A stretch of 64,000 nucleotides of DNA from Macrostomum lignano (taxonomy: Eukaryota). Below the pieces are notes generated by a model. That model was not told the origin of the DNA. It did no database searches and was given only the letters and a program-made list of their open reading frames with translations. Location of the stretch: the NCBI GenBank assembly GCA_002269645.1, contig NIVC01000554.1:48340-112339 (forward strand). Direction: 5' to 3'. Numbering within the stretch: the first letter of the stretch is position 1; each line of letters begins with the position of its first letter. The translations under genes were made by a program, and so were the position numbers. Shown piece after piece: positions 1 to 64,000 of this stretch.

Positions 1-3000
1 GTGTATTTCGGTCTAGACGAAACTCTCTACGACACCATCAGTCCCGCCATCCTTGCTGCTTTCGGTCAGGACAGCGGCGAATCTCTGCGCTGCTGCGCTC
101 AGTTTGCTGTAGATTATTGCCGAGTCTGCCTGGCCAGGTGGCCGGGTGAGCCCGAGCTGGCAAATGAAGCGGCCAAGCTGATGTGCGCCCTGACTGAGCG
201 GCGCGACTGGTGAGTTTAGGTCCATTCACATCCATCCACTAACCAGCCCGTTCACAGTAATTTAATTGCAGTAGCCATTCACAGTAGCTATTCACAGTAC
301 TTCATTCACAATAGCCATTCACAGTAAATCATTCACAGTAATTCATTCACAATAGCCATTCACAGTAGCTATTCACAGTACTTCATTCACAGTAGCCATT
401 CACAGTAGCCATTCACAGTAAATCATTCACAGTAATTCATTCACAGTAGCCATTCACAGTATTTCATTCACAATAGCCATTCACAGTAGCCATTCACAGT
501 ATTTAATTCACAGTAGCCATTCACAGTAGCCATTCACAGTATTTCATTCACAGTAGCCATTCACAGTATTTCATTCACAATAGCCATTCACAGTATTTCA
601 TTCACAATAGCCATTCACAGTAAATCATTCACAGTAATTCATTCACAATAGCCATTCACAGTAGCCATTCACAGTATTTCATTCACAGTAGCCATTCACA
701 GTATTTCATTCACAGTAGCCATTCACAGTATTTCATTCACAGTAGCCATTCACAGTATTTCATTCACAGTAGCCATTCACAGTATTTCATTCACAGTAGC
801 CATTCACAGTAGCCATTCACAGTATTTCATTCACAGTAGCCATTCACAGTATTTCATTCACAATAGCCATTCACAGTAGCCATTCACAGTAATTTATTGC
901 TACTGTCTCTAGCTGATTAGGCTGCTGAAAAGCGGCTCAAGTGAATTTCGGCCAAAGCCCCAGCATCCCGAACCCTCTGCAGCATCAAGTACTGCGGCAG
1001 CTCAGGCACTCGAGTTCGCCGCACCTCCAAGCTGAACTTTCTCTCCTCTCTGGTGGCCAGCCTGCCCAGCTGGTGGCAGCTGGCCCAGGATATCGGCGCG
1101 CTGACGCCGCCGCTGACTCAGGCGCCCCCCGCAGCGCTGTCCACCGCTGTCCGGGCCGTTGTCCAAGCCGGCCGAGCTCTGTCCACCGCGGCCGACCAGC
1201 CGGCCAAGGACGGTCGCCATTCCGACGCTGTGGAACGCGAGCGAACCTACTGGGGTGTCACCGTTGTCCGTCTGCAGCTTCGAGCTGGTGAACTCATCTC
1301 GAGCGGCTTGCCCGACTCCTCAACCGAGGCCGCTCTCGCCCTCGCCCTCGACGCTTTGGCCGGCTGTCGCGATGCCGCTATCGCTGAATCGTCTCTGCTG
1401 CCACTGGCTGAAGCTGCCGCCAATCTGCCAGCCTTGGCTGCCAACGCCGCCCCGATGCTGCTGGGACCGCTGGTGCGCCTCACTGCTGCCTGCGTCACCG
1501 CCGCCGCTGCGCCTGCTAGCGTACAGGTTTGTAGGGGAGAACGGAATGCACCGTTATGTGGATGGTTACCGTGTGGGATTTAGTGTAGTTTCCGTGTGGA
1601 TTTAGTGTAGTTTCCGTGTGGAATTTCGTGTAGTTTCCGTGTGGGATTTAGTGTAGTTTCCGTGTGGGATTTAGTGTAGTTTCCGTGTGGGATTTAGTGT
1701 AGTTTCCGTGTGGGATTTTGTGTAGTTTCCGTGTGGGATTTAGTGTAGTTTCCGTGTGGGATTTAGTGTAGTTTCCGTGTGGGATTTAGTGTAGTTTCCG
1801 TGTGGGATTTAGTGTTGTTTCTAAGTGGGAGTTTTGGTAATGGTAGTCTCTAGGGGGGATTTTTACTGTATAACTAGGATTGTTTTTGGTTTCATATCAG
1901 TGATATTTTCGGTTTCCATATCGGGGATACTTTCGGTTTCCATGTCGGGGATATTTCCGGTTGCCATATCGGGGATATTTCCGGTTTCCATATCCGGGAT
2001 ATTTCCGGGATATTTTCTAGCTCTATTTCGTTTTCCCCTATATAGACCTCCAGGCGTCTCCAAGCCGTGGCCAGTCGGCTGTGTCGAATTGTCGGACAGC
2101 GCACGCCCCCGGCCGACGCGTCCGAGCTCGGTCAGCTGGTCGGCCTGCTGCACAGCATGCTGTCCCAGTCTCTGCTGGACTTCTGGTCCGAGCCCGAGGA
2201 GCATCTGCTGGATGGTGGCGAGACCGCTTCGACCGGTGCCGAGACCGCAGCCGCCGCTGTGTCCGGATTCGCCGACCTGCTGCCCGCGGTGGCCCGTCGT
2301 CTGGCCGAGGACCCGGCCGAACTGGCCGAGCCAACCCTGCGACTGTGCGTGGCCGCGGCCGAGGCCGCCTCCGACCGGCTTCTGGCGATGCCTGAGGAGG
2401 CGTTGAATAGTCTGGCTATGGGCTGCCTGCGACCGGCTCTAGCCGGCGAGCTGGTGAGTCGGTGGGAGAATTATCCCATGAGTAGATTAGGCTTGACAAT
2501 TATCCCAGGAGTAGATTGAGCTTGGGGAGAATTATCCCACGAGAAGATTGGGCTTGGGGAGAATTATCCCACGAGTAGATTGGGCTTGGAGAGAATTATC
2601 CCATGAGTAGATTGGGCTTAGGGAGAATTATCCCCGGAGTAGATTGGGCTTGGGGAGAATTATCCCGTGAGTAGATTGGGCTGGGGAGAATTATTCCCGG
2701 AGTAGATTGGGCTGGGGAGAATTATCTCCGGAGTAGATTGGGCTTGGGGAGAATTATCCCCGGAGTAGATTGGGCTTGGGGAGAATTATCCCCGGAGTAG
2801 ATTGGGCTTGGGGAGAATTATCCCCGGAGTAGATTGGGCTTGGGGAGAATTATCCCCGGAGTAGATTGGGCTTGCGGAGAATTATCCCACGAGTAGATTG
2901 AGCTTGGGGATAATTATCCCATGAGTAGATTGGGCTTGAGGAGAATTATCCCCGGAGTAGATTGGGCTTGGGGAGAATTATCCCATGAGTAGAATACGTA

Positions 3001-3539
3001 TAAGTAGAATAAAATGAGATAACTGTCTCATTCTCCCGCAGCCCTCGGACAGTCGCCGACTTGCCTGCGAATGCGTGTCCGCCTTGGCCCTGTCCGGCTG
3101 GCCGCTGTCGGGCCGCCACGCCGGTCCGCTGCTGGCCGCCCTGCTCTGCCCCCAGTCGAACTCGGCGCCATCGGACCCGGCCGCCGCCGCCGCCTCCCTG
3201 GACGGTTTGGACTCGGGCGGCTCGCTGGTGTCGGACGCCGTCTTGGCCCTCTGTCTGGCCGACCCGGCCGCGTTTGCCGCTCTGGCCGACGCTTGGCTGA
3301 TTAGCGACGGCGGCAGCTCCACAGACGAGCGTCGGCGTGAGCGCCTTGGCGACGCTCTGAACCAGCTGGCCACCGGCGTCGCCGAAGCCGCCGCCGCTTC
3401 GTCGCGTACGGCGCCGTCCGGCTCAGTGAATGGTGCCGGCGCTCAGTCGCGTCGATTTCCCGACAGGCCGGCCCGGTTGGCTTTTGCTGAACAGTTCGAA
3501 ATGTTTCTGGTTCGGCTGCGGGCCATTGCGATCGTGTGA
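1..3539 (+). CDS. XPO4: Exportin-4 (importin-beta family), 3' part. Exons <1-209, ~1061-1526, 2046-2453, 3042-3539 (stop)
   Basis: GT..AG junctions with compatible phases. Motifs 'LGQLVGLLHSMLSQSLLDF', 'RLGDALNQL' and 'DRPARLAFAEQFEMFLVRL' resemble the XPO4 C-terminus as recalled (LLLIMELLTNLLSKEFIDF, RLADAFNKL, DRKQKMAFLKSLEEF). Exon 2 acceptor is uncertain (1061 preferred, 983 possible). Confidence 0.8.
250..895. repeat. Intronic minisatellite, 13-14 bp unit (ATTCACAGTAGCC / ATTCACAGTATTTC)
   Basis: Direct tandem repeats filling the XPO4 intron. Confidence 0.95.
1575..1815. repeat. Intronic minisatellite, 23-bp unit GTGTGGGATTTAGTGTAGTTTCC
   Basis: About 10 tandem copies in the XPO4 intron. 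Confidence 0.95.
1895..2010. repeat. Short 24-bp tandem repeat (ATCGGGGATATTTCCGGTTTCCAT)
   Basis: About 4-5 degenerate copies; source of the spurious ETGNIPDM ORF. Confidence 0.85.
2465..2990. repeat. Intronic minisatellite, 32-bp unit GAGTAGATTGGGCTTGGGGAGAATTATCCCCG
   Basis: Tandem copies between donor 2454 and acceptor 3041. Confidence 0.95.
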
Positions 3540-3597
3540 CTGGCTGGTGGGCTTTCGCGCGTTAATCGACAAGTTTTGTAGAAGTTCAGCCCCCTTA

Positions 3598-3970
3598 AGT
3601 TGGCGCTCAATCATCATGAATTGGCGCTCAACCATCATCATGAATTGGCGCTCAATCATCATCATGAATTGGCGCTCAATCATCATGAATTGGCGCTCAA
3701 TCGTCATGAATTGGCGCTCAATCATCATCATGAATTGGCGCTCAATCATCATAAATTGGAGCTCAATCATCATCATGAATTGGCGCTCAATCATCATCAT
3801 GAATTGGCGCTCAATCATCATAAATTGGAGCTCAATCATCATCATGAATTGGCGCTCAATCATCATCATGAATTGGCGCTCAATCATCATGAATTGGCGC
3901 TCAATCATCATCATTAATTGGCGCTCAATCATCATGAATTGGCGCTCAATCATCATCATCAATTGGCGCT
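3598..3970. repeat. Minisatellite, 21/24-bp unit TGGCGCTCAATCATCAT(CAT)GAAT, just 3' of the XPO4 stop
   Basis: Tandem copies with a variable number of CAT triplets. Confidence 0.95.
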
Positions 3971-4487
3971 TAAATTTTTTAAATTTCTGAAATCTAAGAT
4001 CGGCGCCTAAAGCAGCGAAGTTGGCTCCCAAACCAAATTTATTTATTGGTATCTCAGCAGAATCTATATCCTTTAATAATTCCAAATATACTAATTCTCA
4101 AATTCTGTTGAGTAAATTTCGCCTAAAATATCGTTAGTGCCCCAATTCTCTACTTTTTGTCAGTAGTTTTGTATTTGTTTTAAAGTTTTTAATGCATAAA
4201 GTTTTTGAGCTGAAAAATCGATTAATTTGAGTCAGGAGAATCTATCATTTACCTGTTTTGCATTGCAAATTCAAATTCATTGTTAATTCTATAATTCGAT
4301 CCACGGGTAATTAAAAATCCATCACGATTTTTTATTTCTGTTCCAAAATTTTAACATTCTGCTAACATTTCGAATTTATTGTAAGTTCGGTGTCAGGCAA
4401 GAAAGTTTTAGGAAACATTTTCTGCGTTTTGTGTCTCAATTTACTGCTTGAATTTGCTTTCAGTTGCATCTGTACTTGTGTCAGTGG

Positions 4488-5685
4488 CGTGCCCTCCTTC
4501 ATACCTTCCGATCCCCTTCAGCGGGTATTACCCTCCTTCATACCCTCCGGTCCCTTCAGCGGGTATACCCTCCTTCATACCCTCTGGTCCCTTCAGCGGG
4601 TATTACCCTCCTTCATACCCTCCGGTCCCTTCAGCGGGTATACCCTCCTTCATACCCTCCGATCCCTTCAGCGGGTATACCCTCCTTCATACCCTCCGAT
4701 CTCCTTCAGCGGGTATTGCCCTCCTTCATACCCTCTGATCCCTTCAGCGGGTATTGCCCTCCTTCATACCCTCTGATCCCTTCAGCGGGTATACCCTCCT
4801 TCATACCCTCTGATCCCTTCAGCGGGTATTGCCCTCCTTCATACCCTCTGATCCCTTCAGCGGGTATACCCTCCTTCATACCCTCCGATCCCTTCAGCGG
4901 GTATTACCCTCCTTCATACCCTCTGATCCCTTCAGCGGGTATACCCTCCTTCATACCCTCCGATCCCTTCAGTGGGTATACCCTCCTTCATACCCTCCGA
5001 TCCCTTCAGTGGGTATTACCCTCCTTCATACCCTCCGATCCCTTCAGCGGGTATTACCCTCCTTCATACCCTCCGATCCCCTTCAGCGGGTATTACCCTC
5101 CTTCATACCCTCCGATCCCTTTAGCGGGTATTACCCTCCTTCATACCCTCCGATCCCTTCAGCGGGTATTACCCTCCTTCATACCCTCTGATCCCTTCAG
5201 CGGGTATTACCCTCCTTCATACCCTCTGATCCCTTCAGCGGGTATTACCCTCCTTCATACCCTCCGATCCCCTTCAGCGGGTATACCCTCCTTCATACCC
5301 TCTGATCCCTTCAGCGGGTATACCCTCCTTCATACCCTCCGATCCCTTCAGCGGGTATTACCCTCCTTCATACCCTCCGATCCCTTTTGCGGGTATTACC
5401 CTCCTTCATACCCTCCGATCCCTTCAGTGGGTATACCCTCCTTCATACCCTCTGATCCCTTCAGCGGGTATTACCCTCCTTCATACCCTCCGATCCCCTT
5501 CAGCGGGTATACCCTCCTTCATACCCTCTGATCCCTTCAGCGGGTATACCCTCCTTCATACCCTCCGATCCCTTTTGCGGGTATTACCCTCCTTCATACC
5601 CTCCGATCCCTTCAGTGGGTATACCCTCCTTCATACCCTCCGATCCTTTCAGCGGGTATACCCTCCTTCATACCCTCCGATCATT
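4488..5685. repeat. Minisatellite, 37-39 bp unit ATACCCTCCTTCATACCCTCCGATCCCTTCAGCGGGT
   Basis: About 30 tandem copies. Confidence 0.95.
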
Positions 5686-6547
5686 GATTTTTCTGCTTAA
5701 TTCCTACTTCAACTAATTGTGTTGGTTAATTTTTTCGCTGCTTAAATTCGGTAACTGGGTTTTTCTGTCGCATTTTTGCTTAACAACGGCACCCCCTCCA
5801 ACCCATCCATTGGATGCGACCTCACACAACTCGGTAATGCTTTTATCCGTGCCAAGTGCCCCGCTGCTGTCCTTGTCATATTTAGCAGTCCTGGACTCCC
5901 GCGGTGTTCAGTGCGCTTGTTTTACAATCTGTCTACCCATAAATCATCCGCTCTACATTAACTATGACTCATTATAACCCGGCGTTGCGATATATTTTTT
6001 TGAGTTTATTTTTTAACTTCTACGGCAAACTTTCATATACATGCATCCAACAGTGTATCGTGTGCCCGTGTGTCTTAACCCATTAATAATTTCACCTGTG
6101 CTTGTCCGACTGTTGAGAAGGTCTGGTCAGTTTCCTTGTATAAATTATTAAAATTGTTATTATTGTTTCTGTAAACTCGAATAATATTCATCCTATTAGC
6201 TATCTTTGTGATGAGGAATCTTTCGGTTAGCTTTATGTATTTTCTAGTTATTAACAATTGTTGGGCGTAAATAGTTTCTATATTAATTACTTTATAATTA
6301 ATTACCATCCTTAACTTTTGTACCTAGCAAGTCATTAGCAACTGTTGTAAAGTGTAATGCTGCTTAGTAACTGTATCAAAGGCTGGAATTGAAAATTAAT
6401 AAATCAAATAACAGGCAATTGCTTGCATGCTAAGTTGCTACCAACTGAAGTTCCCAAATTTTTTTCTATTTAATTCGTAAGTTGACTGGTGACTTCCTCA
6501 TTTTCAGCTTCCCGCGCTTCTGTCGCTGCTTGCTGATTGACTGGTCA

Positions 6548-6550
6548 GAC

Positions 6551-6605
<55 letters not shown>

Positions 6606-6625
6606 GACAGACAGACAGACGGACT

Positions 6626-6691
<66 letters not shown>

Positions 6692-6711
6692 GACAGACAG
6701 ACAGACGGACT

Positions 6712-6781
<70 letters not shown>

Positions 6782-6801
6782 GACAGACAGACAGACGGAC
6801 T

Positions 6802-6847
<46 letters not shown>

Positions 6848-6867
6848 GACAGACAGACAGACGGACT

Positions 6868-6899
<32 letters not shown>
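6548..6899. repeat. (GACA)n microsatellite with a recurring higher-order interruption
   Basis: GACA runs punctuated four times by GACAAACAGAGACAG and by GACGGACTGACAG. Confidence 0.97.
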
Positions 6900-7084
6900 T
6901 TTTTTAGTTATTGCTTGTTTACATGAACTATAGTTGCATTGATTTGCATTTAAATGTCACTGTTCCAAAATCAGGCAGGAGCATGTCTTGCTTTCCCTCC
7001 AGTAAATGTGACCTGGCCAGAATTTTAATATCGTTGGCTGGTCTATTAGCAGCATAAATCAGTAATTCAGAATTCGTTGTTCAG

Positions 7085-7970
7085 TACTCAGTGAGCAGTC
7101 TCATAACTGGCTCTGTCACTCAGTGAGCAGTTTCATAACTGGCTCTGTCACTCAGTGAGCAGTCTCATAACTGGCTCTGTCAGTCAGTGAGCAGTCTCAT
7201 AACTGGCTCTGTCAGTCACTCAGTGAGCAGTCTCATAACTGGCTCTGTCAGTCACTCAGTGAGCAGTCTCATAACTGGCTCTGTCACTCAGTGAGCAGTC
7301 TCATAACTGGCTCTGTCACTCAGTGAGCAGTCTTATAACTGGCTCTGTCACTCAGTGAGCAGTCTCATAACTGGCTCTGTCAGTCACTCAGTGAGAAGTC
7401 TCATAACTGGCTCTGTCAGTCACTCAGTGAGCAGTCTCATAACTGGCTCTGTCAGTCACTCAGTGAGCAGTCTCATAACTGGCTCTGTCACTCAGTGAGC
7501 AGTCTCATAACTGGCTCTGTCAGTCACTCAGTGAGCAGTCTCATAACTGGCTCTGTCAGTCACTCAGTGAGCAGTCTCATAACTGGCTCTGTCAGTCACT
7601 CAGTGAGCAGTCTCTTAACTGGCTCTGTCAGTCACTCAGTGAGCAGTCTCATAACTGGCTCTGTCAGTCACTCAGTGAGAAGTCTCTTAACTGGCTCTGT
7701 CAGTCACTCAGTGAGCAGTCTCATAACTGGCTCTGTCAGTCACTCAGTGAGAAGTCTCTTAACTGGCTCTGTCAGTCACTCAGTGAGCAGTTTCATAACT
7801 GGCTCTGTCAGTCACTCAGTGAGCAGTCTCATAACTGGCTCTGTCAGTCACTCAGTGAGCAGTCTCATAACTGGCTCTGTCACTCAGTGAGCAGTCTCAT
7901 AACTGGCTCTGTCAGTCACTCAGTGAGCAGTCTCATATCTGGCTCTGTCACTCAGTGAGCAGTCTCATAA
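7085..7970. repeat. Minisatellite, 32/36-bp unit CAGTGAGCAGTCTCATAACTGGCTCTGTCA(GTCA)CT
   Basis: Tandem copies. Confidence 0.95.
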
Positions 7971-8904
7971 CTAGTTTGTTTTTACTTTGTCTCTATTTAG
8001 TTCGGATTAAGTTTTCTGTGTTAATTGTTTCTAGTTTTTAAACCTCCAAGAACACCCACAGCTGTTCATTGTTAATTAATTATTTATGAGCATCATGGTC
8101 TCAGTTCTGTGAGTGTGTGTTAAACTGCATCCACTTTCTAGTAATAAATAATAGAGAAGTTATTGTCGTCAACTGACAGAGCAATTAAAGTTTTGCATTG
8201 CTATTACGAGCTATATTCTATTGGCTGTTATATCGCTAAGCTTCAGTATTTAGAGTTCAAGTTCGTATCAATCTCGTGAGCGCGCGCCTCTCCTGGGACA
8301 CGAGGAATGGGGAGAGAAAAGTGTTGCATTGCAATTACAGATCCCTAGCTGTTCGTTTGTCCTCTCGATAAAATATTAACACGTGTAGCTTCAATGTGGA
8401 GAAAAAGCTCATGTGTCTCGGGACCAGCGTCTATTGATTGATTTAAACATGCGAGTCTTTCGTGTGTGGGACAGGGGGTGTTTGCCAGGCAATTGCTGCA
8501 TTTTTATGTTCTGAACCTGTGTCTCTATTTTTCACTCTCTACTCTCGACAGGTCTTCGGCGGCTCTGATGCATGAGCACTTGAAAGGCTCTGCCGCAGAG
8601 CTAGAATCTTCGATAGCATGTCTGCCCGACCAATGGCATCAGTTGGGGCAACTGGCATGCCATACTGCTATAATAGCTGGGCTGCTGGGTATCGGGGTTG
8701 GGACTGCGTACCCAGTTGTCGATTCTCGAAGCTATACGATCGTCGGGTTCTGTCTGTCCTATAAAGGAAATCAATTGTTATTTTTCACTAGAAGCTCTGT
8801 AAGCCGGCTTTGAACGGTAAAAATCTGGATAATTGATTGAGACCCTGTAATCTTCTCTAAGCTTTAGGCCACTCTAACCTAAACTTATTGCAGCTTGACC
8901 CTAA

Positions 8905-9378
8905 TGTTTCCCTAACCCTACTGTTGCCCTAACCCTAATGTAGCCTTAACCCTACTGTTGCCCTAACCCTACTGTTGCCCTAACCCTACTGTTGCCCTAA
9001 CCCTACTGTTGCCCTAACCCTACTGTTGCCCTAACCCTAATGTAGCCTTAACCCTACTGTTGCCCTAACCCTACTGTTGCCCTAACCCTACTGTTTCCCT
9101 AACCCTACTGTTTCCCTAACCCTACTGTTGCCCTAACCCTACTGTTGCCCTAACCCTACTGTTGCCCTAACCCTAATGTAGCCTTAACCCTACTGTTGCC
9201 CTAATCCTAATGTAGCCTTAACCCTACTGTTGCCCTAACCCTAATGTTGCCCTAACCCTAATGTAGCCCTAACCCTAATGTAGCCCTAACCCTAATGTAG
9301 CCCTAACCCTAATGTAGCCCTAACCCTAATGTAGCCCTAACCCTAATGTAGCCCTAACCCTAATGTAGCCCTAACCCT
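8905..9378. repeat. Telomere-like 17-bp minisatellite CCCTAACCCTAATGTAG / CCCTAACCCTACTGTTG
   Basis: Each unit carries CCCTAACCCTA(A), i.e. up to two TTAGGG hexamers on the minus strand, plus a 5-nt spacer. Confidence 0.9.
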
Positions 9379-9478
9379 TCTGTTCAAGCCCCCGCTTAGT
9401 CAACCAACAACTTCATCGCAGTAGAAACATTTTTTCCGCATTCTGTTCGCCTCAGGAAATTAGCCCAGCACCCGCGGC

Positions 9479-9820
9479 ATGTCCTCAGCAGCGCTGCGTC
9501 ACCTCTTCGCCCTGAGCCTGGCCGTCTGCGGCCTCGCCCTGCTAATGATGACGTCATCGACAACGTCGTCCGCGGCATTTGCGGCTCCGACATCCAGGCG
9601 GCAGCAGCGGAGCGGCCTGCTGGACCATCGGTACGTTACCTTCAAGAAGAAAAGCGACCGCGCCTACAACAGCGACATCGACCGGATGCTGTCGATAAAG
9701 CGAAACAGAGGCGGCGGCGACTTCGACAAGCTGATGAAGCAGCTGGAGATGCTGAATTCGAATGGAGCGCCGCCGAATTTCGATTCGATGATTTTCCGAC
9801 TGAGAAGGGGAAAAAACTGA
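9479..9820 (+). CDS. Putative secreted neuropeptide/prohormone precursor, 113 aa, single coding exon
   Basis: GC-rich coding-like composition; N-terminal hydrophobic signal peptide; basic cleavage sites RR, KKK, KR and RR; splice acceptor at 9455 just upstream; AATAAA near 9985. Confidence 0.65.
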   Translation: MSSAALRHLFALSLAVCGLALLMMTSSTTSSAAFAAPTSRRQQRSGLLDHRYVTFKKKSDRAYNSDIDRMLSIKRNRGGGDFDKLMKQLEMLNSNGAPPNFDSMIFRLRRGKN

Positions 9821-12800
9821 CCGATGAAGCATTATTGAGCTGCTCATGGGCAAGACTTGGATGATAAAAGACTCGAACTGCATGTACACTCTGTAGCTGC
9901 AACCCAATATTCTGCAGCTGTTGAAAACCATCGTTTGATTCTAAAAAAACAGCAACAAATTCTGGTGGTTTGAATTTCGATCATTAATAAAATATTAATG
10001 CAGTTGATAATTATTAACAGTATGTTTTTGATTTTCCATTTTTTTACTATAATAGACAGCTGGGTTTCCATGCGCGCGAGCGGGTTTTTCTGAACTCACT
10101 GCTGTTTTTGTGACTCGCCATTTATCTTGATTAGTGAATATCCTTGATATTTGCCTTCGTAAAAATAGCTGACAAGGTAAATGCATAGCACGGGCGTAGT
10201 ATCTAGTAGTCCGCCATGCTGCTCTTGCTTATCCAGAAGAAGCGGATGGCAATTCAATTTGAGGCGGCGCTATCGGGACACGCAAACCCGCAATTCGATA
10301 TATTTGTTTGGACTAATCGAGAATATTTATTGTATAAGATTTATTGGTGTGTGCGTGTGTGTGTGTGTAGCTGCATGAATTAAATGGCATTCAAGTGGTC
10401 TTGAAGACTGAGCACCATTGCATGAATACCTAGTCACTTTCAGTTGAGCATGCTTGAGTTGGAGAGAGAGAAAGAGAGATGCTGCTTTTGTCTCAAAAGA
10501 TTTCATTTAATTAACTGCCTTATTGTTGAGTGCTCCTTTTATCCTTTTATTTTGGACGGTTTTCAGTCATGCGTGAAAATTGCCAATGCAATCCTCGTAT
10601 ATATGTATGTGTAATTAAATTGGACTTGAATACTTTCAGCTCCTTCAAGTATGCAATCGCTTCCTGCAGATAGGCGAGTTGCCAGTTGAGAGCACTCTAA
10701 AATCGGCTCTCTTCTGGATCAGTTCTAATCGGTTGAGACCATGTGTTACATGTACACATCATAAACATGTAGATGGTTCATACATGTAAAATGTACATGT
10801 AATGTGTACCCTCATGTACTTGACATGTGCACATTGTACATTGGAAATTAAATTACGCTGAACAAAGTTACAATTCATTCATAGTGTATGTATATGCACT
10901 AGCTATTTATTGAACTAGTTGGGTTTATTTATGCATTGTTCATTTAATTGTGTCGAACTGTGTCGAACATAGCATGTAAATATCGAATCGTGCGCGTGAA
11001 AAAAACTGTACATATGTATAGAATTGGTAAATTCAATTTGCATTGATCCGGAGCGGGAACAGGTACAATACATGGGCGTGTACTGCGCTGCAGTGCACTT
11101 GTACATGCATTTCTCAAGGACGACTTAATTAATGTTACACGTAATCGTCCTTAAGCCATGCTTAATTATAATTAGTAGTCCTTGATGTTTTTTATCTTCA
11201 GTACATAACTTTCTATTTCCTACAGTTTTATTTCTTCTTTTAAAAAATTACACATTAGCATTAGCATCTCACAATTTTCCGTACAATTTTATTGAATACG
11301 GACGTAAAGCATTCTATATATCACAATATACTAAATCTCTAAGGTTTGACCGGTATTCCAGTCTACAGCCTGAATGCCTGAACCGATTTTTTTCAAACTT
11401 GCTTTATTCAACTCAATCTAAATATACTAAATCTCTAAGGTTTGTATGCTTGTACTATACTATATCCGCCCTGAATAAAACAATGAAAGTCTATAATTAG
11501 CTACTGAAATTTAGCTGCGTCAGTAAATAAATTTATACTTTGATTGTATAATTTCCGCTTAATTTAAAGTTCATTTAATTTTAAACAGCTTAGCTATTTG
11601 CTTCCCTCGCGAATAAACTGGACATCTAATGAGTTCATCATCTTTATATGAACTGTTCTATAAATACGAAATTTGTAATTCCAACTTTCCTCGAAAGAAA
11701 TCAGTTAAAAATGAATCACGTGTGTTTTTATCTCTTGCTTTTGACAACGGCCTGTGGAATGTTATTTACCTTTCTACCGAGAATTTCAGCCCAGCTTTGG
11801 AAATTTTCAGTAAGTTATTGACCTAAATATATTTCAATGAAGCCATTTTCATTGCTAATAAGGGGCTCAAAAGTTTTTAAGTTAGGCCAAAGTTTAGGCG
11901 TAGGCCTAACAAACGTTTGACAAGCCAAACAAAGATTCACATAAAAGTATTTCTTCCCCTTTAGTAACCGACATTGATGAACAATTAAAATATTAAAAGA
12001 ATTCATTTCAGCTAGGGCCTATATAGAATTGAGAACAGATTCAGACAACTGGAATATAGCACAAAATTTAGTTGTAAAATTGTTATTACTCATCAGCAGT
12101 TGTAGTGTCTTGTGTTTTAGTTGGTTGCTTGGGTCGGTTCCATAATGAACATCAGTAATCTATATTATACACTCAGCAACAGTCAACAGAGCAACAGAGA
12201 GGCGACTTCTCTCTCACCTCAACGGCAAGTGACGTAACTTGCGCCACAGCGTGGCTAAAGCTGGGTGAGAGTGAATGCAGGAGAAGGCAATCAGGGGATG
12301 CCTTATCTGCTTCTTTCACCCCACATTAGATGGAGCAAGGTGGCTGGCACAGCACAGTTGGAGTTCGCCTGACAATCTGCAGCAGACGTCGATTTGCCTT
12401 GGCTTTTGAGCTGCGGAGATCATGGCGCTGGCTGCCTATGGCTGCGTGCTAAACACTACCAGTATCTTGGGACTTAGTTAACAGCACTCGAATTTTCAAT
12501 TGTTGAACATGATCGGCTGCACGTGATGGATGCACCAGCTTCTAGCATGCCAACAGTGCGCCATTGTTCAGCATCTGTCATATGCCTGACCATTGTCACG
12601 TGTACAGTGAATTGAATGTTGCACCCCCAACCCCAACCCTAGTCCCTTTTGTACTCTCACCCTGGAATTCACTCATACCCAGCTTTAGCCATGCTGTGGT
12701 GCAAGTTATGTCACTTGCAGTTGAGGTGAGAGAGAAGTCGCCTCTTGGTAGGGTGGTAGTTTTGACTGTTGCTGAGTGTATGTATGCCTGTCTTGTGTCT

Positions 12801-14574
12801 TCCCTTAAGAAAATGCTTGTGTTGTATGACTACTTCACTGATTTGGCGTAAATGAGAGTTGCATGCAGTTATTGCAAATTGTAGTAGTTTTTTTAGTCAA
12901 ATAGAAGATAGAATTAGAAATGGAAAGCTAAAAAAGAAAGTTGTTTTCGCATATTAGCGCCTTTTTCTCTATGACAAAAAAGAAATTTGTTCCTACAATT
13001 TTTTTCTTATCCTGCGATAATTTCTTTGGTTGCTGTAGGCCTAGTGGCAACACTGATACCATGTATGCACATTGTTTAGTTGGAGAAGCATGTTATAGAA
13101 TATTAGGCCCTATAGAAAATAGAAATATGCTACAATACTTCATTATGACATTAGCCTATAATATAGTGAATATGCTATAGTATTAAGCTTTCACTAATAA
13201 GCACTAATAAGCAAGACACCAATGCGACGCAAATATAGGCCTATGTGTATAGGCTTAGGCATATTAATACTTAGCCCAATAATATATATTCTATACCTAC
13301 ATATACAATGGAATCAACCATAGGTGTTAGACTGTTTCAAAAAGTAGGGGCCAGACAACTGTTGATGATGCTAACACTCACAGTCTACTTTGGCCATAGT
13401 TTGGAGCAGTCAATATGTACCACAAAAAAATGATCAAATTTTTTGTGTATGGCAATGTACACTGAATAGTGAATATATATATTACCTTAGCAAAGCTTCA
13501 ACTTGTCAATTTTGTAATGGTACTACTAGACTATTGATTTTGATATTGAATTTCAATTAGATAAATTTAAAAGATAAAAAAATTATTAATACATGTATGA
13601 TGTTTCATATATATAAAGAAAAAAACAAAATTCATTAATTTTTGTTAAAATTTTAAACCATTACCTTGTAAAAAACATGATAATCAGTTTAGCATTAATA
13701 GTTGTTAAATTTTACAAGTATAATGCATGGACAACTATTATTAATAATATGTTTTTAATTTTTTTGTGCAAGTCACACCAAAATATTATACATGTACACC
13801 AAAGACCAAAAGCCTAAAATCACTTTTTGTATGCTAACATGTATGCCAAATTTCTTGAGTGTACCCCAGAAATTCCCAGTGTATATGCCTTCTTCCAGAC
13901 TATAGTACTTTGGTTATAGCCACTTCAGTACCAGCCATTTTGGTAACAAAATGTAGAAAAAATGCCAAGAAGGGATTATAGAGCTATTTAAAAGATTTCT
14001 TCACTGATATAATTGCATTAACTAATATATACTGAGCTGATATATTAGTTTTATTAGAATAATAATTTCCTAGAAAATGGCTTAGGCCAATGCTAAAGCA
14101 GTTAATAGAATACTAGGCTATATATATGTTATGTATTTTGTGGCTATGATATGATCATACCTTACAATTTAAACTTTTACTTAATTTAAAATTGGCAAAT
14201 TTCAAAAAAAAATTTACATTTTAAACAAAGTAGATACTGCTTTTAAATTATGGTGAATACACTTATACCTCATTAACAAAAAATAAAATCCCTTTCAATC
14301 ACGTAAAAATCATTAATCTAATTGTCAGTTAGGGCCTATCTCAGATACTTCTTAGACAAAATTTTATTAGATAAAACAAACTAGAGTCTGCTGAGCATAT
14401 CTATACATACTATATCTATATTTTTATAAACAGGAGTCAATGGAATATATAGAATTGCTTTATAGTAATTTTAGGATAGTTTTATCAAAGGTATTGTATG
14501 AAGGTAAGATACTTAAGGGTATAGACATTGAAATTATATAAAAATTTTGGTTTATGGAAATCAGTCTCACCTGA

Positions 14575-14890
14575 AGTCATAGCTAAGTATGCCAGTCCCA
14601 CCTGAAGCCAAAGCTAAGTATGCCAGTCCCACCTGAAGCCAAAGCTAAGTATGCCAGTCCCCCTTGAAGCCATAGATAAGTATGCCAGTCCCACCTGAAG
14701 CCAAAGCTAAGTATGCCAGTCCCACCTGAAGCCAAAGCTAAGTATGCCAGTCCTACCTGAAGCCATAGATAAGTATGCCAGTCCCACCTGAAGCCATAGC
14801 TAAGTATGCCAGTCCCACCTGAAGCCACAGATACGTATGCCAGTCCCACCTGAAGCCATAGCTAAGTATGCCAGTCCCACCTGAAGCCAT
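14575..14890. repeat. Minisatellite, 31-bp unit GCTAAGTATGCCAGTCCCACCTGAAGCCATA
   Basis: About 10 tandem copies. Confidence 0.95.
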
Positions 14891-15063
14891 AAAAAAATCC
14901 TGTTACACGAAAATTGAAAAAATGCTCGTACTGTAAAAAAAGGTTTCAGATCTTAATAAAATACAGTGTAACTAAATTGCATGGATAGCTTAGATGTGTC
15001 GATAATGGCAGTTCGAATTCCATTGTCAATCCGCAGTCGGCCTCAGGTGCCAGAAGTCTGTCA

Positions 15064-17969
15064 ATGCGGGCTGTGCTAGTTGACAAACCGGGACCACCCG
15101 ACGAGTCCATGCGACTCGCTCATGACGTGCCAGTGCCGCAGGCGGCGCCAGGTGAACTGCTAATCCAGGTAGCCTACACGGGACTGAACCGAGCCGACCT
15201 GTTGCAGAGAATGGGTCGATACAATCCGCCGAAAGGTGCTTCCAACATCATGGGATTGGAGGTGTCAGGTCTGGTCAAACAGGTTGGCCCAGGCAATGTC
15301 GGTATGGCTTCGAGATTTCGACCCGGCGATCGGGTTATGGCGCTGCTTGCTGGCGGTGGCTACGCAGACTATGTTAATGTGTCCGCCGAGTTGGTGAGTC
15401 CGAGGATTACGAAATTGAGCACTCTGGTTGCTATGCTAAGTGCTTTCAATTACTTGCCTAGGAACTATAGTTCCTGTGGTTGCTAGGGGCTATAGTTCCT
15501 GTGGTTGCTAGGGGCTATAGTTCCTGTGGTTGCTAGGGGCTATAGTTCCTGTGGTTGCTAGGGGCTATAGTTCCTGTGGTTGCTAGGGGCTATAGTTCCT
15601 GTGGTTGCTAGGGGCTATAGTTCCTGTGGTTGCTAGGGGCTATAGTTCCTGTGGTTGCTAGGGGCTATAGTTCCTGTGGTTGCTAGGGGCTATAGTTCCT
15701 GTGGTTGCTAGGGGCTATAGTTCCTGTGGTTGCTAGGGGCTATAGTTCCTGTGGTTGCTAGGGGCTATAGTTCCTGTGGTTGCTAGGGCCTATACCGGTA
15801 GCTAGGGCCAACTGGTCTCATCTCTTGCCGCCTACTCAATTGTCGTCAGGCAATCCGCATTCCTGACACCATGTCGCTGAGAGACGCCGGCGCCCTGCCC
15901 GAGGCCTGGCTGACTGCCTATCAGCTGCTGTCGTTCGTTGGCAGCATTCGAAGCGGCGAACGAGTCCTGGTGCACGCCGGCGCCAGCGGTGTCGGCACTG
16001 CGGCGCTGCAGCTGGCTAAACAGCTGTTTGGCGCGGTGCCCTTCGCTACGGCCGGCTCGGCTGAAAAGTGCAGCCTGGCGGTCAGGCTGGGAGCCGAGCG
16101 CTGCTTTAACTATCGGGAGCAGCCGGACTGGCCAGCCGAGCTGCTGAGCGCAACCTCATCAGCCGGGGTCAATGTCCTGCTTGACTGTGTCGGCGCAGCC
16201 CATCTTGGCGCCAATGCGCGCGTCCTGGCCACCGACGCTCGCTGGGTGCTGTACGGACTGATGGGCGGGGCGGACCTGCCGCCAGAGCAGGCCAGCAGCT
16301 TTCTTGGCGCTTTGCTGAGCAAACGGGCCAGTCTGATTGCCACTCTGCTCAGGAATCGGCCGGATGAGGTGAGCTCAACTGCTAATATTGTCTGTTGAGT
16401 AGGTCTTGGGGGTTGGAGCAGGGTCTCTATACCAGTGCCAGGGTCTCTAGACCAGTGCCAGGGTCTCTATACCAGTGCCAGGGTCTCTATACCAGTGCCA
16501 GGGTCTCTACACCAGTGCCAGGGTCTCTACACCAGTGCCAGGGTCTCTACACCAGTGCCAGGGTCTCTACACCAGTGCCAGGGTCTCTAGACCAGTGCCA
16601 GGGTCTTTACACCAGTGCCAGGGTCTCTATACTAGTACCAATGCCAGTATCCCCAGACCAGTGCCAGTATCCCCAGACCAGTGCCAGTATCCCCAGACCA
16701 ATGCCAGTATCCCCAGACCAGTGTCAGTATCCCCAGACCAGTGCCAGTATCCCCAGACCAATGCCAGTATCCCCAGACCAGTGCCAGTATCCCCAGACCA
16801 GTGCCAGTATCCCCAGACCAGTGCCAGTATCCCCAGACCAGTGCCAGTATCCCCAGACCAATGCCAGTATCCCCAGACCAGTGCCAGTATCCCCAGACCA
16901 GTGCCAGTATCCCCAGACCAGTGCCAGTATCCCCAGACCAATGCCAGTATCCCCAGACCAGTGCCAGTATCCCCAGACCAGTGCCAGTATCCCCAGACCA
17001 GTGCCAGTATCCCCAGACCAGTGCCAGTATCGCCAGACCAGTGCCAGTATCCCCAGACCAGTGCCAGTATCCCCAGACCAGTGCCAGTATCCCCAGACCA
17101 GTGCCAGTATCCCCAGACCAGTGCCAGCATCCCCAGACCAGTGCCAGTATCCCCAGACCAGTGCCAGTATCCCCAGACAAGTGCCAGTATCCCCAGACCA
17201 GTGCCAGTATCCCCAGACCAGTGCCAGTATCCCCAGACCAGTGCCAGTATCCCCAGACAAGTGCCAGTATCCCCAGACCAGTGCCAGTATCCCCAGACCA
17301 GTGCCAGTATCCCCAGACCAGTGCCAGTATCCCCAGACCAGTGCCAGTATCGCCAGAGCAGTGCCAGTATCCCCAGACCAGTGCCAGTATCCCCAGACCA
17401 GTGCCAGTATCCCCAGACAAGTGCCAGTATCCCCAGACCAGTGCCAGTATCGCCAGACCAGTGCCAGTATCCCCAGACCAGTGCCAGTATCCCCAGACCA
17501 GTGCCAGTATCCCCAGACCAGTGCCAGTATCCCCAGACCAGTGCCAGTATCCCCAGACAAGTGCCAGTATCCCCAGACCAATGCCAGTATCCCCAGACCA
17601 GTGCCAGTATCCCCAGACCAGTGCCAGTATCCCCAGACCAGTGCCAGTATCCCCAGACCAGTGCCAGTATCCCCAGACCAGTGCCAGTATCGGTAGTCTG
17701 GCTGGTTGGGCAGCTGTCGCCGGCAACCACACGACCCCAATCTGTGTCCAACTTGACCGTTGCAGTACAAGGCTCGCCTGGTGTCCGAATTCGCCGAACG
17801 GGCGATGCCGCTGTTCGAGTCCGGCCGCCTCAGGCCAGTCATCGACTCGGAGTTTCCCTTCGCCCAGGTGGCTGCCGCTCACACCAAAATGCAGTCCAAC
17901 GCCAATTTGGGAAAAATCTTGCTAGCCGTCAATCCTCAGTTGGAGTTGGAGAAACGACAGGAGCTGTAG
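15064..17969 (+). CDS. TP53I3: PIG3-like NADPH:quinone oxidoreductase (MDR/zeta-crystallin family). Exons 15064-15393, 15850-16368, 17766-17969; ~350 aa
   Basis: Motifs LNRADLLQRMGRY-PP-G...GLEVSG, LPEAWLTAYQ, VLVHAGASGVGTAA and AHTKMQSNANLGKI; three exons joined at phase 0 by GT..AG. Confidence 0.88.
15465..15790. repeat. Intronic minisatellite, 25-bp unit TGCTAGGGGCTATAGTTCCTGTGGT
   Basis: About 13 near-identical copies in intron 1. Confidence 0.97.
16420..17692. repeat. Intronic 20-bp minisatellite in two variant blocks (ACCAGTGCCAGGGTCTCTAT, then ACCAGTGCCAGTATCCCCAG)
   Basis: Fills intron 2; source of several long spurious ORFs. Confidence 0.97.
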
Positions 17970-18254
17970 ATTGTCATTAGGCTGTAGATTGTCATTAAGG
18001 CTGTACTCGTAGTTTGTCATTAGGCTTAGTTTGTCATTAGGCTGTAGTTTCACGATCAAATGTCGCTCATAGCTTGTTTAAATACTCTTTTAATCTCCCT
18101 GTTTCATGACTTACGTAATGATGCTTACAATTGCAAGCTGTTGAAATTGAAAATAAATTAATTCACGTACAATTGATGTGCATCTTTTTTTCGATTCGGA
18201 TAAAATATGCTTAGAAATTAAAGCTGCTTTTCATATTCTTAAAATTCTGACTAC

Positions 18255-18780
18255 TTTTACTGACACTCTTCACAGTGCCTTTCTGACACTCCTCACAGTG
18301 CCTTTCTGACACTCCTCACAGTGTCTTTCTGACTCTCCTAACGGTGTCTTTCTGACACTCCTCACAGTGCCTTTCTGACCCTCCTCACAGTGTCTTTCTG
18401 ACTCTCCTAACGGTGTCTTTCTGACACTCCTCACGGTGCCTTTCTGACACTCCTCACAGTGCCTTTCTGACACTCCTCACAGTGCCTTTCTGACACTCCT
18501 CACAGTGCCTTTCTGACTCTCCTAACGGTGTCTTTCTGACACTCCTCACGGTGTCTTTCTGACACTCCTCACGGTGTCTTTCTGACACTCCTCACAATGT
18601 CTTTCTGACACTCCTCACAGTGTCTTTCTGACACTCCTCACAGTGCCTTTCTGACACTCCTCACAGTGCCTTTCTGACACTCCTCACGGTGTCTTTCTGA
18701 CACTCCTCACAATGTCTTTCTGACACTCCTCACGGTGTCTTTCTGACACTCCTCACAGTGCATGTCTTTCTGACACTGAC
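18255..18780. repeat. Minisatellite, 23-bp unit TCACAGTGCCTTTCTGACACTCC
   Basis: Tandem copies. Confidence 0.95.
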
Positions 18781-19627
18781 AGCCATAAGTGAGTACTGTA
18801 TATTTGGCTTTATTACATGTAATTGAGGTAGGATGAGGTAAGCCTGGTAGGGGATGGCGTTGCTGATAAGAATGTAGCCTAGGGAGCTGAGTCGAGTTTA
18901 GACAGTGGAAGAGTATTAACGCATGGAAAGATGTCACACACACACACACACAGACACACAGAGAGAAAGAAAGTGAGAGCCAATCAGAATGAAGCAAGGG
19001 CTAGACAAGAGAAACGAGGGCTAGCCACGTTGAACAGACAACGGCAGGGAGTAGAAGTGCAGGCAAGAGGACAAAACGCGTAAACAATTTTTATGGAGGG
19101 TTACACGATGACATTCTTTAGGGCTAGAAATTTGCAAGGATTTCTGTAAAAACATGCTACGCCAGAGTTTTAAAAAGACCTGAGTGGAGCGGGTGCCTGA
19201 TTAGGTAGACTTGCGATATATGCGATAGTTTTATGACAGTGGGGATGGCTATTGGGGAGGCTGATCCAAAAAGGGGCTCCGCTCCTATCGATGATGAATT
19301 TTTTTAATTAGTTGCAGCACCTACCAGTCCCCCAATCGTACCTCCTGTAGGTTTGTGGCCAAATTAACTGAGATATCTATCAGATACGAACTAGCAGTAG
19401 TTATTTATTATAGCAAAATTTTTAATTAAATTTTGAATTGACAAATGCGAGGTGGTCACAATTTTGGCCTACAGCCACGCCAGGTCATCGCGGGTGCCCA
19501 TTAGCTACCAGTTGTGGAGAGGAGGCGCACGGCCATGCAAATAGCCAGAGATATTTGAGTATACTTATACTCATTAAACGCGCCACGACTTCCTAGATAT
19601 CCCCAACTCCAGCAGTTTAAACAGCAC

Positions 19628-22600
19628 ATGGAGGCGACATCCAACGGTGAGCAGCGGCCGGAGCCTCTGCATCCGCAGCTCCGTCAGAAGGCTCTGATCT
19701 CGTTTGCCCAGCAGACCACAGCGCACGGCTTTGTGCGCCTGACGCAGGGCTCCAGCCTCCGCCGCCTCATCTGGGCACTGGCCATCTTAGGCGCCTGTGT
19801 AGGCTTCTCACTGCACCTGTCAGAGCTGGTGAAGAGGTACCTCAGCTACCCAGTGAGCACCGAGTTGTCTAATGATGGGGCAAAGTTTCAGTTCCCAAGC
19901 GTCACCATCTGTCCCATTAACAACTACGTGCTTTGGTGTCAACCTGTGCCTCCGCTCGATGCCAACGGTAAGGATCAATAACTAATCAGTAAAGCTACAT
20001 GTAAATGCTTTCAGAAAGTTCACGAGGTTGAAATGAGTCTGACTGACTGGATTGATGACGTGCAATCGAAAGTATAGCTGATGATGTCACAGAAAACAAG
20101 AAAAAAACAGGTAAATTGTTGTATGCTCGTACTGGTTTAACGTTGTCCACAGCATTCATGTCTGTATATCTAATACATGTATGCACAATACTTTATTTAA
20201 AGTATCATAAACCACACCACCTGCTACTATATGCATGCAACACATACTCGTAGCATGTCGTAAACACATACCATAAGCTTATATTATATACATGTATCTC
20301 AAAACTCAGCTACATCAGATATGTGCCTATGGAACATGATCTATGACGGTCCTCGCGCATATCTACTGCTGGATAAAGAGAACTGGAATGTCTCAGTGCC
20401 TCCGCACCCCTACAAATACTATGACGATGGAAAACTTGCACTGAGAGCTCTGGCTTACCGCGGCATGCAGTTCATGCTGCCTCACGAGATGGTTCTCTAC
20501 TGCCGGTACAACTCCGAGCCCTGCTCTTTCAAGAACTTCACCCTGTACAAGGACGAGGACAGGTAGGACGCCGCTTGTGTTCACAAGATCACAAAGGTAG
20601 GACAAAGATCAAGAAGACAAAAATCTAGCAACTGAAGCAAATCACCGACTTTATCGAAACTTCAGATTCCAGTGTATTTCGTTTACTCCATTGAACCACT
20701 CAATTGTTCGAGCCGGGCCTGGCAACGGACTTTATCTGGTGCTCAATCAGATAACGGACTCGTTTTTAACTGACGAAGAGCAAATTGACTATGTGCCGGG
20801 ATTTCAGGTGGCCCTGCATGAGAGAGGTGAGCCAATCATGTCCTCATGCTTTAGGCTGTCTACCCTATTTTTCCTGCTTATATTCTCGTAAACAGAAGCG
20901 CAGCAGGTGTTGCTGTTAGCAACTTAGCATGTTTTCATTGGAGAGAAGCAAATTCAAAGCCCTGTACGAAAAGGAAAGAACGAACATCAAAAACTTTTAT
21001 ACTCCAAAAATTCTGTGCCAATGCATTTCGACCACTGTCGACCATGTCTGGATCAATAGTCTGTTGTATTTGTATCTGAAATAACTCACCATGTGCAGTT
21101 ATACGAGTAATTTGTTCAACAAAAGTCAGGCTTAGAATGAGAAGGGGCAAAGAGAGACAGAGATCGAGAATAGGGTGTAGTACAGTAGCGTACAACTCAA
21201 CCTAGAACACGTTGAGTTGGCGGCTGGCACCCCCCATAGCTAACTGACAGTTTAAATTAGGCTTCAGAGCTTTAATGTACATGGCCTCTAAAATGTTCAA
21301 CTTGTACTCAAGACTGCTGGAATCAATAATCTTAAGCAAGTCGACAGGGTTGCTGTTGCAAGATGAATCACACGTGAGCAGGTGGTTTTGCATGGATGGC
21401 TGATTTCTTCGTCTACTGCTCCTTGACCCTTGTGTACAGGTGTCGCTTCGCTTTCCCTATGTAAGAGATGCTCTGTTTCTATGTTCTAGAGTAAAACTCG
21501 GTAGCTCACTCTAGAACAGCGGAGTATCATCTAGAACCTAGTGTGCTACGTAGCTCGTAAGCATGCATCTAATTATTTAGTAACGACAATTTATTGCATT
21601 TGAAATCTGAACACAGCTAGCAAATCAGTTAAGAAACAGCTGAAAAATTACAAACAATTAAAATAAGCTGACTAGCTATTGGCATGTGGAGTTAAAAAAG
21701 AGAGACAGTACAGCAAACTGTTATATTTGCTGAGTAAGAAACATCGTATGGATACAATTATTTTAATGCAAAGTGGTATTGCATGATACCATCTTTTGCT
21801 ATTGGCAAAAGGACGTATGGATAGGCGCCTACACTATGTACGCAAAGATGTACCCATGAGTGGAGTATACGCTTGACCCGGGTGGCAGGACACAAGTTTA
21901 GCATGACTGCAAACTCAGCAAATTTACATGTAAATTGACAACCCCCCTGCACATCAGAACCAATGGGTACTCGTATATCCTACGTTTAATTCTCGCAGGC
22001 TTCAAGCCAGACATGTCTCTGGGCTTCAGAGCTCCGTTCATGCACAAGACGCAAGCTAGGATTTTCGAAGAGACGGTCACCAAGGTCGATCGCGACGCCA
22101 CGCCATGCAGCAACGACCTGCCGAACGTCACCTATACAATGAACTACTCGTATCCGGGTAGCTTTGAGGATCAGAGCTTTTTTAGCACCTACCAGGACTG
22201 CGTGATAAGACGGATGCAAACGGATTATAAAAGCACCTGCGGTTGTCTGGGCACGCACTTGCCATTGCCCAGTGACCTGCTTAACGGCACGGGTGTGTGC
22301 CATCGGCTGCCAGAGGAGGTGAGAGCGTCGAACAAGGGTGCTAATTAGTATTATGGCAATACCTTGGCGACCCGGATTCCAAGAGACTTGTCAACTCCTT
22401 TCTTACATTTCAGATGCTGATCAATTATAATATAAACTACCGAACTAACAAAAACAACTTCACAGAGTACATAATAAAGAACAAAACTCATAGTTATTAC
22501 CCACTGACGGATTACCTACAGGCCAACTGGGAAACACTTGACTTCAATCTCAGCAGAAGCTTATTCAGGTGCTACCACCGAGTGCTGCGCCGTCACAAGA

Positions 22601-23468
22601 CGCAGGGAGTCTCTGACAAGCACTGCCCAGTGCGCTGCACCAACGTCCGCTACAGAGACCACACTACCGTGACGTCCTGGCCAACGGACGTAAATCTTGC
22701 GTCGGAAATTGTCCGCGGCTACGTGAAAGACAACCTGGATCAGATTAGTGGCACAGATCTACTTAAAGACCGGCTTCAACACATGTACGACAACCCAAAT
22801 TACACATTTAACGAAGTTCAAAGCCTGAGCGTGCTGGACCTGTACCCGATGTCTGTCAAGACGAGCGTCTTCACCGAATCGTTTGCCTATCCACTGCGGA
22901 ATTTGTTCTCGGATCTGGGTGGAATTCTTGGTGAGCGACTGGACTCAAAGCCATGTCCTCAGACAGTAGCTACGTGTACTATGCTCGTAGGACTATGGAA
23001 CAATTGGTGTAGCTGTAGATGTAGAAGCCTGCATTATCAGTAAACTGTAATGTGAACTTAACAGAGGAGACTATTAGAACTGAACAGAATATATATTTTA
23101 CCGGTATAGCGGTAGGTATTCCATAGAATACTTTGTATAAAGGCATTCTCTGCTTGGGGTGAGAGGGAATGGGTTTCGTTGCGAGCATCTCTCATCTTCA
23201 CTCCTGTTTGCTCATCTCAATTACTCAATTGCTGATAGCTTTTTGTTTTCATTTTACAGGCCTATGGATTGGAGTGTCCGTTGTGACCTTAATAGAATTT
23301 CTGGAGCTCTTAATTCAAATGGCCCAGCTGATCACCAAGGGGCTCTTTGCAACATCAACGAAATCAGAGGGTGCCCAAGATCAAGCTGAACACAGGAGCC
23401 AGCAAAGTATGCGAAACAGCATCCACACGGTAGAGACCGTTCGCGTCGAGCCCGAGGGTGTCGTCTGA
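19628..23468 (+). CDS. DEG/ENaC (ASIC/FaNaC-like) amiloride-sensitive channel subunit, paralog A. Exons 19628-19967, 20310-20562, 20666-20826, 21999-22318, 22414-22930, 23260-23468; 599 aa
   Basis: Pre-TM1 TTAHG (HG motif), TM1, FPSVTICP, Cys-rich thumb, SWP, and TM2 SDLGGILGLWIGVSVVTLIEFLE (GxS filter). Exon lengths sum to 1800 nt, in frame. Confidence 0.92.
20990..21485 (-). mobile_element. Penelope-like element 3' fragment (GIY-YIG endonuclease), decayed, antisense in intron 3 of paralog A
   Basis: Minus strand reads YIGKAKRHLYTRVKEQ* and then, after a frameshift, LNILEAMYIKALKPNLNCQ...LNVF*; typical PLE GIY-YIG C-terminus. The segment is absent from the homologous intron of paralog B. 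Confidence 0.75.
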
Positions 23469-25079
23469 GAAGGTTTAAACTTTGCGTCCTCTAAAATGCT
23501 TTGCCAATTTCGACTGAAGACAAGGTTGACAAAGTCTACGTGAAGCGCTCGTTGGAGAAGTGGTATTGTTTCGTCTCCGTGAAAAAAACTTACATACGTG
23601 TAGTGAAGCAACTGCATGGCTAAGGACTGCTTGTTTTTAGTAAGTAGAGAGTGCGACACTGTCACTGCTTTGAATTGACAGTTTTGGTGGACGGAGGACT
23701 TTATAAATAAAGTCAATAATAATACTTCAGAAAATAACTGTACAGTAAATACTTGCTAAGGCTTGATAGATGCCAAGAGCCTGAATTCCATCCTAGAGTG
23801 GGATCGTGGGCCGTGTGAGGTTATGACTTCTGGCTTTTTAATTCTATGCTAGTGATTCCGTCTGTGGTCGCCACTTTTGAGAGTGCAGGTAAAGTCTCTC
23901 AATCTTGCGAGTGACGCAAATTAGCTACGCTGCGGCAGACTTGCTGAGTTGAGGAATGAAGTTCGGGGGAGCGGTGTAGGGTTGGGCGGATTATAAAGCT
24001 TATACCTCGATCAGTTTTCGATCGTATCTTCTATTTTATAATAGACCAAGAGAAATTGCTTACTGGCACATGAGTGGCAACTTTTCAAATGTTGCAGAGT
24101 ATACATATACTCACTACACGGTAATTAGTCAGCTACTCATTTTACTACTTGGTTCCGTCTAACCCCAGCAATTAATTTATCCGGTAAAGGAAAAAGTACC
24201 AAGTCCAACGGCTCAATAACTTATCAAAGAAAACATTTATAATTAAAGTAAAAAGTTAAATCGTGATTTTTTTATCAGCAGCCGATTATCCAATAGCCCA
24301 AACTTTATGCAATTTTTTACCCTTAAACGTGTTTTGGCTAGTGAGCTCTACTAACAATAGTATGCGTCAACCTCTTGCCTTATCTAAATTAAATTTTTTG
24401 TTTCGTGCAACTACTCTCTGAGAAATATTAATATAATTTTTTTGATGTTCTTAAATTTTTTACTGAAATTTATTTTGACTTGCTAATGTTTTAAAGTTAT
24501 TGATTCTAGTGATATTATTGATTTTACATGTGTATAGCGAAAGATGAAGGTATATACTATATTTATTCCCGAGGGTACTAAACTTAGTTGTACTGATTAT
24601 ACGAGTAATTGAATAAATAAAGAAGCGATGAAAGTAAGAACCAAACAAAAAGCCATTTTGTTATCGTTTTTTTTCTTTAATATTAAATATTTTAACATTT
24701 GCACAAAATTATTAAAAGCCACATGAATCCACAACTTTTACAAACAAAGCTTACAGAAATCAAGGCTATAGGCATGTTATTCTAAAATATGAGCTTTCGA
24801 AGTTCGAATTTCAGTAAAAAAACCTATCGCTATTTTTATGTCGAAAAAGAGAAAGCTCTTATCTCTGATGTGCATTGGGTGCGTATTTTATAGTCAGCAC
24901 TCAAAGTTTCCCGTTCTTCGAATCTACATGTACCTAAGTCGTCTTTGATTGGCTCTAATGCATGGCATATGCCCTCAGCTGGCGTGTAGTTTATTCTATA
25001 TACCCCTTTCGTGTGCTGACAAGTTTCACTAGTTTTGAGTTGGCCCTTACATGTACATGTACTTTGTCTTGTATTTACG

Positions 25080-25210
25080 CGTATATAAAACCCATGTGAG
25101 CATTCCCCTCACGACTTCGGTGTCTGCTGCGGCTGCCGTTCTGGAGAAATTAGGAGAAAGTTACTATACACCACTTGAATTAGAGACTTAGACCGTCAAA
25201 AGTGACAGGT
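25080..25210 (+). promoter_or_regulatory. Possible TATA box and non-coding first exon upstream of DEG/ENaC paralog B
   Basis: TATAAAA at ~25084, GTAGGT donor-like site at ~25208, and an acceptor TTTGCAG at ~27644. Inference only. Confidence 0.2.
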
Positions 25211-26069
25211 AGGTTATTGTAAATCAAGCTGGGCCTACAGGTTGACCTCTAGACACCGAAGTAACTTATCAAAAGTAGGAACAGAATAAGTGAACAGCAC
25301 TCAAGATGGGCCTTGAGTTGAAATTTAGGGAATTTTTACACTTCATCCGTGAATATGACCACAGGGTGTACATGCAGCGGCCCTGACTTTCTAGCCGCCA
25401 GGCACGTATTCACTCTTTGTGCCTTTGAGGTTGGCCCTCGTGAACCCGAATCGCACAACCCCCTGCCAATATTCTTTCATCGGATTGTGTGTGGGCTGCT
25501 TAATGTATAAGATTGCATGGAATTTGAACAGTCTCGGATAATGATCGAAAATATTATATGTTCGGGTCAGTTTGCAACGCTTTTAATACCGTGTGGCAGA
25601 CCCGTGACGCAGAGCGGAACGCAGCAATGAGTCCACATCTAAGATTTTCAGCTGAATCTAGTGTGGATTATTTAGAGGAGGCGTCGCACTTAAGCTTGGG
25701 CGCACGCGATGATACACAATTTAAGTTGCTATTTAAAAAGCTGGATGCCATTCCCAACTTTGCGCAGTCCAGTGTTATTTCATATTCTCGTTTTCAAAAG
25801 CTTTGGATAGCTGGAAGCAAAGGCACCTACCTATTCAGCTCAGCTCAAAACTATTCCCCAATATCCTCATGCCTTCTTTTTTCCTTCCCCAATCCTTATC
25901 TATCGTGCAGGCAGGACAAGTCTAACTGTACGCCTTTTACAATGCTAATATAAAAACAATATGAATCCAAGTCAAGTCACAATTGAAGGGCACTGCTTAT
26001 ACTCGTAATACTATACCCTATTGCTTTAAAGGACTATTACAAAAAACAAAATCAGTGTTTGTAACAATC

Positions 26070-27350
26070 CCATGACAGCATGACAGTTCCCCTGAAGCTA
26101 TGGAAAAGCATGACAGTTCCCCTGAAGCTATGGAGGAGCATGACAGTTCCCCTGAAGCTATGGAAAAGCATGACAGTTCCCCTGAAGCTATGGAGGAGCA
26201 TGACAGTTCCCCTGAAGCTATGGAAAAGCATGACAGTTCCCCTGAAGCTATGGAGGAGCAGGACAGTTCCCCTGAAGCTATGGAGGAGCATGACAGTTCC
26301 ACTGAAGCTATGGAAAAGCATGACAGTTCCCCTGAAGCTATGGAAGGGCATGGCAGTTCCCCTGAAGCTATGGAGGAGCATGACAGTTCCACTGAAGCTA
26401 TGGAAGGGCATGGCAGTTCCCCTGAAGCTATGGAGGAGCATGACAGTTCCACTGAAGCTATGGAAAAGCATGGCAGTTTCCCTGAAGCTATGGAAAAGCA
26501 TGACAGTTCCCCTGAAGCTATGGAGGAGCATGACAGTTCCCCTGAAGCTATGGAAAAGCATGACAGTTCCCCTGAAGCTATGGAGGAGCATGACAGTTCC
26601 CCTGAAGCTATGGAAAAGCATGACAGTTCCCCTGAAGCTATGGAGGAGCATGACAGTTCCCCTGAAGCTATGGAAAAGCATGACAGTTCCCCTGAAGCTA
26701 TGGAAGGGCATGGCAGTTCCCATGAAGCTATGGAAAAGCATGACAGTTCCCCTGAAGCTATGGAAAAGCATGACAGTTCCCCTGAAGCTATGGAAGGGCA
26801 TGGCAGTTCCCATGAAGCTATGGAAAAGCATGGCAGTTCCCCTGAAGCTATGGAAAAGCATGACAGTTCCCCTGAAGCTATGGAAGGGCATGACAGTTCC
26901 CATGAAGCTATGGAAAAGCATGACAGTTCCCCTGAAGCTATGGAAGGGCATGGCAGTTCCCCTGAAGCTATGGAGGAGCATGACAGTTCCCATGAAGCTA
27001 TGGAAAAGCATGACAGTTCCCCTGAAGCTATGGAAGGGCATGGCAGTTCCCCTGAAGCTATGGAGGAGCATGACAGTTCCCCTGAAGCTATGGAAAAACA
27101 TGACAGTTCCTCTGAAGCTATGGAGGAGCATGACAGTTCCACTGAAGCTATGGAAAAACATGACAGTTCCCCTGAAGCTATGGAGGAGCATGACAGTTCC
27201 ACTGAAGCTATGGAAAAGCATGACAGTTCCCCTGAAGCTATGGAAGGGCATGGCAGTTCCCATGAAGCTATGGAAGGGCATGACAGTTCCCATGAAGCTA
27301 TGGAAGGGCATGACAGTTCCCATGAAGCTATGGAAGGGCATGGCAGTTCT
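26070..27350. repeat. Minisatellite, 30-bp unit CATGACAGTTCCCCTGAAGCTATGGAAAAG
   Basis: About 42 copies; open in several frames because the unit is a multiple of 3. Confidence 0.97.
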
Positions 27351-27740
27351 CCCTGAGAAGCTATGCGTCATTTGTTACGTTAGCTATATTGCATTGGATT
27401 TAATCCGGTACAGCAGGGAGAAGAAGGCCAGTGTTTACAACCCCAACCAGAGCAAGAGCTGATTAATGAGGGCAGAAAAAACACAAATGCAGCTGAATGC
27501 CGTATTCAATAACAACGGGTTAATTATAGGGAAGCAGAATATACGGTTCTATCGTCATTAACATTCTATAGCTATATGAGCTGAGGCATTTTTGTTTCCC
27601 ACTTGCCAACCCCAATAGACCTGGCATCGTTTGAAAATTTGCAGGTTAGGCAGCTCAACCCCGGCAGTTTAAACAGCATCCAGTCAGCTCTGCATTGCTA
27701 CTGAAGTTGCAAGCCCAGTAGACAGCGATCAGCCACTGGC

Positions 27741-30700
27741 ATGGAGACGGCATCCAGTGGTGAGCATCGGCCGGAGCCTCTGCTGCGGCAGCTCCGTCAG
27801 AAGGCTCTGATCTCGTTTGCCCAGCAGACCACAGCGCACGGCTTCGTGCGCCTGACGCAGGGCTCCAGCCTCCGCCGCCTCATCTGGGCACTGGCCATCT
27901 TGAGCGCCTGCGTAGGATTCTCGCTGCACCTGTCAGAGCTGGTGAAGAGGTACCTCAGCTACCCAGTGAGCACCGAGTTCTCCAATGATGGGGCAGAGTT
28001 TCAGTTCCCAAGCGTCACCATCTGTCCCATTAACAACTACGTGCTTTGGTGTCAACCTGTGCCTCCGCTCGATCCCAACGGTAAGGATGAAAATATCTTG
28101 CAGAGCAATGCACATACCAGGTATAGCAGCATGTAAATTCTTTACAGGACAATCACAATTCTGTACGATACAATCGCTAATAACATGTAGCATGCACCAT
28201 GCACCTGCATTTACTATATTTTGAATCATGAACCACATTCTATGCAACGCATAGCATGCGCGCTTCTATTACACGTATTGCCATAAGCTCATTATCTTCT
28301 TGCTGAACATTCATTCAATTTGTTTGAAAACTCAGCTTCATCAGATATGTGCTTATGGAACATGATCTATGACGTTCCTCGGACATATCTACTGCTGGAT
28401 AAAGAGAACTGGAATGTCTCAATGCCTTCGCACCCCTACAAATACTATAACGATGGAAAACTTGCTCTTCGAGCTCTGGCTTACCGCGGGATGCAGTTCA
28501 TGCTGCCTCACGAGATGGTTCTCTACTGCCGGTACAACTCCGAGCCCTGCTCTTTCAAGAACTTCACCCTGTACAAGGACGAGGAAAGGTAGGACGCCGC
28601 TTGTGTTCACAAAATCACAAAGGTAGGACAAAGATCAAGAAGACAAAAATCTAGCAACTGAAGCAAATCACCGACTTTATCGAAACTTCAGATTCCAGTG
28701 TATTTCGTTTACTCCATTGAACCATTCAATCGTTCGAGCCGGGCCTGGCAACGGACTTTATCTGGTGCTCAATCAGATAACGGACTCGTTTTTAACCGAC
28801 GAAGAGCAAATTGACTATGTGCCGGGATTTCAGGTGGCCCTGCATGAGAGAGGTGAGCCGATCATGTCCTCATGCTGTAAGCTGTCTATCCTGTTTTTCC
28901 TGCAGTAGGTGATGTTTTCATTAGAGAAACGAGTTCAAAACCCTGTGCAAGGAGACCTCTAGAACCTCTGTGGGCTACGTACGTAAGCATCTAATTATTC
29001 AGTATAGCTACTTTATTGCGTTTGAAATCTGAACACTCCAACTTTCTCACGTACGACGCTAGGTTTGGAGGCTCCAAACCCCTGAATAGTCCTAGGCACG
29101 CTACCCACAAATAAGAAAAGAAGAGGCAAGGCGGCTTATGACGGGCGGCGATGGATGGTGCTCAAAGCAGGTAGGTGGGTGTATGACAAGTAGCTACAGA
29201 CTGGTTGCACGGCTCAGGGCACAGCGCAGAGGCGCAAACAAAACGCAGAGGTGCAAATAAATGTGGGAGCGCAGACGGAACGCAATACGCAGAAAATACA
29301 AAGTCTCAGCTCTCATGTCTCGTGGCCAAGCTCATTCCGACCCTTGCAAAAAATCAGCCCCTTTACGGCCTATCGACCCACGGGGCCGTGGATAGAGTCG
29401 GTGGAAAAAAGGGCTACAGGCCGGCCCTGAATGCTTAAAGTTTCAGCAACAACCAGTCAGCCAATCAGCAGCGCGCGAGCAGAGCAGGAAACTCAGTCCT
29501 GACCAATCAGCACCAGATAAAACTGGGGGGAGGGGTTAACACAATGCCAGCCAGTGATACAAGCTAACCCGATGGGGGAGAGAGGCACCCACCCTGAGGA
29601 ACATCACACTCAAGTTAAAAAAGTTCACTACATTATTAGCATATAGTTACATTACTATTGGGACAGAGGCCATTATTGACAATTAAGACCTGTCGATAAG
29701 TCATATAGCTGGGATGGACACAGGAATAGGTGGTATATCTATGTGGCCAAGTTAAAAAACCCCTTATTTCCCTGCTACTAACTCTTTCAACTACTGAAAG
29801 GTACTTAAAGTATTGTATTAATGAATGAGTAGTCTCATTCTTCCCCTTTTGTCATAAGAATTTCCTTGTCTTCTTTAATGTAAACCACGCATTTAGGCAA
29901 AACTAATGTTAAAAATACTAATACTAAGTTAAAAAACTTACTATAAAAAGCTTTGATTTGTCTGAGTGTTGTGAATGTGCATGCTCAATGCTATTATGTA
30001 ACGTACGCGCATCGATGTACATCTAGCTCATATCAGTCAGATAATATATATTGGCCAGCTCACTGTAGCTGAGAGCCACCTCTCCTCTCCTTCGCCTTTC
30101 GTGAATTGATTTCATTCATTTGGCCAGCGGCCACAACACTAGCATCGCAAGCAGGGACTTAGCGAAAAACCACCACGCGCAAAACTCAACTCACGGCAGC
30201 CAAGGCACACAAGTCAAACTCTCGCTATCGCCTTGCAATTCTGCAAACTCAACTCAGTGAATTTAGAAATGAGCAGCTCCGACAACGCCACAGCGCCAGC
30301 GCTACGACTAAACCTCAGAGAACCGCCTCCATTTCTCGACAACCCAGGAACACCTGTGGTTTCATGGGAAACTTGGGCCGCTGAGTTCGACACCTACCTG
30401 CTAGCGTCAGGAGTCGACGGCTTGCAAGAAGCCAGGAAGATCGCACTGCTCGTGCACTGCCTCGGGCGGGAAGGAGTGCGAGTCTACCGGACTCTTATCA
30501 AGTCTCCAGCTGAAGCTCCAGCGACACTCAAAGCGGCATGCAAACTGCTTAAGGAGCACTTTCAGCCCACCGTCAGCGTGTATGCCAAGCGCCATGACTT
30601 CCGGAAGTGCGTCCAGCGGAGCGGCGAAGGCGTGCACGCATTCGTGGCAAACTTGCGTCATGCCGCCAGAGACTGTGAGTTCCAGAGCCTTCACGACGAC

Positions 30701-33700
30701 CTCATCCTGGACCAGCTGATCTTCGGCACTTCATCAGCGAAGGTGCGCGAACGCCTCCTGCTAGAGCAAGAGCTCACCCTGGACGGAGCAATCCAGATTG
30801 CCGCCCAGGTGGAAAAAGCTATCCAGAGTGAGAAGTCCTTGACCGGCAAGAATGCAGCTGACGACGGCATCAGGAAGATCAACGCCAAGAGAGCTCCGAC
30901 TGGCACCAGAGGCCAGGCAGCGCGACCACCGCAAGAGCCCTGCTGCTCGCACTGCGGTAAGCCGGGCCACCGCACAGGCAGCGACCCGCGCTGCGCTGCC
31001 CGTGGCAAAGCGTGTAAGAAGTGCGGGAAGCTTAACCACTTCGCCAGCGTGTGCAAGAGCAGCACCACGGCACCGCACTCGGCTCAGAAGAAGGTTCAAT
31101 GCGTCGACTTCGACAGCTCCGCTCAGCAAAGCATCTTCGCCGTCAGCACGGACAAGAAGGGCGAGTACAAGAGAGCCAGCGTCAGGATCAACGGGTTCAG
31201 CACTCCGCTGTTGGTGGACACAGCTGCCAAGGTCTCCATCATCAACATGCAGACCTGCAGGAAGATTTTCGGACCCAAGGTCCCCCTGCGACCGTCGGAG
31301 AGACATCTCGTGTCGTACAACGGCTCCAGCATCAGCGTCGCCGGCGAGGTCGACGCCACGGTCGAGTTCGACTGCGTCCAGCTCCCGTCGTTCACCTTCA
31401 CCGTCGTCATGGACGGCGATGACCTGATGGGAATCGACCTGATGGACAAGTTGAACTGCAGAGTTCTCGGGCCTTCCGGACATCAGATTGCTGCGGTCGA
31501 GTCCGAGGAGCCTCCGACCACGTCGATGCCCGAATGGATTCCAGCTAAGTACCACGCCTTGGGCACCGGACTCGGTGAGATCAAAGGGTTCTGCCACCGT
31601 CCCAGAGTTAACCCAACTGTGCCTCCCGTAGCTCAGCGTCTGCGCCGACTGCCTCTAGCGCTGCGCCAGGAGTGCGACAGCGAGATTCAACGCTTGAAGG
31701 AAGAAGGCATCATCGAGCGAGTCGACGGCGACATCCCTGATTGGCAGTCCAACGTCACCTGTGCCCGCAAGGCCGATGGGAAGCTGCGCCTCTGCGTTGA
31801 TCTGCGAAGCGTCAACAAGGCGATCATCCCGGACTCGATGTCACTGCCTACTTTCGCCGATCTGGTGACCGAATTCAACAATTCGAAGTTTTTCTCAAGG
31901 ATCGACCTCAACCAGTCGTATCTACAGCTGCCTCTGCACGATGACGCCAAGAATCTGACCTGCTTCCACACCGAATCCGGCCTCTACCGGTTCAGACAGA
32001 TGCCGTTCGGCATCAGCTCGGCTCCGGCGGCCTTCCAGAAGGTCGTCGGCAAGATCCTCCAAGGCATCAGAGGCGTCGTTCACTACCAAGACGACATCGC
32101 CGTTCACGCCGCTACGGAAGCCGAGCATGAAAGTCGCGTACTTCAGGTACTGGACAAGCTGCTGCAGCATCGAGTAACCGTCAATCTCAAGAAGTGCACC
32201 TTCAAGGCGTCGGAGATCGAGTTCGTCGGACACCGCGTCAGCGCAGCGGGAATTCAACCTCTCCAGTCGCACACCGAGTCCGTATCGAAACTCAAGGCAC
32301 CCACCAATACGGCAGAGTTGGCTTCATTCCTAGGCTTTGCAAAGTTCTTCCAGTTCTACATCAAGAACCTGTCTCACGTCGCCGAGCCGCTGACAGCGCT
32401 CCTGCGCAAGGACGCGCCATGGAACTGGGACGCGAAATGCGAGGCAGCCTTCAGTGAGGTGAAGCGGCTCATCTCATCAGCACCGTGCCTGAAGTTCTTC
32501 GACCAAGATCACGAAACCGTGGTCTCCTGCGACAGCAGCGACGTCGCCCTGGGCGCGACCCTGAGCCAAGTCGACGAGCACGGACAGCTGCGGCCAGTCG
32601 CCTTCGCCTCGCGAGCCCTATCCGACACCGAGCGCCGCTACTCTGCGTCAGAGAAGGAGGCCTTGGCCTGCGTCTGGAGCTGCGAGCAATGGCACCTGCT
32701 GCTGTACGGTCGCAAGTTCAAGCTTCTTACCGACCATCAAGCACTGACGACCCTGCTGTCACCTCGAGGAGTCGGCCAACGACCTCTTCGACTTCAGCGC
32801 TGGTGCGAGCGACTCTTCGTCTACGACTTCGACATCGAGTACGTCCCCGGCAAGCTCAACGTCCAGCCCGACTTTCTGTCTCGCTACGGCTACGACGGCA
32901 AGAGCGCAGCCAACGAGTCCAATGAGCAGCACCAGAGCGAGTCCGACATCAACCTGGTGCTGGCCAGAAGCGCCGAGCCGATCTCAGTCACTCAACTGGC
33001 CGACGCAACCAAGAGCGACAACCAACTGCAGCGAGTCATCGGGTTTCTCATCAACGGATGGCCAGCCGAGGTTCCAGCCGACCTGAAGGGCTTCCACCAG
33101 GTGCAACACGAGCTCTACCTGTGGAACGATGGTTGCTGCCTGGCGAGAGGCAGCCGAGCCGTCATCCCGACTGACCTCCGCGACCTTGTGCTGGCAGAGG
33201 CGCATCAAGGACATCTCGGCGTCGCCAAGGTCAAGGCGCGGTGCCGCGATATGGTCTGGTGGCCGCGCATCGACAGCGACGTGGAGGCCTTCGTGCGGAA
33301 CTGCAGTGCCTGCGTCCTGTCCGAGAAAGCGTTCAAGCCGATCAAGGTCCCATGGTCAACGACGGAGCTACCAGCGGGTCCATGGCAACAGCTGCAAGTC
33401 GATATCGTTGGAGAGCTGCCGGAAGCCAATGTGCCGCAGTCCCATCGATTCTTCATCGTCGTCCACGATCTCTACTCCAAGTGGCCTGAGATCATCGCAT
33501 CTTCATCCGTGACTTCCGCTGCGTGTATCGAAGCCCTTCGCAGCCTGTTCGTCCGCTGGGGGCTTCCAGACGAAATTACCACGGACAACGGACCTCAGTT
33601 TGTGTCAACCGAGTTCACGGACTTCCTCAGCTCGCTCGGCATCAAGCACCGTCGCACTCCGTTCTACTGTCCACAGCAGAAAGGCGGAGTCGAGAGATTC

Positions 33701-36427
33701 AACGGCTTCATCAAGACGTCACTGCGCGCACTACTCGCCGACGGTGTGCCAGTGAAGCACGCGGTTCAGGAGCTGCTGCTCGCGTATCGATCATCTGAGC
33801 ACGCGCTGACCAAGAAGTCGCCGGCTGAACTGATGCTGGGACGGAAGCTCCGCCTGCCTCTCGATCGTCTTCAACCAGCAAGCACCGAGTCAACGACGGA
33901 CCAGGAGCTGCGGCGCAGCGTCACGGAGCGACAGCAGCGGGCCAAGAGCCGCCGCCGGATGCGCAAGCGGAACCAGCCGCTGAAGGACGCAGCGTTGACT
34001 GTCGGGAGCCGCGTCCGCGTCCGCCGGCCGAGGCGCGGAAAGCTCAGCAGCGGCGTCTCCGAGCCACAGACAGTCGTCAGTCGCGAGGGCAACACCATCA
34101 CTCTGACCGATGGCAGCCGCTGGCACATCAGCCGCTGCATCCTTGATGACCACCACGGCTGGGGTGACGGGGCCGACGACACAGAGGCTCTGCAACAGCC
34201 GGACGGCGGGAGACCAGAGGCGGCGCCACCGCCAACGCCACCGCTGCGCCGCTCTGAGAGACTTCGTGCACCGCCTCAATGGTTCGGCAACGTTGTGACT
34301 CACGATTGACTGACTTGACTAACTGACTGCTCATGCACCGAAAACTGTTCCATTGACATTGCTTGCTTTAATGCGTCTGCTTATCCCACCCGTAATCTGT
34401 CACCTCTTTGCACGGGGAGATATGTTGTGAATGTGCATGCTCAATGCTATTATGTAACGTACGCGCATCGATGTACATCTAGCTCATATCAGTCAGATAA
34501 TATATATTGGCCAGCTCACTGTAGCTGAGAGCCACCTCTCCTCTCCTTCGCCTTACGTGAATTGATTTCATTCATTTGGCCAGCGGCCACAACACTGAGA
34601 ATTGAATGTAGTTAAACAAGTGAGGTAGCTTGGCAGCCTTCGTATTTATAAAAACGGTGGGAGCTAGGGTTAAATAAGACTGGGCTTGAGCACTATAGTC
34701 TGCATGGTGTACGAGTAAAGCGAAGTTGATGAGCAAAGTACATTTGAAGTAATAAATAAAACCTTTCTCACATGCCTACTTCTCGCAGGCTTCAAGCCAG
34801 ACATGTCTCTGGGCTTCAGAGCTCCGTTCATGCGCAAGACGCAAGCCCAGGTGTTCGGAGAGACGGTCTCGAAGGTCGATCGTGACGCCACGCCATGCAG
34901 CAACGACCTGCCGAATGTCACCTACACAATGAACTACTCGTATCCGGGTAGCTTTGAGGATCAGAGCTTTTTTAGCACCTACCAGGACTGCGTGATAAGA
35001 CGGATGCAAATGGATTATAAAAGCACCTGCGGTTGTCTGGGCACGCACCTGCCATTGCCCAGCGACCTGCTTAACGACACGGATGTGTGCCATCGACTGC
35101 CAGAGGAGGTGAGAGCATCGAACACGGGTGCTAATTGCTTTACCTTGGCGACCCGAATCTTAAGAGACTCGTTAACCGATCCTCTCTTACATTTCAGATG
35201 CTGATCAATTATAATATAAACTACCGAACTAACAAAAACAACTTCACAGAGTACATAATAAAGAACAAAACTCATAGTTATTACCCACTGACGGATTACC
35301 TACAGGCCAACTGGGAAACACTTGACTTCAATCTCAGCAGAAGCTTATTCAGGTGCTACCACCGAGTGCTGCGCCGTCACAAGACGCAGGGAGTCTCTGA
35401 CAAGCACTGCCCAGTGCGCTGCACCAATACTCGCTACAGGGTCTACAGCACCATCACCTCCTGGCCAATGGACGTAAATCTTGCGTCGGAAATTGTCCGC
35501 GGCTACGTAAAAGACAACCTGGATCAGATTAGCGGCACAGATCTATTTAGAGACCGGCTACAATACATGTACGACAACCCAAATTTCACATTTAACGAAG
35601 TGCAAAGCCTGAGCGTGCTGGACCTGTACCCGATGTCTGTCAAGACGAGCGTCTTCACCGAATCGTTTGCCTATCCTCTGCGGAATTTGTTCTCGGATCT
35701 GGGCGGAATTCTCGGTGAGAGACTGTTTATTGCATGGAAACTCAAGACGTTTCAGCCAGTAGCTACTTGTACAAAAAGATGTGGCCGCTATACTAACCGT
35801 TTTGGTGTAGCTATAGGAGCCTGCAGGCACAGAGTAGACCATTGCAGTCACAGTAAATTGCATGTATTCTATAACTTCAAAGGCAGGAACTCATCATTTT
35901 CTTCATTGATATTCTTTTAGACAGTGAGTCTGGAATGGTGCTGACTAAGTCACTAAGATTTTAATAATAATAAGGATGAAATGAAAAATTTCTGAGCGCT
36001 GAGGAGACTACCTCGATTGAGTATTGCCTGAGTAGCTCGTACCTCACTCAACAAAGCAACTTACATACAGCTTTCGCATTCGCTTCATTTTACAGGCCTA
36101 TGGGTTGGAGTGTCCATTGTGACCTTAATGGAATTTTTGGAGCTTTTAGTTCAACTGGCCCAGCTGATCACCAAGGGACTAGTTTCAGCATCAAAGAAAT
36201 CAGGAAGTGCCCAGGATCAAGCTGAACAAAGTACCCAGAGAAGATCGCGACAAAGCATCTACACGGTCGAGATGGCTATGTACGACTCCAAACTGTTTGC
36301 TGAATCGTCTGAGAAGGCGTTAAGTTTCGCGCCACCATCAAATCTGTCGCCAATAGTGACTGAAGCCGACTTTGGCAAAGACTACGTGAAGCACAAGTCA
36401 TCAATACTGGAAAAGTTCTCGGTCTGA
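27741..36427 (+). CDS. DEG/ENaC channel subunit, paralog B. Exons 27741-28080, 28336-28588, 28692-28852, 34789-35108, 35198-35714, 36096-36427; 640 aa
   Basis: Exons 1-5 have the same lengths as in paralog A (340, 253, 161, 320, 517 nt) and the same motifs; total 1923 nt in frame; intron 3 is enlarged by a Gypsy insertion. Confidence 0.92.
29967..34594 (+). mobile_element. Full-length Ty3/Gypsy LTR retrotransposon (Mag-like), apparently intact and recent
   Basis: 172-bp LTRs (29967-30138 and 34423-34594; TGTTGTG...CACAACA, one mismatch seen); 5-bp TSD CTGAG; PPT GGGGAGA; single gag-pol ORF. Confidence 0.97.
30269..34309 (+). CDS. Gag-Pol polyprotein (Gag with Zn knuckles, protease, RT, RNase H, integrase)
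   Basis: CSHCGKPGH and CKKCGKLNHFASVC; LVDTAAKVS protease; YQDD RT; DSSDVALGA/EKEALA/TDHQAL RNase H; HQGHLG...C..C and DIVG/TDNG/ERFN integrase. First ATG at 30269 (ORF open from 30233). Confidence 0.95.
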   Translation: MSSSDNATAPALRLNLREPPPFLDNPGTPVVSWETWAAEFDTYLLASGVDGLQEARKIALLVHCLGREGVRVYRTLIKSPAEAPATLKAACKLLKEHFQPTVSVYAKRHDFRKCVQRSGEGVHAFVANLRHAARDCEFQSLHDDLILDQLIFGTSSAKVRERLLLEQELTLDGAIQIAAQVEKAIQSEKSLTGKNAADDGIRKINAKRAPTGTRGQAARPPQEPCCSHCGKPGHRTGSDPRCAARGKACKKCGKLNHFASVCKSSTTAPHSAQKKVQCVDFDSSAQQSIFAVSTDKKGEYKRASVRINGFSTPLLVDTAAKVSIINMQTCRKIFGPKVPLRPSERHLVSYNGSSISVAGEVDATVEFDCVQLPSFTFTVVMDGDDLMGIDLMDKLNCRVLGPSGHQIAAVESEEPPTTSMPEWIPAKYHALGTGLGEIKGFCHRPRVNPTVPPVAQRLRRLPLALRQECDSEIQRLKEEGIIERVDGDIPDWQSNVTCARKADGKLRLCVDLRSVNKAIIPDSMSLPTFADLVTEFNNSKFFSRIDLNQSYLQLPLHDDAKNLTCFHTESGLYRFRQMPFGISSAPAAFQKVVGKILQGIRGVVHYQDDIAVHAATEAEHESRVLQVLDKLLQHRVTVNLKKCTFKASEIEFVGHRVSAAGIQPLQSHTESVSKLKAPTNTAELASFLGFAKFFQFYIKNLSHVAEPLTALLRKDAPWNWDAKCEAAFSEVKRLISSAPCLKFFDQDHETVVSCDSSDVALGATLSQVDEHGQLRPVAFASRALSDTERRYSASEKEALACVWSCEQWHLLLYGRKFKLLTDHQALTTLLSPRGVGQRPLRLQRWCERLFVYDFDIEYVPGKLNVQPDFLSRYGYDGKSAANESNEQHQSESDINLVLARSAEPISVTQLADATKSDNQLQRVIGFLINGWPAEVPADLKGFHQVQHELYLWNDGCCLARGSRAVIPTDLRDLVLAEAHQGHLGVAKVKARCRDMVWWPRIDSDVEAFVRNCSACVLSEKAFKPIKVPWSTTELPAGPWQQLQVDIVGELPEANVPQSHRFFIVVHDLYSKWPEIIASSSVTSAACIEALRSLFVRWGLPDEITTDNGPQFVSTEFTDFLSSLGIKHRRTPFYCPQQKGGVERFNGFIKTSLRALLADGVPVKHAVQELLLAYRSSEHALTKKSPAELMLGRKLRLPLDRLQPASTESTTDQELRRSVTERQQRAKSRRRMRKRNQPLKDAALTVGSRVRVRRPRRGKLSSGVSEPQTVVSREGNTITLTDGSRWHISRCILDDHHGWGDGADDTEALQQPDGGRPEAAPPPTPPLRRSERLRAPPQWFGNVVTHD

Positions 36428-37534
36428 CTGAAGGGCGTTGCTTTTAGGCAATGTGAAAAACGGACAAAATTGTAATGTGACTGCATGGCTAAGGACTGTT
36501 GGTCATTGTAAGAACAAAGCTCGTATTTTGGCTGAATTGTAAGTTAACCTCATTATTGCGTAAAATGTGAATCATGAATTAGATGCACACATTGATTACG
36601 AGTACCAGTACAAAATTCGGACTTTCGCCGACGTAATTCAAGCGTCGATATGAGTTAGAGGTTGGTATTTTACATTTCGCAGACGGATTCCATGGACATT
36701 CGAAAACTCTTAACTTTCTACTTATTTGGCAAATTATTAATTATTCCTTTCTTCGCCGCCATTAGTTGCTTTTACCAAACGCTGGCGCAATGCAGAAAGT
36801 GGTCATTTTCTAACTGACGTCGCTGAAGTGTCTGCTGAACTCGAATTGTTGTTTGGGTTACCTGACTAAACATTTTGAAGTTTTTCCTTTCTGAGTTCAC
36901 TGTTTTCAACATTCTTAAATGTTTATTTTTTATGAATGATGCATTATAGCATTCCTAGCATGTTCTTTGAACTTAAACGTTCATTGAACTTAAACAATTG
37001 TCTGTAGATGTGTTTGTTTTTGTCAATAAGTCAGGGAATTCAATTATTTATCATTTTTAACACAACTGTTCGATAGAAGCTACTGTTTTGCAAATAAATC
37101 CGTGAAATCTAAAGAATGACTAAAATCTAAATCCTAAAAAGTCAAAGATTCACCGACAATTAATGCTCCTTGGGTCTGCTCTTGCAATTGACATCCTAGA
37201 GGGCCAACCATGGATCTTATGTTCTATAGATCGTATATATGATCTTTGGGGCCACCCCCCAACGCACATTGAAGTGTACATGCCTGAAGCGAAACCGACA
37301 TTCTATGTTTGGGATCGAGCAAAAAAGTGACTACTTTTTATAGAGTGACACATCTAGTTTTTTTGGGATCTATGCTATAGGCTATGTTGCAAGCTAAAGG
37401 ATATTTTAACTTATTTAGTTATTAGCGCCTAGAACGGGCGATGCGTGAAAAGAGCTGTTATTGAGAGATGATACTGAGACCACAGCCAGATAAACTGAGA
37501 CAGTCAACAAGAAAGAACCTAGCAAAGTAGAAAG

Positions 37535-37980
37535 CATGCACTGAGACACTGAACCACCCCTAGCAACCCCAGCTGGCAAACATCTAGACACTAAACCCCT
37601 AGCTACCCCAGCTGGCAAACATCTACAGACACTGAACCACCCTAGCAACCCCAGCTATTAAACATCTACAGACACTGAAGTACCCTAGCAACCCCAGCTG
37701 TTAAACATCTACAGACACTAAAGTACCCTAGCAACCCCAGCTGGTAAACATCTACAGACACTGAAGCCCTAGCAACCCCAGCTGGTGAACATCTACAGAC
37801 ACTGAACTACCCTAGCAACCCCAGCTAGCAAACATCTACAGACACTGAACCACCCTAGCAACCCCAGCTGGCAGACATCTACAGACACTGAACCACCCTA
37901 GCAACCCCAGCTAGCAAACATCTACAGACACTGAACCACCCTAGCAACCCCAGCTGGCAGACATCTACAGACACTGAACT
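37535..37980. repeat. Minisatellite, ~38-39 bp unit ACATCTACAGACACTGAACCACCCTAGCAACCCCAGCTGGCA
   Basis: About 11 degenerate tandem copies. Confidence 0.9.
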
Positions 37981-38335
37981 CCTGTAGAAATCCAACCTAG
38001 CAAAGATCCTCAGGCACTGAATTGCCTCATGCAAACCCGTCCATCGAGCTGGCAGAAGCACCTGAAACTATGAACATCGCATCAATCTAAATAATTTTAT
38101 TACGATTCCCTAAAATAATAACGCATCTTTAAAAAAAACTAAGAAGAAAACAAGCATTTCAGATTATTATTTAAATCCAGAGTCGCCAAAACGCAGATTT
38201 ACGTCGTAATCAGATGTCTAAATTTGTACTTTATTAAACTGCCAACAAAAAACCAAGCTTATCCATCCCAAATGACAAAAGCTAAACTTTCAGACGCAGT
38301 TCGGCATTACTCTCCTCTCCAAATGAAACTGGAAC

Positions 38336-38503
38336 TCAGTCCTTCTTGAACCCGATGGTCTCGGCGTACTGTCTGAAGCACTGACGACAGACGCTCAGGC
38401 CGTATTTGCGAATAATACCGTGTCTGTTTGAGCACACGCGGCAGCAGCGACTGCCGGGGCCATACTTTTTTGGATGCGCGTGCCAGATTGTGGAGAAGGG
38501 CAT
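38336..38503 (-). CDS. RPS29: 40S ribosomal protein S29 (uS14), intronless CDS, 55 aa
   Basis: Manual translation [55 protein letters not shown]; CxxC...CxxC zinc ligands; AATAAA ~100 nt downstream (38230-38235). Confidence 0.95.
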
Positions 38504-39989
38504 TGTTCTGGATTTTGTGTCTGTAACAGCTTTGTCTGGAAAAAATAATTTGATTAATACTGAGCTAATTTATATTCAGTATAAATAGTTAAATGGTAGC
38601 CTGAAACTTTCCAAAGGATTCATATAGCCATATTTTATCTAATTAAGACTTTATGGAATCTCTACCTTAGCCATAATTTGCTCTGAGTCTCTGACCCACA
38701 GAAGTTGCAGGAGTTTGCAGACTATTATTAACAGATTAATCTAATCATGCTATTAGTATAATCATATTCATTGTATATCAGTTACTAGAAATTCACATTT
38801 GTGTACAGCAACAAAAATTTTTTTTAGACTTCACATTGACCAAGATAATAGGATAGACAGTTTATCCTTTTAAAATAAATCATCAGATTGTAATGCAAAA
38901 TATAAAACTATGAACTAAATAATACAAACCTAGGTAAAATATTGTAGCAATTTGGCATTAGGGGTACAAATTTAAGATACCAAAATAAAATTTACTATAA
39001 TAAGCCTAACATTACTATGACATAAAAAACCTATGAGTACATGAGAAAACAATTTAGAATTAGAAGGCACTTATACACAAACTGGTTATACAAAAACTAG
39101 GTCAAGTCATTGCACATTGTCTTTTTATTGTTTAGCTTCATAATCAATCACTGTACATGCAACCATTCACCATGGTATCACTTGGCTAACACAAAGTCAA
39201 AAAGTAATGTTTACTTCATTCTTACAAAAAGTGAACAATGTTCAAAAATATGAATTGTAATTGATATTCCTTAAAAACACAAAATGTTCTACTCTCACTA
39301 TTGATAAGATTTGTTTCATAATTGTCATTAATACTTGACCATAGATATCTGCATTTTTTATTCTTACTTAACATATTCAAGATTTTACCCTAAAACTTAG
39401 AGTCAACAAACAATAGCTCTTACCAGTAGACATAATCCTCTTTTTTTATTAGCCTAAACTGGAGTCTTATTATGCAAATTGCATTATTCATAGTTGAGAT
39501 ATAAAAACCAATATTACCAAAGTCTAGTATGCATGATCTTTTGGGCTACAAAAGATAAAAAAGCTGATACTGACCTAGTCAGGTTGTTATTTCTAGGAAA
39601 ATGCAGTCCTGCTTTAAAGAAATTATTCTATATACATTTTAAGTGTTTTATATTGTTAACCAAATCAAATACTTATTCTCAATGAAAAAAAAAATTGTTG
39701 CTAACTATGAACATAAATGCAATGAAAATGGCAATTTTATCATACTGGGGCCTTGTCTTCGAGAGTCATTTAGCAACATTACAAAGTTTCTATCCTTAGC
39801 ACTAGTAAGCAAATTATTTTAAATACTTGATACTAGGGATTTTTAAATTAAATATTATGGTTCAAATTCAATTGCCAGGTTTATAGAACAAAAGAAATAA
39901 TAATTTTTGTTATAACCTATTTATTAGTATAATGATTAAACCTATATTATGGCAATGTTTAACCCATAGGTCTAGAGAATAGAAAACTG

Positions 39990-40175
39990 AGGGAATAAAG
40001 AAGAAAGAAAAGAAAGAAGAGAATAGGCCTAAAAGAGAAGAAAAAAAGAAAAGAAATAAAAAAAGAGAAGAAAAATACAAAAAAGGAAAGGAAAAAGGAA
40101 AAAAGAAAATAAAGAGAAGAGAGAATAGAAAGGGGAAAAGAAAGGAAGAAAATAAAGAGTAGAAAAGAGAAGACA
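39990..40175. repeat. Purine-rich low-complexity tract (GAAAA-like)
   Basis: Almost exclusively A/G on the + strand. Confidence 0.85.
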
Positions 40176-40707
40176 CAAACCTTAATTAGGCTGGATTGCT
40201 ATTAAGAAGTTTTAGAGGACCCAAAGGCCTGATTAAAAGGCTTTGCAAACCACATATGGCTTATGAGTTGGAGTTTGCTGCCTTTTGGTGAAAAGGATAT
40301 CAACTTTTTAATTTTAAAGATAAAAAAATAACTTTTCACTAAAACTAGATAAAAGGAAAATTTGAATAATATTTTTTTGTTGAAGATCATCTTCATTCTT
40401 TAGTTTAGCATAAATTGTCAAACTACTAAGGAGCTAAAATATACATTCTAGATTATTTAATTCTTAGAATATTCTTAAAAGAAAATTACAATTGTTAGGC
40501 TTTAAGCTCAAGTTTTTTATATAGCCTACTATAATAATAATAAGCCTTGTTGATAGTTGTTTGTGTTAGTCTATTTGTTTGCTGCCAGTTTGGCATTTTT
40601 TTGCAAAAATATAATAATGAACTTATATTTTATTTAATAATCAAATAGAGTAATATTTACTAATACTGACAATTAATAATTAATATTCAAATTATAAAAA
40701 TATCTAA

Positions 40708-41628
40708 AATATTCCTTTTTGTGGCCTATAGTTGGTACTTCAAGCTTTTAATTTAATCATAGATACAGAAACCAGGCTTGCAAGACAGAAAGGTTTCTGT
40801 CTATGGTTGACACTCATTGGCATAGCAGAGTTCAATTTAATCCTGGGGGCATCAATTTGATCATTCTATGCATTCAATGCAAATTTTTACTGTTAGCAAA
40901 ACAAACTTGTTTTTACATCATATGATCTTCGGACAGACTATAATGGCAGTCAGGTTCCAGATGTTCATCTAAGATTTGGTGCAAAGTGTGATGAGTTATG
41001 GTGATGTACTTGATGGCAAAAAGTCTGTGTGATCATGGATAATGTCCATTTTCATCATGGAGTGACAATCCCAGATCAATTTCAGCCTGCTTGGTGCCTG
41101 GTGACATTGACTCCATACTTGCCATTCTTCAATCCTGTGGAAAACGTCTGAAGTGCCTGAAGGCAGCCATAAAATGCCAGCTGGCTCAACCACAACTGCA
41201 AGAAGAGCTAGACACTCTACCTAATGGTCATTTGCTATAAGAGTGGCAAATCCTTGTCCTACAGAGGAGTGCAGAGGACATAACCCGTGAAGTGACCATT
41301 GCAAAATGCGAGGCTGGTACCAGCAGATGCTGAGATTTATTTCAGCTTGACTTGACAACATCCAATGCTAAAGCTTTTATTTGTTTATTGTATTGTTCTG
41401 TTTTAGATTTTCTCAATGATAAGTAAATGACTTGTGTTATAGCACTGGATATCTAACATTATATGATTAGAATGATCAAATTGATACCCCCAGGATTAAA
41501 TTGAAATCCGCTATGCCAACGAATGTTGACCATAGACAGAAAATTTTTAGTCTTGCAAGCCTGATTTCTGTATCTATGATTAAATTGAAAGCTTGCAGTA
41601 CCAATTACGCTACAAAAAGGAATAATGT
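40708..41628 (+). mobile_element. Decayed non-autonomous Tc1/IS630-family DNA transposon
   Basis: ~160-bp imperfect inverted repeats (40708-40868 / 41467-41628). Internal frame VIMDNVHFH...TPYLPFFNPVENV* is the D..(33 aa)..E catalytic segment, with stops and a frameshift. Confidence 0.8.
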
Positions 41629-42639
41629 TCCCAAATGTTCTCTTTTTTAATCAAGACTAGGGCCTATGCCTATTTTTTATATTTTAATAACCAATGACAA
41701 TGTCTCAATCATTAGGCCACATTATTTTATAATAGGTCTAGATAATAGAGAATAGAGTAATTAGTTATCTAGTTAAAAATGTAGTAATTCATTAAAATAT
41801 ATTGTTTGGAAGATGGTTACCCTTACAATTTATTGTTTTCTTAATGTATTTTTAATTTTAATTAATTATATTAAAGTGTATATATTATAATAGATTATCA
41901 TTGTCATATAATCAAAATTCATTGTTAAATTTATAATATCTGCTAATTAATTTATGATAAACAAACTGTGCAGGGCCCCTCCCGATTTCTTTATAAAATA
42001 GTCACCATTTAGTCAATTTGAATTTATGCCAAAACTAAGAAACATATTTTGTTTTAATACTCGTATTTTCTATAATATTTTGCACTAACGAATTTTTGTT
42101 TAAAACTGTAGCAAATTTTAGTATAAATAGAAGCGTTTTTGGCAGAGGAGAGAGCAACCTCGCGCATCGCGGTTCGCAATAAGCAATTGATAGCAAATAG
42201 AAGAGTTCCGAGAAAATAAGAATTGAAGAAGTGTTTTCCGTGTTAATTCTTTTTTTAAGAAAGAGTGAAGTAGACGGAAGTGTGTACCGTATATACTACT
42301 GAGAAGGAAAGTGTTGAGTAGTAAGAAGTTGCGAAGTAGATCTGAAGTAATACGTGTAAGAATAAACGGAGGCTGTGACCCTCTGATCTCGGTAACGCCC
42401 AAGGACTTGCAAAGTACATGAAATACATATACCAGTAAGCCAAAATACCGCTCAGGCCATTATTAAGTAGAACGCTATCAGAATAATAGAACGCTACCAG
42501 AATAATCAGAAGAGTACATCTTTCAGGGCTAACAGTTTTCTAAGAATAATACTCAGACTAAATACTCAGACTAAATACTCAGACCTATTCTAAGAAACAT
42601 TTCTCGGATTATTCTAAGATTGATAAACTCACAATTTAT

Positions 42640-43005
42640 TAATAGGATAATCCTGGTGGCAGCTACCAACCTAAGAAGAACACTTAAGAGATTAGTAAAT
42701 TAGCCCTGTGATAGCTTTGGTGGCAGCTAGTAAGGCTAAACAAAGGATTAATTAAGAGCCCTACGACAGCTTTTGGTGACAGTGTGAAATTATTATTAAG
42801 AAGAAAGAATCACCCCTAGTACAACTTTGGTGACATAACGGTGAAATTCTTATAGAGAGCCAAAAGGCCTACGACAACTTGGTATCAGCGGTGAGATTAA
42901 AATTGATAAAGTAGGAGGTGAAACATCTACGACAACTTAGTGACAGCGGTGAAATCATTTGTAGGGACAGAAGTTACCCCTACGACAACTTGGTGGCAGC
43001 GTAAA
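42640..43005 (+). repeat. Array of seven (LTR-end + PBS) repeats with unique spacers at the U5 end; units 1-6 are copied in the 3' LTR (~47393-47740)
   Basis: Consensus CCCTACGACA-ACT-TGGTG(G/A)CAGCGGTGA; PBS-like starts at 42654, 42718, 42774, 42828, 42880, 42938 and 42991. Confidence 0.85.
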
Positions 43006-43180
43006 GGATCAGAGAAACGGCCAGAATCGAACAGATCAGAGAAACGGCCAGAATCGAACAGATCAGAGAAACGGCCAGAATCGAACAGATCAGAGAAACG
43101 GCCAGAATTTCAGAACTAGACAGATCAGAGAAACGGCCAGAACTTCAGGACTAGACAGATCAGAGAAACGGCAAAGAACT
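43006..43180. repeat. 27/35-bp leader tandem repeat GATCAGAGAAACGGCCAGAATCGAACA
   Basis: Six GATCAGAGAAACGG units between the PBS and gag. Confidence 0.9.
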
Positions 43181-43247
43181 CCGGTAATTGAAGATCATCA
43201 GTGAGAAATTTTAGAATTAGGAACAGTAGTTAGAATCAAGAAGAAAG

Positions 43248-43838
43248 ATGGCTAATGCCAATGATGCAATCGCTAGGCTAGCTGAAGAGCTGTCAAAGAA
43301 GCTAGGATTAGGAACGGAGAAGCAAGTAGAGATTGAGAAGTACACACCTGACAAAAATATCAGGCAGTGGATCAATGCATTCGAGCAGCAATGCAGGATG
43401 CAAGGATTGAATGGAGAAAAACGGAAAGTAGCTCTTTTCGCCAATCTAGACATCCCAGAAGAACTGAAACGGAGGATGAGCCATAAACAAGATCAGCAGC
43501 ACTATCAAGACATTAGGCGACAAGTTATTGAGCAGTTCGAAAGGAAGCAGCAGAAGCAGGAGGAGAATGGAGTCCAAGCCCTAGTCGAGTGCTTGATGAC
43601 CCTGACGGTCATATTGACAAATCTGAACTTAGAACAGAAATCAGAGCAGCAGCAGCAGTACAAGTACCAGACGGCGCCAAAATCGCGCCCGCCGCACAGA
43701 TTTAGTGGCGCCAGACCAGAGCCAAGCCCTGGTCATTGCTTCTTCTGTGGGAAGCCAGGACCAATCAGGCCACAAGCAGGTCACAGATGCAGAGTGAATC
43801 TGGGAGAAGCCAGACAGCGAGCTCAGGAGAAAGGATGA
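43248..43838 (+). CDS. Short Gag-like protein, 196 aa, with a degenerate Zn knuckle
   Basis: Located after the PBS; retrotransposon-gag-like '..IRQWINAFE..' segment; CFFCGKPG(P)...HRC knuckle lacking the canonical His position. Confidence 0.75.
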   Translation: MANANDAIARLAEELSKKLGLGTEKQVEIEKYTPDKNIRQWINAFEQQCRMQGLNGEKRKVALFANLDIPEELKRRMSHKQDQQHYQDIRRQVIEQFERKQQKQEENGVQALVECLMTLTVILTNLNLEQKSEQQQQYKYQTAPKSRPPHRFSGARPEPSPGHCFFCGKPGPIRPQAGHRCRVNLGEARQRAQEKG

Positions 43839-45269
43839 GAGTAATTTTCTACTAGCACGAATCAATTAAGCTAAGAAAATTGTACATAATATATTCATAA
43901 AAATATAAAAATTTATAAAAAGCTTCGAAAAGAAAATAAAAATGACCGTACAGAGTATATAATGCACATAATTACCTAATGGAGCCCCAAAAGGGCCGTT
44001 TTAGCAAAAGACCGCTTATGTAAATCGCTAGCTCATTAAAATGTTTGACATGCATGATTATTATAGTACTGTATTATGTAAATACGTCACTGTTGCACAA
44101 ATTTGCTTGAAGTAAAATAGCTCAGAAAGGTTTCCCTAACAAAATACGGTATAGAAGCCTCAGAAGGGCCGTTTTACCGAAGTTTTCGAATAGACTCTTA
44201 GCATATTTGAAATGACTAGAATTAACATTATGTAACTGTGTAAATATTCACTATGTAAATAGCACACTAAACTACGCAAAATTAAGTCTCCAGAAGAGCC
44301 TTAAAGAATTAGGTGACCCCGAAAAGGGCCGTTTTGACAAAGAAAATTCAGAAAATCAACAAAAACAGGTTTAATTCGGTTAGTTAGGCTGCTCAGAAAG
44401 TAAGATAGGAAGTCTACAATAAGCGTCGGAGTAGTGAGAAGCTCTGTGAAGAAGAAATAATTAAAGAATTAATGTAATAAACTCTGACAATAGGCAGTAG
44501 AGAGAAGCGAATACAGGACGCTGAGAAGTTGAATTGAAGAAGAAGACGAGGAATTTGAAAAGAGAAGCACGAGAATTTGAGAGGAATCGAGAATTAGAGA
44601 AGAAAAGGTGTGCTAAAAGCAAGAGGTAGACTAAAGACTTTTTGTCGCCATCGAGTGACGTAGTCTAGCCGCACCCTCAAGCGCTAATAGACACCAAGTA
44701 GAAGAGAATCAAGAGTAGTCGAGAAGCGAATTTGAAGAAGTGAATTCAAGAGAAGAATTCGAAGAAAAATCAAGAAGAAGTACATAAGCAAAGTCAAAGA
44801 AGTGAACCAGAAGAATTGAGAGTTTGATAAAGTGAGGAGAAAAATTGTGAGAAAAAGCCAAGAAAAATCCGATCAGCTATCTCATGGTGTCCCTCTTTAG
44901 ATCAGATATCATTGCTGTCTAAATGGATGCGATAGTCTGTGAAGAACAAAAATAAGAGAGAATTCGAGAGATGAGAAAAGTGAAGAGTTTGTCAGAGAAA
45001 ATCTAAAAATAGAAAGAACGGAAATTTCTTGATCCCGCTTAGAAAGGCATGGTGTAACCATTTTAAGACCTCTCTCAAGGATCCTGAAAATCGGAAAGAC
45101 ATTTGAAAAATGGAATACTGGAAGGAGTGCTCACTGTTCTTTTGGAGAAAGCAAGGTAGTCCACTGACAGCCAATTTTAGCCCATTCCTGAGAACATAGC
45201 ATTTTCGGAAAGTAGAGGCTTGAAACCAAACTAATCCAATAATTACATAACTAACTAACTAAAGCATGA

Positions 45270-45480
45270 AGAAGAATTTGAGCAAGAAGATGAGTCAACA
45301 GATAGTGAGAAAACTGAGCCAGCCGAAACAGATGACGCATTAGAATTAGATAGGAGAGAAAGAAATGAAGACGAAAGGATTGAGCATAGGCCGCATTATA
45401 ATTTGAGACCAAGAAATGAGAGAGTTGTCACCTCAGGATTCGCCCCCCGCAGGCGATACGCCCATTATCTGAAATAATCA
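45270..45480 (+). pseudogene. Remnant of the pol/integrase C-terminal tail
   Basis: Frame reads EEEFEQEDESTDSEK...HRPHYNLRPRNER...YLK*: an acidic tail plus YNLRPR, typical of Gypsy pol ends; upstream is disrupted. Confidence 0.55.
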
Positions 45481-45849
45481 AAATTGTATCATGCCAAGTA
45501 TTAAATTGTAAATAGGTTTGCTTAAAAATCAAAATGCTCTATGAAGAAAATCTGTTGTAAAATAACATTGACAAAATATAAAAAGTTTAAAAATTTAAAA
45601 ACACAAAAACATTGCGCATTACTAGTAGTAGAAATGCAGAGAATTGTGTGAAGAAATCTAAAGTCTATAAAAATCCTAGCAACGCTTAGCAACCGTGTGC
45701 AGTTATGAGCCAATAAGAGACAACCAAGCGAACACTAGAGAGAGCCATTACATTTGACGACCACGTAACCCCATTAGCCCCCTCGAAAAGCGAGAGTTTG
45801 CCCCCAAGCGAACACCACGATAGACGTCAGTCATCAGTGGCAGGCAGCA

Positions 45850-46335
45850 CTTGTCCAGCACCATTGGCTGCCGCCGCGGCTCGCCTAACATCATCGGCTG
45901 CCGCCGCGGCTCGTTCAGCATCATCGGCTGCCGCCGCGGCTCGTTCAGCATCATCGGCTGCCGCCGCGGCTTGTTCAGCATCATCGGCTGCCGCCGCGGC
46001 TCGTTCAGTGTCATCGGCTGCCGCCGCAGCTTATTCAGCATCATTGGCTACCGCCGCGGCTTGTCCAGCATCATCGGCTGCCGCCGCGGCTCGCCCAACA
46101 TTGTCGGCTGCTGTTTGTCCAGCATCATCGGCTGCCGCCGCGGCTCGTTCAGCATCATCGGCTGCCGCCGCAGCTTGTTCAGCATCATCGGCTGCTGCCG
46201 CGGCTCGTTCAGTGTCATCGGCTGCCGCCGCGGCTTATTCAGCATCATTGGCTACCGCCGCGGCTTGTCCAGCATCATCGGCTGCCGTCGCGGCTCGCCC
46301 AACATTGTCGGCTGCTGTTTGTCCAGCGTCATCGG
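45850..46335. repeat. 30-bp GC-rich tandem repeat CATCATCGGCTGCCGCCGCGGCTCGTTCAG inside the LTR element
   Basis: Degenerate copies, with an apparent ~180-bp higher-order duplication. Confidence 0.9.
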
Positions 46336-48549
46336 CTGTTGCCACGGCCCGACCAGCTTCATCGAAGGCAGTGATCCCGCGTAATATCCACAGTGAGTTG
46401 CCTCACCCATGCAACTTGTTAACTCAATGTTCATTGTTTGCCTATTATTTGTTATCTTTCACATCCTGTATAATTTGTACTTATACTGTGGAACAGTACT
46501 TATACTGTGGAACAGTTTCTTTTTGCTTTGTTCATATAATCCTTGCTACAAACTTTGCTTGCATTACACCCTTCCGTTTTTTATTATTTTTGTTGCCTAA
46601 AAACTATACATATGCTGTTATGTCTCATTGCTTTGATTGAAAATTTTTCTCACTCAAAATGCTTTAAGTAGTACTTGTAACATTTTTTTATTCGAAAAAT
46701 TTTTTTAGGGGAGGCAGGTTGTGCAGGGCCCCTCCCGATTTCTTTATAAAATAGTCACCATTTAGTCAATTTGAATTTATGCCAAAACTAAGAAACATAT
46801 TTTGTTTTAATACTCGTATTTTCTATAATATTTTGCACTAACGAATTTTTGTTTAAAACTGTAGCAAATTTTAGTATAAATAGAAGCGTTTTTGGCAGAG
46901 GAGAGAGCAACCTCGCGCATCGCGGTTCGCAATAAGCAATTGATAGCAAATAGAAGAGTTCCGAGAAAATAAGAATTGAAGAAGTGTTTTCCGTGTTAAT
47001 TCTTTTTTTAAGAAAGAGTGAAGTAGACGGAAGTGTGTACCGTATATACTACTGAGAAGGAAAGTGTTGAGTAGTAAGAAGTTGCGAAGTAGATCTGAAG
47101 TAATACGTGTAAGAATAAACGGAGGCTGTGACCCTCTGATCTCGGTAACGCCCAAGGACTTGCAAAGTACATGAAATACATATACCAGTAAGCCAAAATA
47201 CCGCTCAGGCCATTATTAAGTAGAACGCTATCAGAATAATAGAACGCTACCAGAATAATCAGAAGAGTACATCTTTCAGGGCTAACAGTTTTCTAAGAAT
47301 AATACTCAGACTAAATACTCAGACTAAATACTCAGACCTATTCTAAGAAACATTTCTCGGATTATTCTAAGATTGATAAACTCACAATTTATTAATAGGA
47401 TAATCCTGGTGGCAGCTACCAACCTAAGAAGAACACTTAAGAGATTAGTAAATTAGCCCTGTGATAGCTTTGGTGGCAGCTAGTAAGGCTAAACAAAGGA
47501 TTAATTAAGAGCCCTACGACAGCTTTTGGTGACAGTGTGAAATTATTATTAAGAAGAAAGAATCACCCCTAGTACAACTTTGGTGACATAACGGTGAAAT
47601 TCTTATAGAGAGCCAAAAGGCCTACGACAACTTGGTATCAGCGGTGAGATTAAAATTGATAAAGTAGGAGGTGAAACATCTACGACAACTTAGTGACAGC
47701 GGTGAAATCATTTGTAGGGACAGAAGTTACCCCTACGACAAAACAAAACAAAATTAGACAAGTATAAAGCTTTTGCTATTTGTTGGCAGTTTGACCATAG
47801 ACAATAATACTTTTTATTTGTTTCCATTAAGACTTGTTTACTTGTTAACATTTTGGCCATAGACTATTGTAGCTTTTCAGTGTCAAATACATTATAACAA
47901 GTTTTGGAACATAGTATTAGTGCCTGATTAAGCTCAAGTCTCTTAAAAATAATTATGTGTACTTAAAATAGTTTATAAAGTATTTTTCTAGACTCAAAAT
48001 AATTTAACAAATGGAACCTAACAATTGCCTAAAATTATATATATAAATGATATCTCATTATTAGGCCTAATAAAAATAATAACTTTTTACATGACTTAGA
48101 ATTTAGATATCTCATTATGAAAAATAAGCTTTACAATATATGTAATTAAATTTATTTTTAATTCCATTTGCTTGCTGATCATCCCAGATAATAAAGCAAG
48201 GCAATAAACAGACAAAATGACTTATTCTTTTTGATTTTTGAAAAATTATTTTTTTAAATCTTTAAAATTAAGCTAGATAAAAGGTGCATGACCAAGATGG
48301 CCATAACTATAAATGTCTAAATAGATAATTATAAGCCTAGGTCAATATATTTAATTTATTTTTTTGGTAGTAATTTGTATTAGGTGTAGATTGAAAAGTC
48401 TTAGAGATAGGCCCCTATCTCTATATTATTAAATATTATTATATAATAGAATTATATAATATTATAAACATTCCCTTTGGCTTAAGCTTTTATTGTAGCT
48501 TTATCTATAGATATTTATCCAATAAATAAAGCAAGTAGCCTAGGCCCTA

Positions 48550-49195
48550 GCACAACAACAACAACAACAAAATACGCTGTCAGGATGGCAAAAGTCAGCG
48601 TCACAGGTGCACTTCATGGCTTGGGCACAAACAAAGGCCACGCCACCAGCAGTGTCCGGGGCACCAGCATCAGCCAGCAGACAGTCAACATAATGCCGAG
48701 TTTGTGCTTGACCTCACTGGTAGGGTTCCTGCAGTGTGAGCAGCAGCACCTCCTGCACCGGCTGTGGGCAGTACGACTCGGCATGGATGAGATGGCCTGC
48801 AAGCTGGAGTCGCTGATGGCGCAGTAGATCACTTGGACATGGCAGGCCAGCGCGGTGATAGAGTGCCGTGTTAGTGACTCGCTTGACACCGATGTTGAAG
48901 GTGGCATGCAGTAGGCCAGCATGGGCTGCATTGACTTGCTGTTTGAGTGAGTCCGTCAGCGTCCAGGTCTTAGCATTGTACAGCAGGATGGTCTCTATTA
49001 CCGCCTGGAACAGCGCCACTCTCTGGCAGTCCAGTAGGGCCTCGGACTGCAGGACTGCCCTCACAGAACAAAAGGCAGCCCAGGCAAGCCTGCGGCGGTG
49101 TCGCAGGTCCTCGCGAGCATCTGGAACCAGACCACCAAGGTAGACAAACTGCTGACATCGCGGGAGTTCAGTCGCCTACCTGTCAGCACCTTGGC
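48550..49195 (-). mobile_element. 5'-truncated RTE-like non-LTR retrotransposon 3' end
   Basis: Minus-strand LFQAVIETILLYNAKTWTL...RVTNTALYHRAG...LRHQRLQLAGHL is the post-RT C-terminal region of RTE-type LINEs; it ends in a (TTG)n tail at 48550-48568. Confidence 0.8.
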
Positions 49196-49232
49196 AGAAT
49201 ATAGGAAATAGCACAACATAAATACCTTGTTA

Positions 49233-49490
49233 CACAGGGGTGGATTTAGGGGGGACAGCCATCCTCCCCCCAGAATAGGCTAGCTTGATAGAACATATTG
49301 CACCTTTTAAATTTGATTGTTTGCCTCCAAATGCTTTTTTGCATCCCTAAGATTGATTTTTGCCCCTTAGGGTAGGGCCTATATGCATTTTTTGTGCCTC
49401 CTACTCTTAGATTAAAAATTATTGCCCTTTATACTTGCAATGGCACTCTAAACTTGGACAGCCCCTCCAATGAAACTCTAGATCCATCTT
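49233..49490. mobile_element. Possible degenerate MITE
   Basis: Left CAGGGGTGGATTTAG versus right CTAGATCCATCT (imperfect inverted ends); internal GGACAGCC-CCTCC repeated; no TSD identified. Confidence 0.25.
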
Positions 49491-50204
49491 CACCAACCAT
49501 CGTTGTTGCATATTGATTATATTTTTACATAGGCCTAGCATTACCATTAGCAATGATTTCTTGATTAACTGATAATGATAATAGATTTAATAGATGTATG
49601 TAATGATAGGAAATAAATGGGCACTAGGGCCTAACCCATAAGTTTTTGTATTATGGTAAATTAGTTTTAAATCTATATTTTATTGTTGTATTAATATTTA
49701 TGAATAGGCCTATGCTATGATTGATTAAATTATTAATATGATTAATATATTAATTACCATTAAGTTGTAAATGAATAGTAGGGCCTAGTCCCTACTAGTA
49801 TAGTGAGAGTAAATATAATAATAGAGCCGAGGTTCAATGTTGCAGCCATCTTGGTCTTAGGCCTACACCAGATAAAATACTTGATTTTCTAATTCTTCTG
49901 AAACGCTTGCTACAAACTTAGGATGTGCCCAAAAAAAGCTAAAAACTGCTGAATTAGGCCGGCGCAGGTCCTAGGCCTACTTAGTTTTGTGTTTTAGTTT
50001 AGTGATGTGTGATGATGCCATGCAATACAATTGCAGCATAAATGTATGTTACACAGATCAATGGTGAGAAAACAGCCTGTCATTGTGGGAAATTTTGTGT
50101 ATCTAAGATCAATATTGATACTACAAGTTCAAGTTTTTCGGAATATCTAGATTCTAGAAAGATGTTGCAAGGCCCGCTCGATCGATGGGTCTCGATCGCT
50201 TCGT

Positions 50205-52679
50205 ATGTGAGGGTTTCCCGACAGATATTCAGACAGATATTCAAAACGATCATCTACTACTTTTAACAAAATGGACCAAACGGAACCATATTTTTGGCAG
50301 ATGTTTACGCATGTGTTTGCAATCAAATGAGCCCAAATTTGTTTTATAATATAAAAAACTTTACGAAGTGCATTGTTTCAAAGATTGCTTGGCAACACCC
50401 TGATTCAGCATCTCTTCAACGTTTTCTGAAAATGATTCAATTTTTACATCCCATAAATGTGCCCCGTATCCCAAAAAGACAATGGACTAACTCTTACGCA
50501 TGTTTCAGCTGTAAAATGCCGCATCACGCGTCTAATAAAATACTTTACTTCTTGAATTATTTTCTTTTAAAGTGTGCTTGGAGATTTGCTTTTTTGAAGG
50601 CAAGTCATGAAACAGCGCATATTTGCTGATGTCAGAACTCCATTTCGCTCTCAAATTAAATGAATTTATAGTTCCATTCTTACGCATATCCCAGCTTTAG
50701 AATGACACCATTGAAGCTGAAAAAGAAACAGTATTTCCTGAGATATTCGACTCTAAAGTGTGCTTTGCTTTTGAGTCAATAACGCTTGACGTTGTATGTC
50801 GAAATATACGCCAAGAAATTGTGACACCATTTTTTGCTTACGAAACATAAAACTTAACTCGCTCTTTTACGCACGTCCCAGCTTTAAAATGACACCTCAG
50901 GCGTCGCCAAAGACGCCACCGTTCGTGAGATATTCGACTCGAAACATTGCTCGGCGTGTACAGACATTCACCTTATAAATCAAATGTATTCCCAATCTTT
51001 GTGCACGTGCGGTGCTCCACCTGTGCTTTTCAGTCAATTCCGATGAAATTTAACTCGCTCTTTTACGCACGTCCCAGCTTTAAAATGACACCTCAGGCGT
51101 CGCCAAAGACGCCACTGTTCGTGAGATATTCGACTCGAAACATTGCTCGGCGTGTACAGACATTCACCTTGAGAAGTCAATTGCAGTCAATCTTGGCGAA
51201 ACTTTAATGAAGATATTTGATTCGAAACATTGCTCGCCGTTTAGTTCGAGCCATTATAAACTTTTGACCGAAACAGTAAATTCCATTTTTTCGATTTTTT
51301 GAATGGAGGCGAATCACCTGAATGATTGATAATTTTCGACAGTAAATATAATAATATTATTACATAACATTATAACATATTAATAATACGAGCGACAGTG
51401 TTACATCATTATTCACTGACTTCCGCTTAAATTTTGGCATACCTGCAATTAAAAGGGCTTTTAATAAATGATGCAGTTATCAGATTGCCAGCGGAAACAA
51501 GTTTTAGATGTCAATCTGGGAGCACGTTTTACAGACGGCGCTAGCAGCACTTCGGTCCCAACAGATTTTGTGGTGCCAGAAGAGGCAGGATGGACACTCA
51601 ATCTAAAGGACGAAAACAATTGTGATATGTATATTTTATTTTATATTATGTATTATTTTTCTTGCAGTCTCAAGCTTACGTTGGGTGCAGTTAACGATTA
51701 TTGTACATTTGTCAAGAAGCAAACTGCGACCGAATAGGCAGGTGAAAACACCGCATGAGTAGGCGTCCTTCTGTTGAGTGCACATTCGATTAGCCAGGTT
51801 AAAGTGCTTATAGCGAAGGTGTTCAAGATTAGGATGTGGCAGTGGACTCTCAAGTTCGGTGCCAGTCAGAAGTGCGCTATGGTACACAAGTAGTAAAAGA
51901 AACTTTAGCAATCTACTGTGAATATACTGTGCAAATTCAACAAAAATCAACTCAAATATCTCACGAACGGTGGCGTCTTTGGCGACGCCTGAGGTGTCAT
52001 TTTAAAGCTGGGACGTGCGTAAAAGAGCGAGTTAAGTTTTATGTTTCGTAAGCAAAAAATGGTGTCACAATTTCTTGGCGTATATTTCGACATACAACGT
52101 CAAGCGTTATTGACTCAAAAGCAAAGCACACTTTAGAGTCGAATATCTCAGGAAATACTGTTTCTTTTTCAGCTTCAATGGTGTCATTCTAAAGCTGGGA
52201 TGTGCGTAAGAATGGAACTATAAATTCATGTAATTTGAGAGCGAAATGGAGTTCTGACATCAGCAAATATGCGCTGTTTCATGACTTGCCTTCAAAAAAG
52301 CAAATCTCCAAACACTTTAAAAGAAAATAATTCAAGAAGTAAAGTATTTTATTAGACGCGTGATGCGGCATTTTACAGCTGAAACATGCGTAAGAGTTAG
52401 TCCACTGTCTTTTTGGGATACGGGGCACATTTATGGGATGTAAAAATTGAATCATTTTCAGAAAACGTTGAAGAGATGCTGAATCAGGGTGTTGCCAAGC
52501 AATCTTTGAAACAATGCACTTCGTAAAGTTTTTTATATTATAAAACAAATTTGGGCTCATTTGATTGCAAACACATGCGTAAACATCTGCCAAAAATATG
52601 GTTCCGTTTGGTCCATTTTGTTAAAAGTAGATGATCGTTTTGAATATCTGTCTGAATATCTGTCGGGAAACCCTCACAT
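50205..52679. mobile_element. Non-autonomous Mutator/foldback-like DNA transposon with long TIRs and a Ulp1 protease fragment
   Basis: TIRs 50205-~50937 and ~51955-52679 are nearly identical; perfect 9-bp TSD TCGCTTCGT (50196-50204 and 52680-52688); modular internal subrepeats; minus-strand QQKDAYSCGVF motif. Confidence 0.88.
51636..51950 (-). pseudogene. Ulp1/SENP-like C48 peptidase C-terminal fragment
   Basis: QQKDAYSCGVFTCLF matches the family QQxxxxxCGVF catalytic-Cys motif; the His/Asp region was not seen and the frame abuts the right TIR. Confidence 0.55.
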
Positions 52680-53547
52680 TCGCTTCGTCTCCTCGTGAAT
52701 CGTGGCTTTTAATTTCCGAATTTTAAACTTTTATCCATTTCTTCTTTCTTTTTTGGTATTTTAAACTAATAGTTATAACAAACAGTTTGACTCAAAAAAC
52801 GTTTAGAGAATTTATTTTACATTTTATAACGTTCTTTCGCTTTAAATAACAACAGCTAACCGAAAAGTGGTGATCTGGTAGTTTCCTATAATTTTCACAA
52901 TGTACAGGTGCAAATAAAAGGACTTTCATTAAAAATTGGACTTGGATAATGTATATGCGACGCAGGGCTGACTTCATGCAGTATTTTTACTTAGGTCAAA
53001 TGCTTCAAAGTGCTTCACTGGTTTCCTTGGGCTGACAGCTCTCGATCACGTCTATCAAAAGTCAGATGGCAAATGACGTGTGCAGGTAAAATGCATGTAT
53101 GAGTACCTGTATGAGTTCGGTGCAGAGCTTCCCGTTAAATAAAACAAAGATGGTGCTGATTAAGTTAGACTTCGTCTGCTAAATTGCTCAGAATTAGCTT
53201 GCAATAACTGAGGCTAAGCGGTTTTAAGTTAACCAAAACATGCACTCTACAAGGCTGCAGAATCGGTTTTCTTGTTGATGGATCTACTTTGCTAATGTAT
53301 TCGATATTCTCGCACCGAATTTGCTAAGTTGAGGTATTTCGACCTCAAAGTCCCCTTGATATTATTATGAGTAGACCCGTATGTTACGCATGCATACAAA
53401 AAGCGACTGATGTAGCATAAATATATACTATACGCAGTATTGCATGCATATGTAAGTATATCCTTGTGCAGACACTAATAAGACATAAGAGTACAGACTA
53501 TAAACAGGGGCCAATCGACGCCAACGACGCCATATAGCGCTTGCGGC

Positions 53548-53643
53548 TCCAAAATGAGTGCCTGCGGCGCTAAAATGAGTGCCTGCGGCGCTAAAATGAG
53601 TGCCTGCGGCGCTAAAATGAGTGCCTGCGGCGCTAAAATGAGT
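53548..53643. repeat. 21-bp tandem repeat AAAATGAGTGCCTGCGGCGCT, ~4.5 copies
   Basis: Direct tandem copies. Confidence 0.9.
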
Positions 53644-54949
53644 CCTATAACAACTCCAATTCCCAATATAATGTAGGAATTTTGTCATGTAGAATTCTTG
53701 GCTTTGTCCCCCCGGCCCCATGCACTATATAAAATCCATGACGACGTCCCTGCCCATAAATTTTATACATGGAGTAATTGTTGCTGCATGGTATACATAT
53801 ATATACTCAGCCACATATTGAAAAGTCACCAGCCTTTGCCCCAGTGAGCAGTGTCTTTCAACCAGGCAGCGTGTCTATCACCTGGTCAACCATTTTGATT
53901 TTATAAAATATGCTTGAAAAAGCAATGAAAACCGGGCGGAATTGCTCCTAAGTTTACTAAGGTGGCGACTTTTTACAGTTGTTGCAGAGTATATTTGTAT
54001 GGGATTACTGTAGTAGATCGCAAAAATTGATCGGATTGAGCCTACCACTTAGCTTCTTCAATTTGATTTCTATATTCCTAGTTTTTGATAGACTAAAATC
54101 CTAAAAACGTAACACGTACATGTATTTGGAGTAGTTTTAACTGGGGCATAAGCACTACTATATAGTAGTATTGAGTTAAGCCCACCTCACGCTCTACAGC
54201 GCTCACAATTACGCGCTCCATTCACAATATACAGTGCGTGTACCAGACGTTTAAAACAGTACAGTACAGTAAATTTCGTCAGAAAAAGCCCATATCCATT
54301 GAGAAGCTTTGAAGAGAATTAATGCGTTATGCACGTTAGGATGGATTACGCGATGACTCACACAGCTGCTCCTGGAATTCTAGAGTGTGAGTACAGATCT
54401 TGACCCCAATGTACATATATAGCTGGGGTGTCAGGATTAGAATTGGAAACTGAAAACTGACTGATGGGTGGCTGGAGGTCGACGGGCTCTCATGGGTCAA
54501 GAACTGCATTGGCGAGTACATACAGCTTTCTAACCCCAGCTATTTTCTGCACCCCACTCCACACCCCACCCCCAGTCCACTGTACAGGCAAAAACTCGAC
54601 TGCGTTATCGGAGTGTACACTGCAGCATGCGCGTACACTTTATGGAATTTTTATATCTAGCTATACTAACTGCACCTATACGTAGCTATAGCTATATAGT
54701 TTTAATTCCTTATTTAACAACAGCTACAAATATTCATATTTTAGCTAGAGAAACTGCTTGAGTCAACAGTAATCTACTTTAATAGATAATAATAAATAGA
54801 GAAGCTTTCTTCAGACACTATAGCAACAGGAATGTAAGTAAAATTGTTTTTTTTACTGTATTTTGAGGGGTTGCCACGCCATTTCATGTCAGGGGCTGCC
54901 CTGACATTTGAGAAGGGAGCCATTTCAGTTGATGTGAAGCACCATGTCA

Positions 54950-56722
54950 TTTCAGGAGAGGCGCCAATTCATTTTAAGAGAGGCGCCAATTCATTTCAGG
55001 AGGGGCGCCATTTCAGTTGAAGAGATGCGCCATTTCATTTGAGGAGAGGCGCCATTTCATTTGAGGAGAGGCGCCATTTCAGTTGAAGAGATGCGCCATT
55101 TCATTTGAGGAGAGGCGCCATTTCATTTGAGGAGAGGCGCCATTTCATTTGAGGAGAGGCGCCATTTTATTTGAGGAGAGGCGCCATGTCATTTGAGGAG
55201 AGGCGCCATTTCATTTGAGGAGAGGCGCCATTTTATTTGAGGAGAGGCGCCATGTCATTTGAGGAGAGGCGCCATTTCATTTGAGGAGAGGCGCCAATTC
55301 ATTTCAGGAGAGGCGCCATGTCATTTGAGGAGAGGCGCCATGTCATTTGAGGAGAGGCGCCAATTCATTTGAGGAGAGGCGCCAATTCATTTCAGGAGAG
55401 GCGCCATGTCATTTGAGGAGAGGCGCCATTTCATTTGAGGAGATGCGCCATGTCATTTGAGGAGATGCGCCATGTCATTTGAGGAGATGCGCCATGTCAT
55501 TTGAGGAGAGGCGCCAATTCATTTCAGGAGAGGCGCCATGTCATTTGAGGAGAGGCGCCAATTCATTTCAGGAGAGGCGCCATGTCATTTGAGGAGAGGC
55601 GCCATTTCATTTGAGGAGATGCGCCATGTCATTTGAGGAGATGCGCCATGTCATTTGAGGAGAGGCGCCAATTCATTTGAGGAGAGGCGCCATGTCATTT
55701 GAGGAGAGGCGCCATTTCATTTGAGGAGATGCGCCATGTCATTTGAGGAGATGCGCCATGTCATTTGAGGAGATGCGCCATGTCATTTGAGGAGATGCGC
55801 CATGTCATTTGAGGAGATGCGCCATGTCATTTGAGGAGAGGCGCAATTTCATTTGAGGAGAGGCGCAATTTCATTTGAGGAGAGGCGCCATTTCATGAGG
55901 AGAGGCGCCATTCCATGAGGAGAGGCGCGAGTCCATGATGAGAGGCGCCATTCCATTAGGAGAGGCACATTCTATTGAGGAAAAGGCGCCAGTTCATTTG
56001 AGGAGAGGCGCCATTTCAGTTGAGGAGAGGCGCCATTTCATTTGAGGAGAGGCGCCATTTCATTTGAGGAGATGCGCCATGTCATTTGAGGAGAGGCGCC
56101 ATTTCGTTTGAGGAGATGCGCCATTCCATGAGGAGAGGCGCCATTTCATTTGAGGAGATGCGCCATTCCATGAGGAGAGGCGCCATTCCATGAGGAGAGG
56201 CGCCATTCCATGAGGAGAGGCGCCATTCCATTAGGAGAGGCACATTCTATTGAGGAAAAGGCGCCAGTTCATTTGAGGAGAGGCGCCATTTCAGTTGAGG
56301 AGAGGTGCCATTTCATTTGAGGAGAGGCGCCATTTCATTTGAGGAGATGCGCCATGTCATTTGAGGAGAGGCGCCATTTCGTATGGGGAGGGGCGCAATT
56401 TCATTTGAGGAGAGGCGCCATTTCATTTGAGGAGATGCGCCATGTCATTTGAGGAGGGGCGCAATTTCATTTGAGGAGAGGCGCCATGTCATTTGAGGAG
56501 GGGCGCAATTTCATTTGAGGAGAGGCGCAATTTCATTTGAGGAGAGGCGCCATTTCATTTGAGGAGATGCGCCATTCCATGAGGAGAGGCGCCATTCCAT
56601 GAGGAGAGGCGCCAGTCCATGATGAGAGGCGCCAGTCCATGATGAGAGGCGCCATTCCATTAGGAGCGGCACATTCTATTGAGGAAAAGGCGCCAGTTCA
56701 TTTGAGGAGAGGCGCCATTTCC
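54950..56722. repeat. Minisatellite, ~22-bp unit GAGGAGAGGCGCCATTTCATTT
   Basis: About 80 degenerate copies upstream of the TRIM-like gene. Confidence 0.97.
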
Positions 56723-56886
56723 CCCGTAAGTAGTGTATGCGGCTTCAGGTATAGCCAATGGATTATTGTCAGGAGTGGCGATGTCTATGGCACAAAACGC
56801 GGTTCTTTCTCTTAACTGAAATACGCATAAGAATATTTCTTAAGCATAACGCAATTCGAATAGTCAAAACCTATAAGCATCAGAAC

Positions 56887-59335
56887 ATGAACATGCCAGC
56901 ATCCCACTCATCATCAACAGCTGCACATAAGGAGCGTCAGGACATCGTCAAGGAAGACATGACTCCCAACTGCTACTCGTCCGCTTTGACTTGCGGCGTC
57001 TGTTTAGAAGAATTTCGCGATCCAAGAGCTCTGCCCTGTCTGCACACCTTCTGTCTGGACTGCTTGGTTCGCTTGCAACAGCTTCGGGGCGGCGGCAGCG
57101 GCAGTGGCAGCGGTGGCCGTCTTGTCTGCCCGTGCTGCCGTCGGGTCTGCCAGACGCCGCCGGCGGGCCCCGAGGCGCTGCCAAGAAATTTTCACGTGGC
57201 CAGACTGCGCGAGATGCGGCCGCTGATGCAGATGGGACAGGTAAGGCTTTTGGAAAAGATTTGGCGCAAACCTCCGGCTCTTGTCATACCTGCAACTGGA
57301 ATTTCCATAGACAGTCTAGGGACTGGAATGTCCATAGACAGTCTAGGGGACTGGAATGTCCATAGACAGTCTAGGGGACTGGAATGTCCATAGACAGTCT
57401 AAAGGACTGGAATGTCCATAGACAGCTAGGAGACTGGAATGTCCATAGACAGCTAGGGGACTGGAATGTCCATTGACAGTCTAAAGGACTGGAATGTCCA
57501 TAGACAGTCTAGGGGACTGGAATGTCCATAGACAGTCTAGGGGACTGGAATGTCCATAGACAGTCTAGGGGACTACTAGAATGTCCATAGACAGCTAGGA
57601 GACTGGAATGTCCATAGACAGTCTAGGGGACTGGAATGTCCATAGACAGTCTAAAGGACTGGAATGTCCATAGACAGTCTAGGGGACTGGAATGTCCATA
57701 GACAGTCTAGGGGACTACTAGAATGTCCATAGACAGCTAGGAGACTGGAATGTCCATAGACAGCTAGGGGACTGGAATGTCCATTGACAGTGGATTAGAC
57801 GACCCTAGCTGTAGTATGTGGAGGTGGCCCAGCCAAAGGACCAGTCCAACCCCTCCACCAGGGCCTGGCCGAGGAGTTCTCGGACCGGGCCGCCAAGGAG
57901 CTCGCTCGACTGCCGGACGAGTCGCGGCTCCGCTCAGACGTTGCCGACTGTCGCCGACGCCTTGCCGAGCTTCGAGCGAGTCAGCGAGAAATCGACGGAG
58001 TCTTCGACGCCATAGAGGAGGCTGTGCGCGACGAACGCGAGGCGATTGGCGAAGCCCTGGCCGGAGCGAAGGCGCAGGTCAAGGAGAAACGGCGGCGGGC
58101 CAAGGACTGCCTGGCCAGGAGGTGTGGATGGGGGCGGATGGGGGAGGGAGGGGCGGATGGGGAAGGATCGAGAGGCGGATAGGGAAAGATCGAGGGGCGG
58201 ATAGGGAAAGATCGAGGGCGGATAGAGAAAGATCGAGGGGCGGATAGGGAAAGATCGAGGGGCGAATAGGGAAAGATCGAGGGGCGGATAGGGAAAGATC
58301 GAGAGGCGGATAGGGAAAGATCGAGGGGCGGATAGGGAAGGATCGAGGGGCGGAAAGAGAAAGATAGAGGGGCGGATGGGGAAGGATCGAGAGGCGGATA
58401 GGGAAAGATCGAGGGGCGGATAGGGACGGATCGAGAGGCGGATAGGGAAAGATCGAGGGGCGGATAGGGAAAGATCGAGGGGCGGATAGGGAAAGATCGA
58501 GGGGCGGATAGGGAAAGATCGAGGGGCGGATAGGGAAAGATCGAGGGGCGGATAGGGAAAGATCGAGGGGCGGATATGGAAGGGAGGAGCAGATTAAGTT
58601 ATTCTGGGGTAAGAAGAGAGCAGGTGGCGGAGAAGGAAACGGTGGAATGCACGATGAGGCAGTTTTTTGCTTTCATTTTTTGGAGGTTTGCGGGCAAGAT
58701 TTACGCAAAAATCATCGCGGTTGAGTAGAGCGGCAGTGAACGCGCCTGACTCTCGTGACGATCCCTGGTTCGATTCCTGAACCCCCAGATCCGTCTCCGA
58801 GCGCCTGCTAGACAGCGCCAAGAGCGATCGGCATCAAGTTGTACTCGAACTGATCGGCGAATTCCGCGAGAAATGCGCCAGCAACCGCGGCATGAACGCT
58901 GCCGGTGGTCTCGACCTGTTCGGAGCCGCCGCTGTGGACTGTTCGACGTCCTCTAGCTCGGAGTCCGCTGCTACTGCTCCTGCCAGGCCTCCAACTGAGG
59001 CTCAGGTGCTCCGCAGACTCCGCACACGGCTGCTCCAGGAGCTGTCCACGGTCAGCCAGCAGCAGCAGCAGCAACAGCAGCAGGCGCCGCCTAATCTGCA
59101 GCGAAAATGCAGTCGAAAGCGTCGAAAGCTTCGGCAGAAAAATTTTCCAAGAAAGAAAAATCAACAAACTGCCAGTTCCAGTGGTACTATTAGTAGTATT
59201 GGCAGTGGCGGTGCCACAAAGCGGCGCAAAAGAACCGAATCGACTGGCAGTTCGAGCCGGCTGTTTGACGACAGCGAAATCGATGAGTTATGCCGGGAGT
59301 ACGGACTGTCGGGCTACGTTATCTATGAAGGTTAA
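56887..59335 (+). CDS. TRIM-like RING finger / coiled-coil protein. Exons 56887-57240, ~57799-58121, 58789-59335; ~407 aa
   Basis: C3HC4 RING (CGVC...CLHTFCLDC...CPCC) followed by LPRNFHV; exon 2 is a coiled coil (frame not in the ORF track); exon 3 has polyQ and basic KRRK motifs. Exon 2 acceptor and start codon are uncertain. Confidence 0.72.
57290..57790. repeat. Intronic minisatellite, 28-bp unit GACTGGAATGTCCATAGACAGTCTAGGG
   Basis: Fills intron 1 of the TRIM-like gene. Confidence 0.95.
58130..58590. repeat. Intronic purine-rich minisatellite, 22-bp unit GATAGGGAAAGATCGAGGGGCG
   Basis: Fills intron 2 of the TRIM-like gene. Confidence 0.95.
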
Positions 59336-60052
59336 TCAGTGTTCGAAATGAAATCGAGTGTACAATTAACCTGCCATGTAAATTGCACGCTCTACGAGTG
59401 ATTGACAGATAGAAATCTATATGCACCCAAGGTGTTACTTTGATTTATATATCCATTTTTCTATTAGCTAAATTTAATTTTTAATTATCCACGAAATGAG
59501 AGAGCAAAAAATTTTAACTGTGCTACTTTTAGTAATTTAAACACGTACATGTCAATATAAATTTGCGCCAAATTTTTATTTAATTTTTTATTTTCCTTTA
59601 CTCTGTGTTAGATTTATATGCTAAGCTCTGATTGAGGCAGTTTGATATATTTAGTGAACAAAGACTTTGATCTCGGGTTTTATCTAACCCGCTTATTAAT
59701 ATATATCTTATGCAAAGATGTTGTAAGCACACAGGCTGAAACTGTAGTTTATCTTGCAAAATTTTCAGTATTTATTCACCACTTTGTCGCGTGTAATAAT
59801 CCTCAAAAAAGAAGACTCAATTGTTTATCTCCGCGCACCCACTTTTTAAGTAGTCTGCAAGTTTTTTGTATAACAGTAATCAGCGCAGATTTCCATATGA
59901 TTAGCTCGATTTTTCAGTTTTTCATCCTTTGCCGTGTCGTGAATAGCTATTAAATAATAAATAGTATCTTGCCGCTATTGAATACGCAGTGATACTACTG
60001 CTTTAAAATACTTGTGAGTAGTGTTGTTTAGTTCTGGCAATAAATTTAGTTA

Positions 60053-60355
60053 GGTTGTAGCCCAGTGGTCAGAGCGTCGGACTCACGACTGAGAGGTATT
60101 GGGTTCGATTCCCAGCCCACTGAAACAATTTGTCTCCTTGAGCAAGACACTTAACTCTGCGTTGCTTCAGTTCACCAGCTGTAAAATGGGTGCCCAGCAT
60201 TAGCTGGGGTAATTGAGGGTGTGTGTGTGACGACCCCCCCCCCCAGTCTGTGGACTGAACAGCCGTACGCAGCCTTCAGTTGCACGCGCAATAGCTGCGG
60301 CTGAGCTGTCGGTTGCGCATCTTACCATTGGGGCAGGGTGAATTCAGTTATTATA
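60053..60355 (+). mobile_element. tRNA-derived CORE-SINE, copy 1
   Basis: tRNA-like head (A box TAGCCCAGTGG, B box GGTTCGATTCC, CAC in the loop), then the CORE-like CCTTGAGCAAGACACTTAACTC...CAGCTGTAAAATGGG, ending in a TTA-rich tail. Confidence 0.8.
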
Positions 60356-60939
60356 TAATACGCTCGTAATTGTAAATAAAGTTAAAATAAAAAGATAACA
60401 CTAAAAGCAATGTTGAAAATTTTATGAAAAAAACTTCATTGGAGTAAACAATTCTCATGAGAAAGAACAGTTTTCGAACAATTCCAAATACGAGCGTATA
60501 TATTAAAATACAACAGAAAACTTCCGACGTTAACTTGAAAAAAAATTTGACCGCCCGTGCAGAAAACACTCAGAATATCCGATATTATTTACTAACAGTA
60601 GCAACAGTAGTTTTATTCTTTAAAAAAGGCAGGATAATCAAACGAGTTTTAATATGATGCATTTTTTTAACTAATCACAAGTTTCTCAAAATCAAAATTA
60701 AAGCCAAATGTAGTGTATAATCTACTTTTGTAAGAAGTAGCATAAATTCTTGTAAACGATTGGAATACAAAATATTTTTGTTACAAAAAATTGTAAAGTA
60801 CATTCAGTTCTAGATTCTCGAATGAAATCAAGTTGTGAGAATTGAACAGCTAACAGGTCTTTGAGGCTGTCAGTGCATTTTATAAGTACACAATACAGTT
60901 CCAAAACATATTCTCAAGATACTTGAGTACACAAGCTGC

Positions 60940-63362
60940 TCACTCTATAGCTCCGTAGTTGCCACCCGGTGGATCCAGCACCTGGGCCGAGGCGCGAACT
61001 CGCTGGCGCGCATCTTGAGAAGTCTCGCTGAGCAGGCCATCGTCTTCTTCGTTCATCAGCTTTGGGAATTTTAAAAGATAAGGGGAAAAGTTACTAACTA
61101 ACAAGATGATGAGGCTTTTAGTTATGTCAGTCAAAGTATAGCTACTCTCGCCGTTTACCCAAAATTCTTTAATGTCTGGACTTAATTACCCTGTAAGCGT
61201 CATCATCCTCCAGTGTCTCGTACTTGGCTCCACGATAGATGACCTTCTTATGGTGCAGGTAGAGTACAATCATGTCGCACAGGACCGTCGCCTGGTAGAG
61301 AATGTAAAGAGCAAGGCATCATCATTAAACCTTCGATTTTTTAACTATTTCAATCTAAAATAGTACCGTTTTTCGATCAATCTAGAAGAGTGCCATTTTC
61401 GATCTAGAAGAGTGCCATTTTCAATCTATAAGAGTGCCATTTTCAATCTAGAAGAGTGCCATTTTCAATCTAGAATGCCAATCTAGAGTGCCATTTTCAA
61501 TCTAGAAGAGTGCCATTTTCAATCTAGAAGAGTGCCATTTTCAATCTAGAAGAGTGCCACTTTCAATCTAGAAGAGTGCCATTTTCAATCTAGAAGAGTG
61601 CCATTTTCAATCTAGAAGAGTGCCATTTTCAATCTAGAAGAGTGCCATTCTCAATCTAGAAGAGTGCCATTTTCAATCTAGAAGAGTGCCATTTCCAATC
61701 TAGAAGAGTGCCATTTTCAATCTAGAAGAGTGCCATTTTCAATCTAGAAGAGTGCCATTTTCAATCTAGAAGAGTGCCATTTACAATCTAGAAGAGTGCC
61801 ATTTTCAATCTAGAAGAGTGCCATTTTCAATCTGGAAGAGTGCCATTTTCAATCTAGAAGAGTGCCATTTTCAATCTGGAAGAGTGCCATTTTCAATCTA
61901 GAAGAGTGCCATTCTCAATCTAGAAGAGTGCCATTTTCAATCTAGAAGAGTGCCATTTTCAATCTATAAGGGTGCCATTTTCAATCTAGAAGAGTGCCAT
62001 TTTCAATCTAGAAGAGTGCCATTTTCAATCTAGAAGAGTGCCATTTTCAATCTAGAAGAGTGCCATTTTCAATCTAGAAGAGTGCCATTTTCAATCTAGA
62101 AGAGTGCCACTTTCAATCTAGAAGAGTGCCATTTTCAATCTAGAAGAGTGCCATTTTCAATCTGGAAGAGTGCCATTTTCAATCTAGAAGAGTGCCATTT
62201 TCAATCTGGAAGAGTGCCATTTTCAATCTAGAAGAGTGCCATTCTCAATCTAGAAGAGTGCCATTTTCAATCTAGAAGAGTGCCATTTTCAATCTAGAAG
62301 AGTGCCATTTTCAATCTTAAAAAGTGCCATTTTCAATCTAGAAGAGTGCCATTTTCAATCTAGAAGAGTGCCATTTTCAATCTAGAAGAGTGCCATTTTC
62401 AATCTAGAAGAGTGCCACTTTCAATCTAGAAGAGTGCCATTTTCAATCTAGAAGAGTGCCATTTTCAATCTATTGATAGAATGACACATGAGGGCCAACC
62501 CTCAAGTTAGAGAGTTTACATGCCTGATCATTAGAAATCTGAGTTTAGTTATCAGAATCCATGATGAATGCAGGAAAAAATTGCTAACATGAAACTAATT
62601 TTCGATACATATCGGGCAGCACTCACAATACCAGTAGAGCTAGCCCGGAGCCAAGGTTCATAGTCAGCGGGATGACATTGAAGCGGCCAGCCCTGCCAGT
62701 CACGTAGACAACAAATCTCAGACCGTAGGCTTTGATCAGAGTCCGGTGATCCGTGTCGTTAATCCGATAATAATTGGCGTAACGAAAATTCCAGCCTTTA
62801 GCAATTTTTGTGTTCTCATCGTCAAGTCGGCGAAATCTGTAAGTCGGATTACAGTAGGAGGCGTCCCAGTCCAGGTTGCAGTCCCAGTTCACCGTGATGG
62901 ACACCACGCCGCCCTGCAAGTGTTTGGCGAAGTCAATAAAAATAATAATAATTGACTCAACCGACAGCTCAGCCGCAGCAGCATGGGGGTTCACCACACA
63001 GCCTCAATCACCCCAGCTAATGCTGGCACCCATTTTACAGCTGGGTGAACTGAAGCAATGCAGAGTTAAGTGTCTTGCTCAAGGACCCAAATTGTTCCGA
63101 GTGTGGGTCGGGAATCGAACCCTCGACCTTTCAGTGGTGAATCCGACGCTCTGACCACTGGGCTACAACCCCTTGTCCATTTAATCCATACAAGCATAAT
63201 AACAGGTGGTCACTCACCACTGTGGCAATTTTAGTGAAATTATCGATGCCAGCCAGTTTAAGAATGTCGCCAATTCGAAACACTGGGCAGTACATATCCG
63301 TGTCAGGGTTGTACACACAGTTCTGCAGCTGGCTTGAGTTGTAATAATCTAGCACGTTGCGG
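60940..63362 (-). CDS. P2X purinergic receptor (P2X4-like), 3' part. Exons 63362-63218, 62913-62627, 61291-61190, 61059-60940; 5' exons lie beyond the window
   Basis: CPVFRIGDI, GGVVSITVNWDCNLD, C.P.YRFRRLD, GWNFRYA, RTLIKAYGLRF, TM2 GSGLALL..ATVLCD, and YRGAK (YxxxK motif). One junction is 1 nt out of frame (see findings). Confidence 0.92.
61385..62470. repeat. Intronic minisatellite, 22-bp unit TCTAGAAGAGTGCCATTTTCAA
   Basis: About 49 copies in a P2X intron. Confidence 0.97.
62938..63172 (-). mobile_element. tRNA-derived CORE-SINE, copy 2, in a P2X intron
   Basis: Reverse complement shares the head, CORE and GCTGCGGCTGAGCTGTCGGTTG 3' segment with copy 1; ends in (ATT)n. Confidence 0.8.
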
Positions 63363-63469
63363 CTGAAGTTTTGGTAAATGTCACATCGTTTCTAAGAGCT
63401 AATACTTAATACTTAAGCACAGTTGAACATCAGTGTGAGAAATGAAAAATCAACAGAACGAATCACCAA

Positions 63470-64000
63470 CCCCACTAAATGACCGGAAGTGAGGAATCCC
63501 CAACCCCACTAAATGACCGGAAGTGAGGAATCCACAACCTCGCTAAATGACCGGAAGTGAGGAATCCCCAACCCCAAAATGACCGGAAGTGAGGAATCAC
63601 AACCACAGAAAAAGACCGGAAGTGAGGAATCCCCAACCCCACTAAATGACCGGAAGTGAGAATCCACAACCTCGCTAAATGACCGGAAGTGAGGAATCCC
63701 CAACCCCACAAAATGACCGGAAGTGAGGAATCACAACCACAGAAAAAGACCGGAAGTGAGGAATCCCCAACCCACTAAATGACCGGAAGTGAGGAATCCA
63801 CAACCTCGCTAAATGACCGGAAGTGAGGAATCCCCAACCCCACAAAATGACCGGAAGTGAGGAATCACAACCACAGAAAAAGACCGGAAGTGAGGAATCC
63901 CCAACCCCACTAAATGACCGGAAGTGAGGAATCCACAACTCGCTAAATGACCGGAAGTGAGGAATCCCCAACCCCACAAAATGACCGGAAGTGAGGAATC
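63470..64000. repeat. Intronic minisatellite, 33-35 bp unit with invariant GACCGGAAGTGAGGAAT core
   Basis: 16 copies counted in the window; the array runs off the edge. Confidence 0.95.

Follow-up and report, generated by a model that had tools for sequence, protein, structure and literature searches.

Modular LTR ends in Ty3/Gypsy elements of Macrostomum lignano: arrays of primer-binding-site cassettes shared between families

INTRODUCTION

The usual U5 of an LTR element has one att, the LTR end, and one primer-binding site (PBS). In a 64,000-nucleotide stretch of Macrostomum lignano DNA (the window), the junction between the two recurs as a series of seven units, six of them inside an LTR. 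How does an LTR come to hold so many copies of its own end, and does their order record the element's past? A preliminary interpretation made from the letters alone (the sequence-only reading) proposed that U5 had grown stepwise as priming moved to successive downstream sites, each move fixing the old PBS with a piece of leader, or as junctions were captured from other elements, the LTR thus becoming a chronological log of former priming sites. Here we compare these proposals with the relatives of the element across the genome.

RESULTS

A young element with six units inside its LTR

The array is part of the 5' LTR of a 5.8-kb Ty3/Gypsy element (41967-47740), young and of the short-gag kind, which has a TG..CA LTR pair with a target duplication, a Leu-type PBS behind the 5' LTR and a polypurine tract (Table 1). 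The LTR has a single AATAAA, 5' of the array, which probably places the array in U5. The window copy keeps a mere remnant of pol, and full Pol is found in other members of the family: a relative from the same LTR family (L041) has a 1495-aa pol frame whose nearest database protein is 85% identical and comes from a record under the name Macrostomum lignano, in keeping with a flatworm and not a vertebrate host, and homologues of this Pol carry reverse transcriptase, RNase H and integrase domains (PF00078, PF17917 and PF00665). The 202-aa gag-like frame of the window copy gave nothing above cut-off in a Pfam search and has 150 matches in the genome, including frames of 330-350 aa in longer elements. 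Many copies devoid of pol retain an open short-gag frame of about 200 aa (window 43230-43838; L051-L080; 64-100% identity), and this conservation suggests selection on a truncated Gag in parasitic partners. Directly 3' of the PBS (window 43007-43180) there are 27- and 35-bp tandem repeats whose number varies among copies, and the 3' part of the element holds a 30-bp GC-rich tandem array (45850-46364) that is open in several frames; a similar repeat region in L041 has a 367-aa antisense open frame.

Table 1. Features of the array-bearing element (positions in the window)
Feature	Position	Strand	Remarks
5' LTR, TG..CA	41967..42987	+	1021 bp; 100% identity to 46720-47740
Target duplication, 4 bp	41963-41966 / 47741-47744		in A-rich run
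TATA-like motif, putative promoter	42122..42128	+	
AATAAA, putative polyadenylation signal	42361..42366	+	sole AATAAA of LTR
Unit 1	42654..42717	+	no upstream att; PBS match of 10 nt, then spacer, decayed att and linker
Cassette type m03	42718..42773	+	PBS variant, spacer, att and linker
Cassette type m01	42774..42827	+	
Cassette type m02	42828..42879	+	tandem twin in L008; LTR end in L016/L029 and L011
Cassette type m07	42880..42937	+	after m02 here; before m02 in L007, L008 and L016
Cassette type m05	42938..42987	+	its att is the working LTR end of the window element
3-nt linker and terminal PBS, tRNA-Leu AAG/UAG	42988..43009	+	imperfect allele specific to the family, exact over the first 11 nt
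Short gag-like open frame, 202 aa	43230..43838	+	zinc-knuckle-like motif near its end
Remnant of pol 3' end region	45268..45788	+	88% match to longer relative
Polypurine tract	46707..46719	+	
3' LTR	46720..47740	+	same six units, about 47407-47740

The junction motif occurs six times in a 411-bp region, against at most two (mean 0.004) in 5000 shuffles, and is absent from the rest of the 64-kb window. The seven PBS-like sites start at the first base of unit 1 and of each cassette in Table 1 and at 42991, with a spacing of 52-64 bp; the last is the real PBS and the sole one outside the LTR, and the other six are common to both LTRs, so that the positions and the LTR identity confirm the layout described by the sequence-only reading. 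Its view of the units as real LTR-end/PBS junctions is supported, except for unit 1, which lacks an upstream att and has just a 10-nt match to the PBS. The array was not called as a tandem repeat by TRF. Contigs of four public runs (three guessed to be RNA and one unlabelled) cover it and contain unit-skipping and go-back joints, although such contigs cannot show transcription, strand or ends.

Other repeats are present in the window. A second, unrelated Gypsy element at about 29967-34596 has a 1388-aa gag-pol frame (30143-34309) and 174-bp repeats that are 99% identical, and no Leu-type PBS array was seen in it. At 50202-52682 a 1-kb core is flanked by long inverted repeats, 98-99% identical and split into three pieces (about 750 bp), which resemble a young DNA transposon or foldback element, and further inverted-repeat pairs at 40729-41607, 12198-12745 and 60053-63170 are probably non-autonomous DNA transposons.

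Families share cassettes but differ in their number and order

Relatives of the element were gathered by DNA search and gag search of the genome. According to our parser, at least one inner unit is present in 99 of the 104 elements with a terminal PBS (range 0-6; element counts are not fully de-duplicated for assembly duplicates), and Pol identity within the array-bearing group is 60-96%. The same insertions with the same flanks are found on different contigs (L009/L010, L012/L013, L019/L020, L101/L102/L225 and others), showing that the assembly holds duplicated regions.

The units resolve into about 40 types of a cassette of roughly 55 bases that consists of a PBS variant, a spacer of about 20-50 nt, an att end and a linker. 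A first set of 379 units gave about 35 spacer types and an enlarged set gave 42, or 59 at a finer threshold, with six loci of a distant family (see below) excluded from the type, order and joint analyses of the enlarged set; statistics quoted for 34 types exclude the indel derivatives m13, m30 and m31. Each type has its own PBS variant, and types recur across families, in short-gag as well as long (autonomous) elements, with the same cassette near-identical between families yet differently placed, and this sharing agrees with the earlier idea of junctions taken from helper elements. For example, m03 of the window is found at other positions in L023, L026, L061, L083 and L085, and the L008 array equals the L016 array followed by the last two cassettes of the L007 array. 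As many as 27 of 37 types were found as the last unit of an array.

The order of the cassettes is not that of a log. Both orders were seen for 14 of the 29 type pairs observed repeatedly in the first set and for 19 of 42 in the larger one (11 of 40 at finer clustering), and these conflicts contradict a chronological reading of the array. The statement that the 5'-most units are the most degenerate fared better: in the window, where 12-16 of the 18 PBS positions are matched, it applies clearly to unit 1 alone, but genome-wide the units are more decayed the farther they lie from the 3' end (60 arrays, rho 0.46), the first unit being worse than the last in 41 of 60. Substitutions over the 34 types are most commonly G>A (68 of 107), as had been noticed in the window, and 93 of 107 are G>A or G>T. 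Conservation of the inner PBS is better at its two ends (0.96 and 0.86) than in its middle (0.70).

As for the spacers, those of the window do look unrelated (one of 15 pairs with z>2), as described before, but genome-wide this does not hold: 25 of 561 pairs among the 34 types have z>3, where about two are expected, and one homology network, with mosaics in it, joins 19 of the 34 types. None of the six spacers of the window resembles the leader (6/6 z<1.5). Judged from their sequences, the spacers are ancient homologues and mosaics, and the six of the window are no captured leader pieces. The ordinary minisatellite pattern, with neighbours most alike and a fixed order, was not found among the cassettes; the possibility raised earlier that the spacers are decayed copies of a tandem duplication is right as to old duplications but not as to a single ordinary local one. 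We saw no conservation of RNA fold within cassettes (2 of 34 with z<-2, mean z 0.02) and, among 60 inner and 25 terminal joints, no conserved hairpin either (0 and 1 cases, respectively).

Two kinds of test bear on where the cassettes are joined. By conditional entropy, a measure inflated here by family structure, linkers are tied to the cassette upstream of them (0.36 versus 1.12 in shuffled data) and PBS variants to the spacer downstream (0.99 versus 1.80 in shuffled data). In leave-one-out comparisons the PBS variant follows the downstream spacer 16:0, with 29 of 45 cases following neither neighbour, the linker follows the upstream cassette, but weakly, 12:4 (p=0.08) or 10:4 (p=0.18), and att is split 6:3, or 17:6 at the finer threshold, its triplet tracking both sides. 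By these tests, the majority of the informative joints fall on or close to the linker/PBS boundary, with some inside att.

tRNA-Leu and the alleles of its binding site

The matching tRNA-Leu 3' end occurs 12 times in the genome, and all ten of the loci examined are tRNA-Leu AAG or UAG, which upholds the primer proposed from the letters alone, the real PBS of the window being imperfect after base 11. A perfect 18-mer was found at 27 of 104 terminal sites; the other 77 (after removing three rows shown to be internal) carry family-specific alleles, almost all keeping the first 11 nt. Each family, that of the window (42991-43009) included, has its own imperfect terminal allele, and such alleles make up about 74% of sites versus the 50% of unbiased repair, which suggests repair bias or selection.

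Inner sites fall into two groups: those damaged within the first 11 nt, as in all 34 type representatives, and perfect ones, which amount, in our reading, to 7-8 independent events. Perfect alleles are also present on spacers that elsewhere carry variants (four types with both alleles; five at the finer threshold), and the perfect and the genomic (family) allele are both present in 7 leader types, most of those seen, as in inheritance of the retroviral type. Across the genome, 98 junctions combine an imperfect allele with 11 intact bases, of which three are inner and 95 terminal, most of the latter being read directly and a few classed as terminal only by a position 50-150 bp before a gag match. 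The three inner ones (L271-L273, two sharing a flank) are one-base variants of m03 and no terminal alleles, and none of the 95 imperfect terminal alleles was found as an internal site. By hand calculation, the chance of seeing no imperfect allele in seven events is 0.26^7, or about 1e-4, a figure weakened by the fact that imperfect alleles share less distal homology and are therefore disfavoured by copy-choice too. Given that imperfect terminal alleles are never internal, the best explanation of a perfect inner PBS is that the tRNA was newly copied, and not that a partner's terminal PBS was; a caveat is that copy-choice, too, would find more homology in perfect alleles.

Exact complements to other tRNAs, as on a multi-tRNA platform, were not found for the two that we tested, Leu-CAG and Leu-UAA: none of 102 inner variants lies within one edit of either end. 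Thirteen of the 102 are nearer to another of the tested tRNA-Leu ends, mainly in type m08. The PBS variant of m08 (L104, L106 and L111) is three edits from the tRNA-Leu CAG end versus six from AAG/UAG, and in two variants the first 11 nt are exact to the CAG end, so m08 may record priming by another isoacceptor. One tRNA-Leu gene (L326) has a CAG-type 3' end and the anticodon AAG as determined by ARAGORN.

Elements with unequal ends

For the comparison of 5' and 3' ends, 109 elements were reduced to 83 usable pairs with 78 distinct flanks, after dropping two without a terminal PBS call, 15 without a 3' LTR inside the stretch examined and nine that were tandem or cut by a stretch edge (L024, L202, L203, L205, L209, L214, L217, L227 and L234). 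Five usable pairs are discordant (L081, L166, L171, L086 and L065). In three of them, L081, L166 and L171, the LTRs are 99.7-99.9% identical and the target duplications are clean 4-bp ones, and the 3' LTR stops exactly before a perfect inner tRNA-Leu complement, with the extra cassettes at the 5' end only; since L166 and L171 were found by a targeted search, 3/78 is not a rate. Seven complete elements have a perfect inner PBS, and three end there while four do not. The two remaining cases are of other kinds: L086, which lacks a clean target duplication, is longer by two cassettes at its 5' end, and in L065 the 3' LTR has the longer array, a cassette having been lost by a crossover inside att. 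The spacer of L166 is chimeric.

Donor-like LTRs, together with products that have the same array in both LTRs, are present in the genome for two of the three asymmetric elements, the products being L060 and L163 for L081 and L099 for L171. The short LTR of L081 has three solo copies at no less than 99.5% identity, and its relatives at 94-97% are short or have another cassette, so the extension is derived; comparisons of this type agree with the earlier proposal that U5 grows stepwise, and place the growth at its 3' end. For L171 there is an abundant short LTR type and an acceptor-like copy (L268), which has the acceptor's cassette pair with a variant PBS and different upstream sequence. Asymmetric elements may also arise by re-priming at an inner site that is already perfect, and thus do not prove the birth step by themselves. 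Donors, asymmetric intermediates and fixed products coexist in the genome, so that its copies naturally document co-packaging and the landing points of the second jump. Whole elements also occur in head-to-tail tandems with shared LTRs (L047-L048 on C1833, with four LTRs in a row; L205; L214-L215; L217).

A distant, GC-richer, Leu-primed LTR family with Pol at about 48% (L282-L286, L291-L310, L161, L162, L168, L172, L175 and L177) has a perfect PBS that lies within the LTR, some 45-60 nt from its end; it was present in all 20 ends sampled and is occasionally doubled. Its terminal PBS has a 2-nt insertion, and variable tails of 12-16 nt precede the terminal CA. Perfect inner sites are thus not always purged and need not capture priming.

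DISCUSSION

Origin of the array

We consider it probable, at roughly 65%, that out-of-register plus-strand transfer appends cassettes of a partner element and that template switches delete or duplicate them. The starting point is a set of cassettes that different families have in common, though not in the same number or order, and many types of which serve as an integrated LTR end. Two different RNAs, A and B, would be packaged together; DNA primed on RNA A would jump to RNA B, which would then be copied through its unprimed U5. The plus-strand strong-stop DNA of A, ending in an 18-nt copy of the tRNA, would anneal to an inner PBS-like site of B in place of the terminal PBS of B. The product, of a form present among the integrated copies, has the short LTR of A at its 3' end and the LTR of A plus the last cassettes of B at its 5' end, and its joint carries either the variant of B or a perfect tRNA copy. 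Priming at the last PBS in the next round would put the longer LTR at both ends, a state that is likewise found, and priming at the perfect inner site would instead reverse the extension. Ordinary template switches in the shared att would also delete and duplicate cassettes. Selection would keep att whenever a cassette is terminal and tRNA templating would keep the PBS, with spacers left to drift; the scheme needs no benefit to the element. All of the evidence for the mechanism comes from integrated copies, from which we infer the steps inside the particle. According to one source, retroviruses inherit the tRNA copy on one strand, 50:50, and Ty1 and Ty3 inherit the PBS strictly, which counts against the scheme (PMC7472051). 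Aberrant, misplaced second transfers are documented in HIV-1 (PMC12657518).

Several other accounts have to be weighed against plus-strand transfer. If the cassettes were reshuffled by ordinary copy-choice switching, or by unequal recombination after integration, between blocks of att and PBS, the plus-strand jump would be nothing special, and such events fit the four of 16 informative cases in which the linker goes with the downstream cassette, the att triplet tracking both sides, the crossover loss in L065, the chimeric spacer of L166 and the mosaic spacer types. We regard this as unlikely, however, because it does not readily produce perfect inner PBSs without any terminal-type imperfect allele (0/95), or short 3' LTRs that end exactly at a perfect inner PBS between clean target duplications. 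The movement of priming to successive downstream sites put forward by the sequence-only reading would explain polarised decay (rho 0.46) and growth at the 3' end, and may fit the very first duplication and perhaps the one-cassette state of the distant family. As an ongoing process it is largely refuted, and altogether improbable as a general account, since 19 of 42 pairs occur in both orders, the spacers of the window do not resemble the leader, no terminal allele was found at an inner site and an att comes with every cassette. Still harder to credit is an assembly artefact or a simple decayed minisatellite: the assembly does contain duplicated loci (83 pairs reduce to 78 distinct flanks) and the window is rich in tandem repeats, but the array is found in both LTRs of most elements, with target duplications, TRF makes no call and contigs of four public runs span it, and we consider this account refuted.

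A different question is whether the array is selected for a function, such as binding of tRNA-Leu or its 3' fragments (as a decoy, in packaging or as a dimer aid), landing pads for the second jump, or alternative integrase ends for different helper families. This we hold to be a tentative possibility, somewhat less remote than copy-choice. Units are carried by 99 of 104 elements across Pol identities of 60-96%, the ends of the inner PBS are better kept than its middle, the distant family retains its perfect inner PBS in 20 of 20 sampled ends, and 74% of terminal sites keep an imperfect allele, a situation met also in mouse ERVs, in which mismatched PBSs are common and an escape from tRNA fragments (tRFs) has been proposed (PMC7472051). 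Against it, copy number ranges from 0 to 6 and order is free, no RNA fold is conserved (2/34 with z<-2), and 93 of 107 changes are of the kind that A/T-rich drift would give. As to origin, the functional reading is compatible with the plus-strand transfer scheme. On a bolder version, which we think rather doubtful, selection would maintain a self-renewing set of some 40 modules, each a primer site with an integrase end, that autonomous and parasitic families exchange through the obligatory second jump; an element could thereby switch to another LTR end, and with it another usable integrase, or sequester tRNA-Leu fragments, its real PBS being kept mismatched on purpose.

Whatever the function, LTR ends are usually treated as fixed and provided with one PBS, and here the end is a variable position in a traded modular array. 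Such elements can be misinterpreted by software that takes the first PBS-like match as marking the LTR end, or that estimates insertion age from nothing but LTR identity. Two questions become testable in an animal Gypsy clade: whether the PBS receives a copy of the tRNA, which has been denied for Ty3, and why mismatched PBS alleles persist against correction by that copy.

Comparison with known systems

CRISPR arrays have a conserved repeat and variable spacers, and grow at one end while the other decays. The likeness is an analogy only, as the spacers here are homologous (19/34 in one network), recycled within the clade and reordered, with 19 of 42 pairs inconsistent in order, rather than taken from outside, and we found neither foreign DNA nor a dedicated acquisition machinery for the cassettes. 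Tandem TRIM and LTR-internal-LTR arrays are products of strand-transfer errors in which the unit is a whole element; in the present case the unit is a junction of about 55 bp inside the LTR, and whole-element tandems are present as well (L023-L025).

Among retroviruses, HIV-1 MAL also has a duplicated piece of PBS near the primer site, but there it is a single insert of 23 nt that follows the PBS, lies outside the LTR and involves neither att nor shuffling (PMC3185550). Misplaced or deferred second jumps in HIV-1 lead to defective proviruses (PMC12657518), whereas the products here appear viable, heritable and cumulative. A canid ERV likewise has an 8-bp LTR-end repeat inside matched target duplications, in a single case without PBS or spacer (PMC6407205). 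The mouse ETn, MusD and IAP elements share a common mismatched terminal PBS with scattered reversion to perfect, and differ in having one PBS and no array; and unlike the strict PBS inheritance given there for Ty3, perfect and family alleles co-occur here in most leader types (PMC7472051).

A literature search, with most subscription journals and the repeat databases outside its coverage, returned no description of such an array, and the accessible sections of a recent paper on Macrostomum lignano LTR elements do not contain 'PBS', 'primer binding' or 'tRNA' (PMC12801592). Like other Ty3/Gypsy elements (Metaviridae), these have LTRs bounded by TG..CA, a polypurine tract, a target duplication of 4 bp and a PBS that follows the LTR after a few nt, and they differ from the usual ones by up to six extra att and PBS cassettes, exchanged between families. 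This is ordinary Gypsy machinery with an undescribed modular LTR end.
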